From the NCBI GenBank assembly GCA_002104905.1, contig MCFE01000004.1, positions 1-64,000 on the forward strand: a DNA stretch of 64,000 nucleotides, read 5' to 3'. The DNA comes from Basidiobolus meristosporus CBS 931.73 (taxonomy: Eukaryota; Fungi; Basidiobolomycota). The position numbers and the translations under genes were made by a program. This document shows positions 1-64,000 of the stretch, piece by piece; position 1 is the first letter of the stretch; every line of letters begins with the position of its first letter. The notes beneath the pieces were generated by a model. The model was given only the letters and a program-made list of their open reading frames with translations, was not told where the DNA came from and searched no databases.

Positions 1-822
1 GATGTCAAGGACCTTGAGGAAGGCGATATTGTCGGAGTTGGTGCCCAGGTCAATGCCTGTCTAAGCAAGGAGTGCCATGCTTGTAATCGTGGACTTGATC
101 CTCACTGCCCTGAGATGGTGGTTACTTATGCCGGTTTTTACAAAGATGGCCAACAGAGTCACGGCGGTTATGCTGAGGCTATTCGAGTCAATTCTGCATA
201 TGCTTTCAAGCTACCAGAGAGCGTTGACCCCAAGCTTGCGGCTCCTCTGATGTGCGCGGGCACCACCGTCTTTGCTCCTATGCTCCGTGATGGTGTCAAG
301 AAGGGTGATCGTGTTGGTATTGTTGGTATAGGTGGCCTAGGTCATTTGGCCATTCAGTTTGCCAACGCTTTGGGTGCGGAGGTTGTTGCATTCTCTCAAT
401 CCCCTAACAAGCGTCAGCAATGCCTTGACTTGGGTGCCTCGATCTTTGTTGACACCTCAAAGAAGGAGGAAGTTGACGAGATTCGTCACACACTCAACTA
501 TTTGTTTGTCACAGCTGACTGCAAGTCTGAGCAGTACAACGAGTTCTTTTCGTGGATGGACTTTGGTGGTGAAATCTGCCTGCTCTCTGTTCCTCCGGAG
601 AAATTGGCTTTCCAGCCAATTGACTTCATTGCAAGTGAAATCAAGCTAACCGGCTCCTTGATTGGTGGCGTAGAGGTGATCAAGAAGGCTTTGGAGTTTG
701 CTGGTAAGCACAATATCAAGCCTATGGTAGAGCACTTCCCATTGTCCAAGGTCAATGAAGCTCTGCAGCATATGGAACAAGGCAAAGCTCGTTATCGTAT
801 TGTCCTTGATGTAGAATACTAG
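1..822 (+). CDS. NADP-dependent zinc alcohol dehydrogenase (cinnamyl-ADH/Adh6-like), 5'-truncated by the window edge
   Basis: Frame 1 is open from base 1 (DVKDLEEGDIVGVGAQVNACLSKECHACNRGLDPHC, structural Zn cysteines). It continues with GGYAE, APLMCAGTTVF, the Rossmann motif GIGGLGHLA and the C-terminal GKARYRIVL. Confidence 0.93.
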   Translation, partial: DVKDLEEGDIVGVGAQVNACLSKECHACNRGLDPHCPEMVVTYAGFYKDGQQSHGGYAEAIRVNSAYAFKLPESVDPKLAAPLMCAGTTVFAPMLRDGVKKGDRVGIVGIGGLGHLAIQFANALGAEVVAFSQSPNKRQQCLDLGASIFVDTSKKEEVDEIRHTLNYLFVTADCKSEQYNEFFSWMDFGGEICLLSVPPEKLAFQPIDFIASEIKLTGSLIGGVEVIKKALEFAGKHNIKPMVEHFPLSKVNEALQHMEQGKARYRIVLDVEY

Positions 823-2096
823 AAAGATAAATAGAAAGTAAAGCGATTTAATACAACGTAACTGTAAAATCCAAAAAGCCAGAATCGGGATCGCGTAGGC
901 TTACAAATACTACCTGGTAAACACCATCTGAATATATGGACAGGACCGCACAGTATTGGATGAAATAAATCAAAGCCAATTTCGCTCCTTCCCAGCTTAA
1001 TTCCCATATTTATATCCTCATTCACTTTCAAATCCTGTTGCAGTGCCTTGGTGTTCTTGAGACTCTAGGCAGTAGTTTTGATGAGGTGGCCATGTTGCCC
1101 TTCCCAACTAAGACACATTGACCTCTAATCTTGAAATATCCGTGAGGGCTTTCGAGGCCTCCAGGTGGATAGTTGCGTAGTAGCTGGCTGCTGTGGCACC
1201 ACTTCGGATCGTTTGATCGGCACCCTTATTGTACGCACCCTTGGCCTAGTTTGTATTGTTGAAATGGGCCTCACGCGGAAAAGTGAATTTGTAGAGCCAG
1301 CCGAGCAGTTACAAGTCCGTGTCAGCGCCAGCGATATTTCAAGGAGAAAGTGGCGTTAACCAGATGAACAAAGCTGTCATGGAATATTTTCTGAGCGGAG
1401 ATAGCATTTCAGTGGGTATGATGGCCAAGGAGAAGCACATAGTATACAGAGCGGTTGACTGAATGCTGCTTCGTTCACTGTATTTCTATTGTGTGTTTCA
1501 GGTAGGTGAATACAATGCCTAATCATATTACATGATGGCTTGTATGCTGGGTGTAGCAAGTATTCATATTATTGAAACAAATATGCAAAACACTTTTGAA
1601 AGTGCTACTACCAGTGCCATTGCTCCTGTCACCCTATTCTTATATCTTGGTATATGTATTTTATCAATGTATTTGTGAAACTGTTATCTAAGTTACACCA
1701 GCTGAACGGTGACTGATACAAAAAATACTCTTGAAGATTAAACTACACGCTGTCAAGGCATTGCAAATAACATGATTAACTGCTCTGCTTCATAATATTC
1801 TGTTAGCGTGCATATGTTTCCCACAACAAAGGTTCAGGGTCTTGATACTCATTTGTGATTGGTGTAAATCACCAACAGCTGGCTTCACTGTCAAACAACA
1901 CTTGACTCAAATACCTTAGGTATAGTAGAGATGTTAATGAATAGTTGAACTTGGCGTACACAAACAGCAAAAATATTCCTGTCAAGTTGTCAGAGTTGAT
2001 CATGTGGTTTTCACTTTATTATTATTGAGTGTAAAAATGGCTTTTATATTTTTACACGATCTTCGCAATACAAACCCGCAGAATCCATTTGGGTGC

Positions 2097-2535
2097 TCCC
2101 AAGAGTATGTGTGCAAAGTTTGAGGGACTTTGGACAACTGAGTAATCCTTCATGTCCTGCGTACCTGATATTTTGGCAAAGTATTCTTGAAAATTTCGTA
2201 ATTACACCTAAATATTCACCCTACTTAGTCACACAGATCATGGTCTACAAATCTTAGAGAATTCTGAGCCAATTCCCTGTCGGAATTTACTTTGAATACT
2301 TTCACCAAAACATCAGGTACCCAGAACATGAACTTTTGTAAAGTTGTCCAAACAGCTCCTAACTTTGCACACATGTTCTTGGGATCTTACTAAACATAGT
2401 CTACGTGTTGGTTTTTCCAGGATCATGTAAAAGTATAAACACCACTTTTACATTCAATAAATCATTAAGTGAAAACCACATAATCCACTTGTTCTCCCAA
2501 TCACTGCCAATATCTCCAAAAACTCTTACAACAAC
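2097..2535. repeat. Fold-back (imperfect inverted repeat) element, copy 1 of a dispersed repeat
   Basis: Arms at about 2097-2186 and 2294-2384 are imperfect reverse complements (AGTTGTCCA...AACTTTGCACACAT...CTTGGGA). The spacer and right flank align with 14187-14475. Confidence 0.75.
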
Positions 2536-5500
2536 TTCTTTACATATTTGACCTAAGTAGATGAAGATTTTGCCACCTGGTGACGTTCATCCCTCCCCCT
2601 AAGCAAATCTTGCACCTCTTCAGAAATCTGCTCAGTTTGAGTTGGTTTCTTTATTCATTGTCTTAAATACAGATATCACCTCTGGATGATATCATGTCCG
2701 TAGGTATACCTACACCGATAACCAATTTTGGACAGATTTGCAACCACGCGCACTACAATAACACTTCCCATTTATTTGTTAATTCTTTGGCGGTGATAGA
2801 TAATGACCCAAAGTGTTAGACATTGACAATATTTGCTTTGGTACCAACTATCTTATCAGTGAGGGTTCTGGAGAGGTTGAGCCATTCCAGCCACAGTTCA
2901 TTGGCAAGTTTGCTTGTAACTGTAAAACCTATGGCGTCATGCTTGCTTCGACTTAAACAGGAGTATTCTTGTAATGTAGATGGCGTGGAAAATAGCTGAG
3001 ATAGAGAAGCAAACTTACGTGGCTAGTTGCAACTGGCGATTTTCATTGCATTTTTAATTCTGAAAACCGTCAGATGACCTTGATTCGTAAAGCTGGGAAA
3101 ATTACTTCCAAGTTGCTACTGCCACTTCCAACAATGCTCACCTCTATGCGGCTACCAATGATTTTTTCGTGATTTGCGACTATCGGTAGCCACAATCAGG
3201 AAAGTACCGACTTCCTAATTGGATTCGGCTTATCAAACTTCTTTTCAAGAATTCTTTGATTGTCACTCCGAATTATTGGATTTTATAAACCAATTCTGGA
3301 ACTCTGACCCCAGGCACAAAATCAAGGTACATATCCGCTCTATCGGAACAAGTTATCGGATTCAAAAATATTGGCCAGAAATCTAGGTGTGCGGCGCTAT
3401 TTTGAAGCCAATATGTTCAACAAAAATTTTGGTTGCTTATGCCAAACAGGTTGTGGCAAGTAGCTCCAACAAGTGCTCGTGTCGCCCGCCGTGGATCTCT
3501 AGCACTAACTACAGGTATGTTCTGTTAGATGAATAAACGTCCTTATTTCATGCTAAGAATTATTCGAGTGATGATAGGGGATACACTTCTCAAATATCCT
3601 GACTGTTTTCAGTGAAATAGATCACTGTGACTTACAATGGCAAATTCCTTAATAAAAACATAATATAGATATTTCCATATGTAGTGTGGTTTGCTTTGAC
3701 AATGAAGTCCACTGAAACCAAGAAAGCCACCATCGATGATGTGGTCGAATAAGAAGCTGTACCAAGATGTGCAGATCATGGGTCTTTATCTACACCATCT
3801 CATAGCTTCTCAGCTTTGCTCAATCCTTACTGCTAACCGAATTATGGGATTTGATGTGACTCCAGCACCTGTTTGACGACCACCTTTCATTTTTCTGGAC
3901 CATCTTGCACAAATATATGGACAAATATGATTTATCTATCAAATATCTTTATCGTGGAAACTTCTGATGAAATGGTTGTAACGGTGGCTTACTGTAGGTT
4001 GTACAGTCCCAAATACAGTGGAAAAGATTGGGCAACAGTAGAGGTAGCGCGTCAGTTTGGCAGATTAGCGACAGTGTCCTCTTGAGTTAGTGTTTCTGTT
4101 GTAGTATCATACGTATTTTTTATGTCTGCAGACGGAGTAAATGTTGTTAATGCGATACTTGTGCTGCGTACTATTTCGGCCTGTACAATGGTATCGATCT
4201 GAGTCTCCAACGTAGTAACAACGGGCTCGATTGTATGGGTGTGCCATTGCTTCGAAGTTGTAGTTGTAGTTCTTGGGTAAACCGTTTGTAATGAGCATAT
4301 GTCTCTACACCAGTGACTGTGTGCTCACCTTATGCTGGAGGAGGATTGCCTTGCGATGGCTTCAGGTTACTTGCATTGATATGCAGGGTGGGATAATAGA
4401 ACCAGTCACTCTTACTCCCTAGTCGTGTACCATCTAATTTGAGCAATTCTCTTTGCACTGTGAGATCTGGCCATTGATCGAACAATTTGTGGGGATTTAT
4501 GTCCATCATTGCATTCGAACATAATCAGCAAGTGCGATCCTGCAAGGCCTTGGAAGGCATCGAATATGTTTAGGAAGGTCCTGAGAGCATGTTTGGGGTC
4601 TTTTGGACCAATGCACAATATTTGGTAACTTACAGGCGACATTAGTGAACAGCCTGTAAACTAACTCCAACGTGAATTACCAACATTTAGTAAGTTAGGT
4701 ATCGCATGGTCAACTAAAGTATAGCCAAATAGCACATAGACAGTTTCGGCTGTTTGAAAAGCGAAAGTCAGCAGCTTTTTTCGAAATGCGCCAGGAAGGA
4801 TATGGATAAACATACATGTGCAATCTGAAAAGGTTATTCCTAGTTCCAGCAATGCCTCATCCAGTGAGTAGTAGCAATCGAACGCACCAACCGAACGCAC
4901 CAACCGAAAACTGGTAGAAATTCCACCCAAGTGTCGATTGTCGCTGTCCCTATTAGGGAAATCAATGCCGTACGATTGGGGAAATCAATGTACCAAACAA
5001 TTAGGCTAATCAGCATACGATAAGAAAGGCGATCCAGTCCAAAAAGGCCATAGAGGTCGGTGAAACCAATTGATGTAGGTACTTCCGGGCTTACTCCAAG
5101 GATGACATTTTTTGCCAATAGCCGTTTTGGAGATGATATGGTAATCTTGGCCAAATATGCATAAGAAGCAACGCACCTAACTTGTTTAGGAATTCCACTC
5201 CCGTGACATTATGCACAACCATCATACACAAGGCTCAGAATGATTCTCAGTCTAAGGGTAAGTAGCCCTGGAATCACGACAGTCCAGGGGATGGTATATC
5301 TGATGCTGTTTATCTGGCGCAAGAGCATGCAATTGCTCTGCTAGCGCCTGTATTATACTTTTTGCAGTTCAGGCTATAACAGAACTAAGAGCTGAAAGTT
5401 TGCCACCAATCATGTCCGAATTATATAAATGTTGGCCTCGGAGGCTGATCGCTGCATAAGCCAACAGACTTACAGGCTATTGACGGGAACTTGAAGTTAA

Positions 5501-5848
5501 AGTTGGATGTGGAGATGACCCACTAGTCTGTTTCGGTGGGTCCCTGTCTGTGAGCCCATTATAGTAATACAAATTCAGTCATGGGTGAGGTTTTTCGGTG
5601 ACAAGACCAATCTGGGGAATTAGTTGTAAATGGAAGACTCGGCTGTAAGATGCCCCATTCCGACGTAGCAAATGGGTTCGATTTTTCCTCTTTGAGCTAC
5701 TGGTTAGAATGCTATCTAGACAATTACTTTTCCACTAGACTTCGGCGACGACGCGAAGATTTTTTTGCCAATTCTAGATCAATATTAATATCCCACGCAG
5801 CAAGTCCAATTTATAGAGTCGGTCTGACATCACTTTCTCAGGTTAAGC

Positions 5849-8800
5849 ATGCGGTTTACCTATGGTCTATCCGCTGCTATAGCATTTGCAAATGCTCTAT
5901 CTGCATTGCAACAAAGTGGCCCAGTCCTTGACGATGGAATTCTACCATTATCCAAGAAAGCAGACCATCAGTCAGCTCAGTCCAAATCCACTGTGCCAGC
6001 CCCTACCCACTCTTCGTTAACTACAGTGGCTACGGAGGCTTCCCTTCGCAGTTCTTCAGTAAATAGACCATTATCCTCCCAGGAACATGATTTAAAGCCG
6101 AAGAATAGTGAATTACCTGACGTCAAAGCCATGGTATCCGACCGTCGTGTGGAAGATGATCATAGAATAGTGTCGGAACATGTAGCAAGTGGGGGAAAAA
6201 AAGCAACCTCAACTGGCTCTTCGCTTCTACCCAAGTCAACCATCAGTATGTCGGTAATTTCAAAGAAACAGAAAGAGCATAGCGCTGCGGCGGTTGACAC
6301 CTTGCCCGATACTGTTTCGGTTTACAGCACGTTCCTAGAATACCAGACGTATACAGAGCCTCCCACTGTTATATTCGAGACCACCAACCAGTTGCTCACG
6401 ACCGATGTTGGCTCTGGATCGGTAAAAGTGACCCACGTTGAAACAATTCATGCCACCGTAACCAGCAAAGAATCGGTAACCCACGTGGATACAGTCAAAG
6501 AAACCATCACCATTGCTGCAAAGCCAGAAACAGAACGACACACGCTTACCGAACATCATACTTTGACCAAAAAGGAATTCGAAACACCAACGGAAGTCGT
6601 CCGAACCGCTTTAGATACCAAACATGAGGTGCACACGGTAACCAAGAAGAAGACTTTGAAACCCGTGACCGTGACTCCTACAGTATTGGTAACCAAAAAG
6701 CCAGCAAATAAGGACTCAGCAACAGAAAGCATACCAGATACTGCTACAGTTTACAGCACATACATCGAATACCAGACGTATACGGAGCCACCCTCCATTA
6801 TCGTCGAGACTACCAACCAGTTGCTCACAACAGATGTTGGCTCCGGATCAGCTAAGGAGACCTACGTTGAAACAATTCATGCCACTGTCACCCGCAAAGA
6901 ATCGGTAACCCACGTGGATACAGTCCAAGAAACCACCACCATTGCTGAAAAACCGGAAACAGAGCGACACACCGTTATCAAACATCGTACTTTGACCAAA
7001 AAGGAATCCGAAAGTCCTACAGTAGTCGTCCGAACCGCTTTAGATACCAAACACAAGGTGCACACGGTAATCAAGAAAAAGACTTTGCAACCTGTGACCG
7101 TAACTCCAACGATCACAGAATCTATAATCATCGAAAAGGAAACCTTCCAGCACACAGTCACTGCTCCTACAGTGACTGTTAGTGAGACAGATCAGCATAC
7201 TGTAACTGCCCAAGAGACAAATCAACATACCGTCACAGATAAAGAAACAGTACAGCACACTATCTCTGCTTCTACTGTGACGGATAGAGAAACAGACCAG
7301 CATACTCTTACCGCTCCTACCGTCACTGACAAAGAAACAGTGCAACACACGGAAACCGATGAAAACACAATACAACATACGGTTACTGAAAGAGAGACAA
7401 GTCAACACACCATCACCGCTCCCGTTGTAACTGATAAAAAAACTGTACAGCATACTGTAACTGCTCCTACAGTAACTGATAAAGAAACTGTCCACAATAC
7501 AGTTACCGCTCCCACAGTAACGAGTAAAGAAACGGTTCAACATACAGTTGCTGCTCCAACAGTAACTGATAGAGAGACTGACCAGCATACTATCACTGAT
7601 AAAGAAACAGTCCATGTTACCCCCACTGCTTCAACGGTTACGGACAAAGAAACATTCCAACATACAGTTTCTGGTCCAACAATCACTGATAGAGAGACTG
7701 ATCAGCATACCATCATTGATAAAGAAACAGTCCATGTCACCCCCGCTGCTTCGACCGTAACCGCCAAGGAAACAGTCCAACATACAGTTTCCGCTCCAAC
7801 AGTAACCGAAAGAGAGACTGATCAGCATACGATCACCGACAAAGAAACAGTCCATGTTACCCCCGCTGCTTCAACAGTAACGGAAAAAGAAACCGTCCAG
7901 CATACTATCGCAACTCCATCAATTGAGAGAGTGACAAACCAGCACACTGTCACCGATAGAGAAACAATGCAACATACAATTACTGCTCCAACAGTCACTG
8001 AAGTACACACTTACAACCAAACACTTCCTGGGATCACAGTAACTGACGAAAAGACCAGATCGCTTGAAGCAACTATCATTAGGGATAAGACTGTCACTGC
8101 ACCTACTGTTACTGTTGATAGGACTATCACCGGTGCTAATGTTACAAATGAGGAGACTGTCACCGCACCTACTGTAACTGAGGAAAAGACTATCACCGCA
8201 CCTACTGTAACTGAAGAAAAGACCGTCACCGCGCCTACAGTTACTGAAGACAAGACCGTTGTTGCGCCCACTGTTACTGTTGACAAGACTATCACCGACT
8301 CTGATAATACTAAGGATAACTCCGTATCTACCGTCACAGTGGATAAGACTATCATTATGCCTACCGTTACCGGGGATAAGACCATCACTATTGATAAGAC
8401 TATCACCGACTCCAATGTTGCAGCTGAAAGGACTGTCATTGTACCTACTGTTACCAAGGATAAGACTGTCACTGAACCTACTATTACTGAGGATAAGACT
8501 GTCACTGAACCTACTATTACTGAGGACAAGACTGTTGCTGCTGCCACTGTTACTGTTGATAAGACTATTACCGACTCTAATGTTGCAGGTGAAAAGACCG
8601 TCACCGTACCTACTGGTACTGAGGATAAGACTGTCATTGTTGATAAGACAATCATCAACTCCGGTACTGCTGATGAAAAGACAGTCACCATACATTCTGT
8701 TACCGATGATAAGACTGTCACTATTCCAACTGTTACTGTTGACAAGACCATCACCGGCTCCAATGTTGTAGATCAGAAGACTGTCACTGAGGATAAGACT

Positions 8801-11800
8801 ATTGCGGTACCTACAGTTACTATTGATAAGACTATCATCGATTCCTATGTTACAGATGAGAAGACTATCACTGTACCTACTGTTACTGGGGATAAGACTG
8901 TCACTGTTGATAAGACCATCACCGACTCCAATGTTGCAGATGAGAAGACTGTTACTGAGGATAAGACTGTCGCTGTGCCTACTGCTACTGTTGATAAGAC
9001 TATTACTGACTTTAGTGCCACTGATAAGAAGACTATCACCATACCTACTGTTGCTGTACCTACCGTCACTGTTGATAAGACAATCACCGACCTCAGTAAT
9101 GAGAAGACAGTAACCTTACATTCTGTTACGGATGACAAGACTGTCACTGTACCTACTGTTACTGAAGATAAGACTATCACCGTACCTTCTGTTACCAAGG
9201 ACAAGACTGTCGCTGTTCCTACTATTACTGTTGACAAGACTGTCACTGACTCAAGCATTGTAAATGAGAAGACTGTTACTGAGGATAAGACTGCTACTGT
9301 GTCTACCATTACTGCTGATAAGACTGTCACCAACTCTAATGTTGCAGATGAGAAGACGACCACTGTACTAACTGCTAGCGAGGATAAGACTACTACTGTG
9401 CCTACCGTCACTGTTGATAAGACTATCACTGACTCTAATGGTGTTGATGAAAAGACTGTCGCTGTAACAACGGTTACCGAGGACAAGACTGCCACTGTGC
9501 CTACCGTTACTGTAGATAAGACTATCACCGACTTCGAAGGCTCGGATGACAAGACTGTCACTGTACCAACTGTTACCGAGGACAAGACCGCCAATGTGCC
9601 TACTGTTACTGTTGATAAGACTATCACCGACTCTGATGGTGCTGACAAGAAGACTGTCACTGTACAAGCTGTTACCAAGGACAAGACTGCCACTGTGCCT
9701 ACCGTTACTGTTGATAAGACTATCACCGACTCTGATGGTGCTGACAAGACTGTCACTGTACAAACTGTTACCGAGGACAAGACTGCCACTGTGCCTACCG
9801 TTACTGTTGATAAGACTATCACCGACTCTGATGGTGCTGACAAGAAGACTGTCACTGTACAAACTGTTACCGAGGACAAGATTGCCACTGTGCCTACCGT
9901 TACTGTTGATAAGACTATCACCGACTCCGATGGTGCTGACAAGACTGTCACTGTACAAACTGTTACCGAGGACAAGACTGCCACTGTGCCTACCGTTACT
10001 GTTGATAAGACTATCACCGACTCCGATGGTGCTGACAAGAAGACTGTCACTGTACAAGCTGTTACCAAGGACAAGACTGCCACTGTGCCTACTGTTACTG
10101 TAGATAAGACTATCACCGACTCCGATGGTGCTGACAAGACTGTCACTGTACAAACTGTTACCGAGGACAAGACTGCCACTGTGCCTACCGTTACTGTAGA
10201 TAAGACTATCACCGACTCTGATGGTGCTGACAAGAAGACTGTCACTGTACAAGCTGTTACCAAGGACAAGACTGCCACTGTGCCTACTGTTACTGTAGAT
10301 AAGACTATCACCGACTCCGATGGTGCTGACAAGACTGTCACTGTACAAACTGTTACCGAGGACAAGACTGCCACTGTGCCTACCGTTACTGTTGATAAGA
10401 CTATCACCGACTCTGATGGTGCTGACAAGAAGACTGTCACTGTACAAGCTGTTACCAAGGACAAGACTGCCACTGTGCCTACCGTTACTGTGGATAAGAC
10501 TATCACCGACTCCGATGGTGCTGACAAGACTGTCACTGTACAAACTGTTACTGAGGACAAGACTGCCACTGTGCCTACTGTTACTGTTGATAAGACTATC
10601 ACCGACTCTGATGGTGCTGACAAGAAGACTGTCACTGTACAAACTGTTACCGAGGACAAGATTGCCACTGTGCCTACCGTTACTGTTGATAAGACTATCA
10701 CCGACTCCGATGGTGCTGGTAAGAAGACCGTCACTGTACCAACTGTTACCGAGGACAGGACTGCCACTGTGCCTACTGTTACTGTTGATAAGACTATCAC
10801 TGACTTCGAAGGCTCTGATGACAAGACTGTCACTGTTGATAAGACTATCACTAGCTTCGAAGGCTCTGATGACAAGACTGTCACTGTAACAACGGTTACC
10901 GAGGACAAGACTGCCACTGTGCCTACCGTTACTGTTGATAAGACAATCACCGACTCCGATGGTGCCGGTAAGAAGACCGTCACTGTACCAACTGCTACCG
11001 AGGACAAGACTGCTACTGTACCTACCGTCACTGTTGCTAAGACTATCATTGGCTTCGAAGGCTCTGATGACAAGACTGTCACTGTAACAACGGTTACCGA
11101 GGACAAGACTGCCACTGTGTCTACTGATACTGTTGATAATACAATCACCGACTCCGATGGTGCTGGTAAGAAGACTGTCACTGTACCAACTGTTACCGAG
11201 GACAAGACTGCTACTCTGCCTATCGTCACTGTTGATAAGACTATCACTGACTTCGAAGGCTCTGATGACAAGACTGCCACTGTGCCTACCGTTACTGTTG
11301 ATAAGACAATCACCGACTCCGATGGTGCTGGTAAGAAGACTGTCACTGTACCAACTGTTACCGAGGACAAGACTGCCACTGTGCCTACTGTTACTGTTGA
11401 TAAGACAATCACCGACTCCGATGGTGTTGGTAAGAAGACTGTCACTGTACCAACTGTTACCGAGGACAAGACCGCCACTGTGCCTATCGTTACCGTTGAT
11501 AAAACTGTCACTGACATCGATGGTGTTGGTAAGAAGACTGTCACTGTGCCAACTGTTACTGTTGATGAGACAATCACCGACTCCGATGGTGTTGGTAAGA
11601 AGACTGTCATTGTACCAACTGTTACTGAGGACAAGACTGCTACTCTGCCTATCGTCACTGTTGATAAGACTATCACTGGCTTCGAAGGCTCTGATGACAA
11701 GACTGTCACTGTAACAACGGTTACCGAGGACAAGACCGCCACTGTGCCTACTGTTACTGTTGATAAGACTATCACCGGCTCTGATGGTGTTGGTAAGAAG

Positions 11801-13333
11801 ACTGTCACTGTACCAACTGTTACCGAGGACAAGACCGCCACTGTGCCTATCGTTACCGTTGATAAAACTGTCACTGACATCGATGGTGTTGGTAAGAAGA
11901 CTGTCACTGTACCAACTGTTACCGAGGACAAGACCGCCACTGTGCCTATCGTTACCGTTGATAAAACTGTCACCGACGTCGATGGCTCTGACAAGACTGT
12001 CACTGTGCCTACTGTTACTGTTGATAAGACAATCACCGACTCCGATGGTGTTGGTAAGAAGACTGTCATTGTACCAACTGTTACTGAGGACAAGACTGCT
12101 ACTGTACCTACCGTCACTGTTGATAAGACTATCACTGGCTTCGAAGGCTCTGATGACAAGACTGTCACTGTAACAACGGTTACCGAGGACAAGACCGCCA
12201 CTGTGCCTACTGTTACTGTTGATAAGACTATCACCGACTCTGATGGTGTTGGTAAGAAGACTGTCACTGTACCAACTGTTACCGAGGACAAGACCGCCAC
12301 TGTGCCTATCGTTACCGTTGATAAAACTGTCACTGACGTCGATGGCTCTGACAAGACTGTCACTGTACCAACTGCTACTGAGGACAAGACCGCCACTATG
12401 CCTATGGTTACCGTTGATAAAACTGTCACCGACGTCGATGGCTCTGACAAGACTGTCACTGTACCAACTGCTACTGAGGACAAGACCGCCACTATGCCTA
12501 CGGTTACCGTTGATAAAACTGTCACCGACGTCGATGGCTCTGACAAGACTGTCACTGTACCTACTGTTACTATTGATAAGACAATCACCGACTCTGATGG
12601 TGCTGACAAGACTGTCACTGTACCAACTGCTACTGAGGACAAGACTACCACTGTGCCTACTGTTACTGTTGATAAGACTATCACCGACTCTGATGGTGCT
12701 GACAAGAAGACTGTCACTGTACAAGCTGTTACCGCGGATAAGACTGTCACCGTATCTACCGTCACTGTTGATGAGATTACCACGGACTCTAATGCTACAG
12801 ATGAAACGACTGTCACAGCTGAAATGACCGTCACTGTGCCTACTGTTACCAAGGATAAGACTATCATTGATGGAATGACCACAACTGAGAAGAAGACTGT
12901 CGTCACAGTAACTGCTATTGAGAATAAGGATATCGCAGCTCCAACGATTGTCTCCACGATAGCTGAAGTATCTATTGCTACGCCTACGGGTGCAACCAAG
13001 AGCAGTACAGAGACCGATTCTGTCGTTGCTACCATAGCTCAACGTACTGAAATTGCCAGGGAACATACCGCTGTGTCTCACTCTACCCTGCGTTCTGCAT
13101 CGCAACAATGTGATCCTCAAACTATCACCGTTACCATCACAAAAACCGTTGATACAACCATCTCCACTGAACCTACAGTTGGCATTGAATGCGTTGATGG
13201 GCAGTACAAATGTATAGATCCAGGCTATTCACCAAGATTTACCATCTGTAGCAATGGTAAACTATACGAAAACCAGTGTTCTTCCGGCACCGTATGTAAA
13301 CCACTGGAAGGATCAATCATTTGCGATTGGTAA
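5849..13333 (+). CDS. Giant secreted Thr/Val-rich repeat protein (mucin/adhesin-like) with C-terminal CBM19-like chitin-binding module
   Basis: Single 2494-aa ORF with an N-terminal signal-peptide-like segment (MRFTYGLSAAIAFANALSA) and >1900 aa of T/V/K/D repeats. The Cys-rich tail CVDGQYKC...FTICSNG...CSSGTVC...IICDW has the fungal CBM19 pattern. Confidence 0.88.
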   Translation: MRFTYGLSAAIAFANALSALQQSGPVLDDGILPLSKKADHQSAQSKSTVPAPTHSSLTTVATEASLRSSSVNRPLSSQEHDLKPKNSELPDVKAMVSDRRVEDDHRIVSEHVASGGKKATSTGSSLLPKSTISMSVISKKQKEHSAAAVDTLPDTVSVYSTFLEYQTYTEPPTVIFETTNQLLTTDVGSGSVKVTHVETIHATVTSKESVTHVDTVKETITIAAKPETERHTLTEHHTLTKKEFETPTEVVRTALDTKHEVHTVTKKKTLKPVTVTPTVLVTKKPANKDSATESIPDTATVYSTYIEYQTYTEPPSIIVETTNQLLTTDVGSGSAKETYVETIHATVTRKESVTHVDTVQETTTIAEKPETERHTVIKHRTLTKKESESPTVVVRTALDTKHKVHTVIKKKTLQPVTVTPTITESIIIEKETFQHTVTAPTVTVSETDQHTVTAQETNQHTVTDKETVQHTISASTVTDRETDQHTLTAPTVTDKETVQHTETDENTIQHTVTERETSQHTITAPVVTDKKTVQHTVTAPTVTDKETVHNTVTAPTVTSKETVQHTVAAPTVTDRETDQHTITDKETVHVTPTASTVTDKETFQHTVSGPTITDRETDQHTIIDKETVHVTPAASTVTAKETVQHTVSAPTVTERETDQHTITDKETVHVTPAASTVTEKETVQHTIATPSIERVTNQHTVTDRETMQHTITAPTVTEVHTYNQTLPGITVTDEKTRSLEATIIRDKTVTAPTVTVDRTITGANVTNEETVTAPTVTEEKTITAPTVTEEKTVTAPTVTEDKTVVAPTVTVDKTITDSDNTKDNSVSTVTVDKTIIMPTVTGDKTITIDKTITDSNVAAERTVIVPTVTKDKTVTEPTITEDKTVTEPTITEDKTVAAATVTVDKTITDSNVAGEKTVTVPTGTEDKTVIVDKTIINSGTADEKTVTIHSVTDDKTVTIPTVTVDKTITGSNVVDQKTVTEDKTIAVPTVTIDKTIIDSYVTDEKTITVPTVTGDKTVTVDKTITDSNVADEKTVTEDKTVAVPTATVDKTITDFSATDKKTITIPTVAVPTVTVDKTITDLSNEKTVTLHSVTDDKTVTVPTVTEDKTITVPSVTKDKTVAVPTITVDKTVTDSSIVNEKTVTEDKTATVSTITADKTVTNSNVADEKTTTVLTASEDKTTTVPTVTVDKTITDSNGVDEKTVAVTTVTEDKTATVPTVTVDKTITDFEGSDDKTVTVPTVTEDKTANVPTVTVDKTITDSDGADKKTVTVQAVTKDKTATVPTVTVDKTITDSDGADKTVTVQTVTEDKTATVPTVTVDKTITDSDGADKKTVTVQTVTEDKIATVPTVTVDKTITDSDGADKTVTVQTVTEDKTATVPTVTVDKTITDSDGADKKTVTVQAVTKDKTATVPTVTVDKTITDSDGADKTVTVQTVTEDKTATVPTVTVDKTITDSDGADKKTVTVQAVTKDKTATVPTVTVDKTITDSDGADKTVTVQTVTEDKTATVPTVTVDKTITDSDGADKKTVTVQAVTKDKTATVPTVTVDKTITDSDGADKTVTVQTVTEDKTATVPTVTVDKTITDSDGADKKTVTVQTVTEDKIATVPTVTVDKTITDSDGAGKKTVTVPTVTEDRTATVPTVTVDKTITDFEGSDDKTVTVDKTITSFEGSDDKTVTVTTVTEDKTATVPTVTVDKTITDSDGAGKKTVTVPTATEDKTATVPTVTVAKTIIGFEGSDDKTVTVTTVTEDKTATVSTDTVDNTITDSDGAGKKTVTVPTVTEDKTATLPIVTVDKTITDFEGSDDKTATVPTVTVDKTITDSDGAGKKTVTVPTVTEDKTATVPTVTVDKTITDSDGVGKKTVTVPTVTEDKTATVPIVTVDKTVTDIDGVGKKTVTVPTVTVDETITDSDGVGKKTVIVPTVTEDKTATLPIVTVDKTITGFEGSDDKTVTVTTVTEDKTATVPTVTVDKTITGSDGVGKKTVTVPTVTEDKTATVPIVTVDKTVTDIDGVGKKTVTVPTVTEDKTATVPIVTVDKTVTDVDGSDKTVTVPTVTVDKTITDSDGVGKKTVIVPTVTEDKTATVPTVTVDKTITGFEGSDDKTVTVTTVTEDKTATVPTVTVDKTITDSDGVGKKTVTVPTVTEDKTATVPIVTVDKTVTDVDGSDKTVTVPTATEDKTATMPMVTVDKTVTDVDGSDKTVTVPTATEDKTATMPTVTVDKTVTDVDGSDKTVTVPTVTIDKTITDSDGADKTVTVPTATEDKTTTVPTVTVDKTITDSDGADKKTVTVQAVTADKTVTVSTVTVDEITTDSNATDETTVTAEMTVTVPTVTKDKTIIDGMTTTEKKTVVTVTAIENKDIAAPTIVSTIAEVSIATPTGATKSSTETDSVVATIAQRTEIAREHTAVSHSTLRSASQQCDPQTITVTITKTVDTTISTEPTVGIECVDGQYKCIDPGYSPRFTICSNGKLYENQCSSGTVCKPLEGSIICDW
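6307..7110 (+). repeat. Two-copy intragenic duplication, period about 429 bp (143 aa)
   Basis: DTVSVYSTFLEYQTYTEPP...KKTLKPVTVTPT is repeated as DTATVYSTYIEYQTYTEPP...KKTLQPVTVTPT. Confidence 0.9.
7150..8010 (+). repeat. His-containing 15-aa repeats (HTVTAPTVTDKETVQ) with an embedded 3 x 120-bp repeat
   Basis: Visible in the translation. GACTG(A/AT)CAGCATAC...AAAGAAACAGTCCATGT recurs at about 7576, 7696 and 7816. Confidence 0.85.
8090..12870 (+). repeat. Coding minisatellite of TVT(V/E)DKT units; 96/99-bp units forming a 195-bp higher-order repeat at about 9590-10700
   Basis: 33-aa (…SDGADKKTVTVQAVTKDKTAT) and 32-aa (…SDGADKTVTVQTVTEDKTAT) units alternate. GCTGACAAGAAGACT recurs at about 9641, 9836, 10031, 10226 and 10421. 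Confidence 0.92.
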
Positions 13334-14094
13334 GTGCTGATTGATACGTGGAGCTACCAATGCTACATGAGAAATAAAATGATTTAGACAAAAATGGATG
13401 CTCCAAAGGTTGTGTGTTTGGTGGGAGTATTATGTATATATATATCCATGAAGTGCCACACACTAGAATTACTATAAATGCAAAATACCCTCTGAAGTTC
13501 CTGTTAAGCATCCGCATGCAAAATACCTTTGTAGAAATTTTAGATCAGGATTCTACTCTTTTTTGCTGGCACTCCTAAGAATAGCGTGACCAGGTTTCAT
13601 AAACGACAATACACAAAGATCCGATATTTGCCATTTATAAGATTTGGATTTTAGCAAATTTTCATGGATAATCCGATGACTACGTTATGCGAACAAAAAT
13701 AACATTTACCGTTTCAATTTTATTGCTATTATGATTTTCCTCCATACTTGCAGCCAAAAACATTGCTAGGAAATTTACAACAAAAATCACTGACAAATCC
13801 ACACCACCATACTCAGCAAAAACAAGATACCTTTTGGGGTCTTTGAAATCCAGTGATGTATATGTGAAGGAAAACGCCATAGGACTATGTGTGTGCAACC
13901 TTGATTGTATATAATATAGCACACTTATCTCTTTAGCATAAATAATCTATTTTTGCTTGAAAATAGCTTTTATTCCAATCATACAAAGGGTAGGGTGCTA
14001 TGTGAAGTATTTGCAATATGCCTGTGGCCAATATCTTCTCTTTTACATTCAAGCACCATGTTTGATAACCAGCCCATTCACAAAGCTCTTCAGA

Positions 14095-14475
14095 GGCAAG
14101 AACATAAGGCAAAACCTTGGGACCAAGGTTGTCAAATACTCAAAGGGCCCACGGTTGCTAGAATGGCCTCTGGTCACATATATTGTAAATTTTGTATTTA
14201 CGCCTAAATAATTCATTAACTTGGCCACTAAGATCATAACTTATGAACTTTACTCTTTGTTGGTACGTCTGCCAAAATGTCATTTACCCACGACATGAGA
14301 ATCCTCGAAGTTGTCCAAAAGCCCCCACACTCTGCATACATGTTCTTGGGACCTTCTGAAGCATACTGTAAAAGTATAAATACCACTTTTACATTCAAGG
14401 ACATATCAAGTGAAAACCACACAATCTGCTTGTTCCCTCAATCACCTCCAATATCTCCATGACTCTTACAACAAC
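14095..14475. repeat. Diverged second copy of the 2.1-2.5 kb repeat element, same orientation
   Basis: AAATTTTGTATTTACGCCTAAATA (14187) matches AAATTTCGTAATTACACCTAAATA (2191). AAGTTGTCCAAA, ACATGTTCTTGGGA, GTAAAAGTATAAA.ACCACTTTTACATTCAA, AAGTGAAAACCACA and AATATCTCCA..ACTCTTACAACAAC are shared. The left boundary is approximate. Confidence 0.72.
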
Positions 14476-15575
14476 CAACACCCTTTCAGCATAGTTTCTA
14501 ATCATTTTTTAAAATACAATTCTGCTTGTAATAAACCACCTCTCACAGTGGGCCCTTATTTGCGCAGATTTCTCATAATAGTCTTTTCCTTTACATGATT
14601 GTTGAGAAGCTGATTTCACCATTTTATGAATGTTACTGGAGCAGTGATGCTACACATGTATTTTATTGACTAGTATGCAAGATGGTGGAGGGAAGGCTGA
14701 CCCAGTAGAGTAAAATTGATTCCATTGAAATCATCATTCTTCCCCGGGTTTCCACCTTCCAGGGATTTATGGAAGATCAAGTGGTTTCCATCATTATCCT
14801 TAATAGTGAATTGAGGATATCCCCACTTGGATTGATTCCACAGTATCAACTGTAGCGCTGGGAAGTCAACGGGAACACACGCATGAAAATAGATGTTCGC
14901 CTCTGCTTTTTTACCTATGAATACAGAGCAGAACGTAGGTTCTGAAGAGTCCTCCTCTGGGTGGTAGCCTTGAGCTCTTCAGTGTAGAATTTTATTGTGA
15001 CCTTGATTGAGCGAGAGGGGAATTGAGGAATAATCTTCCAGGCGGAACGAGCAGTTTCTGCGGTCATGACAACACAGCGAAAGCGCAAGTGATATGAAGA
15101 GAGCAACGCACCGTAGCAAAGCCAACATGGTGTGACGTTGTTTCTTGTAGAATCTAGCTCTAATACCGCGCTTCCAATGAAAGTGATTGACAGTCCTTGC
15201 TAGTGGAACTGCAAATACCTTGTCTAATTATTGGCAGAGGAGTAGACAGGGTTGCTAACTAATTTAATCAATTTGGTCACAGTACATGTATTTGTGCGGA
15301 TAGCTGAAACTAGCATTTATATTTAAATATATACTTACTCTTGGATGTTTTACCATACACATTTACTCTTGTCTTTTTGTTTTATGTACAGGCGATGATG
15401 ATGTCATGAATCTTTCTTTTTTTCCATGAGGATTTGATCGTTGGAAAACTTGCTTAAACAACCTGTAATTAGTTTAGTTGATCCCCTTGACGAGATGAGC
15501 GTAAATGGTAAATATCCGAATTTATACATGATTAATTTAACAAATTAATTTGAAATCTTTGTTGTGTATACAGGC

Positions 15576-16917
15576 ATGTCGGTAGAACGAAAGCGTTCAG
15601 GCAGATCGCGTACGCACGAGGATCAAGAAGAGATCACCATTTGGGAAAAGACATGTCGAGACCTAGGGAAACTAGAGGTCGTTCAACAGGAGGGATTGGA
15701 CATCTTTGCTCAAATTAACAAACTCCACGAATTAGTTGAAGACGAAGGTAGCATTGAATCCAGCCACCCTTTCCACCAAGCTAAAGTCCTTACGCCATAC
15801 ATAGGCCCGATACAAAGTCTGAATGTAAACTTGGGACGGCTATACAGAGAGGGTGATGAGAATGTCTCTCGGGAACAGAAGTAATTTCCCAGTATTCACC
15901 TATTTCGAAGTCCAAGCCTATTCCTCATAACTCAATCAACCCGAATCATTAGATATATAACACACGCCCTCGAAAATCTTGGTATACTAATTGCGTTGAG
16001 GGATAACGCGGATCTAGGTATGGAATACGGGCCTTCCGTAAGTTTTATTGACTTACAAATATTAAATTCTATATAGAACTCAAGCGTAAGAAACGCAAAG
16101 ATTCTTCCGATAGCGTAAGTAGCTTAGGTAGTCTACCTACCTTTAAAAAGGCCAAAAGGTAACTCTTTCGCAATACTCAAAGCCCACATATAAACTGAGC
16201 CCCAGTTAACTTACTAGCAACACGCACGTTCATGATAATGGAGGAATTATACCCAAACGTAGCTATGTACGCAGTATCCCTGTTTCTTGCTAGAGGGGTT
16301 TGCCAGATACATTGCTGATTACTTTCCCTAGGTTGCCGCCAAAACTCCAAAAATCAAAGACAAAAGCCAGGAGTGGATATTAGCAGTCGTGTTGCAATTC
16401 CTTCCCGAGAAGAACAAGTAACGCAATGACACTTTTCCCCATGTTAACTATCCAACGGCCTTGACCAGTTTTGATACAGATATCAAGTTGAAGACGCAGA
16501 AGTGGATGAGAACGGCAAACGGATGTAAGTATCTCCATGGCCACTACCACTTGGACCTGTAGTAGACAACTTTGTGTGTTATAGGAAATATAACCTTCCG
16601 TTGCGGAATATCATTCCATTACCCGAGGAGTACGCATTGGATGAGATATCAGAGTTTGAGGTTAACCACGTTGTACTGGCGCTATATCCCAATACCACGT
16701 GTTTTTACAAAGCAACGGTCGTACTTCCACCAAGCAAGGTATGTATCACTTCTAATTGGATCCAACGGCAAGGCTCTGACACTCATTGCCACAGATAAGT
16801 GAGCCGGAGTATCAAGGAACATACCGGGTTAGTTTTGAGGATGACGATGATGTTGACCGATTTGTCCCCATCATGTACGTGGTTGATATGCCGAAGAGTC
16901 CGAAGCAAAAGAACTAG
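15576..16917 (+). CDS. SGF29: SAGA-associated factor 29 (tandem Tudor H3K4me reader), multi-exon
   Basis: Exons encode VAAKTPKIKDKSQEWILAVV, YQVEDAEVDE, VLALYPNTTCFYKATVV and YRVSFEDDD, which are typical Sgf29 Tudor motifs. GT-AG introns separate them. Confidence 0.88.
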
Positions 16918-17802
16918 GCTCAGTTCTCGTGGGCTCAGAAGCAGTAGGACTAGGCGTGAACCTAGCTCAACAAACTTAGATATTAGAGGAAATGCCCAGT
17001 AATGAATTTTGAAGAATAGCAACATGTTTCCAATGTAGTCAAAGAAATAATCATGAACGACGTCAAGTCGGATATACTATAAACGCCCCAAGCCTCCTAT
17101 TCAGCTCCCTCCATTTGAATCGGATAAGGAGACCTTCATTTGTGTATATCCTGAACGCAGGAAGCATATATCCACCTTCTGACAAAGCACCCTTCTCCGC
17201 AGACTGACGTCAAATTGTATGGGAATGAGCATAGCCCATGGGCCAATCCAACGTCCAGCGGGGCCATAGACAAAACCTAATCTAATGGATGTCTGAGGTG
17301 GATTTCAGCGAGTCTCCAGCAACCTGGCTTCAATGCTTTGATCAGGTACTTGTTTTCACACAGGACTCTTCGCAACAAAAGTTCCCCAATCAGAGTGGCG
17401 CAAGCCGACTTTAGGTTTGAGACAGATATGATTGATAAGCATGCAGCATCTAACACTTAATAAGTAGATCGTGCTCGTGACGGCCACCAAAGTTAATAAT
17501 ATTGGATCTAGTGATGGATATTAAATGTTCATGAGAAACAGCAGTCACGTCTTATCCACAGAAAAACCTATCATTTCAGCCACGTTCCTAACACTGTATA
17601 ATCTGCATGCCTGCTTCTTAAAGATCGGCGAGCTCCTGATGCTAGATTTGTATTTTGCTTGTTTGCTGAGTATCTTCCTTTCTTTTCAACCCCATTACTC
17701 TCTAGAGTATTCAGCCGCCATTCACAACTAGACCTATAGAGCATACACACATAATTACTGAAGTTACTTCCCAAAGATACATCTTCAACCGGCGCCTATT
17801 CC

Positions 17803-20800
17803 ATGTCTACGCTTGCTCCAGCCGTGCACAACAATGCTGCGAAGGCTGTAGATTACAAAGAGAAAGGCCCCAACTCCCTCACTCCTGCGCAACTCTTAAC
17901 CCTGTTGCAACAGTCGGAGCATGTGGACGAGGTGTTCGAGAAAGTAAACCTGGGTAATGAATCCGAGGTGTGTAAGGGTTTCGATCTGATGACTAACACT
18001 ACGCCAGATGAGGCATCCTCCAATATTTTGCAGACTCCACCTTTGGTAACATCAAATTTAGACGATACGAGACTAAAGCCTCATGAGATCACTCAACTTA
18101 CGAGGGCTGGGACACTTAAACTACTGGGAGATTACTTTAATGTTAATCCCAACACGCTGCCGCCAACCCCAGTTGATAATGAGCACATAAGCTTTGATTC
18201 TGAAGGGAACTACGACGATGTATTGGTTAAACTCTTAGTTAAGGTAATTTTGATTCATCGTTGTATGGAGCCGATACTTTGCATTCAGTGATACTTTTAC
18301 TCTACTACGGCTTGTTATTCCTTGGATGCCAGTGTTGGGTGACAACTCTCTTACTAGTTTTCTTGTGTAGACTGCCGCTATAGCGGAAGCAAACCGGGAT
18401 TCAGTCGGCCAAGTTGACCATCGAAAAAGCTCTGGTCAAGACCGTCCTTCTTGTGAGTATTGGTGTCATAATGTACTTTACTGCACTCTATGTTAACAAC
18501 AATGGAAAGTATCCAAGACAGAGCAACTTTATATCGAGGAAAACACTCCTCTGTATGCATTCATCCAAAATTTAGAATCGCTACCTTCCACCAAGGACAA
18601 TCCTAACACAACAACCAGGCCTATTCGCCAGAGGGTTCGAAGTAGTACTGAGACTTCTGACACTAACAGCCAATCTGCTCTGTCGGGAAGATCGAAAAAT
18701 GTATCTTTCAAGAGTAAAACCAGCGTTTTTCGAGCTTCAACCCTCCAGACTCAGACCAGCGACATGGGAAGACTATCCGCTGATACGAGCGGAACCTTAG
18801 CTGAGCCTTTGATTGCTGAAGAACTTTCAACGGAGCCAGGGATTATCCTAGAAGAGGAAGAGGACGATTACGGAAAGCCTATGACCGCAAAGTCGGCCCT
18901 TTTGTGGTCGTTGATTTTCCAGGAATTGCTAGATACTGAGCGGCAGTATGTCCAAGTCTTGCGCAGTGTTCTCCACGTAGGCCTCCTTTCCATACTATAG
19001 AAATTATCGGAAAGAATATTTACACCTTGTTTGAAGTTTTTTATTTCTCGTATGGAGAAGTTGGATTGGGTATCCTACGATCAGAAAAGTGAGATCTCTA
19101 GGAATATCTATGAACTGGTCGAGTTCCAGGATCAGTTCTTGCAATCCCTCGAATCATCATACCAGGCGCACCAGCTGAACGATTGGAACGCATCTGGCAC
19201 TAGCCCAGCACAATGCTTCTTGAAGTTAAGCCGGCAATTCAGGGTCTATATTCCTTACTGTTCAGAGCACGACAGCGCGCAAAAAGCTTTGATCGAGCTG
19301 GAAAAGAGAGCAGAATGGGTGTCTTTCACCGAGGTGCGTACATGCATGTAATTTAATATCGGATTCCCACAACCACTAATAGAATGTGATTGTCAACAGG
19401 AGTGTGCTGCAGATATTCAACGAGAATCCAAAACCACTAGACTGCCTATCCAGAGCTATCTAATGGAGGTGATGTATCCTCCATGCGTATGAGAACTGCA
19501 CCATCTCCTGACATGTTATTCATAGCCAATCCAACGCATTTGTCGATACCCGTTACTCCTAGAGGTATGTGCTTCATGATGTCAGAATTCTGTCGGACAT
19601 GCAATAACGGATTTTCCCAGAAACTGATGGAGTCCACTCAGAAAGATACCCTAGCTTTCAGAGAGGTGCTTTCAGCCAGGAATCTTATCAGACGAATCGC
19701 CCGTGAAATCAATGAAAAGAAAAGGCAGAAGGAGGGGCGAGAGAAGGCCAAGATCTTGAGGAATCGACTGGAGTGTGTGCCGGTAGGTTTCAGTTATGCT
19801 TATCATAGGAAGGGTTTCGGTTGGTTCTAAGCATAGAGTCAAATCCAGGGACTGAGCCTAGAGTTCGTCCACAGCTTGGGTAGTATCGTCATCGCCGGTG
19901 CACTGCTGGTGGCGAATTGCCAAATGCAGCCCCCTAAAGTCAAGTATTATGGGTGTGTGCTATTTGAAAGCTACCTTTTGGTGATCAAGGCAAAGAAAGC
20001 GACTGCCTATGAACCAAAACATTGGCTTCCTCTGTACAAGATAGATATTCATGATTTCAATGATGGTAGGTGCATATTTGTTAGTAAGAGGTGGATCGCT
20101 TCTCTGACCCCTGGCTATGCTTAGATGGAAATGCTTGGAGCATATCTTATCTTTCGAAACCGGTCTTGGAATTTCAGGCAACGTGCGAAAGGGAGAAGCA
20201 GCTTTGGTTTCAGACTCTGTCCAAACTAATCTCAAAGAGCAAACGTGCCAGACATCAAGCGAATCATCCGCCAGCCCTTGAGCAGTCGCCATCCTCACTG
20301 TCTCTCTGCGTGCGAACAGAGCAGAGAGAACTCTTAAACCAATCAAAGCTTAATCCTCAACTTGAGTCTACCCTCATGAGAGAGCCGTCAAGTAGCTTAA
20401 ATAGTGGTGGCAAGATCCAGTCACTTCGCACTTCGGTCGACATCAAGCTCGGTGATCTGTTTACTCAGGAGTGTGTGGCATCCAGAAATCTTGAAAACGC
20501 AGCCATGCTCAAGTCAGACAGCGGACAAACCAAGCGCTCAGTCAGTGCCGGGGCAATCATTAAACCTCGGAACAAATCAAACCGCAGAAAGACCTGGGGA
20601 CACTCCCTAGTCCACACCAATTCTGTTTCGAACTCTGCAGCAGGTGAATCTAACAATCCCAAATCAAGTAACTCTTTTTCAATCATGAAAGCGGAGGAAA
20701 GCAAGCCCACGATGATCAAAGCTAGTCCCGAGAAGGTACGCAATATTATTTTCAGGTATCGTGATCCTGAAGTATTCATAACCGGTATTTTAAGGGACCG

Positions 20801-21283
20801 CTTGACCGGAAGGGAGGAGTGCTCTCACCAGATGCCCCCTATTTAAAAAAAGCCACTGAAGTGACAGCCATGGAGGATTCAGAACAATTCATTGTAGAAC
20901 ACGAATTCTCTCTCTCACGCATCACTGCTGCTCGGTCACTTAAGTTTAGAAAAATGTTCTGGAGAGGCAAAATCAACAGCGATCCTGACCCTAAGGAAGC
21001 AGCATGGAAGGGTAACCCGCCACGCCTAGAGACAAGCTTATCTGACGACTCCCTGCATCTTTATAAAGACAGCAATGGCGGGAAAATGCGAGGGAATTTC
21101 TTTGGAAGGATGTCGGAGAAATTAAAGCCTAAGCAAAGGTCAGTGAACTCCGCGCCTGATCTGAAAAACTGTCTCGCAGCATCTTTGGAGATGTCCGACT
21201 CTCTAACCAACTCTCGACAAACCCAATGCACGAGTAATCTCAACTCTATGGATCATGGTGCCTCGAAAATTCTGGCACCTTGA
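17803..21283 (+). CDS. Rho guanine-nucleotide exchange factor (DH-PH), multi-exon
   Basis: DH motifs QELLDTERQYVQVL, IYELVEFQDQFLQSLE, FRVYIPYCSEH and (spliced) SYLMEPIQRICRYPLLLE. PH motifs YYGCVLFESYLLVIK and EFQATCEREKQLWFQTL. Confidence 0.88.
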
Positions 21284-22044
21284 ATCAAATTTCGTACAGC
21301 TTCTGAGTAGCAAATATATCTGGCTTTCACCTTACTCGCATTGTTCCGTAGAACTTTTTTAAGTGAAAAACATGTTAAATACCAGTGTGCCGTACTATGG
21401 TTATGGTACCACCTTCGTTCTCTTGATACCCACCCATTTTGTTTTCAGAGCAGACGCCTCGTTGATCTAATACACTAATCTGCTCTCATTAATCTCTAAA
21501 GCCCTTCATCACCTACCATATACGTTGATTTGTGCATACTTTAATTGTTTTCATCCTACAAGCAGTTAAATCACCCTCTAAACCTTCAAATGTGGCTAAA
21601 CATAATAACGAACTAAAGTTGCCGCTAGAAATTCTCACGGTAATTTTGAAAACTGACCCCTTTTCTATTGTGACCGACAAAATCTAGCAAGCCTGAATCA
21701 TAACTCACCGCTGTTCAGAATATATTTGATTTGCATTATGCTATACCAGATATCTGCCAACACCAGGAAAATCTTCCGGTGGATCAAGATAGTGAATGAT
21801 CATCTGAGGAGCACGATCAATTGATCCCTGATTAGCTTCCTCACGCATGGTGTTCCAAATCAATAATGATATCAGTGAAGAATTGGCCATCAACTCGCAG
21901 CTACCAAATAATTATCGTAAAGAAAAATGCTTTATTTTCCACATGCAATATAAGTATTTGAAGTACAAAGGGTATAAAAACTATGCAATGGCTCCATCCT
22001 GCGATGGAACATATCGATCACCTTTAGCAAGTGATCTTGAAAAT

Positions 22045-23643
22045 TTACACACGAGGACCCGCAGCGATGATTTCCTCAGTGGCCTGGTCTTGATAGATCT
22101 TGAAGTTCTCCTGGAATAGTCCAGCTAGCTTGCGAAGTGTGCTCTCGAACTCCTCCTTGGGCCCTTGCCATGAGCTGACTGGGTTGAGGATGACATCGGG
22201 CACCTCGCTGCAGGTCTTGGGGATCATGAGGTTGAACACTGGGTACGCCTCGAACTCGACCTTCTCTAGCTCGCCCGAGTGGATGGCGTTGATGATGGCA
22301 CGTGAGTACTTGATGGAGATTCGCTCGCCGACTCCATAGGCACCTCCGTTCCATCCGGTGTTGATCAGCCACACGTTGGTCTTGTGCTCCTTCATCTTCT
22401 CCGCCAACATCGAGGCGTACTTCACTGGATGCCAGGCCAGGAATGGCTGGCCGAAGCAGGCCGAGAATGTCGCCTGTGGCTCGGTGACTCCCTCCTCGGT
22501 ACCGGCAATCTTGGCCGTGTATCCGGAGATGAAGTGGTACATGGCTTGCTCAGGGGTGAGTTTGGCAACTGGCGGGAGCACTCCGAACGCATCACATGTC
22601 AGCAGAAGGATGTTCTTGGGATGACCGCCAACGCAAGGAATCTTGGCGTTGGGGATGTACTCGATGGGATAGGCACACCGGGTGTTCTCTGTGATCGATG
22701 AGTTGGTGAAGTCTACCACTCTGGTTTCATCATCGAGGACAACGTTCTCGAGGACTGATCCGAACCGGATTGCCCCGAAAATCTCGGGCTCCTTTTCGGC
22801 AGAGAGGTCGATACACTTGGCGTAGCAGCCACCCTCGATGTTGAAGATGCCATCATCCGACCAGCAGTGCTCATCATCACCGATCAACGAGCGACGAGGA
22901 TCAGCCGAGAGAGTGGTCTTGCCTGTGCCGGAGAGACCGAAGAACAGGGACACATCTCCATCCGGGCCCTCGTTGGCACTCGAGTGGAGTGAGAGCACGC
23001 CAGCCTTTGGCATCAGGTAGTGCATCACCGTGAAGATGCCCTTCTTCATCTCACCGGCATACTGTGTGCCAAGGATGACGAGCTCGCGTCTCTCGAAGCT
23101 GATGGCGACACTGGTGGTGCTGGTCATTCCAGAGGTGTATCTGTTGGCGGGGAACTGGCCGGCGTTGAAGATGGTGAAGTCAGGCTCGCCAAAGTTCTCG
23201 AGCTCCTCCTCAGTGGGGCGGATGAGCATGTTTCTCATGAAAAGTGCGTGGTAGGCACGGGCGCACACAACACGGACCTTGATGCGGTACTTGGGATCCC
23301 ATCCTGCGAATCCGTCAAACACATACAGTCTCTCGCGAGTGTTCAGGTAGTCCACCGCACGCTCGTGGTTCACTCGGAACACTCGCTCCTCCAGGGGGAT
23401 GTTCACTGGGCCCCACCAGATCTCACCGTCGGTGGACTTCTCTTGGACCATGCGCTTGTCTTTGGGGCTTCTGCCGGTCTTGTGTCCTGATCTGGTGACC
23501 AAGGCACCGCTGGAGGCCATGACGGTGCCAGGCTCATAGTTGAGAGCGTGCTCGTAGAGCTGAGCAACGGAGAGGTTGCGCAGGATAGGCTTGCTGTAGT
23601 CGATACCAGCTTCAGGAGCCAAGTGGAAATCGGTATGAGTCAT
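22045..23643 (-). CDS. PCK1: Phosphoenolpyruvate carboxykinase (ATP), copy 1, intact, intronless
   Basis: 532-aa ORF with [17 protein letters not shown]-loop [27 protein letters not shown] and ENTRCAYP. Confidence 0.97.
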
Positions 23644-24762
23644 TTGGAGTTGAAAAACTGTTGAATTGCTGATTCAAGGACGCTGTTTGGATTATTTTAT
23701 AGTTGCGAGCTCAAACCGTTTGCAGTGAATCATTATCAACTTCAGTAACACAAAACAAGGTGGAATATGTGAGATTGCGTAGTTTCTCCAGCAGGCTGTT
23801 GTAGATCGCACAGCCGGCGACAATCTGGATTCAGCAGAGTGGTGGCTAACTGACTAATTAGAAGGATGGCGATTACCTCACATCAAAGGCTTAGGCTAAA
23901 TAGTAACTAGATTTAGAATGCGTCCAATGGCACAGTGTGATTCGTAATTTCGAAAATCATTTCGGCAATATTTCGTGGCTGCAAGACTGTCACCGCTCAT
24001 TCTCCGGATATGGCCAAAGCCAAGAAAGCAGTCCAATGCGACCCCTCCTTCCCGACCAACTATTCCAGTATACAATCCCGGTCCTGATTTATACAAATTA
24101 CTAAACATGTGAAAGCAGTAAGTTGCCTGGAGCACGGGTTTTATGGAGCCCGCGAATCCAGGTTAAACTTGTCAAGACAATTGGAATTCGGCTCCGTACT
24201 CGAATTTTGGAAGGAATGGTACCTGCGTAATGTCACTCGCTAACATTATCCCATAATTGTCAATGTTTTACAAAAGTACCTGGCCATAGTTACAAAAAAA
24301 AGGCTAGGTTCAATTGGAGCTGATGTAACGAAAGTTCAGAAGTTGGTCAGGTATTTATATAGAGTAATTGGATAGATATTCAGACCCGATCTGTTGATTC
24401 CAGAATGATTGAACCATCTTCCATCCAACGCCATTTTAGGCCTCTAGCCCGTGGGAAAAGTCCCATCAACATGAATGGACCAAAAGTGAAACAATTTTTG
24501 TGGGGTCATCCAGGTGTGTGGCTTGTATGGTGAGGGGCATGAAATGTATTGGAAATACTACTTTATTTGATCAGATAAAATCCCAAATGCGTATAGGCAT
24601 ATTTTCAAAAGAATAATGGCTAATTTGTTGATTTGACTATTGAACTCTAGGCAAAAAATGTTTCGGAGGGATGTGGAGAGCTGGGTGTGCCGTGCTTGAT
24701 ATTGCGTATATAAGTGATTCGGAAGAATCCCATTTCAGCAGTAAAAAACTTATCAACTCCAA

Positions 24763-26363
24763 ATGACTCATACCGATTTCCACTTGGCTCCTGAAGCTGG
24801 TATCGACTACAGCAAGCCTATCCTTGCGCAACCTCTCCGTTGCTCAGCTCTACGAGCACGCTCTCAACTATGAGCCTGGCACCGTCATGGCCTCCAGCGG
24901 TGCCTTGGTCACCAGATCAGGACACAAGACCGGCAGAAGCCCCAAAGACAAGCGCATGGTCCAAGAGAAGTCCACCGACGGTGAGATCTGGTGGGGCCCA
25001 GTGAACATCCCCATGGAGGAGCGAGTATTCCGAGTGAACCATGAGCGTGCGGTGGACTACCTGAACACTCGCGAGAGACTGTATGTGTTTGACGGATTCG
25101 CAGGATGGGATCCCAAGTACCGCATCAAGGTCCGTGTTGTGTGCGCTCGTGCCTACCACGCACTTTTCATGAGAAACATGCTCATCCGCCCCACTGAGGA
25201 GGAGCTCGAGAACTTTGGCGAGCCCGACTTCACCATCTTCAACGCCGGCCAGTTCCCCGCCAACAGATACACCTCTGGAATGACCAGCACCACCAGTGTC
25301 GCCATCAGCTTCGAGAGACGCGAGCTCGTCATCCTTGGCACACAGTATGCCGGTGAGATGAAGAAGGGCATCTTCACGGTGATGCACTACCTGATGCCAA
25401 AGGCTGGCGTGCTCTCGCTCCACTCGAGTGCCAACGAGGGCCCGGATGGGGATGTGTCCCTGTTCTTCGGTCTCTCCGGCACAGGCAAGACCACTCTCTC
25501 GGCTGATCCTCGTCGCTCGTTGATCGGTGATGATGAGCACTGCTGGTCGGATGATGGCATCTTCAACATCGAGGGTGGCTGCTACGCCAAGTGTATCGAC
25601 CTCTCTGCCGAAAAGGAGCCCGAGATTTTCGGGGCAATCCGGTTCGGATCAGTCCTCGAGAACGTTGTCCTCGATGATGAAACCAGAGTGGTAGACTTCA
25701 CCAACTCATCGATCACAGAGAACACCCGGTGTGCCTATCCCATCGAGTACATCCCCAACGCCAAGATTCCTTGCGTTGGCGGTCATCCCTAAGAACATCC
25801 TTCTGCTGACATGTGATGCGTTCGGAGTGCTCCCGCCAGTTGCCAAACTCACCCCTGAGCAAGCCATGTACCACTTCATCTCCGGATACACGGCCAAGAT
25901 TGCCGGTACCGAGGAGGGAGTCACCGAGCCACAGGCGACATTCTCGGCCTGCTTCGGCCAGCCATTCCTGGCCTGGCATCCAGTGAAGTACGCCTCGATG
26001 TTGGCGGAGAAGATGAAGGAGCACAAGACCAACGTGTGGCTGATCAACACCGGATGGAACGGAGGTGCCTATGGAGTCGGCGAGCGAATCTCCATCAAGT
26101 ACTCACGTGCCATCATCAACGCCATCCACTCGGGCGAGCTGGAGAAGGTCGAGTTCGAGGCGTACCCAGTGTTCAACCTCATGATCCCCAAGACCTGCAG
26201 CGAGGTGCCAGATGTCATCCTCAACCCAGTCAGCTCATGGCAAGGGCCCAAGGAGGAGTTCGAGAGCACGCTTCGCAAGCTAGCTGGACTATTCCAGGAG
26301 AACTTCAAGATCTATCAAGACCAGGCCACTGAGGAAATCATTGCCGCTGGTCCCAAAGTTTAA
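24763..26363 (+). CDS. PCK1: PEP carboxykinase (ATP), copy 2; two apparent +1 frameshifts (about 24823 and 25789) that are probably consensus artefacts
   Basis: Collinear with copy 1 from ATGACTCATACC (24763) to the stop at 26363. Extra bases occur at ATCCTTGCGC and CATCCCTAAG. Confidence 0.85.
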
Positions 26364-26837
26364 GCTAGTCAACCTCTAAGATCTGTAAATAATTGCATAT
26401 TTTCGCATTTTCTTTGAAGTTTGTATTCTGTGCACAATGCGAAGTATTGAATTATAAATATTTCAATAAATCACCACTTGTCTCAAACACGAACTAAATT
26501 TTGCGATGTCGAATCCCACGTGATGTTGCAACTAAGGCGTAGGTATGGGGTGCAATATATTTTTGCTTCGAATTCGTCGAGCCTCCAGTTTGCCACTTCA
26601 CATGGAAAATACCACCAACTCTTTGGTATGTGTGATAAGCGTGGCATGAGTTGATACCATGTGATAGTCGCATATCGTAACACCGCCTGCAGATCACTTT
26701 TCACAAAGGGTTAAATGATCGCTCCCTATATGCAAACTAGTCATGTTGAGCATGTACGTAGCTAGAAATATGGAGAGATGGCATGATATCATGTAGTGAC
26801 CCCGAGAATAAAACAATGCGTAGTAGGCTAGGTCAAG

Positions 26838-26845
26838 TATAAATA
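26838..26845 (+). promoter_or_regulatory. Putative TATA box of the small secreted protein gene
   Basis: TATAAATA lies about 60 nt upstream of the ATG at 26901. Confidence 0.45.
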
Positions 26846-26900
26846 GGAGAAAAATTCACCCACCAAATCAGAATCAGCCCATCTTTTCTTAATATTCGCA

Positions 26901-27104
26901 ATGCAATTCAAGATTCTTACTCTCATCTCCATGGTGCTGGCCCTTTTGTTGGTCAGAGAGGTAAAGGCCGGAGTGTTAGATGTGCTAAAAGCAGTCAATC
27001 CCAATCACGAGGCGAAACCCGCAAGTCCCTTGCCAGCTGATGGTGGGAAACCCATTCTCCCACTCAAACCAATTAAATCGCCGATCATTAAGCAAGGTCT
27101 GTGA
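26901..27104 (+). CDS. Small secreted Pro/Lys-rich peptide, unknown function
   Basis: 67-aa ATG-initiated ORF with a classic signal peptide (MQFKILTLISMVLALLLVREVKA/G), an upstream TATA box and an AT-rich 3' region containing AATAAA. Confidence 0.7.
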   Translation: MQFKILTLISMVLALLLVREVKAGVLDVLKAVNPNHEAKPASPLPADGGKPILPLKPIKSPIIKQGL

Positions 27105-27372
27105 AGCGGCGGTTAACAATGAAACTACCAAGAGTTTAGACGCCTGGTATATATGTATTTCTTATTATTAGCTAGTTCGCTGTTTTTCCATGAATAAACA
27201 ATACCCAATATTTGATATGAAAATATTTAGATTTGAATGAGTTTATAAAATATTTGATTTAGCAACTATAAACAATATGTACGGATGCGTGGGAAAAATG
27301 GGTTAAGTCCGCTAGGAGGCGACATGAATAGTGGCTTTTAGGTATTCTGTTCTTATATACACCGTAAAATGC

Positions 27373-28971
27373 TTATACTCTGGGACCAGCGGCAATGATT
27401 TCCTCAGTGGCCTGGTCTTGATAGATCTTGAAGTTCTCCTGGAATAGTCCAGCTAGCTTGCGAAGCGTGCTCTCGAACTCCTCCTTGGGCCCTTGCCATG
27501 AGCTGACTGGGTTGAGGATGACATCTGGCACCTCGCTGCAGGTCTTGGGGATCATGAGGTTGAACACTGGGTACGCCTCGAACTCGACCTTCTCCAGCTC
27601 GCCCGAGTGGATGGCGTTGATGATGGCACGTGAGTACTTGATGGAGATTCGCTCGCCGACTCCATAGGCACCTCCGTTCCATCCGGTGTTGATCAGCCAC
27701 ACGTTGGTCTTGTGCTCCTTCATCTTCTCCGCCAACATCGAGGCGTACTTCACTGGATGCCAGGCCAGGAATGGCTGGCCGAAGCAGGCCGAGAATGTCG
27801 CCTGTGGCTCGGTGACTCCCTCCTCGGTACCGGCAATCTTGGCCGTGTATCCGGAGATGAAGTGGTACATGGCTTGCTCAGGGGTGAGTTTGGCAACTGG
27901 CGGGAGCACTCCGAACGCATCACATGTCAGCAGAAGGATGTTCTTGGGATGACCGCCAACGCAAGGAATCTTGGCGTTGGGGATGTACTCGATGGGATAG
28001 GCACACCGGGTGTTCTCTGTGATCGATGAGTTGGTGAAGTCTACCACTCTGGTTTCATCATCGAGGACAACGTTCTCGAGGACTGATCCGAACCGGATTG
28101 CCCCGAAAATCTCGGGCTCCTTTTCGGCAGAGAGGTCGATACACTTGGCGTAGCAGCCACCCTCGATGTTGAAGATGCCATCATCCGACCAGCAGTGCTC
28201 ATCATCACCGATCAACGAGCGACGAGGATCAGCCGAGAGAGTGGTCTTGCCTGTGCCGGAGAGACCGAAGAACAGGGACACATCCCCATCCGGGCCCTCG
28301 TTGGCACTCGAGTGGAGCGAGAGCACGCCAGCCTTTGGCATCAGGTAGTGCATCACCGTGAAGATGCCCTTCTTCATCTCACCGGCATACTGTGTGCCAA
28401 GGATGACGAGCTCGCGTCTCTCGAAGCTGATGGCGACACTGGTGGTGCTGGTCATTCCAGAGGTGTATCTGTTGGCGGGGAACTGGCCGGCGTTGAAGAT
28501 GGTGAAGTCGGGCTCGCCAAAGTTCTCGAGCTCCTCCTCAGTGGGGCGGATGAGCATGTTTCTCATGAAAAGTGCGTGGTAGGCACGAGCGCACACAACA
28601 CGGACCTTGATGCGGTACTTGGGATCCCATCCTGCGAATCCGTCAAACACATACAGTCTCTCGCGAGTGTTCAGGTAGTCCACCGCACGCTCATGGTTCA
28701 CTCGGAATACTCGCTCCTCCAGGGGGATGTTCACTGGGCCCCACCAGATCTCACCGTCGGTGGACTTCTCTTGGACCATGCGCTTGTCCTTGGGGCTTCT
28801 GCCGGTCTTGTGTCCTGATCTGGTGACCAAGGCACCGCTGGAGGCCATGACGGTGCCAGGCTCATAGTTGAGAGCGTGCTCGTAGAGCTGAGCAACGGAG
28901 AGGTTGCGCAGGATAGGCTTGCTGTAGTCGATACCAGCTTCAGGAGCCAAGTGGAAATCGGTATGGGTCAT
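27373..28971 (-). CDS. PCK1: PEP carboxykinase (ATP), copy 3, intact
   Basis: 532-aa ORF whose translation matches copy 1. Confidence 0.97.
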
Positions 28972-29630
28972 TTGTAGTTAGGCTTGGATATGATTATGAG
29001 TACGATTGAACCACTTTTGATATCTTTTATACAGCAACCATAGGCGTTGCCACCCTCCCACCCTCCGTTCTTGCCGTATCACAATACCAACTGAACCTAT
29101 TCACCAATTGTCTGAATGGCAATACTTCTTACTATGGCAGTATTGTAATGGCTTAATATCTAGACCTCCGCCTCCAGATCCATATTTTTGCACCCGTGAT
29201 TCACAGCGGTTTCAGTTGCAGGTTATTTTATTTCCAATGCATTATATACCAGAATGTATTCCAATAAGGTAATTTTGCTCCAGTATATAGTATTCTTACC
29301 AGAGTTACTCCTAGAATGGTAATTATATCGGTGAAAATTCAATCGATTACAGAAACTTGTATACAACAGTTACCAGCGTAATTACCAAGGGCTCACACGA
29401 TCAAGGTATATGTATATGTTGTCCTCGACTAGTTTCGTTATCTTTTCACGAAATTGGAATACCCCATGATTTAATCGAGATTATGTGGATTTTGAATGAG
29501 TTTATATAATAAATGATTTAGCAACTATAAACAATATGTACGGATGCGTGGGAAAGTGAGATTGTTGAGAATGGAGGTAACTTTGATAGTAGTTTTCAAA
29601 TATGCTTGACTTATGTACACCGTAAAATGC

Positions 29631-31232
29631 TTATACTCTGGGACCAGCGGCAATGATTTCCTCAGTGGCCTGGTCTTGATAGATCTTGAAGTTCTCCTGG
29701 AATAGTCCGGCTAGCTTGCGAAGTGTGCTCTCGAACTCCTCCTTGGGCCCTTGCCATGAGCTGACTGGGTTGAGGATGACATCGGGCACCTCGCTGCAGG
29801 TCTTGGGGATCATGAGGTTGAACACTGGGTACGCCTCGAACTCGACCTTCTCCAGCTCGCCCGAGTGGATGGCGTTGATGATGGCACGTGAGTACTTGAT
29901 GGAGATTCGCTCGCCGACTCCATAGGCACCTCCGTTCCATCCGGTGTTGATCAGCCACACGTTGGTCTTGTGCTCCTTCATCTTCTCCGCCAACATCGAG
30001 GCGTACTTCACTGGATGCCAGGCCAGGAATGGCTGGCCGAAGCAGGCCGAGAATGTCGCCTGTGGCTCGGTGACTCCCTCCTCGGTACCGGCAATCTTGG
30101 CCGTGTATCCGGAGATGAAGTGGTACATGGCTTGCTCAGGGGTGAGTTTGGCAACTGGCGGGAGCACTCCGAACGCATCACATGTCAGCAGAAGGATGTT
30201 CTTAGGGATGACCGCCAACGCAAGGAATCTTGGCGTTGGGGATGTACTCGATGGGATAGGCACACCGGGTGTTCTCTGTGATCGATGAGTTGGTGAAGTC
30301 TACCACTCTGGTTTCATCATCGAGGACAACGTTCTCGAAGGACTGATCCGAACCGGATTGCCCCGAAAATCTCGGGCTCCTTTTCGGCAGAGAGGTCGAT
30401 ACACTTGGCGTAGCAGCCACCCTCGATGTTGAAGATGCCATCATCCGACCAGCAGTGCTCATCATCACCGATCAACGAGCGACGAGGATCAGCCGAGAGA
30501 GTGGTCTTGCCTGTGCCGGAGAGACCGAAGAACAGGGACACATCCCCATCCGGGCCCTCGTTGGCACTCGAGTGGAGTCGAGAGCACGCCAGCCTTTGGC
30601 ATCAGGTAGTGCATCACCGTGAAGATGCCCTTCTTCATCTCACCGGCATACTGTGTGCCAAGGATGACGAGCTCGCGTCTCTCGAAGCTGATGGCGACAC
30701 TGGTGGTGCTGGTCATTCCAGAGGTGTATCTGTTGGCGGGGAACTGGCCGGCGTTGAAGATGGTGAAGTCAGGCTCGCCAAAGTTCTCGAGCTCCTCCTC
30801 AGTGGGGCGGATGAGCATGTTTCTCATGAAAAGTGCGTGGTAGGCACGAGCGCACACAACACGGACCTTGATGCGGTACTTGGGATCCCATCCTGCGAAT
30901 CCGTCAAACACATACAGTCTCTCGCGAGTGTTCAGGTAGTCCACCGCACGCTCGTGGTTCACTCGGAACACTCGCTCCTCCAGGGGGATGTTCACTGGGC
31001 CCCACCAGATCTCACCGTCGGTGGACTTCTCTTGGACCATGCGCTTGTCCTTGGGGCTTCTGCCGGTCTTGTGTCCTGATCTGGTGACCAAGGCACCGCT
31101 GGAGGCCATGACAGTGCCAGGCTCATAGTTGAGAGCGTGCTCGTAGAGCTGAGCAACGGAGAGGTTGCGCAGGATAGGCTTGCTGTAGTCGATACCAGCT
31201 TCAGGAGCCAAGTGGAAATCGGAATGGGTCAT
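29631..31232 (-). CDS. PCK1: PEP carboxykinase (ATP), copy 4; three apparent +1 frameshifts (about 30204, 30337, 30578) that are probably consensus artefacts
   Basis: Collinear with copies 1 and 3. It is split into ORFs 30489-31232, 30317-30541/30202-30468 and 29631-30263 by single extra bases. Confidence 0.82.
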
Positions 31233-32178
31233 TTGTAGTTAGGCTTAAACGTTATTCTGAGCATTAGTGGAGTGCGCAAGTTCTATTTTATACAGTTACA
31301 GGCCTCGACATCTCGGAACCATTGGTTTATTTTATTTCACAACATAAATATAGGGTATCAGCCTGGATGGCATTGTTTTTTACTAAATCATCATAGCAAT
31401 GGCTTAATATCTAGGCCTTCGCCTCCTTAACTATATTTTTCGAACTCGTGATTCACGGAGGTTGTGGTGTAGATTACTGCCAATCAAAAAGGCATCCCAG
31501 AATATGGAGCCCTGCGGCAATTCCTGTATACTACTTCCATTCCAGAATTAACCCAGAGTTGCCATTTGCCTGACCCAGATGGGCCGAAAGAATATTAATC
31601 AGCTGAGAATATTATGAAACATAGGCTTAAAATTGTTGGCTGTAATACCGGATTACTGCGTACAAGCAATTTATGAAAGCCTCTAGCCACCAGGCAAGTT
31701 GTGTTGAAACTCATCAGCCACGCCGCGACCGAGGTCGGTAGAGTCTGGCACCTCAGTGAGCAACTAGAATGTTATCAATACCTGTCAACACATGAGTTCG
31801 AGTATGACGATGCCGGCCACTGGCTAATAACCATTCCCATACCCCACATTGTAGATTTCTCCTTTAAGCTCGGCAAGTACGGATGACTGCCGGCTCCATG
31901 TTAGCAAATAAAGTATTGCCAATTTTACAGATTGGTGACATAGAATCAAGCCTTACGACGGATGAATATATCACCGAAAAATGAAGAGTAATTTAGTTTA
32001 ATTAGTTTACAACCCGAGTAATTTATAAATATTGCAGGGTATATATGCATCATCTAATTAGATAGGTGAATAGATTAGTCTAATGGTAAACAGAGTGATG
32101 AGCAGAATTCTCAAAAATCATGTACAAAAAATGAGGATTGCGGTGGCGTTAATAAACGTCAGATTTGAAAGGCGCCAA

Positions 32179-33583
32179 CTAGAGGTCACGGACCAGACTT
32201 CTGACTGCATCGATGGTTCCAATGATACAACTGATCCAGCCGACAATCATCGTGATCGCACAAAGAACCAAATGCATCCAGCCTACATTTCTCCATCCGA
32301 AAAGCTTCAAGAAGAATGCTACTGGGAAGACAAAGATAATCTGGGTGTTCATCAGAGCACCAATCAAAGACATGAAATCACCAATGGCGGGAACGAACAT
32401 AGCAACCAGGCAGAACACCACGATTAGTGCGATTCTTAGGAGCGTGCGGAAGATAAACTCTTTAGCCTTGCCCATGTAGTTGGGATCGATCTTCAGATAA
32501 TTCTCGATATCAAGCGAGAAGTTGATCAACAGAATGGGGGCAGTGAAGAGGATATGGAGGGTAATGGCCACACGAGCAGCAATGGTAAGCCCATTCATGT
32601 AGAAATTGTTGAATACCGGCGATTGGGTGGATTGACCATAAGCCAGATAACTGAAAACACCCGCTGCCATGTACATCACCAAGGTAGTGAACATGGCTGC
32701 AGAAAGGACGGGGGTCCAAGCCTTCCGGTTGCGCATATTCAACTCTACAGAAGGAAACACCGGGCTTCCACCAAACGACAAACTAATGGATGCTAGGGTA
32801 ATGGGAAGACCCGACCCAATGATAAACTTGTGCTCGGTGTTAGCAGGACCGAGAGGTCCAGCATGATCATTACGATTCGAAATACCAACAATTGTAATGA
32901 CAATTACGGTAAACAAGGTGGTGATAACCCCAAATACACTAAAATAGGAAAGAGTTAGTTTGTTACCCGAAATACAGATTTGAAACCCATTAGACTTACG
33001 CCAACAAGTGCACCTCCTTCATATTCTTGAAGATCAAGAAGGGGACACAAACGACTGCGGCGGAGATGATGGTCCATACTTTTAGGTTGATATCAGTTCC
33101 GGCATAATCGACCAACTCTTTCAGATTCGTGGCAATCAACATGATGAAAATACAACCGACACCAAAGTAAAACCACATTACGAAGCACTGCACAACGTAA
33201 TAACCCGGTTTGCCGAAGGCTGCCTCTCCGACTGCACTATAGCCGCTTAGACGAGTTTTCTTGTCGTGGTATAGGCAGAGGATGATAAGATGTCCGGTAT
33301 AGATGCAAAGTAGACAGCAGAACACGGTGATGATGGTACCAAACCAACCACTCTGGGTGAAAGAGAAGCCCATCTGCAAGACGCCAGTTCCCGCAATAAC
33401 GCACCTATCGAAGGGAATTTGGAATCACGTAAATACGGGATGTGATGGAAAGAATCAACGCGAAATAGCTGCTTACACAATGTTGAAAAAAGCAGCGAAG
33501 TTGGAGGATTGACCCTCCTCGGTGCTGGCCACCTCCACTATTTCACTGGAGTTAGTGAACTCGTTGCTCAATTTCTTCGACAT
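32179..33583 (-). CDS. Amino-acid transporter (Aa_trans/AVT-like), 3 exons
   Basis: MSKKLSNE...AAFFNIV/CVIAGTGVLQMGFSFTQSGW, followed by many TM segments, SFGGSPVFPSVELNM, YLAYGQSTQSPV and DFMSLIGAL. Confidence 0.9.
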
Positions 33584-34886
33584 ATATTGCGGCAAAAGAG
33601 ATAAAATTGCTGTCTATTAATATTGGCAACACTAGGCCCACCCGGGCTCTTATATCTGCACCAGGTGGTCATCACGATTGGTCAAAGAGCTTAGTAAAAA
33701 AACCCATATAAGTGCTGTCTAAAAAGGGAAGCGTCAAACATTGGTAAAGAACGTGAATTAGGAAGCGTTAAACCCAATGGTATCCGTTGTCTGATCGGCT
33801 AGTGGTTGAAGAAGCAACTCTCCGTCAAATCGGGTAATGTATCCACACTAATGTCAAGTGGCCTAACGCACTGGTTGGGGATCCACTTACCAATTAGTGT
33901 TAAGGCTTTCATTCTAGAAGGCTAATATTTATCGCTCAGATTCGCCCGACAAATCAAGTACAGACGTACCAATTACCAATGCGATAAATCGCTCAGCTTG
34001 ATCGAATGACCCGCTGGATTGTGATACGGCGCTAGCTATTTTCAACCTGTGAGCCACGTTGTGGACATTCCCTAATATAAGTGATATACACTGAGAGTGC
34101 TCTATTTCCTGGTAAAACATCACCATACATCGATGGGTCATAATAACTCATTCTCCATCTAGGAAATGCTACGATTGACTGCAAAACTAGCGCATCTGAA
34201 TTGAATCCTTATCCAGGAAATGCTTTGTCAGCAAGGCCTGTGCATCGGAATTGTCACCATGTCCAAGAAACACTACCATGACTGGCGAAAGAACCTCACC
34301 TCACACGAGCAAACCTCTGTGATCACTGTAGCACCCAAAGATACACTCTGCGGCAGTTGTGTGAATTGAACCGAAAACAATACCTGGTTCGAGGTGCGAT
34401 TGATATTAAGCTTAATTGCAAGATATAGGTCAAGCTTCCCGTTTACTCCAAAAGATGCATCCGAAAATAATCTCGCCATTCAGAATGGTGTTGGACTCTA
34501 CTATATGGGTATTAAAATTTACCATTTACTGGGGACGAGTTCAATTATAAACATTTTTGCGCTATCTTTGCGCTATCTATGTTGGTATCCAGGCCTTGGT
34601 CCTAAATATTTTCCCTACTGTTCTTGATGGTGAGATCACCTTCATTATTTGGAAAGCCGATAGCTGGTTCAAGAAGGTCAGAGTAATCATGACTCATGTT
34701 AATGACCTCGACTGTTTTGGAATGTCTGGATGGATTTATTATGTTTCGGTTTAATCGAGAACTTATCCAATCTTGTCTAAATTTGACAACATCATCGATG
34801 TTTCCAGTGGCAAGTTTAGTTGCGTCAATAGATGATTAAATATAGGGAGAATTGAGTAGCTCAACCTCTCCATTACTACGGTTTAT

Positions 34887-35617
34887 CTATTTATGCTTCT
34901 TAGAAGAGATGGCTTTTTGTGCCACAGCCATGCCCCGATAAATGGCTCCCCAAGATTGGTTGATCAAGACAATCGGGATGATGGTCCAGAATGCGTTCAT
35001 GACAACGAAGTAGAACCAAAAGTAGAGAGGATGAGGATCACAATGTGGGGAGCCCTCAAACAAGGTGGTAAGATAGTACAGCACACATCCGTAGAGTTGG
35101 CAGATGGAGACCGAGATTTGAGCAACATGGCGGCCTGGAGAGTTGGTGTAAATGGCATAAGCAGTATAAAAGGCTAAAGGACCATCAATGAACTACGATA
35201 AAGACACGTTAGGTTCGGAGAGCGCTCGCGATATTCATAGTGGAAAATACTTACTGCGGTGATTCTCTCCATGTTGACGACAAAGGAGTCGCTGCTTAAA
35301 TATCTTGAATCTCCCTTGGAGTACTCCTTCCAAACCTGGCCCAAGATGGCTTGGTCACCAGCAAGTGAGGAATGAAACACGGCGAAATAACCTTCGAGGA
35401 ACATATGGATGAAGCCACAAATAACACACCACATGAAGATCAGTCTATCTCCAGCGCTAACTCGCTTTCTGAAGATGATGATGCCGGCAGCCAAGAGAAT
35501 GACACCGAAAGTGGAAAACAACACCGTTAGAATGTAGTCCATTCCTAAAGTGTTGGCAACATAGTGTGGTAATAGGAGATCTCGAGGGTAATACGGGTGG
35601 TTAACTGGTGTGGCCAT
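34887..35617 (-). CDS. EBP: Emopamil-binding-protein family sterol delta8-delta7 isomerase
   Basis: HPYYP, GFIHMFLEGYF, WKEYSKGDSRY, ERITA and LYFWFYFVVMNAFWTIIP; one intron. Confidence 0.9.
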
Positions 35618-37440
35618 CCTGAATAGCTGCTAAGAGAGGTGGGCTCGAGGCGATAAAAGCGGAAGGATAAGTAATGAGAGGGTAGAATTCTTTTATTCAC
35701 CCGGTTCAAGCCCACCAAACCTCATCATACCTTAGTAATATTAGGAAAATCGGCGGGTAGAGTTCATACTATTAAGAGGACAATCACTACCGGTTGCTCC
35801 AGAATTACGGGTTGGTATTGGTTGGAATATCCCACAGAGGGGCTCTAGAATATGGAAATGCCAGGACCCAATGATTAGCGAAGTATCGGATTAATTAATT
35901 TTCACAAATCATCGGTGAATATTGATGCAATTAAGCAGCGAGTCAAAGCAACCGCGATGGGCCATATCTTAGACGCATCTTCTCTAGCAGAATTCATGTT
36001 GTGAGACTGAAATACACCTATGAGTAGCGCGTTTTGGGTGGTTGTTGATGGTGGTGAGTGTGGTAGAGTATGGGCTTGTTCACTCGCATGTTGGTGATCA
36101 AATTGTACAGGGCAATTGTACAGGGCATTTATGCAAAACAGGCTGTAGTTAGAGGCTTATGCCTGATAAGCATGGAGATATCCATAACTAGGTATTGCCT
36201 ATCATTTGTAGCTATTTGCAATAATTACAAGCCATCACTCCGATGAAAATAGGAGACTGGCTATGCCACAAATGGACAGCATCCCAAGCACACTTCAAAT
36301 GACCATTCCAGTAATGTCACTCGTGGTTAGCCCGCACACAACCATCTTATGTTCTTGGAGCACCATTTGCCTGAAGACGGTAATGGCAGATTAAATGATT
36401 TGGGCAGGTTGTCAGAGACAAAGAATCGAACAAACTCTATTCTCATTACAAGAGGTTACACAATATATGTCCGGTGTAGTATATCAATACTATAGATAAA
36501 ACAAGAGGAATTGGAGATGAAACGACCAAGTAACACATTGCCCCCAAAGGATTTCATTTGGATACAGATCTTGTGCAATTTCATTAAAGCCAAAGGAATT
36601 AAGCGCACCTGAAGTACACAGTAAAACATACAGGCTGTACCATTCAGTACACTCATGCGAAAAGGAAAGAAAATGAATGAGATTGTGCTTTTCAAACTTG
36701 TCACATACCTTGATGCGCCTAGGATTTGTCCACACTACGCTTTTCAGGTGGCCAATCACAGGAGAGGTTGGCCCACCGATTTGATTACGCTTAATTATGT
36801 CCCAATTGGGCTTTTAGCAATCCTTAATATCATCGAGGAGATTGAATTGGTCAATCTTATTTATTTAAGGAAAGCGTAAACAAAACTCGATGTTGGCTAA
36901 CTGGGGAATGGTGCTTGGGGGACAGGTTTAGAGAAGCGTTAGCACTAAAAGCCACACACCAGGCGACGAGGAAGAGAGAGGCGTGCATACTTGCTGTGGA
37001 CTAGGGTTTTTGTTGGCAGCTTCCCCGGATTGACTAGATTGAAATTTTCTTTTCATTAAATATCCAATTTTAAGGTACTCGAGTTGGCAGTGAATGGGTG
37101 ATAATTAGTGACCCCACTTATCATAGGTCATGAGAATGGTAATATTCCCTTGATGTCGAGATCCATCAGGCTTTAATATTTACGAGTGAATCACGCACCT
37201 GACTCTGTTGCAAGCTTGTGCACAACTTGCAAGATTTCTTTTCCTTTTCCCTTTCCCTTTCCCTTCTTTTTTACTTAGGGTGTCGGAGCATACTTTGTGC
37301 ATTTTGGTTCTTTTCTAACTTTCGTTTGGGGCCCATTTCTTCGCCCCCCGCTTTTGTCTTTTCTATCCAAAAGGTGTTCCTTTTTAGCCCTCGACCGCCC
37401 TTTTCTTATTATTTATCACCTAATGACTTCACTGGGGAGT

Positions 37441-40400
37441 ATGAACAGTGCTCGATTTTCCTGTCTGGATACGAAGAAATCCCAGGAGGTTGTAGATAAG
37501 GCTCGAGCGGACCAACAGTTGAAAATACAACAGGCCGCTCAAGAGTTTCTCGAGTCAGTCCTCGGGCACCCACTTCCCCACGGTGACCTTCACCAATCCC
37601 TACGTGATGGCGTTTTGTTGTGCGAGTAAGAATGAAGTGTTTACTTTCGCTCTTTTCGACGGTCTACTTATCCCGCAAAATAGAATGTTGAACAAGCTCA
37701 AACCAGACGCAATCCCACAAGTCAGTACGAAAAAGATGCCCTTCTTTCAGGTTAGAAATTGCTCTCCCCCCGCACTTCTCTTCCCACGTGCACGTCTCAA
37801 AAATTGCCAGGGTTCGTTAACGCTCCTTGAAATAGATGCAGAACATTTCCCACTTTTTGGAAGCGTGTAGCAAACTAGGTTTGCAGAAATTCGATCTTTT
37901 CGAGACGGTGGACTTATACGAGAAAAAGAACATGCCCAGGGTGAGTTGGTTGACGGTCTCTGGTCCACTGGCCAGACCAAACTTATTGAACCTTGCTTCC
38001 TTCCACCAGGTTATCTTTACCATCCTTAGCATCGAAAGAATCATCGCTGGCGTGCCTCTTAGTCGTAGAACGCAATCATTTAACGAGCACGTTAACCCTA
38101 TAGGTCAACTCAGCCCGAGTTCTCCTAGTCCACTCTCCAACTCGATCAAGAATGTCGAAGGCAAGTTCGACGAGAAGCTTCAGAATTCTCCTCCAGATGA
38201 GTCCTTTGAATCGTTCGATAGCTCGACCAATAGCGACTCTGGATACGTATCCTATCCGTCACAAGCAGCTCAAGCTCACATCACCATTCGAAAGAAGAAG
38301 AACTGCTACCAAGTCATAGAGAACCAGGATTTGGAGGAGGTCAGTTTTGTGAGCGTGTTCAATCGCCGAAAGTCCAATTCTCCATTCACTCGGACGCGGT
38401 GCCTTTCCGAAACTCTTCAAAATACAAGTATTTCGACGGTCGTTGCTTCTGAAGAGGATTCCTCAACTGAGGTGCTTCATTCACACTACACAATGAGCAA
38501 CCTCAATAACGATTCCGAGCCCAAGACACCTGACATCATCTCCTCTGCAAGGTCGAGGAGGACTCATCTATCAAATACCTTCGAAGAACAAAGCCCAAGG
38601 AGGTACTCGGATCGTATTTCGCCCACCAAAGCTATCCGTTCACGTTGTCTGTCGGACAATTTCGACGAGAGTAGCGTCCATGAGCTTACACAACGGGTGG
38701 CTCACAACCGAACTATCCGGTCCCGGTGTCTGTCAGAGAGCAAATACGACGATTACAATAGTAGAGCGTATATCCCCAATGTCGTTCGTCACAGTGATAG
38801 TGTTCGCGGTGGCCGGACGGCCACAGTTAGAGACAGGCTTGAGGTGTATTCGGAGATATCACATGTCATTTCACAATATGTATGATCCACACTAGCTGTT
38901 CTCTCTCCAAGTTTGCACTAATTCCAAGTTACTGCTTTCTAGCAAATGGGAAATCGCATTGGCAAGGGCCAGTTCGGAACAGTATACAAGTAAGCAGTGG
39001 CTCTCAATAAGCAGCAACAGTCAAACGAGTCACTTACGTATTGTCGTGTACAGGGCCTTGAATTTAGAGAATGGACAAATTGTTGCCGTGAAGCGTATGA
39101 AGATCATCGATCACAAAGAATACATTGATTCATTAATGGTAAATACGGTCAGTTCCCCGTTCAATCCTAGCTAAGCATAACGTATTCCCACCAGAACGAG
39201 GTAGAGTTACTGAAATCGCTTAGCCACCCACAAATTGTAAAATATGAAGGCTCCATCCGGACCGACGACTCCTTGTACATTGTCATCGAGTAAGTGGCGT
39301 TGAAAGACCGATCCTTCGCCAGGGCTAATCCACGTCAACCCAGATACGTTGAGAATGGCTCATTGCTGAAAACTTTGAAAGATTTCGGTGGACGTTTCCC
39401 CGAGAAATTGGTAAAGAAGTACGCGCTGAAGATACTGGAGGGGCTTATGTATCTTCACGACCAAAAAGTAAGTACTTTGATGAGCAAGACACCATGGTTA
39501 CCATTACATCTGACCATGATTAGGTAGTCCACTGCGACTTGAAGGCCGCGAACATTCTGAGCACCAAGAACGGAAACATCAAACTGAGCGACTTTGGAGT
39601 TTCTTTAAATCTCAAGCTTCTTGAATCGAATCTAACCAATGTCAGTGCCAACCCGACGGTTGCTGGTACACCCAACTGGAGTATGTGCGATTTTCATGTT
39701 CCACTCCAAAGGATCCTAATCCAATACTTTATTTCGCAGTGGCACCTGAGATAATAGAGTTACAGGGAGCTTCCACCGCCTCTGATATATGGTATGTTCC
39801 ATATGGAACCTACCATTTTCGGTACTAAACCGTCCACTTTTTCTATAGGAGTCTTGGTTGTACTATAGTAGAGCTTCTGACGGGCAAGCCGCCGTACTAT
39901 GATTTGATGCCCCTGACAGCCTTGTTTAGGATCGTGGAAGATGACTGCCCTCCACTACCGGAGAACATATCTGACGTACGCTAACATCGCTTCCTTTGAT
40001 GTGTATTCAATCCCTCACCAGCTCCACTACTACAGAAAATGAGGAGCTTCCTGCTGCAGTGTTTCCAGAAAGACCCAAGTATGAGGCCCACCGCACGGGA
40101 GCTTTACCGCCACGATTGGCTGGTAGAGCACCGCGTTGTACACGTAAAACATGGTTCGATGGCATCCAAATCTGAATAACACTGACCAAATAATGGGCCC
40201 ATCCAGGAGCTTCGCAAGAACGGAAGCATAAGATCGCTCGAGAAAATCGCGGTGCAAGTGGAAGGAAGCCCCTTCAGCCGCTCGTCATTACCGCCTAACC
40301 GGATAGATAGTCTGATTTCGCACGATCGTACCAGGTCGGATACGGATGCGGTAAGACATCCGGTGAGTGTAATCTGATGGATCTATGATTCCCAGCCAAA

Positions 40401-41015
40401 TTCTAATCATCAGTTAATAGCCACGGACCCATCGTTTTGTGAAGTGTTCATTTAACAAAGGTAAGTTACCCCTTCCGGATTCCCCCGCCCCATCATGGTT
40501 CTCACCCGTTCTCTAGCTGTTGTGGAGTGTCGGATATGCCAAGTGTATGTCAAGAAGCGGGCATTTTTCTGCGACGGTGAGTGATCCGAACTGTACTGGC
40601 GTCCTTCCAAACGAGTTAACTCATCTTTCCACCAAAACCGGTTTCGTTAGAATGCGGCCTGGTGTGTCACGTTGAATGTGCAAGTTCCAGCGCATCCGCA
40701 TGCGAGCCTAGAACACCGGTATGCGCATTATGGGCAGAACACTCCACAGTATACAGGGACTAACCTATTCTACGAATGCAGCACAACACTCCGATGAACA
40801 GTGTCGGGAGCGCTACGTCCAGAAGGGTAAACGGCGCGGGCTACATACGGCAAAATAGCCAGTCACCAGGCAGGATTCAGGATGGAAGCGTTTACGAGCA
40901 GAGCAGCAACGCGTCGGTAACAGGGTCTAATTATCTGGATGGTCGATTCTCACGGTTTCGAGCCCGCAAGCTGAAAAAGTCCAGCAGACCACCACAGGAT
41001 TGTTGTATCTCTTAA
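37441..41015 (+). CDS. Calponin-homology domain + Cdc15/STE-type Ser/Thr kinase + C1 zinc finger protein, many exons
   Basis: CH motifs: [43 protein letters not shown]. Kinase motifs: [45 protein letters not shown]1 motif: HRFVKC...CRIC...[12 protein letters not shown]. Confidence 0.87.
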
Positions 41016-41546
41016 CGTACTCCAATCCGTACCCTCCATGCTGCATCCCAATTCACTATATTTCAATCCCCTCATTTATTATATCAACTAATATATAGTT
41101 TTGTTTACCAATCACTGCCCTCTTATCATGTTTGTATTAGTAAATGCCCCATCATATCTGCTATTCGTTTCCCTCGACCTCGTTAACCATGGCCTTCATC
41201 ATTCCACCACATGCACTTAACGGACTCTGCGTGTTACCAATAAATCTCGTGGACACATGTGTTTTTCCTGGTTATTGCCTGATTCTGTTTATACGATGGA
41301 TGGTGCTGAAGCGCTGTATTTCTGGGCTGATGGTAGGGAAGGGGTGGGGATTCAATAGAAATCTGAACTGAACCTTGCGTGTAGGCGACGAATGAACGAA
41401 TAAAGTAAGAATGATTAAGAAGTCTTCTTGGTTGGGGTAGCATGGTAGTATTATTGGTGGTGTATCACTATCACTAGATTTTCAATTGATACAAGCCATG
41501 GTAGGTGACATCGCTTGCTCTGTGTGATATGCAGCCCAGTATTAAG

Positions 41547-43298
41547 TTAATATTTCTTGTATGGCTTAGGGGACTGAGCACTGCTCAATGCTTCAACCTC
41601 GGCTTCTAGCTGCTTAACAAGGTTGTGTCCAGACTCAAGGTCTTCATTCAAGCGGACGCGTTCGGCAATCAACTACAAAAAAGCAAGTCCAGGCGTTAGA
41701 TAATACCAGTAACCAGATGGTCTACTACAAATGGTTACTCTTTGCTCCCACTGACGGAATCTAGCCTCTTCCAGCTTGACTTGCTCAGCAAATCTCTTAT
41801 GTAGAGCTTCCTCTTCATCCTTATGCTTCTTATTTTCGGGTCTTTGCCTAAAAAAATAAGGAGTCAGCAAGGTGGTGGAGATACAGAAGGGATGGCACTG
41901 CGCTTACTTGGGCTCAGGATGGCTCATGAACAAGTTGCGGAAGTTATCATAATGGATTTCTTCGGTGGAGGAGATCAAATCAAGCATGTGTGCTCTGAAT
42001 AAGATAGCTGGTTCAGAATGGTAAATAGACTCGAAGTGGATAGAGAGGTGCTTTACCTGATCAACAAGTCCCGAAGCTTCTTGAAATCACAATGAGCATC
42101 ATTCTCCACTACAGTGGCTGCATTAGAATACCACAACTTGCTGACGTTTTAATATACTTTATCGGCTTACCTTCTACAATACCCCATGGGTATTCTCTTC
42201 CCTTGACTGTTCTTCCATCCTTACTTGTGACATCAACATCACTTCCGATGATAGCAAAAGGCATGGCACTCTGATTAAGGAATGTGTTCGAATTAAATGG
42301 GCTCTATCCACTGTTATACTCAGTTACCAATTACCATGATATCCTTGTTTCTAGAGGAGGTTTCCTCGTCATCGCTTTCGATGGGACAGGTGTAAACTCG
42401 AATATCTTGCGCAGAAATGGTCTCTCTAATCTGAAAGATTTCAAGATGATCATGTTAGCGGCACCAAGATTAACCGAGCAGAAGCTTAGCTTACCCTTTT
42501 CTTGAATTGTTGAAGGGCGAATGGAGATAGTGTGTCCGCTTTGGCAATCACAGGAATAAGATTAACACGAGAGCTAAGGTGCTTCATGATCTCAATATCG
42601 AGTGGTTTCAAGCTATCATGCGAAATTGTCAAATGGAATAAGCGCTCAAATTCATGAGGAATACGATTTTCTACATGGTGCTTACCTGTGCCCAGTAGGT
42701 CTGATAAAGTAAAGGCAAACATGGACCCGCATATCGATTATCCCTTTTCTGACTGGCTGCTGCTCTTGCTTCATGTAGGATTCGTACTGACCATCAATGA
42801 AGTCCACAATGGGGATCCAACTATCGCTGTTATCCACATAATCACCAAAGCCAGGGGTGTCGATAACGTTGAGCTTGACGTTGAACATCTTTTCCTCCAG
42901 TTCTAAATAAGTTCAAATGTTAAGTGGGTACTCGGCCAATCCTCTTGAGGGCCCACAAGTTCGAACGTACCAGCTTTAGTGACAGTGATCTCCACAGTCT
43001 TTTCTAATTGCTTTGTGTGTCTCTTCTCCTGTTCTTTGTAATCTTTGATGGTAGTGGTGAACAGGGTGTTAATAAAAGTGGTCTTTCCGAGTCCGGATTC
43101 CCCTAGATGACCAGAGCATAGTTTAGAATATTTACTCTTGAGGATAATGAGGGCCAGTCGACACTCTCACTTACCTACGACCATGATAGTGAAATCGGAC
43201 CCTTGCTTGGTGACGATTTTATGCCTTTGGTTGGGTAGATTGGCTATGCCAATACCTTTAGTATTTATTCTTGAAGTCTCAGTAGTATTGACAGGCAT
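41547..43298 (-). CDS. CDC12: Septin, Cdc12/AspC-like, multi-exon
   Basis: FTIMVVG/ESGLGKTT, DTPGFGD, IAKADTL, GREYPWG and HCDF. The coiled-coil EEEALHKRFAEQVKLEEARFRQWEQ is characteristic of the Cdc12 subgroup. Confidence 0.88.
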
Positions 43299-44278
43299 TT
43301 TTTTGAGTAATAGCGTTGATACAAAGAGTGGGTAATGGGAAGACCTCGCTAAGAATACAATTCACTCCGAGTCTAATGATGTAGTTGGAGTGGCAAGGGG
43401 CGAACTGGAATGATCACGTGCCACACGCATCTCCTTAAATTTCTCCTGTATCTGAATCAATCATGGTCATTCCAATTTCCCTCCAAAAATCCTTCTCAGA
43501 CAAAGGCAATTGATTGATATGTACTTCTTCGCACTTACATGAATGGAGGGCAATTGAGCATCGCTCTGTAGGGTATTCGACAAGATCGACATGACTGTTT
43601 AAGGAGACAAGTGAAGTGAATGAGCCATCAATGACCAAGTTTAAGCTAAATCTTAATTGTTACCTTAATAAATTGGATACCCGCTTGTATCCTATATTTG
43701 GTATTCTTTAATATATGAATATACCAAACCAGCGAATCAAAGGGGCTCCATCCAATCACCAAAATATAGAATAAATTCGGTGTTTGTTCCCTGAATTAGC
43801 CTGCTGGTTAAAAGATATAACCCTCACAATTTCCCGGATGAGCAATGTAGTAAAGGCTCTTTTGTTTACCTATCAATAAGGCCAGCACGGCTAAGGCCCT
43901 GCGTTCCTTCATCCTTCACTGTGGATGATCCTTATTCGGGGTTTCGATGAGGAAGGAGCAGCATATGGCATGCTGACCAGACGCAGTTATGCGGTATTTA
44001 TTATTAGCATATAAATGGGGCTCAATAAATCACTTTACTGCGTCTAACCAGAGTGCTCATTGAAATCAATCAATCTTGTTATCTCCAGTGAGCGACAGTC
44101 ATTGACAATTCAATATACCTATGTACATGTGAAAACTATCAAAGAACTCACCTTGGCTATTGTAAGCACAGAGCATTTGATAAACCTAGGTTCACCTCAT
44201 CCAGGTATCAATGCACTTGTGGCTGATGCGTTACTTGAGCCTGTTGTGTATTTGAATGCTCTACCTTGGAAATAATAT

Positions 44279-45277
44279 TCATTGTGATAGAAATTTCTTG
44301 GATATGACGACGGAGTGCGTATGTTCAATATGATACTTTAGTCCATTCAGATTTTTGTAACTTTTATCGCAATCAAGATGAGCGCAACGATATTGCTTTG
44401 CCACAGGGGTGTTTGCTTTTTTATCCGAATTCGTACAATGTCCATGCTAGATGTAAGCATGCGATGAGTACAAAATCTGTCCAAATATCATTTAGATATT
44501 ACCTGTGTATGATATTTGAGTCCATTAGGGTTTTTGTACGTTTTGTTGCATCCAGAAACGAGGCATTTATACGGCTTCTCGGTTGAGGTGCTTGATTTGG
44601 ATTTCTTGAATCTGAAATGCAGATTCTTCTCTGGGCAAGTGGTATAATCTGAGCGTGAGGGAGTATTTGCTGACAATACCACTCGAGGCTGAATTGGTCT
44701 TTTCCTTTTAGCAGACGATTCATTAAATTCGAGGTCATCTGTGGAATCCTCAACATCAATTGTCGGTGAACTGTTAGAGCTATCCGAGTCTGTGAAAGGA
44801 TCCCTCGTTTGTTTGTTATGGTGTTTTGTGGATGCCCTACATGAATCAGCAATATCAATCGAGCACTCGTTTTGAGAGCATAGGATAGGACCTGAGTTGG
44901 ATGAGGGTGTAGAGGTAACTTTGTATTCGCTTGTAGAGGAGAAACCATCATTCACCGATGAACTTGTAGAGTTATCAATTTTGATGTGACAATCATCAAA
45001 ATGTTGAAGTAAATCAAGCAAATCTTCCAAAATTAGTCCACAACAAGTGAAATCCTTACAGAAGGATGCCTCGAAGTCTTCTGGATAAGCAGGGTCAGCG
45101 GAAATAGGCAATGTGCTATCCAACGGTGGTAATTCTGTTTCAAGACTGGTTCAACTGTAAGTTATAAATTAGAAGAACTATAGGGGAGGGTGAGGAAGGG
45201 ACCTACCTATGTTGAGTACTTTCCACCAGATCTTGTTTTGATGAATTTGGAGTTAAATTCTCTAGTGGGGCCGGCAT
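44279..45277 (-). CDS. Sfp1-like C2H2 zinc-finger transcription factor, 3 exons
   Basis: N-terminal FCKDFTCCG...DLLQHFDDCH and two fingers, KPYKCLVSGCNKTYKNPNGLKYH..HGHC and YRCAHLDCDKSYKNLNGLKYHIEH. Confidence 0.85.
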
Positions 45278-46681
45278 AGTTTTGGCACTTCAACTATGAA
45301 GGATAAGAATCGAAAACAAGGATATGTAAATGGCAAATGGGGAAACAAAAATGAAGCGGGGAAAAGGCGAAATAAAGAAAATCCAGTGAAGGTGGCATTG
45401 AGTGAATGCGTTCTTGATAGTTAAATACTTGCAACGCCTCTCGCCGATCCATGCTGATTGGATCACATCACCAAATACAGATCCTGTCATTCTGGTTTCA
45501 GGATCATTTTAGGAAAATAATGACAGCATAAGAATAGCCAACGCAAGATATTCAAGCAGGATAGCGTTCTTCCAGACGTTCATAAGGTACTATTATACAA
45601 GCTAGATGCCATCCATTTATCAGGGACCCGCGCCGCAAGGGTTCTCATTGTATTCATCATGATTCACAACGTCAATAAATGCCATTCCAAGTCAAACATG
45701 GATCAGCAATGCCTACAGACCGCAGTCAATAGAATGCTATACTTCATCGATTCCGTAGCATAGTGTATCCAAGTTATGTTATGTGGCCGCCTCTCTTCCA
45801 TCGGTGTACTGCAAGGCATGCCACTCCTATTCTGGGCTTAGGCCAAGTCATTGTCTTTTGAAACTAGTTTCAGTGATTTGTATGGCTTGAACTTCACTGG
45901 TGGCTAGTATCAGCTTGAATGGAGTTTTCGCTGCTCGTCTATGCTGTCATCTAGCCTGGAGATCCTGTTATGCAGTAATACAATGTTTCTCCATCTCCAG
46001 GACTATACAACAGAACAAATCAGCACGAATGAATTTCCTATCTTGTCATTGAAAGCAAGGGGAGCATCTTGGCTCATAACACTATGTCACATGACAGTTT
46101 CTGGAGAGTGGATTTCGCTCTTCCTTCGCTTTTCGAAACCGTAACTGTCTCTTTCCTGGTAAATTATCGGTAAGGTGACCCGATTTTGTTTTCCCGGAAG
46201 TAGGTTTGGCTCTTCTTTATATTACTTGCCATAATTGGACTATTTGATGATCTCCCCAGATAATGATTAGACAAAATATGAAAAATTTTAAGGAATTGTA
46301 TAGCTACCGCTGTCAATATGGCTCTTTTGTTTAACTTATGCTAGTCGTATGCCTTATGCTAGTACACTTCGTCCTTCCATCAACTTCATGTTGAACAAAG
46401 CATTCAACATCACTGACACATTACCAAATAGATCCGGTCAGCTGGTTAGTACCACTTACCTCAGCAATCCGAATTCCGAAATCCAATCTCAGCGAATCTC
46501 TGCTATTACAGCTATTCCCACGAATAACCTATTTAGTTGTTATCGTCTCAATAAAGAAATGGTTCGACCCAGTACGACATTTTCAAAGAATTACGAAATG
46601 TAGTATCGGCATCGTTGGCTATAAAATTCGTCCATTCTTTTATTTGATAGTTCACCTTATCTTGCCACCCCTCTGTACACC

Positions 46682-48714
46682 ATGACCAAGATTGATCCCA
46701 ATACCCTTGCCAACATTGAAGAAGTCACTACCGAGCATCTTCACTTGGATTTGAAGGTTGACTTTGAGAAACAACGTCTTGTTGGAAGCGTCTTGTTAAC
46801 TCTTAAGACCTTGGCCGAGCAAGTTCATGAAGTTGTGCTTGACACCAATCATCTTGTTATTAATGGGGTATACGATGGTGAAAACCAAGAGAAATCATAT
46901 GAAGTAAGTGTGGCTCCACCAAAGTATTCTTGGGTTTAACTGAATAGCCGTGTTAACTAAAACCCCCTAGTACAAACTCAACGAAGAAGACCCTAAATTC
47001 GGTCGTTCCTTGACCATTTCGCTTCCCAACTCTCTCCCAGCCAACCAAAGCCTTAAGGTCCTCGTCAAGTACGAAACCACCAAAGAATGTGGTGCTCTTC
47101 AGTGGCTTCAACCCAGCCAAACTATGGGCAAAGAGCACCCATACCTTTTCACCCAATGTGAAGCTATTCATGCTCGTAGTTTGGTTCCTTGCCAGGACTC
47201 CCCAGGCGTCAAGATTACGTACTCTGCCAACATCGATACTCCCGCACCCCTCCGTGCTCTAATGAGTGCACTCCGTGTTAACGAAGAGCCAGAAGTCGTG
47301 GGAGATTCCCGTATCTACAAGTTTGAGCAGAAGACTACCATGCCATCATACCTGATTGCTCTGGTTGTTGGTGATCTGGAGGGTAGAGAAATCGGACCTC
47401 GTTCTACCGTATGGAGTGAACCAGCCATGATCGAAAAATGCGCCTGGGAATTTGTGGACACCGAGCAATTCATCAAGACTGGTGAGGAGTTGTTGACTCC
47501 ATACGAGTGGGGATGCTATGACTTGCTTGTCTTACCTGGATCTTTCCCTTACGGTGGTATGGAGAACCCATGTCTTACATTTGTCACGCCAACCCTATTG
47601 GCCGGAGACAGATCCTTGGTGGATGTTGTTGCACACGAAATCGCCCACAGGTATTTTTTGGAACTACATACTTGCTCTTGCACCATACTGACATGTCAAA
47701 TCCACTAGCTGGATGGGTAACCTGGTCACTACCAAGAGCTGGGTATGTATCAGCTTACTCGGCAATTTCCGAAAATGTGTACTAATGGGTTTCATCTTTT
47801 AGGAAAATTTCTGGTTGAACGAAGGATGGACCATGTTCATCGAACGCAAGATTATTGGTCGTATGCACGGTGAACCTTCTCGCCAGTTCAGCGCCCAAAT
47901 GGGTATCAAGGCACTTGAAGCTGATGTTGATTTCTTCGGCCATGATAACTCTCTTACTTGTCTCTGCCCCCGTCTCCATGGTGTTGACCCAGATGATGCT
48001 TTCTCCAGCGTTCCTTATGAGAAGGGCTTCAACCTTTTGTACTATTTGGAACAACATTTGGGCGGACCCAGCGTGTTCGAGCCGTACATGAAGGCATATG
48101 TCCAGTACTTCGCTGGTAAGGCTTTGACTACCAGTGAATGGAAGGATTTCCTTTACCAGTATATGGAGAAGACTCATGGCCAAGAAAAGGTCGATTTGCT
48201 CAACCAAGTGGACTGGAAGGCATGGCTCCACACTCCTGGCATGCCTCCTGTTGAAAACAAGTACGACCAGACTCTTAGCCACGCCTGTACCCAGCTTGCC
48301 AAGAAATGGGATGAGCACCGTGATGCTCCTGAGGCCTCTCCCAAGGACATTGAGGACTTCACCCCTGACCAAAAGGTCTTTTTCCTCGAGAAGGTTCTGG
48401 AAACCGAGCCACTCCCACACAGCACCCTTGAAGCCATGGACAAAGCATACAGCTTTACCCAGGTCCAAAACTCGGAAATCCGGTTCAGGTGGCAGATGGT
48501 ATGCCTCAAGGCTGAATATCAACCTATTTACCCTGAGGTCGTCAAATTCCTGGTAATCCAAGGCCGCATGAAGTACACTCGTCCATTGTACAGAGCACTC
48601 TTCAAGTGTCCTTCAGGATCGCAGCTGGCCAGGGACACGTTCATCAAGAATAGAGACTTCTACCACCCCATCTGTGGTAAACTAATCGAGAAGGATTTGG
48701 GATTGGCCAACTAA
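46682..48714 (+). CDS. LTA4H: Leukotriene A4 hydrolase-like M1 leucine aminopeptidase
   Basis: [31 protein letters not shown](S)W, NEGW, PYEKG and [10 protein letters not shown]; three introns. Confidence 0.94.
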
Positions 48715-48830
48715 GTGTGAGGGTGGTTTATTTACTGTAAATCATTTAAGCATGGTTCTCTCATTGTAGCTTCCCAGAAAAACATTGTTAGTTGGGATGT
48801 TTTTTGCGTTGTAACACGGGAATTGTGCGA

Positions 48831-49832
48831 CTAAATAGGTAGAATGTGACATCTAGAGAAAACGTTTAGTAATAAAATTCTCCGAATCGAGTTGCTGAAG
48901 GCTGTTACCCTAGTAAACCCCGACCGCCCCAGCCACTTTTCGGTGTCAGTTTCATCGTGATAGTAGTGGGGGTCTCGTCGACTTTGTCGTTGCGTTCGAT
49001 AAGCAGAATTAAAGTTTTCTTTGGAGGGGGGGGGCATTAGCGCGATATATATGTGCTAGGTACTGGTTCGAACATTACCCCTTCACTGGAAGCAACCAGG
49101 CGGCCCACTGCTTGAAGGTTTTCATGGTTTGCGTTTGTGATATCCCCAAAGCGAATGATCTTATCACCTTTTTCCAATCCCTAGATTGATTGCACTCAAT
49201 ACAGATGGGCATGAAAACCAAGCTATAGGAAAGAGTACCGCTAGCTGAGCAGGAGAATCCGGAGCGATGGCGTTAACAATAGCGAAAGCACCTTCGTTTC
49301 CTATAAACCGAAATAAGTATGGCTATATCAAGACAGGGGATTTGGCCACGATCAACCATCGCTGTATTCGGTACCATTGAAGTTTACTGCGGCTTTGGTT
49401 TCTGGCTTTTTCTGGGAGTGAAGTTCGTGAAGTAGATTTTCAATTCTGCTCATCACTTGTCTGAGATCGTTTCCAAGTGCTACATTCAATCACAAGCACA
49501 AATGGTTAAGTTCGATCGCCTTAATGTGACTTTTCTTTCACTCAACATTGAATATCAAAATAATTGTACCAATGATCTTGGCTCGTGCTGATCTTACTGC
49601 GTATACGTCAATATCGGCTCTTGGGAAGCCTTGTGAGTCTATTAATGAATCCTCCATCCCAACATTGTCCTTGTGTTTTTGGAATTAATAAGGGAATTCA
49701 GGGAATGGTCCGCAGCGCACTTACTCGAATAAGAACTTTCTCAAGCTCCTGTATTTCCTCCTCCAGTAGCTCTTTCTCTCGAATAGCTATACGAAGCTTT
49801 TCTTGAGTTGAATCGTAGATAGCTTTGCCCAT
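48831..49832 (-). CDS. PSMD9: 26S proteasome assembly chaperone Nas2/PSMD9 (Nas2_N + PDZ), multi-exon
   Basis: Spliced NVGMEDSLIDSQGFPRADIDVYAVRSAR, FAIVNAIAPDSPA and C-terminal GWGGRGLLG/CHILPI*. Confidence 0.88.
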
Positions 49833-50215
49833 GATTGAATAGCACTTTGGTACAAGGAAGTGGTTGCTCTATGCCAAAGTAGCATGACGTTGGATGTATA
49901 GATAAATATTTAGCGAGATTGCACCAGCCACTAAATCCTTACGATTCTTAGTTCTCCAACATGACTAACTTTAATCAAGATATCCGAGGAAAGCGCTATG
50001 ATTAATCAACACCTGACAGATTTTGACAATCTTGGTTCGAAGGATGAAAAACGAATCCAAGCCCATGAAAATGGCGATAAAAAAATATTTTTGTTTCTTT
50101 AGTAGTCACCGAAATGGATTTTTTACACCCAATCAATTGCCCCCGAATGACTTGATGTAAATCGCTGCACTCAACCCTAGCTTGAGTCGGGGAAGTGTTC
50201 ACGTTGGAGTTCATA

Positions 50216-52160
50216 ATGATTCTAAACGACGTTGAGGAAGTAGGTATAGAAACACTGCTCGATTCTTTCCCTTCACATGAATTGCTCCAAGAACATGCGT
50301 TGGTTCTTAATGACGAGGAGGATCTTCAACCACCGGAGACTTCATCTTCACAGGTGCAAATCCCTACCTCAACCAAAGTAAACGACATCATTGAGCAATT
50401 CTCTCATCTAACAAGTAAACAAGAAATCTATGAATGTTTATCAGCGAACTTGAAATATCAAGAAGCCTTAAAGCTTCAGCTGGCGCAAATAGAGGAGGCA
50501 CAAAAGCGGAATGCCTGGATGCAGAAAGAAATTCGGGAACTCTACCTTCTGGGTGGAAGACCGGCCAAAAAGCCCACTACGGCCACCACGAAGCAGAGCC
50601 TCCAATTCTTCTCTGAGTTCGAGGGTGAGGCACCTCCTGACAACGTAGATACGCTTCTGAGAAGGCAACAGCCTCTGCTGGTGGACAAATTCCGAAGGTG
50701 GACCGAGAAAGAGCGGCAGAATTTGGCAAAGGGCGTTAGACAACAGAACATGAAGATTCTGGGGCAGAAATATTTCAACCAGGAGAAAAGTAAGCTGTGG
50801 GAGGTGGCGAAAAAGTCCGACCGGGAGCTGGAGATGAATCTGGAGGGGCTGGATTGGAACCTTATCTCGAAATATCACGTACCCACTCGAAAGCCTAACG
50901 AATGTGCTATTCAGTGGAGTTGTCACGACCACCCGCTCATCAACAAAGAAGAATGGTCCAAGCAAGAGAGTCATCGTTTGGTAGAGATCGTAAAAGAGAT
51001 GGGAGGTAGAAACTGGCCGGAGATTGCCGTTCGTCTGGGCACTAATAGGACGGCTGTTAGCTGCTTCAAGCAGTACCAAAGCAAACTCAATTCTGCAATG
51101 ATCAGAAACCGATGGACCGAAGAAGAAGACAACATCCTAAGGGAAGCAGTCCACGTTTACGGCGAAAGAAACTGGCAACAGGTGGCGCATTGTTTAGATA
51201 ACAGAACCGGGCAACAATGCTTACATCGCTGGTCGAAGACACTGAATCCAGCTATTCGCCGTGGTCGATGGACCAACGAAGAAGATGAAGCCCTACGATC
51301 GGCAGTAGAGGTGTATGGGCCCGGTAACTGGGTCAAAATACAACAGCACGTGCTGGGACGAACAGATGTTCAGTGCCGAGAGAGGTACATGAACGTTTTG
51401 TGTCCCGATGTTGAGCAAGGTCCCTGGGCTACCGAAGAAGATGACCGACTTCGAAAGCTTGTCTCGGAGATTGGGGCTGGTAAATGGTCCCAAATCTCAT
51501 CACATATCGAGGGTCGCACCGATAATCAATGCTGGCGAAGATGGAAAATGCTGGTGGCTGAGGAAAAGCTGAAGAAGCTGGAGGAGGCCGGAGCGCTACC
51601 ACTATCGAAGCCACGGAAGGCTCCGAAAAAGGGGCCTGAGCGCAAGCGTCGCAGCGACATTGGAAGGAAGCGAAAGCCAAGAAAGCCATTATCTACGGCG
51701 ATTCAGATCAGGCAGCTTAAAGAGAAAATGAAAGACACTCATCCGTCCATCTTACAGGTATCTATATCCCGTTTGTGTTTCTGCTTGTACGTGATATATT
51801 AACCGACATTCTGCAGAGTTTCAAACTTATTCCCGTGAAGAAAAACCAGTCCACCGGAGGAAGCGCTCACGTTCGACCGGTGGCACCAACGATGGCTACA
51901 GTGGAAGGATTCGGACGCCTGCTCACCACCTTGAAAATACCTAATAATTTTGATACAGGTAGGTTGCGCATGCATTCCACATGATCATCTGTAGGATGCT
52001 AATTTATTGATTTCCAGAAGGATTCAGCGAAGATCAACTTCTCAGCTCGGAGGAACAAGAGACAGAGGAGTTCCAATTGCTCCAAGAACGCTTTCAAGCT
52101 ATATTCACCTGGCCCTACATCATAGGAACCATTGGAGGCCCAGTCATAGCAAAAGATTGA
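50216..52160 (+). CDS. Multi-repeat Myb protein, SNAPC4/SNAP190-like
   Basis: About 4.5-5 Myb repeats (WTEKERQNL, WSKQES, WTEEED, WTNEED, WATEED) preceded by an N-terminal coiled coil. The last exons and stop are inferred. Confidence 0.78.
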
Positions 52161-52541
52161 ATTTGAGCCATCTTTGCAGTTGTTTATACTGAGGACAATC
52201 ATCGATTAATTGTAGAAATCAAGTACATAATGTAATAATAAAGAAATACACATGATGCGTTTTCGTCTCTGGTTGAACCCTACGCTATTTTGCTTGGGTC
52301 CAATCCTCTCATAGATGAGTCTAGATAAGAAATCGGCAGCGGTCTAATCAAACTTGTAAGGCTTGTGGGTCTCAATCGGGCCTCGTCCCATTCATGAATT
52401 GTTCTAGACCGGTCGAATGGGACATCCAAACACATCAATGCATACATGCTTCTTGAAAGCGCTACTACCAACCGCGTAGGTTTTGTGGATAGCAAGAACC
52501 TTTCCTATAGTTTATTCGTGATCGTTCGAGTGCATTGAGTG

Positions 52542-54765
52542 ATGCTGGGAGCAGAGTATGGCTCCCGCAGTGAGGAAACTTGGGAGAATATAGACAAACG
52601 CGTCGAAAGTGAAACCCCCGATTTACAACCTATCAGCCCTTCCACGAGAAGGAGATCGCAACGTGAAAGCAGGCATACTACTACCTCAAAGAGTGAACTA
52701 TCCAACACGCAAGTGAAAATACTTAAAGCTGCTTTCGGTGTTTATGGATGTGTTTCAGATCACTCGAAACTAGAATGGCTCTCTCGTGTAGTAAAAGCGA
52801 GCACGAGCAGCATTTCGAACTGGCTTGATGTTCAACACCAACCCAAGCCCCAAAAGTCTATTCATAAGAAACCAGCGGCCAAAAGAACTCGTGTGAAACC
52901 CGATGCCACGAATTCTCCCAGCAGGGAAGCAGAACGTGCCTCGAAGAGATCGAAAATTCGCGACACGAGTGATTTTTCAGCAGAAAAAACCCATTTGCAG
53001 TTATCCCAGTGCCAAAATCCTACCTACTCGCGATTTGAGAAATGTCGAAGCTGCATCCGCAAAAATGGGGATGTGTGCCGTTTTAGAGGTTTTCGCGTAT
53101 TTCAGGAAAATTCTAAAGGCGAGCTCATTTATGGCCCTGCCTTCAAATCTTCTTCTATAGCTACCCAGCCGTCCAGTCTGAAAAGCCGAAGCAAGGATGT
53201 TTTTGTGAGTTCGATACCACAAGAAATACTCGCTTTGGGAAGCTCATCAAGCTTTCCCTCTGAAGTCAAGGCGAGACATGAAAATTATCTGCGGAAGACT
53301 ATCGCGCCGAGCTTGTTAGGGATTGTCAACCGAGAGATAGAATTTATGAGCGAAGGCATCTGCTATCAGAGGGCCGCTTCTATGGGGGTTCGACAAATGT
53401 GCGACATCTGTCTGACTTCGATTTTTAATGGGTTCTGGCTGTGCAGTATTTGTGGGATGGAAATCTGCTTATACTGCTATGGCGAATGGACTTCCCAGGG
53501 TCACAAAGCTAGCATGTGTTCCTACAAGCGCGCTCACAAGAAATCCCAGATGATTCGCATCTCTCGCGTCAACCTAGAAGAATTACAGCATCTTCGAAAT
53601 CAGATCCTCTCCAATATCCACCCAGCGGATGAAATCAAGGACTCTGCGGAACAATTGCGTGATTATCTGTGTGCTGACTATGGGAATGCCAGCCTAGAAG
53701 ACTTTCAAGAAAAATGGAGGAAAGGAGAGGCGGTTGTGATTCAGAATGTACTTCCCAACCTTCGTTTGGATTGGTCGCCGGATTATTTTATAAAGCACCA
53801 TGGGGACGAGAAGGCTGATATGGTGGATTGCACCAGTGGCTGTATGATCATGGACATGACAGTCGGGGATTTCTTTCGCGGATTCGACAGCACCAACCAT
53901 GGTGAGGATCGTTTGATCATGCGAATCAAGGTAAACACTTGACTTGCTTGCGTTCTATTCCAACCAATATACTAACCTCACCTTTGGTCGCAAGGATTGG
54001 CCATCCGACATGGATTTCAAGGACAAGTTTCCGGAGCATTTTGTTGATTTCATGAAAGCCTTGCCCTTTCGAGAATATACTCAACGCCGAGGTATACTGA
54101 ATCTTGCCAGTCGCCTTCCGGCTACCGTTGTCCCACCCGACCTTGGGCCAAAAATGTACATCGCATATGGGTCTGACGACGGTGAAGAGGGGGTTGGGAC
54201 CACTCCATTACATCTCGACATGGCAGATGCCGTCAATCTGATGGTTTATAAATCGCCAATGTCCCGTCAAGAAGGCAACAACGACATACTCCCAGAACGA
54301 GACGTATCTTCAACCAAGGAGGCTGGTGCTGTTTGGGACATATTCCATTTCCAAGATCTTCCGAAAATTCGACAATTTCTAAGTGAATATGCATTTGAGA
54401 TTGGTCAACCTATCGATGATCCCATCCATGATCAGATCTTCTATTTAAACAAGCCGATGCGCCAGCGGCTTTTTGAACAATATGGTGTACGAGGATGGCG
54501 AATTCATCAAAATCCCGGCGACGTTGTCTTCATTCCTGCTGGCTGTGCGCATCAGGTCTGCAACTACCAGAATTGCATCAAAGTCGCCATGGACTTTGTG
54601 AGCCCGGAAAGCGTCACCAAATGTGCGACCCTCACCAGAGAATTCCGGTTACTCAGCCAAGGCCATCGTCGCCGACAAGATTTGCTTCAGCTCGAGAGTA
54701 TCTTGTACCACTCTTGGGCCAACTCAGACCTAGTAACCAACAATACTGGTGGACCATGTAAATAA
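52542..54765 (+). CDS. JmjC-domain histone demethylase, KDM3/JMJD1-like
   Basis: CDICLTSIFNGFWLCSICG zinc finger, KDWP, LNLASRLP...PDLGPKMYIAYG, TTPLHLDMADAVN, GAVWDIF, HDQIFYL and FIPAGCAHQV. The start codon is uncertain. Confidence 0.9.
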
Positions 54766-55028
54766 ATTTGATTGAATAGCTTTTGGTGAATAATTACGCC
54801 ATCGGTCAATGCGAAGCTCAACTTGCGTATATTAAAGCCAGCTAAAAATAGTCTCTTTGGTTGGAATCTAATATAATCGCAACCAACCAACTCCAAAGTT
54901 CGAGGCTGCTCCATATTAACTTACGTTGTAACCTATTAGCAGTGACGTTGCTTGATAACTTATTCATACACATATGCTATTTATTGAGGACGGCCCATCC
55001 TTTTTCCTAATACTTGCTGACCTTTTCA

Positions 55029-57063
55029 ATGAACATCTCTTATAAGCTTCTCACTTGGATCACATTAGCCATTCTAACACTCTCACATTGTCTTACTATT
55101 CAAGTCGTTGGTCTTGATGCCATTGGTGAAGCCGACTTGGGCTCAGAAGGCGGTCCCGAGGTGAGTAGTGGGAAAGACGATATTGGTGACGATACTACAA
55201 ATACCCCGGATGACACCCCCGAGGCTGAGCCTTCGCAGGGAGCCGCTGAAGCTCCAAGTGAAGTTTCTCCCGATTCATACTGTCGAACCCTTGGAAATCT
55301 ATACTCGAGTATGAACGGCCCAGAATGGGCTCTTAAAGATAAATGGAGTGTAGACGGGACAGGCTGCTGCCTATGGTATGGGATAGGCTGCGATAAAAGT
55401 GGGCAGATTGTGACAGTGTAGGTGGTTCTAGAATCAGTTGATTAATTCCAAACTAATGAACCGTCTCCGTTTCGCAGCACACTGCGAAAGAACAATCTCT
55501 CTGGTCAAATTCCAGCAAGTATCTTCTCGATCGCTACATTACGACATCTGTAGGTGAAACTTCCACCGACTGCTATACGTCTACTAATATTTCTGCAGAG
55601 ATCTCAGCGATAATCATATTACTGGAGGGTTCCCGGAGATTCTTGGCGATGTGGCATCTTTAGTTTTGCTGTGAGGTCTAAGACCTGTTCACTAATTATC
55701 ATGAAACTAATAGATCGGTTCTACCCTAATAGGAACATCAGCTACAACCAGCTGACGGGATCGATCCCTTCTAGCATTAGCAGTATCACAAACCTTAAAT
55801 CACTGTAAGTAATTTGATCCATCCAGCTGAACTTCTACTTGGCATTCCTGACCTTCTCTCATGCTAGCCATTTGAAGAATAATCTGCTGTCCGGGGTTGC
55901 TGATTCTCTCGCTGAACTTTTGATGCTCTCGACATTGTATGAATCAACCAAAGGATGTATATGCAGAAGAAACACATTAACACATTAACACATTCTTTTC
56001 GTTAGGGATTTGGGCTTCAACAAGTTTACGGGTCAGATCCCGGGTGCAATCTTCAAATTACCTGCTTTGAAGACACTGTAGGGTTTTGTATATTTTAGTC
56101 ATTATTTAGATGTCTATTCACAATGTTCTAGCCTACTTAATGGGAATAACTTTACTGGGGAAATACCACCTGACATTGCAAGCCTTTCGTCGCTGGCCAA
56201 GCTTTACTTGAGTCACAATTCATTTGACGGGGATCTCCCTGTAGCTGTTGGGAACTGCATTAAGCTTCAAACGTTGTAAGTATAACCGCGAGTTACGCAA
56301 TTGAATTCTTTGCATTGATTCCGGGATTTTAGGGACTTGAGTCACAACCGCTTTAAGGGCACTTTTCTGGGACAATACACCAAGATGAGCAGCCTTGCGC
56401 ATTTGTAAGTAAAGCATGATGTTTAACTCTCCTGTCAGTTTCTAACACTATCAGCTGCTAGAGATCTATCGTATAATTTTCTAACAGGAAACATACCAGC
56501 GGAGATCGGCTCACTCACAAATTTGGAAACACTGTGCGTACTACGTAGCTTATTTTTGCCGTAACTTGCCCCTGCTAATCACTAAAATCCTTAGCAAACT
56601 AAACTACAACCAATTTGTGGGTGAAATCCCGAAATCGATTCAGGCGCTAACCAAGTTGACCATATTGTAATCATAGCAGAACAACGATCATTTGATTTGA
56701 ACAGCCACTCACTCTTTCTCACAGGAGGCTCAACAAAAACGATCTGAGTGGCAGTTTTCCTGACATCTCTGCCCCAGAAAACCTTATCCTAGGCAGTTGC
56801 AGCGTCCAGCCGAATCCTTTCGAGTCATGTCCACCCCTAGATCGTCAGAGCAATCAGACCACCCTTGCATATGTCTGCAATTTGGATTGTGCCAGTAAGC
56901 TTCTTGGATAACTTGCAACTCTCACACCACCTATTCTGAATGCATCTTAGGCAGATCCATTGCTGGGAAACTCACATCCACTGGCCACTCGAATGATGCG
57001 TGGCACAGCACAGTCGCTCTCTTGGCCGCTTTACTTTTCACACTCTTCAACCGGCAAGATTAG
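55029..57063 (+). CDS. Secreted, probably GPI-anchored leucine-rich-repeat protein (plant-type LxxNxLxGxIP repeats, LRRNT_2-like cap), about 12 exons
   Basis: Signal peptide, acidic linker and cap WSVDGTGCCLWYGIGC. About 11 LRRs follow, mostly one per 72-nt exon, then a Cys-rich C-cap and the hydrophobic tail HSTVALLAALLFTLFNRQD*. Confidence 0.85.
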
Positions 57064-57149
57064 ACGTTATTTGCAATTTATTCATGAACTATTTGTTTAA
57101 TAAAACCTGTTGAACATATTAACAAAATAAACTATTCGCTATCTAGTTT

Positions 57150-60082
57150 TTACAAACGGCTGATAAGCCCCATCATCAGATCTTCCATTAGGCCAGTTGC
57201 TTTGAGTACATCGCGAATCTCCTTGACAAGTATTATCTCCAAGTCGTTCTGAACATTCTCCGGAATCTCTTTAAGATCCTTGCGGTTACGCCACGGTAGG
57301 ATTACCTTCTTGATCCCCGCCCTATGGGCAGCAAGTACCTTTTCTTTGATACCGCCAACTGGCAAGACCTACAAAAGTTCCATTCGTTAGCATGAATATA
57401 GGGGATAGGATTAGACTCCATTTTGCTTACTTGGCCTCGTAGGGTGATTTCGCCGGTCATCGCCAAGTTGGGTGGTATGGCTCTCTGAGTGAACATTGAT
57501 ACTAGGCTGGTAACCATGGCAACGCCAGCACTAGGCCCATCTTTTGGTACGGCGCCTGCAGGAACGTGTAGATGTACATCAATCTGGGAGACCAGCTCGC
57601 TTTTGGTATCAGGTGTGATGCCTAGTTCAAAAGCATGAGCCTTCACCCAGGATAATCCTAACTGTGCTGATTCTTTTATGACATCCCCAAGCTTTCCGGT
57701 CAAATGAAGTCGCCCCTTGCCAGGCGATTGTGAGGCCTCGATAAACAATATATCACCAGAACCAGAAGCGGTCCATGCCAATCCAGTAACAACCCCTGGT
57801 ATCGAGGTTCGGCCGGCAACCTCACTCTCTACCTTCTCGACCTTCACGTAAGGTTAGCATCAATCCCTTTCTCACTACGATTAAGACGAAAAACAAACCC
57901 CAAGAATATCCACGACGCACTGCTCAGTGATCTCCTTGCTGTATATCGGTAGCTCTTTCTTCTCCTCAGCTTCAGCGTATTGAACAGCCTTGACACGACA
58001 TACAGCCGCTATCTCTCTTTCCAAATTACGGACGCCCGCTTCACGGGTATACTCGCCAATGATCTTAGTCAAGCTCCGTTCGGGTATCTCCAATTGCTCG
58101 TTTGTGAGCCCATGGATTTTGAGTTGCTTCGGCATTAAGTGATTACGAGCGATAACCAATTTCTCATCTATTGTATAACCAGGGATCTGGATCACCTCCA
58201 TACGATCGAGCAACGGTGCAGGTATTGTCTCATTCTGGTTAGCTGTGGCAATGAACAAGACCTTTGAAAGATCGATCGGAACGTTCAGATAATGGTCGGT
58301 AAAAGTGTGGTTCTGTTCAGGATCAAGCACCTCCAATAGTGCAGAGGCAGGGTCTCCGTGAATAGTTGAGGAGCCCAATTTGTCGATCTCGTCTATGATG
58401 ATACAAATATGTGCGTGTTGTTAGTTCGATGAGAGAATAAAGTAGGCTGAGAGGAACAAAGTACCCAAGAGAATCACAGGGTTGTTAACTCCACACTTTC
58501 GAAGCGCGTGGGCAATCAGACCTGGCATGGAGCCTAGATAGGTTCTTCGATGACCTCTAATCTCTGCTTCGTTGGAAACGCCACCTAGTGAAATGCGATG
58601 GAATTTTCTACCCAAGGCTGATGCCACGCTCTGGCCCAGCGAAGTCTTGCCTACTCCAGGAGGGCCGATCAAACACAGAATGGGTCCTCTCAGATCCTTC
58701 TTGAGCTTTCGTACTGCAAGGTATTCAATAATCCGCTTCTTGACTTTTTCCACACCAAAGTGATCATGATCGAGTTGCTGACGGGTTTTCTTCAGGTCGA
58801 TAATGTCCTCGTTAGAAATGGCCCATGGGATTTCAGATAGCCATTCTAGGTAGGTTTGAATAACTTGGTATTCGCCCATTGCAGGTTGCATACGCTTAAG
58901 ACGGCGCAATTCTCGTTGGGCAACCTTCTGGACTCCTTCCGGAAGGTTGGCATTCTTCAGTCTTTTGGTAAGCTCACCCAAGTCGTTATCATCTTCATCG
59001 TCGTTATCGTCTTCGTTGTGTTCATTGAGCTCCTTTTTTATGGCACTCATCTAAAAATACATGAGCATGTCAGTGTTGATAGAGACCATAAGAGGCGACA
59101 TTCAATGGCCTACTTGCTGGCGTAGATAGTAATCACGTTGCTTTTTACTCAAATTCCCCTTCACTGTAGAATGAACTTTTTGTGATATCCTTAATACCTA
59201 GAATAAAGTTTGGCTTAATGGGTGAAGGGGACAACTCGAAAACTCTAGTGGAATACCTGGATTTGTTTTATCAACAATTCTGCGGTCTCTTCCACCCGCA
59301 TCTTTAAATCAACGGCATCAAGAATCTTCAGTCGGTCTTCATATCCGAAATCGACCGTGCTGGCCAGTATGTCCGCCAGAGGTCCCGGCTTGAGGGTGTT
59401 GATGAATTTTTGTAGCTGCGTTACCATGGATTCTGGAAGTTTCAATTCTTGAAGTAGAACCAGCAACTCTCTGGCGGTCGCCTTAAGCTTCACCACAGCC
59501 TCTTCCACCGCTGAGTCTTTCACATCGTCTATAGTGGAAAGCATTAGACCAACCTAGATTCGCTATGAAGGGTCAAGCTGAAGCAACACTTACTGGGATC
59601 TCGGTGAACAAGAACGTTCGCTTCAAGATAAGGAGTATTCTTTACTATTGACTGCACCTCGATACGAGTTAGCCCTGTAAATTGAGTGCCATTGAATTGT
59701 TAAATTTGCAAATTCCATTAATGGTCATCCCATCGTAAAGCAAACCTTCTAGGACAACAATAAACCCCTCACGGACTTGTAAAGAACGTTTGAGACCAAT
59801 GATACGTGCTGCGCAACCCAATTTCCGTAATGGCGGCTCTTCCGCTAGCTTCTCAGCGTCAGTTTCTTCAGTGGGACTCGTCTGAGTGGTCAAAGGTACA
59901 CACCCTACGATTACCGCTTCCTTCTTGTCTTGAACACTTTTGATGACATCCTCCATGAGGGTTAGGTTATTTTTCTGAGTGATTTCCAAGCGGAGTATAA
60001 AGCCAGGCAGTAAGACCTTGTTACTCAGCGGAATGATAGGTAGAACCGAAGGGATATTAAGGACGTTCTGTGCAGAGGACAT
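57150..60082 (-). CDS. LONP2: Lon protease, peroxisomal type (LONP2-like), multi-exon
   Basis: N-terminal [14 protein letters not shown], Walker [24 protein letters not shown], catalytic PKDGPSAG and VGGIKEK. It ends in the PTS1 tripeptide SRL. Confidence 0.92.
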
Positions 60083-60958
60083 GGTGTATTCAGCTGTGAG
60101 TTATCCAAGGCCTACAATGGTTTGCAGAGTTGAATATGGAGGATGGTATGACTAAAGTTTGCTGGCAGCGCTACTGGCGCAAGTTATAAGAAAGGAGACG
60201 TTTGAAGATTTTGGATAATGATTGGCCTCTTTTGGATCAATTAGATGTATATTGATAATTATGAAGTCCCACGCGTGACTAGATTTAGCAGTCTTTCTAT
60301 CTAATTGGCATTCACATGTTCACAAAGTGATGACGACGTCTCACTTGTATCAAGCTGAGGAAGTAGCAACCTGGTTTCTATGCCAAAGCAGCCAGTGGTC
60401 AGTAGCATTAGCCATATAGGAATAGCCCCCTCAACCCTTGTATATTCCAATAGAAGTCTCCTCACTGCCAGTGCCGAGCATTTATACATGAACGAGAGAA
60501 TTGAATCTTTATTGATTTCCAAAAACTCCGCAGGTATACAACATGCAGCCAGGTGTATGTTGCATCATTCCATTCATTTGAGCCATTTCCAGGGTGACGG
60601 TTTGCTCAGCCATCAATTGTCCCCTATTATTCGCCTGGATTGGATGGGATTCGATGGGATTCGATGGAACGGCTGCTGAATTCCATGTATTTCCAATGTT
60701 TGGTTTTGCAAAGACATTCAAGATGGAGCCTCCACAGCTGTGGTGATTGTTGTTCTCCACTGTGCCTCTCGCATATTGTATCTAAGAACGTGAGCTATGA
60801 GGAAGATATTAAAGAACTTCTCGGGCCCCTCCACACTCTCTGTTTTTCTCTTCCCTCTACTTCGGTAAGATTCGCCAACTATCTGCTTATTCTAAATATC
60901 CGTATTAACCATACCGCTTAACAGAAGCCAGTGTTGGCTTGCATGAGAACTAACTGCG

Positions 60959-61741
60959 ATGCTCCAGTTCAAGGCGCCTCTTATAATCCTCTATATTCTC
61001 TACCCTAAACTAACTCAAGGCAGCGTTTATGTCGGCTGCTACGAAGATGCTGACGACGTCCCGCTCCTCAACGATCTGAGTGCCACCGACCTTCCTAATC
61101 CATTCGTCGATCTTTCTCAGTCAAACGAACTATGCGCCGATTTTTGCCAAGTCCACCAATTTGTCTATTCTGGCACACACGACGGCAAATTCTGTTATTG
61201 TAGCAACACCATCCCACCAAGAACTAACAAGGCTTTCGAGTATCGATGCCAGACCCCCTGTGTGGGCAGCGAAGAAGAAGTATGTGGTGGCAGTGAATTT
61301 ACTAGCGTGTATGCAGTTGGATCAAACCATCCAGACACAGGCCACACGCCTCAAAACACCATCAAAACAAACGAGCTTACGGAGGAAGCCGAAGTCAGAA
61401 ACCAGCTCTCTTCCAGTCGTCTAAACGCATCCACATGGGCTTCGAGACCCGAGGGTGGCAACGGACCAATCTCCAATAACATCGGCGGAATCCCCGCTAG
61501 TGCAGGAAGTCTCATAGATAATACTGGTTTGATGGCCGCTGTCTTCACCTTGGCAGGGGTGGTTTTCATTGGAAGTGCAATCCTTGCATTCATACTATAT
61601 AATCGGAAAAGACTCACCTTGGAACCAGAATATCCTTGCTCCGTTAGTAGCGAAACCTGGGAACACCGTAGATCCAGCATTAGCTTGGTTGATCATGTTG
61701 ATTACACCATGAAACTACGGGTAACTAATCCGGACTGTTAG
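60959..61741 (+). CDS. WSC-domain single-pass membrane protein (cell-wall stress sensor-like)
   Basis: Signal peptide, WSC domain (YVGCYED...C..FC...YSG...FCYC...C...C.G...E.CGG), a TM helix and C-terminal DYTMKLRVTNPD. Confidence 0.88.
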   Translation: MLQFKAPLIILYILYPKLTQGSVYVGCYEDADDVPLLNDLSATDLPNPFVDLSQSNELCADFCQVHQFVYSGTHDGKFCYCSNTIPPRTNKAFEYRCQTPCVGSEEEVCGGSEFTSVYAVGSNHPDTGHTPQNTIKTNELTEEAEVRNQLSSSRLNASTWASRPEGGNGPISNNIGGIPASAGSLIDNTGLMAAVFTLAGVVFIGSAILAFILYNRKRLTLEPEYPCSVSSETWEHRRSSISLVDHVDYTMKLRVTNPDC

Positions 61742-62316
61742 TGTATTGTGTTTGTTTCATCTTTCTTTGGTAATCGATCATCCCTTGGTCTGATCTACCC
61801 GGAGAATGACAGCTAATTGCATATTATTTAAGATGGAGGGGGTTTTCACGTGACACCCATTCATAGAGACGCCTCCACCTATTTTCTTTTCATAGCTAGC
61901 CGCATTGGCTATCTGCACTCCTATCCTTTTAGCAAAAGACATACCAACTACATATACCACCTGGAAAGTGCTGAACTAATTCTGGTTATTTAAGGACGAA
62001 GAGTCGAAATAAACTGATATCCACTACAGCTTCTTTTGCTTGTTGCTCTCGTACTGGCCATATAGCTGTGCATAATATTGACTTCGACGCTTTCTGCATC
62101 ACTGTTTGATATTGATGACAAAGCGAGCAGATACTCTCCAAATTGGGTTAAACCACGCCAATGCTTCCCCTTACTTTGATCAACAGGTTTGAATCCTTCT
62201 AATACGTAACATGTCAAAGCGAATGGACTTTTTAGTAATAATAATTCATTGAGCACCAGTCGATTTCTGTATCGTCACTTCTGAAACGGTAGCAAGAGTG
62301 ATACAGGTTCGATGCC

Positions 62317-64000
62317 CTAACAGATTGTGGCCGAAGTGTATTGGTGTTGAACAATTGATCCCGAGTTGTCGTGGCTTCCATGCCAACTGGTGGAAACAAT
62401 CTTTGGAAGATAAGGGTGCCAGCTGACATCTCGAGTAACAGCCCGGCGGGAGATGGGCCTTGTAGAATCTCTACTGGTCGCCGCACCAACGTTGAGAGTC
62501 TGGACAATGTCTCCAGCAAGATTGAAGACTCGGACCTTGCCATCCTCTGAACCTGTATACAGATATCTTTGGCCAGTATTATGCAACGGAGAGAAATGGC
62601 AACGAATCAGCGTCTTGAGGACTCGGTGACCCCTGTAAGTCATCACCGAGCAGTCATTTGGATGTCGGAATCTTCTTGGGCCTGGATACTCCATGAAGCG
62701 ATAATCCCAATGGCAGCGGAAATCCAATCGCTCTGAACTGTCAAACTGACTGGCAGTCATCATGTTCCTTCAAAATAAGGAAATATCAGAGAGGATCTCC
62801 CGCTATCGTTAGATTGGAATAGAGCTCAAACCTGATATCCCACAGCTTCATGGTTTGGTCTTTCGAGTTGGTCAAGCAATAGCGACCATCTCCTTTGGAG
62901 GCAACAAAAGTGATCCCTTCGCTATGGCCCACCAAGGCGCCTGCGGGACGACTCCCTTTCCCCTTCATCGATCTTCGATCCCTAGTCAACGAGGATAAGC
63001 ATCGGGAGTGACGAGTTTCGCGATGAAATGACCAACCAAACTTTCACAAACGAGTCATCACTTCCACTAAAAAGAACATGAGTCGATGCTGGATCGGCAA
63101 AACAAACTGCATTCACCTCATCCTCATGACCAGCGCTTCTGGAAACTACCTTACGAGTTTCAACATCATATACTGGAGACGGGTCAGACCAGATCGTGTT
63201 GGATCGACTAAATAGGAGACATACTGTATATTCTTGCATCACTCGCCCCGGCTACAATCTCACGAGCATCTCCGGAGAACCTAATGGACCACAGCTATAG
63301 GCGATACTGATTAAACGATGTGCAACGCTGCTGATCAAATGACTTCTACAAACCCCAAAACCGGGATATTCATCTCTCCCGAAGTCAAGAGCATGCTGCG
63401 TGTCGTCATGTGGGTCGGTCTTCGCCATATATAGTACAGGAGAGATAGAGGAATATATGATCCATTGATTGTCCGAGCTTAGCGAGGCATCTTTTTGGGC
63501 AACAACGATAAGCGGCTAGTCTGAGACGGATGAGTAAGCAACAATCCATACCTGTGATGGTCCACCGGCCTACGAATATTCCATACATATTAGTAAACAC
63601 CACATGACAAGGATTCGCTGCGATGCATGCTACCTGTTTCACCAACGATGACTTTGGTTTCCACAAACTCTGGCCCAGTAGTGTCGTATATATGGACAAG
63701 AAAATCCTGTCCACAAGCGTAAAAGAAGGTTCTGGGAATATTGTTAGCGCCAACTCGGTATTTGAAAGCAAGCCTACACCATACCCGTCCTCCGAAAATT
63801 GCCCAGAGTATGGGCGTGAATCGTAGTGTGCAACCACCTGACCTCTTCCGGAAGGACGATAGTTCTATTGTAGATCACAAGGTCAGAAGCTAACTTTAGG
63901 GGGTAGAAGGGACCTTTCCAAACCTTTGAGACAGGGGCTTTAAGAAAATAGCTGGGCATGCATTCTCGAGCTATGAGCTTGTCCACCACGTTGACAGATG
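62317..64000 (-). CDS. DCAF11: WD40 protein DCAF11/WDR23 (LEC14B-like), 5' end beyond the window
   Basis: YDSRPYSGQFSEDG, RWTITD, GHEDEVNAVCFAD, GHSEGITFV, SKDQTMKLWDIR, WDYR, TYRGHRVLKTLIRCHFSP and DVSWHP. Confidence 0.88.

Follow-up and report, generated by a model that had tools for sequence, protein, structure and literature searches.

Four genes for PEP carboxykinase (PEPCK) lie side by side in Basidiobolus meristosporus CBS 931.73, inside the window (i.e., the whole 64,000-nucleotide stretch of DNA that was analysed), which belongs to the public PacBio assembly of this strain. On balance, they probably represent an old cluster of type-A genes whose coding sequences (CDS) have been homogenised by gene conversion, in which copies 2 and 4 have become pseudogenes, and which is part of a wider PEPCK amplification. 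According to this explanation, the present state of the cluster was reached as follows: (i) old duplications gave rise to four intronless type-A genes, each with its own TATA promoter; (ii) repeated conversion between the CDS, combined with purifying selection that acts strongly on the protein, has kept them 98.9-99.7% identical; (iii) copies 1 and 3 both encode one identical, intact enzyme; (iv) copies 2 and 4 would have been disabled by +1 single-base insertions; (v) one of these frameshifts, located after codon 342, would have been passed between copies 2 and 4 by conversion; and (vi) the cluster belongs to a genus-level PEPCK amplification. In general terms, the cluster would be an ordinary case of dosage amplification subject to concerted evolution. 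It illustrates a known process clearly and does not amount to a new system.

Gene array and predicted enzyme

The original prediction of four PEPCK copies in the order - + - - was confirmed (Table 1), with strong matches to PF01293 in every piece of the array, and the residue differences that it named in copies 2 (leucine to methionine, arginine to lysine) and 4 (threonine to serine) are indeed present. By contrast, its description of all four copies as full-length had to be abandoned, as an open frame is found only in copies 1 and 3 (with 100% identical proteins), the other two being frameshifted in this assembly. All four copies are intronless. The neighbouring amino-acid transporter gene has a canonical intron of ~61 nt, which can be read in the sequence (GTAAGT...CTAAC...TTTTAG).

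Table 1. Positions (within the window) of the PEPCK copies, their TATA boxes and the adjacent features.
Feature	Positions	Strand	Remarks
PEPCK copy 1	22045..23643	-	Intact 532-aa ORF, type A ATP-dependent PEP carboxykinase
TATA box copy 1, TATAAAA	23695..23701	-	-58 to -52 from ATG
PEPCK copy 2	24763..26363	+	Frameshifted in assembly; L84M and R531K; tblastn gives three frames
TATA box copy 2, TATATAA	24707..24713	+	-56 to -50 from ATG
PEPCK copy 3	27373..28971	-	Intact 532-aa ORF; protein identical to copy 1
TATA box copy 3, TATAAAA	29025..29031	-	-60 to -54 from ATG
PEPCK copy 4	29631..31232	-	Frameshifted in assembly; T4S
TATA box copy 4, TATAAAA	31286..31292	-	-60 to -54 from ATG
Tandem duplication with copies 3 and 4	27150..31463	-	Units 27150-29211 and 29407-31463, offset 2257 bp
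Neighbour gene Aa_trans (amino-acid transporter)	32182..33424	-	Directly upstream of copy 4; PF01490 E=1e-32 and 5e-22 on two exons

Repeats that are almost identical pose difficulties for assembly, and the 12.2-kb contig on which this gene type is also found might be a haplotig. Both points could suggest that the copy number is the result of a mis-assembly in which one or two real genes were duplicated. But the copies are individually distinguished by unique flanks, private SNPs and orientation, and the array is located in the interior of a 280-kb scaffold, surrounded by ordinary genes; such a mis-assembly is, in consequence of these observations, very unlikely.

PEPCK catalyses the conversion of oxaloacetate and ATP into PEP, ADP and CO2, which is the committed step of gluconeogenesis. 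Copies 1 and 3 match PF01293 (PEPCK_ATP) with E=8.9e-231 and 766.9 bits (cut-off 26.5) over profile positions 3-464 of 465. The broken copies 2 and 4, which were searched against Pfam as separate pieces and not as a read-through sequence, match this profile only piecewise and in different frames. Copy 1 shows a full-length match to the solved ATP-PEPCK structures 1II2 (T. cruzi) and 1AQ2 (E. coli), and alignment to the former places the P-loop GLSGTGKTT at residues 236-244 and the IGDDEH motif at residues 254-259 of copies 1 and 3. The likeness to fungal Pck1 and ATP-PEPCK consists of this full-length family match and of these two conserved motifs; copies 1 and 3 are predicted to have the activity of an ATP-dependent PEPCK (EC 4.1.1.49). 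The protein that they encode corresponds exactly to a database protein (P0124), and the Basidiobolus type A is 72-88% identical to the PEPCKs of other early-diverging fungi. An origin by horizontal gene transfer was ruled out, since the PEPCKs of Basidiobolus group in a single clade within the fungi. Two ENA proteins (P0002 and P0007) reached high scores in the searches, yet they are unrelated bacterial-like PEPCKs with internal duplications.

Homogenised coding sequences and diverged flanks

Identity among the four CDS is 98.9-99.7%, with Ks values of 0.008-0.048 (inserted columns were dropped before the calculation of Ks). This similarity extends only ~13 nt upstream of the ATG and ~8 nt past the stop codon: the 300-nt flanks are 41-46% identical, which is the level of random pairs (38-46%), with the exception of copies 3 and 4 (64-68%), the only pair in which alignable flanks are left. 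Since the flanks no longer align, the duplications are considered to be old. For the tandem duplication that contains copies 3 and 4, the blastn alignment spans 2069 columns at 92.5% identity and includes 136 mismatches and 12 gaps. The CDS of this pair, 99.5% identical, hold only 8 of those mismatches and 3 of those gaps.

The variable sites do not follow a single history, as all three 2|2 partitions are present among the four copies: (i) sites 6 and 183 separate copies 1 and 2 from copies 3 and 4; (ii) sites 264, 279, 462, 1446 and 1506 separate copies 1 and 4 from copies 2 and 3; and (iii) the insertion after nt 1026 separates copies 1 and 3 from copies 2 and 4. These partitions are incompatible and, therefore, at least three exchange events are needed. 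Copies 1 and 3 differ at 18 nucleotides, all of them silent, with 0 amino-acid differences, a pattern that points to strong purifying selection on the PEPCK protein. As many as 7 of these 18 differences are clustered within the final 21 nt (binomial P=2e-9), and the silent sites at the 3' end of copy 1 are saturated; in these 21 nt, copy 1 has retained old divergence at the end of a conversion tract.

Regarding the upstream regions, the original prediction that they differ among copies was corroborated by the flank comparison, each copy having its own TATA box. The leader AACTNCAA is present in 4/4 copies. No 8-mer is common to all four upstream regions, while 2 common 7-mers were found (null mean 0.38, maximum 3); as this number lies within the null maximum, the upstream regions contain no common promoter motif beyond the TATA box. 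The location of each TATA box at the same distance from its ATG indicates that the promoter was included in the duplication.

The high CDS identity and the lack of introns, next to a gene that has one, could also be expected from very recent duplicates or retrocopies. But the flanks drop to random identity almost immediately outside the CDS, each copy has its own TATA promoter at a fixed distance from the ATG, the sites fit no single tree, and silent sites at one end of copy 1 are saturated, all of which makes such a recent origin extremely improbable. A processed retrocopy was considered separately and rejected: the UTRs lie outside the similarity, and a TATA box stands at a fixed distance in each copy. 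In the blastn and flank comparisons, no poly(A) tract was noticed immediately behind the stop codons.

The near-identity of the four genes is, hence, the outcome of gene conversion between old duplicates, not of recent duplication. The original prediction had regarded this near-identity as a sign of selection for dosage, which was not borne out, as it stems, on the above comparisons, from gene conversion. The cluster resembles known cases of concerted evolution by interlocus gene conversion in its homogenised CDS, diverged flanks and mosaic SNPs. It offers a clean teaching case of concerted evolution, with a visible tract end and a frameshift common to non-sister copies.

Single-base insertions in copies 2 and 4

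When read in frame 0, copies 2 and 4 both run into early stops. In this assembly, they lack an open frame because they carry two and three single-base insertions, respectively, which were located by alignment and three-frame translation. Copy 2 contains (i) an extra T at 24824/24825 (codon 21); and (ii) an extra T behind codon 342, at 25790, where it gives CCC TAA and, with it, an in-frame stop. Copy 4 contains (i) an extra A at 30578, after codon 218; (ii) an extra T at 30338/30339 (codon 298); and (iii) at 30204, the very T behind codon 342 that is also inserted in copy 2. The out-of-frame stretch of copy 4 takes in the P-loop and IGDDEH residues. Taken as a pattern, the insertions suit PacBio consensus errors at least as well as pseudogenes.

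The GenBank models of both genes, which map onto the sequence of the window, contain exons or introns invented around the breaks. In ORY07961.1 (P0121, copy 2), the breaks are bypassed with an upstream exon (24010-24081) and a skipped stretch, the latter removing 15 conserved residues; ORY07963.1 (P0006, 491 aa, copy 4) includes garbled, wrong-frame stretches. As both models are bent around the frameshifts, they are unfit for use as PEPCK sequences.

The most likely status of copies 2 and 4 is that of young pseudogenes, or of pseudogenes subject to repeated overwriting. Relaxed constraint has left no sign in their sequences: the only amino-acid changes are T4S, L84M and R531K, all at positions that are naturally variable among functional PEPCKs, and two of the resulting residues (S4 and K531) are shared with an intact copy (P0001) on the 12.2-kb contig. 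A metagenome scan for both forms of the codon-342 region, the one that has the extra base and the one that lacks it, produced 0 hits, and a word search with a 161-aa piece (residues 200-360), aimed at fragments from other Basidiobolus data, returned nothing above 88% identity.

The absence of amino-acid decay is also what would be expected if the five insertions were PacBio consensus errors, or a mix of haplotypes or paralogues introduced by polishing. In that case, the cluster would consist of four functional genes and its conversion history would be unchanged. This explanation, which we regard as a serious possibility but somewhat short of probable, agrees with several other observations: the assembly is PacBio-based; 5/5 lesions are +1 insertions; the TATA box and the leader are kept in every copy; the near-identical copies on the 12.2-kb contig could confuse polishing; and indels are in excess, their ratio to private substitutions being 4:6 for copies 2 and 4 versus 9:128 for the flanks of copies 3 and 4 (Fisher P=0.006). 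But the identical extra T after codon 342 is found in copies 2 and 4 and is absent from copies 1 and 3 despite the same context, and two of the four distinct insertions have no adjoining base of the same kind. Besides, there are 0 indels in copies 1 and 3 (3.2 kb) and, likewise, 0 in the repetitive 7.5-kb ORF at 5849-13333; hence, a general error rate cannot explain five indels in 3.2 kb.

The fact that all the lesions are +1 might, in addition, suggest that translation of copies 2 and 4 relies on programmed +1 ribosomal frameshifting (at CUU-N and CCC-UAA), so that the cluster would comprise two constitutive PEPCK genes and two whose translation is throttled. Of the four distinct break sites, three look shift-prone: CUU-G, CUU-CGA, and CCC with the stop UAA directly after it. 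They resemble contexts known to be prone to shifting, such as those of yeast Ty1, ABP140 and EST3 and those of the antizyme type. But the remaining site, TCG-A-CTC (UCG-A), lacks a slippery codon, hardly any product would remain after two or three successive shifts, and the intact neighbours already encode the same protein. Such a decoding mechanism is hardly credible here.

If copies 2 and 4 are, as we favour, pseudogenes, a precedent for their common frameshift is provided by CYP21A2 and CYP21A1P, a case in which pseudogene lesions are transferred by conversion. In the PEPCK cluster too, a disabling lesion is common to non-sister copies, both the lesion and its transfer being putative.

PEPCK amplification in the genome and lifestyle

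The cluster is not the only place in the genome where PEPCK genes have multiplied. At least three further type-A copies are located on the 12.2-kb contig, and seven type-B PEPCK genes on one 134-kb contig (ORX94624-28, -30, -31), which brings the total to at least 14 loci; these belong to two old types and are spread over at least three places of the assembly. Type B comprises 529 aa and is 80-83% identical to the type-A copies. The type-B array shares with the array described here the same enzyme, the same genome and tandem amplification; the latter array, unlike the type-B one, has mixed orientation and two frameshifted members. The split between types A and B predates that between B. meristosporus and B. 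ranarum, and B. ranarum has both types.

The original prediction had relied on PCK1 being usually single-copy in fungi. This fits less well for early-diverging fungi: among the matches listed, Allomyces macrogynus has three distinct PEPCK proteins, and Tieghemiomyces parasiticus, Clydaea vesicula and Rhizophlyctis rosea have two each. Still, most fungi among the matches listed have one or two, in contrast to the cluster of four and the at least 14 loci in the genome reported here, which are among the larger amplifications of this central gluconeogenic enzyme in the fungi listed.

A gut or dung niche, as initially proposed, is in agreement with the origin of strain CBS 931.73, a gecko-dung isolate. 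The amplification would plausibly provide more gluconeogenic capacity on protein- and lipid-rich gut or dung substrates. In the literature searched, nothing that connects Basidiobolus with PEPCK was found. Finally, it has been suggested that redundant gene copies are retained in Basidiobolus (Henk and Fisher, 2012; PMC3281927), and the PEPCK amplification fits both this suggestion and the gut or dung lifestyle of the genus.

Organization of the PEPCK cluster

With the first ORF as the tblastn query, exactly four PEP carboxykinase (PEPCK) coding regions were recovered in the window, separated by gaps of 1119, 1009 and 659 bp. The original prediction spoke of four full-length copies: the four coding regions do exist, but only copies 1 and 3 are open, and five single-base insertions in the other two had been missed. 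The cluster is real, and it is composed of (i) two intact copies; and (ii) two copies that are broken in the assembly. Every piece of all four copies matches the Pfam profile PEPCK_ATP (PF01293). Copy 1 covers nearly the whole profile (E=8.9e-231), aligns end-to-end with the solved ATP-PEPCKs 1II2 (E=4e-170) and 1AQ2 (E=8e-141), and carries both a GLSGTGKTT P-loop and an IGDDEH motif; the encoded chemistry is established as that of PEPCK. The proteins of copies 1 and 3 are identical (532 aa each), and the residue differences initially read in copy 2 (L84M and R531K) and copy 4 (T4S) were correct.

Features of the PEPCK cluster, its surroundings and related type-A copies
Feature	Location	Strand	Description
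Repetitive ORF	5849-13333		7.5 kb
RhoGEF gene	17755-21280	+	left side of cluster
PEPCK copy 1	22045-23643	-	intact 532-aa open frame
PEPCK copy 2	24763-26363	+	two single-base insertions, no open frame
Copy 2 insertion	24824/5	+	extra T in codon 21, CTG to CTTG
Copy 2 insertion	25790	+	extra T after codon 342, CCC AAG to CCC T AAG, creating in-frame TAA
PEPCK copy 3	27373-28971	-	intact 532-aa open frame
PEPCK copy 4	29631-31232	-	three single-base insertions, no open frame
Copy 4 insertion	30578	-	extra A after codon 218
Copy 4 insertion	30338/9	-	extra T in codon 298, CTC to CTTC
Copy 4 insertion	30204	-	extra T after codon 342, same as in copy 2
Aa_trans gene (PF01490)	32182-33424	-	amino-acid transporter, directly upstream of copy 4
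P0001	12,205-bp contig		type A, intact, S4 and K531
P0123	12,205-bp contig		type A, intact, P4
P0122	12,205-bp contig		type A, partial, 290 aa

Concerted evolution of the copies

The four coding sequences are 98.9-99.7% identical (Ks 0.008-0.048), and the copies stop resembling each other some 13 nt upstream of the ATG and some 8 nt past the stop codon. As had been noted at the outset, the upstream regions differ: the 300-nt flanks are 41-46% identical, like random window pairs (38-46%), with the exception of those of copies 3 and 4 (64-68%). Coding-sequence sites group the copies in three different ways: (i) sites 6 and 183 join copies 1+2 against 3+4; (ii) sites 264, 279, 462, 1446 and 1506 join copies 1+4 against 2+3; and (iii) the insertion after nt 1026 joins copies 2+4 against 1+3. 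These informative sites contradict one another and call for a minimum of three exchange events. Gene conversion among the copies is demonstrated, and their likeness is due to concerted evolution. Between copies 1 and 3, seven of the 18 nucleotide differences fall within the last 21 nt, all of them silent (binomial P=2e-9), as if a conversion tract had ended there and old, saturated divergence had survived beyond it.

All four copies retain a AACTNCAA leader, and their TATA boxes lie 50-60 nt upstream, so the promoters were duplicated along with the genes and later drifted apart. A recent duplication was rejected on account of the random-level identity of the flanks, the incompatible sites and the TATA box kept at each copy; retroposition was likewise rejected, because every copy has its own TATA box.

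All 18 nucleotide differences that separate copy 1 from copy 3 leave the residues unchanged; with silent sites at about 23% of all sites, we calculate the neutral chance of this outcome at about 3e-12, and selection on the PEPCK protein is strong. The PEPCK coding sequences have a GC3 of 0.73-0.74 (GC 0.57) vs. 0.39-0.61 for GC3 in eight other ORFs of the window, which is compatible with either high expression and codon bias or GC-biased gene conversion.

Frameshifts in copies 2 and 4

The window comes from the public assembly of Basidiobolus meristosporus CBS 931.73, which was sequenced with PacBio (PMC7466969), and the frameshifts are present in that assembly. In copy 4, the P-loop falls within the out-of-frame part. 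We lean towards regarding the frameshifts as real, since (i) the same extra T occurs after codon 342 in copies 2 and 4 but is absent from the identical context in copies 1 and 3; (ii) of the four distinct insertions, two have no identical base next to them; and (iii) no indels were found in copies 1 and 3, nor in the repetitive ORF. An assembly artefact, a lesser though considerable probability, would be in keeping with the fact that all five lesions are +1 insertions, with the ratio of distinct indels to private substitutions (4:6 in copies 2 and 4 vs. 9:128 in the flanks of copies 3 and 4; Fisher P=0.006), and with the position of the three residue changes of copies 2 and 4 at naturally variable sites, two of them being found in an intact copy. 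Programmed +1 frameshifting is very improbable: CUU-G, CUU-CGA and CCC-UAA look shift-prone, but the UCG-A site does not, and little product would be expected after two or three serial shifts.

PEPCK amplification in the genome and its possible extent in the genus

PEPCK is amplified across the family in this genome, and the cluster is one instance of it. A 12,205-bp contig carries at least three further copies of type A (the 532-aa type that includes copies 1-4), and one 134-kb contig holds seven more PEPCK genes, of type B (ORX94624-28, -30 and -31), of 529 aa except for two models of 519 and 533 aa; the three that were compared are 80-83% identical to the copies of the cluster. In a maximum-likelihood tree, all Basidiobolus PEPCKs form one clade (SH-aLRT 96); in consequence, the gene is native, and an origin by transfer was rejected. 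This clade splits into subclades A and B, each with a B. ranarum sequence, so types A and B (the latter of 529 aa) are older than that species split. The B. ranarum PEPCK fragments P0080, P0246 and P0248 lie on contigs of 1.4-1.5 kb, roughly the length of the coding sequence, as would be expected of a collapsed repeat whose flanks diverge, which suggests that amplification and homogenization are genus-wide.

Genomic surroundings and possible role

The genes around the cluster are ordinary chromosomal ones, and no transposon ORF was seen adjoining it. A RhoGEF gene lies on its left side; further to its right (including 50195-54765, + strand) are genes for a Myb protein that has several Myb repeats, a JmjC protein, an M1 peptidase/LTA4 hydrolase, a WSC-domain protein and an AAA ATPase. 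The four PEPCK copies are without introns; the Aa_trans gene, by contrast, is interrupted by a canonical intron (GTAAGT...CTAAC...TTTTAG; about 61 nt). As a functional hint, this neighbor is suggestive and no more. A putative dosage role is plausible for a life on amino acids and lipids and is in keeping with the niche, strain CBS 931.73 having been obtained from gecko dung (PMC7466969). The cluster is ordinary in kind, and it merits one line in a Basidiobolus genome paper.

Database records

The exact protein of copies 1 and 3 is recorded as P0124, from a 280,066-bp contig. The GenBank models of the broken copies were forced around the frameshifts, are unreliable as PEPCK sequences and merit correction: (i) ORY07961.1 (P0121, 523 aa; copy 2), with M84 and K531, in which an invented upstream exon (24010-24081) stands in for the first 21 codons and 15 conserved residues are lost through a skipped stretch; and (ii) ORY07963.1 (P0006, 491 aa; copy 4), with S4, which includes wrong-frame stretches.

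In the list of homologue matches, dozens of PEPCKs from early-diverging fungi carry the NCBI name "Protein kinase C-like 1". In fission yeast, pck1 denotes a protein kinase C homologue, and the naming is most likely a propagated misannotation in which the symbol PCK1 was wrongly expanded. In two bacterial-like PEPCKs from ENA metagenome assemblies, P0002 (751 aa) and P0007 (648 aa), a segment of 100-200 residues that takes in the P-loop region occurs two or three times within the predicted protein, which reflects an artefact of assembly or else a genuine internal duplication.
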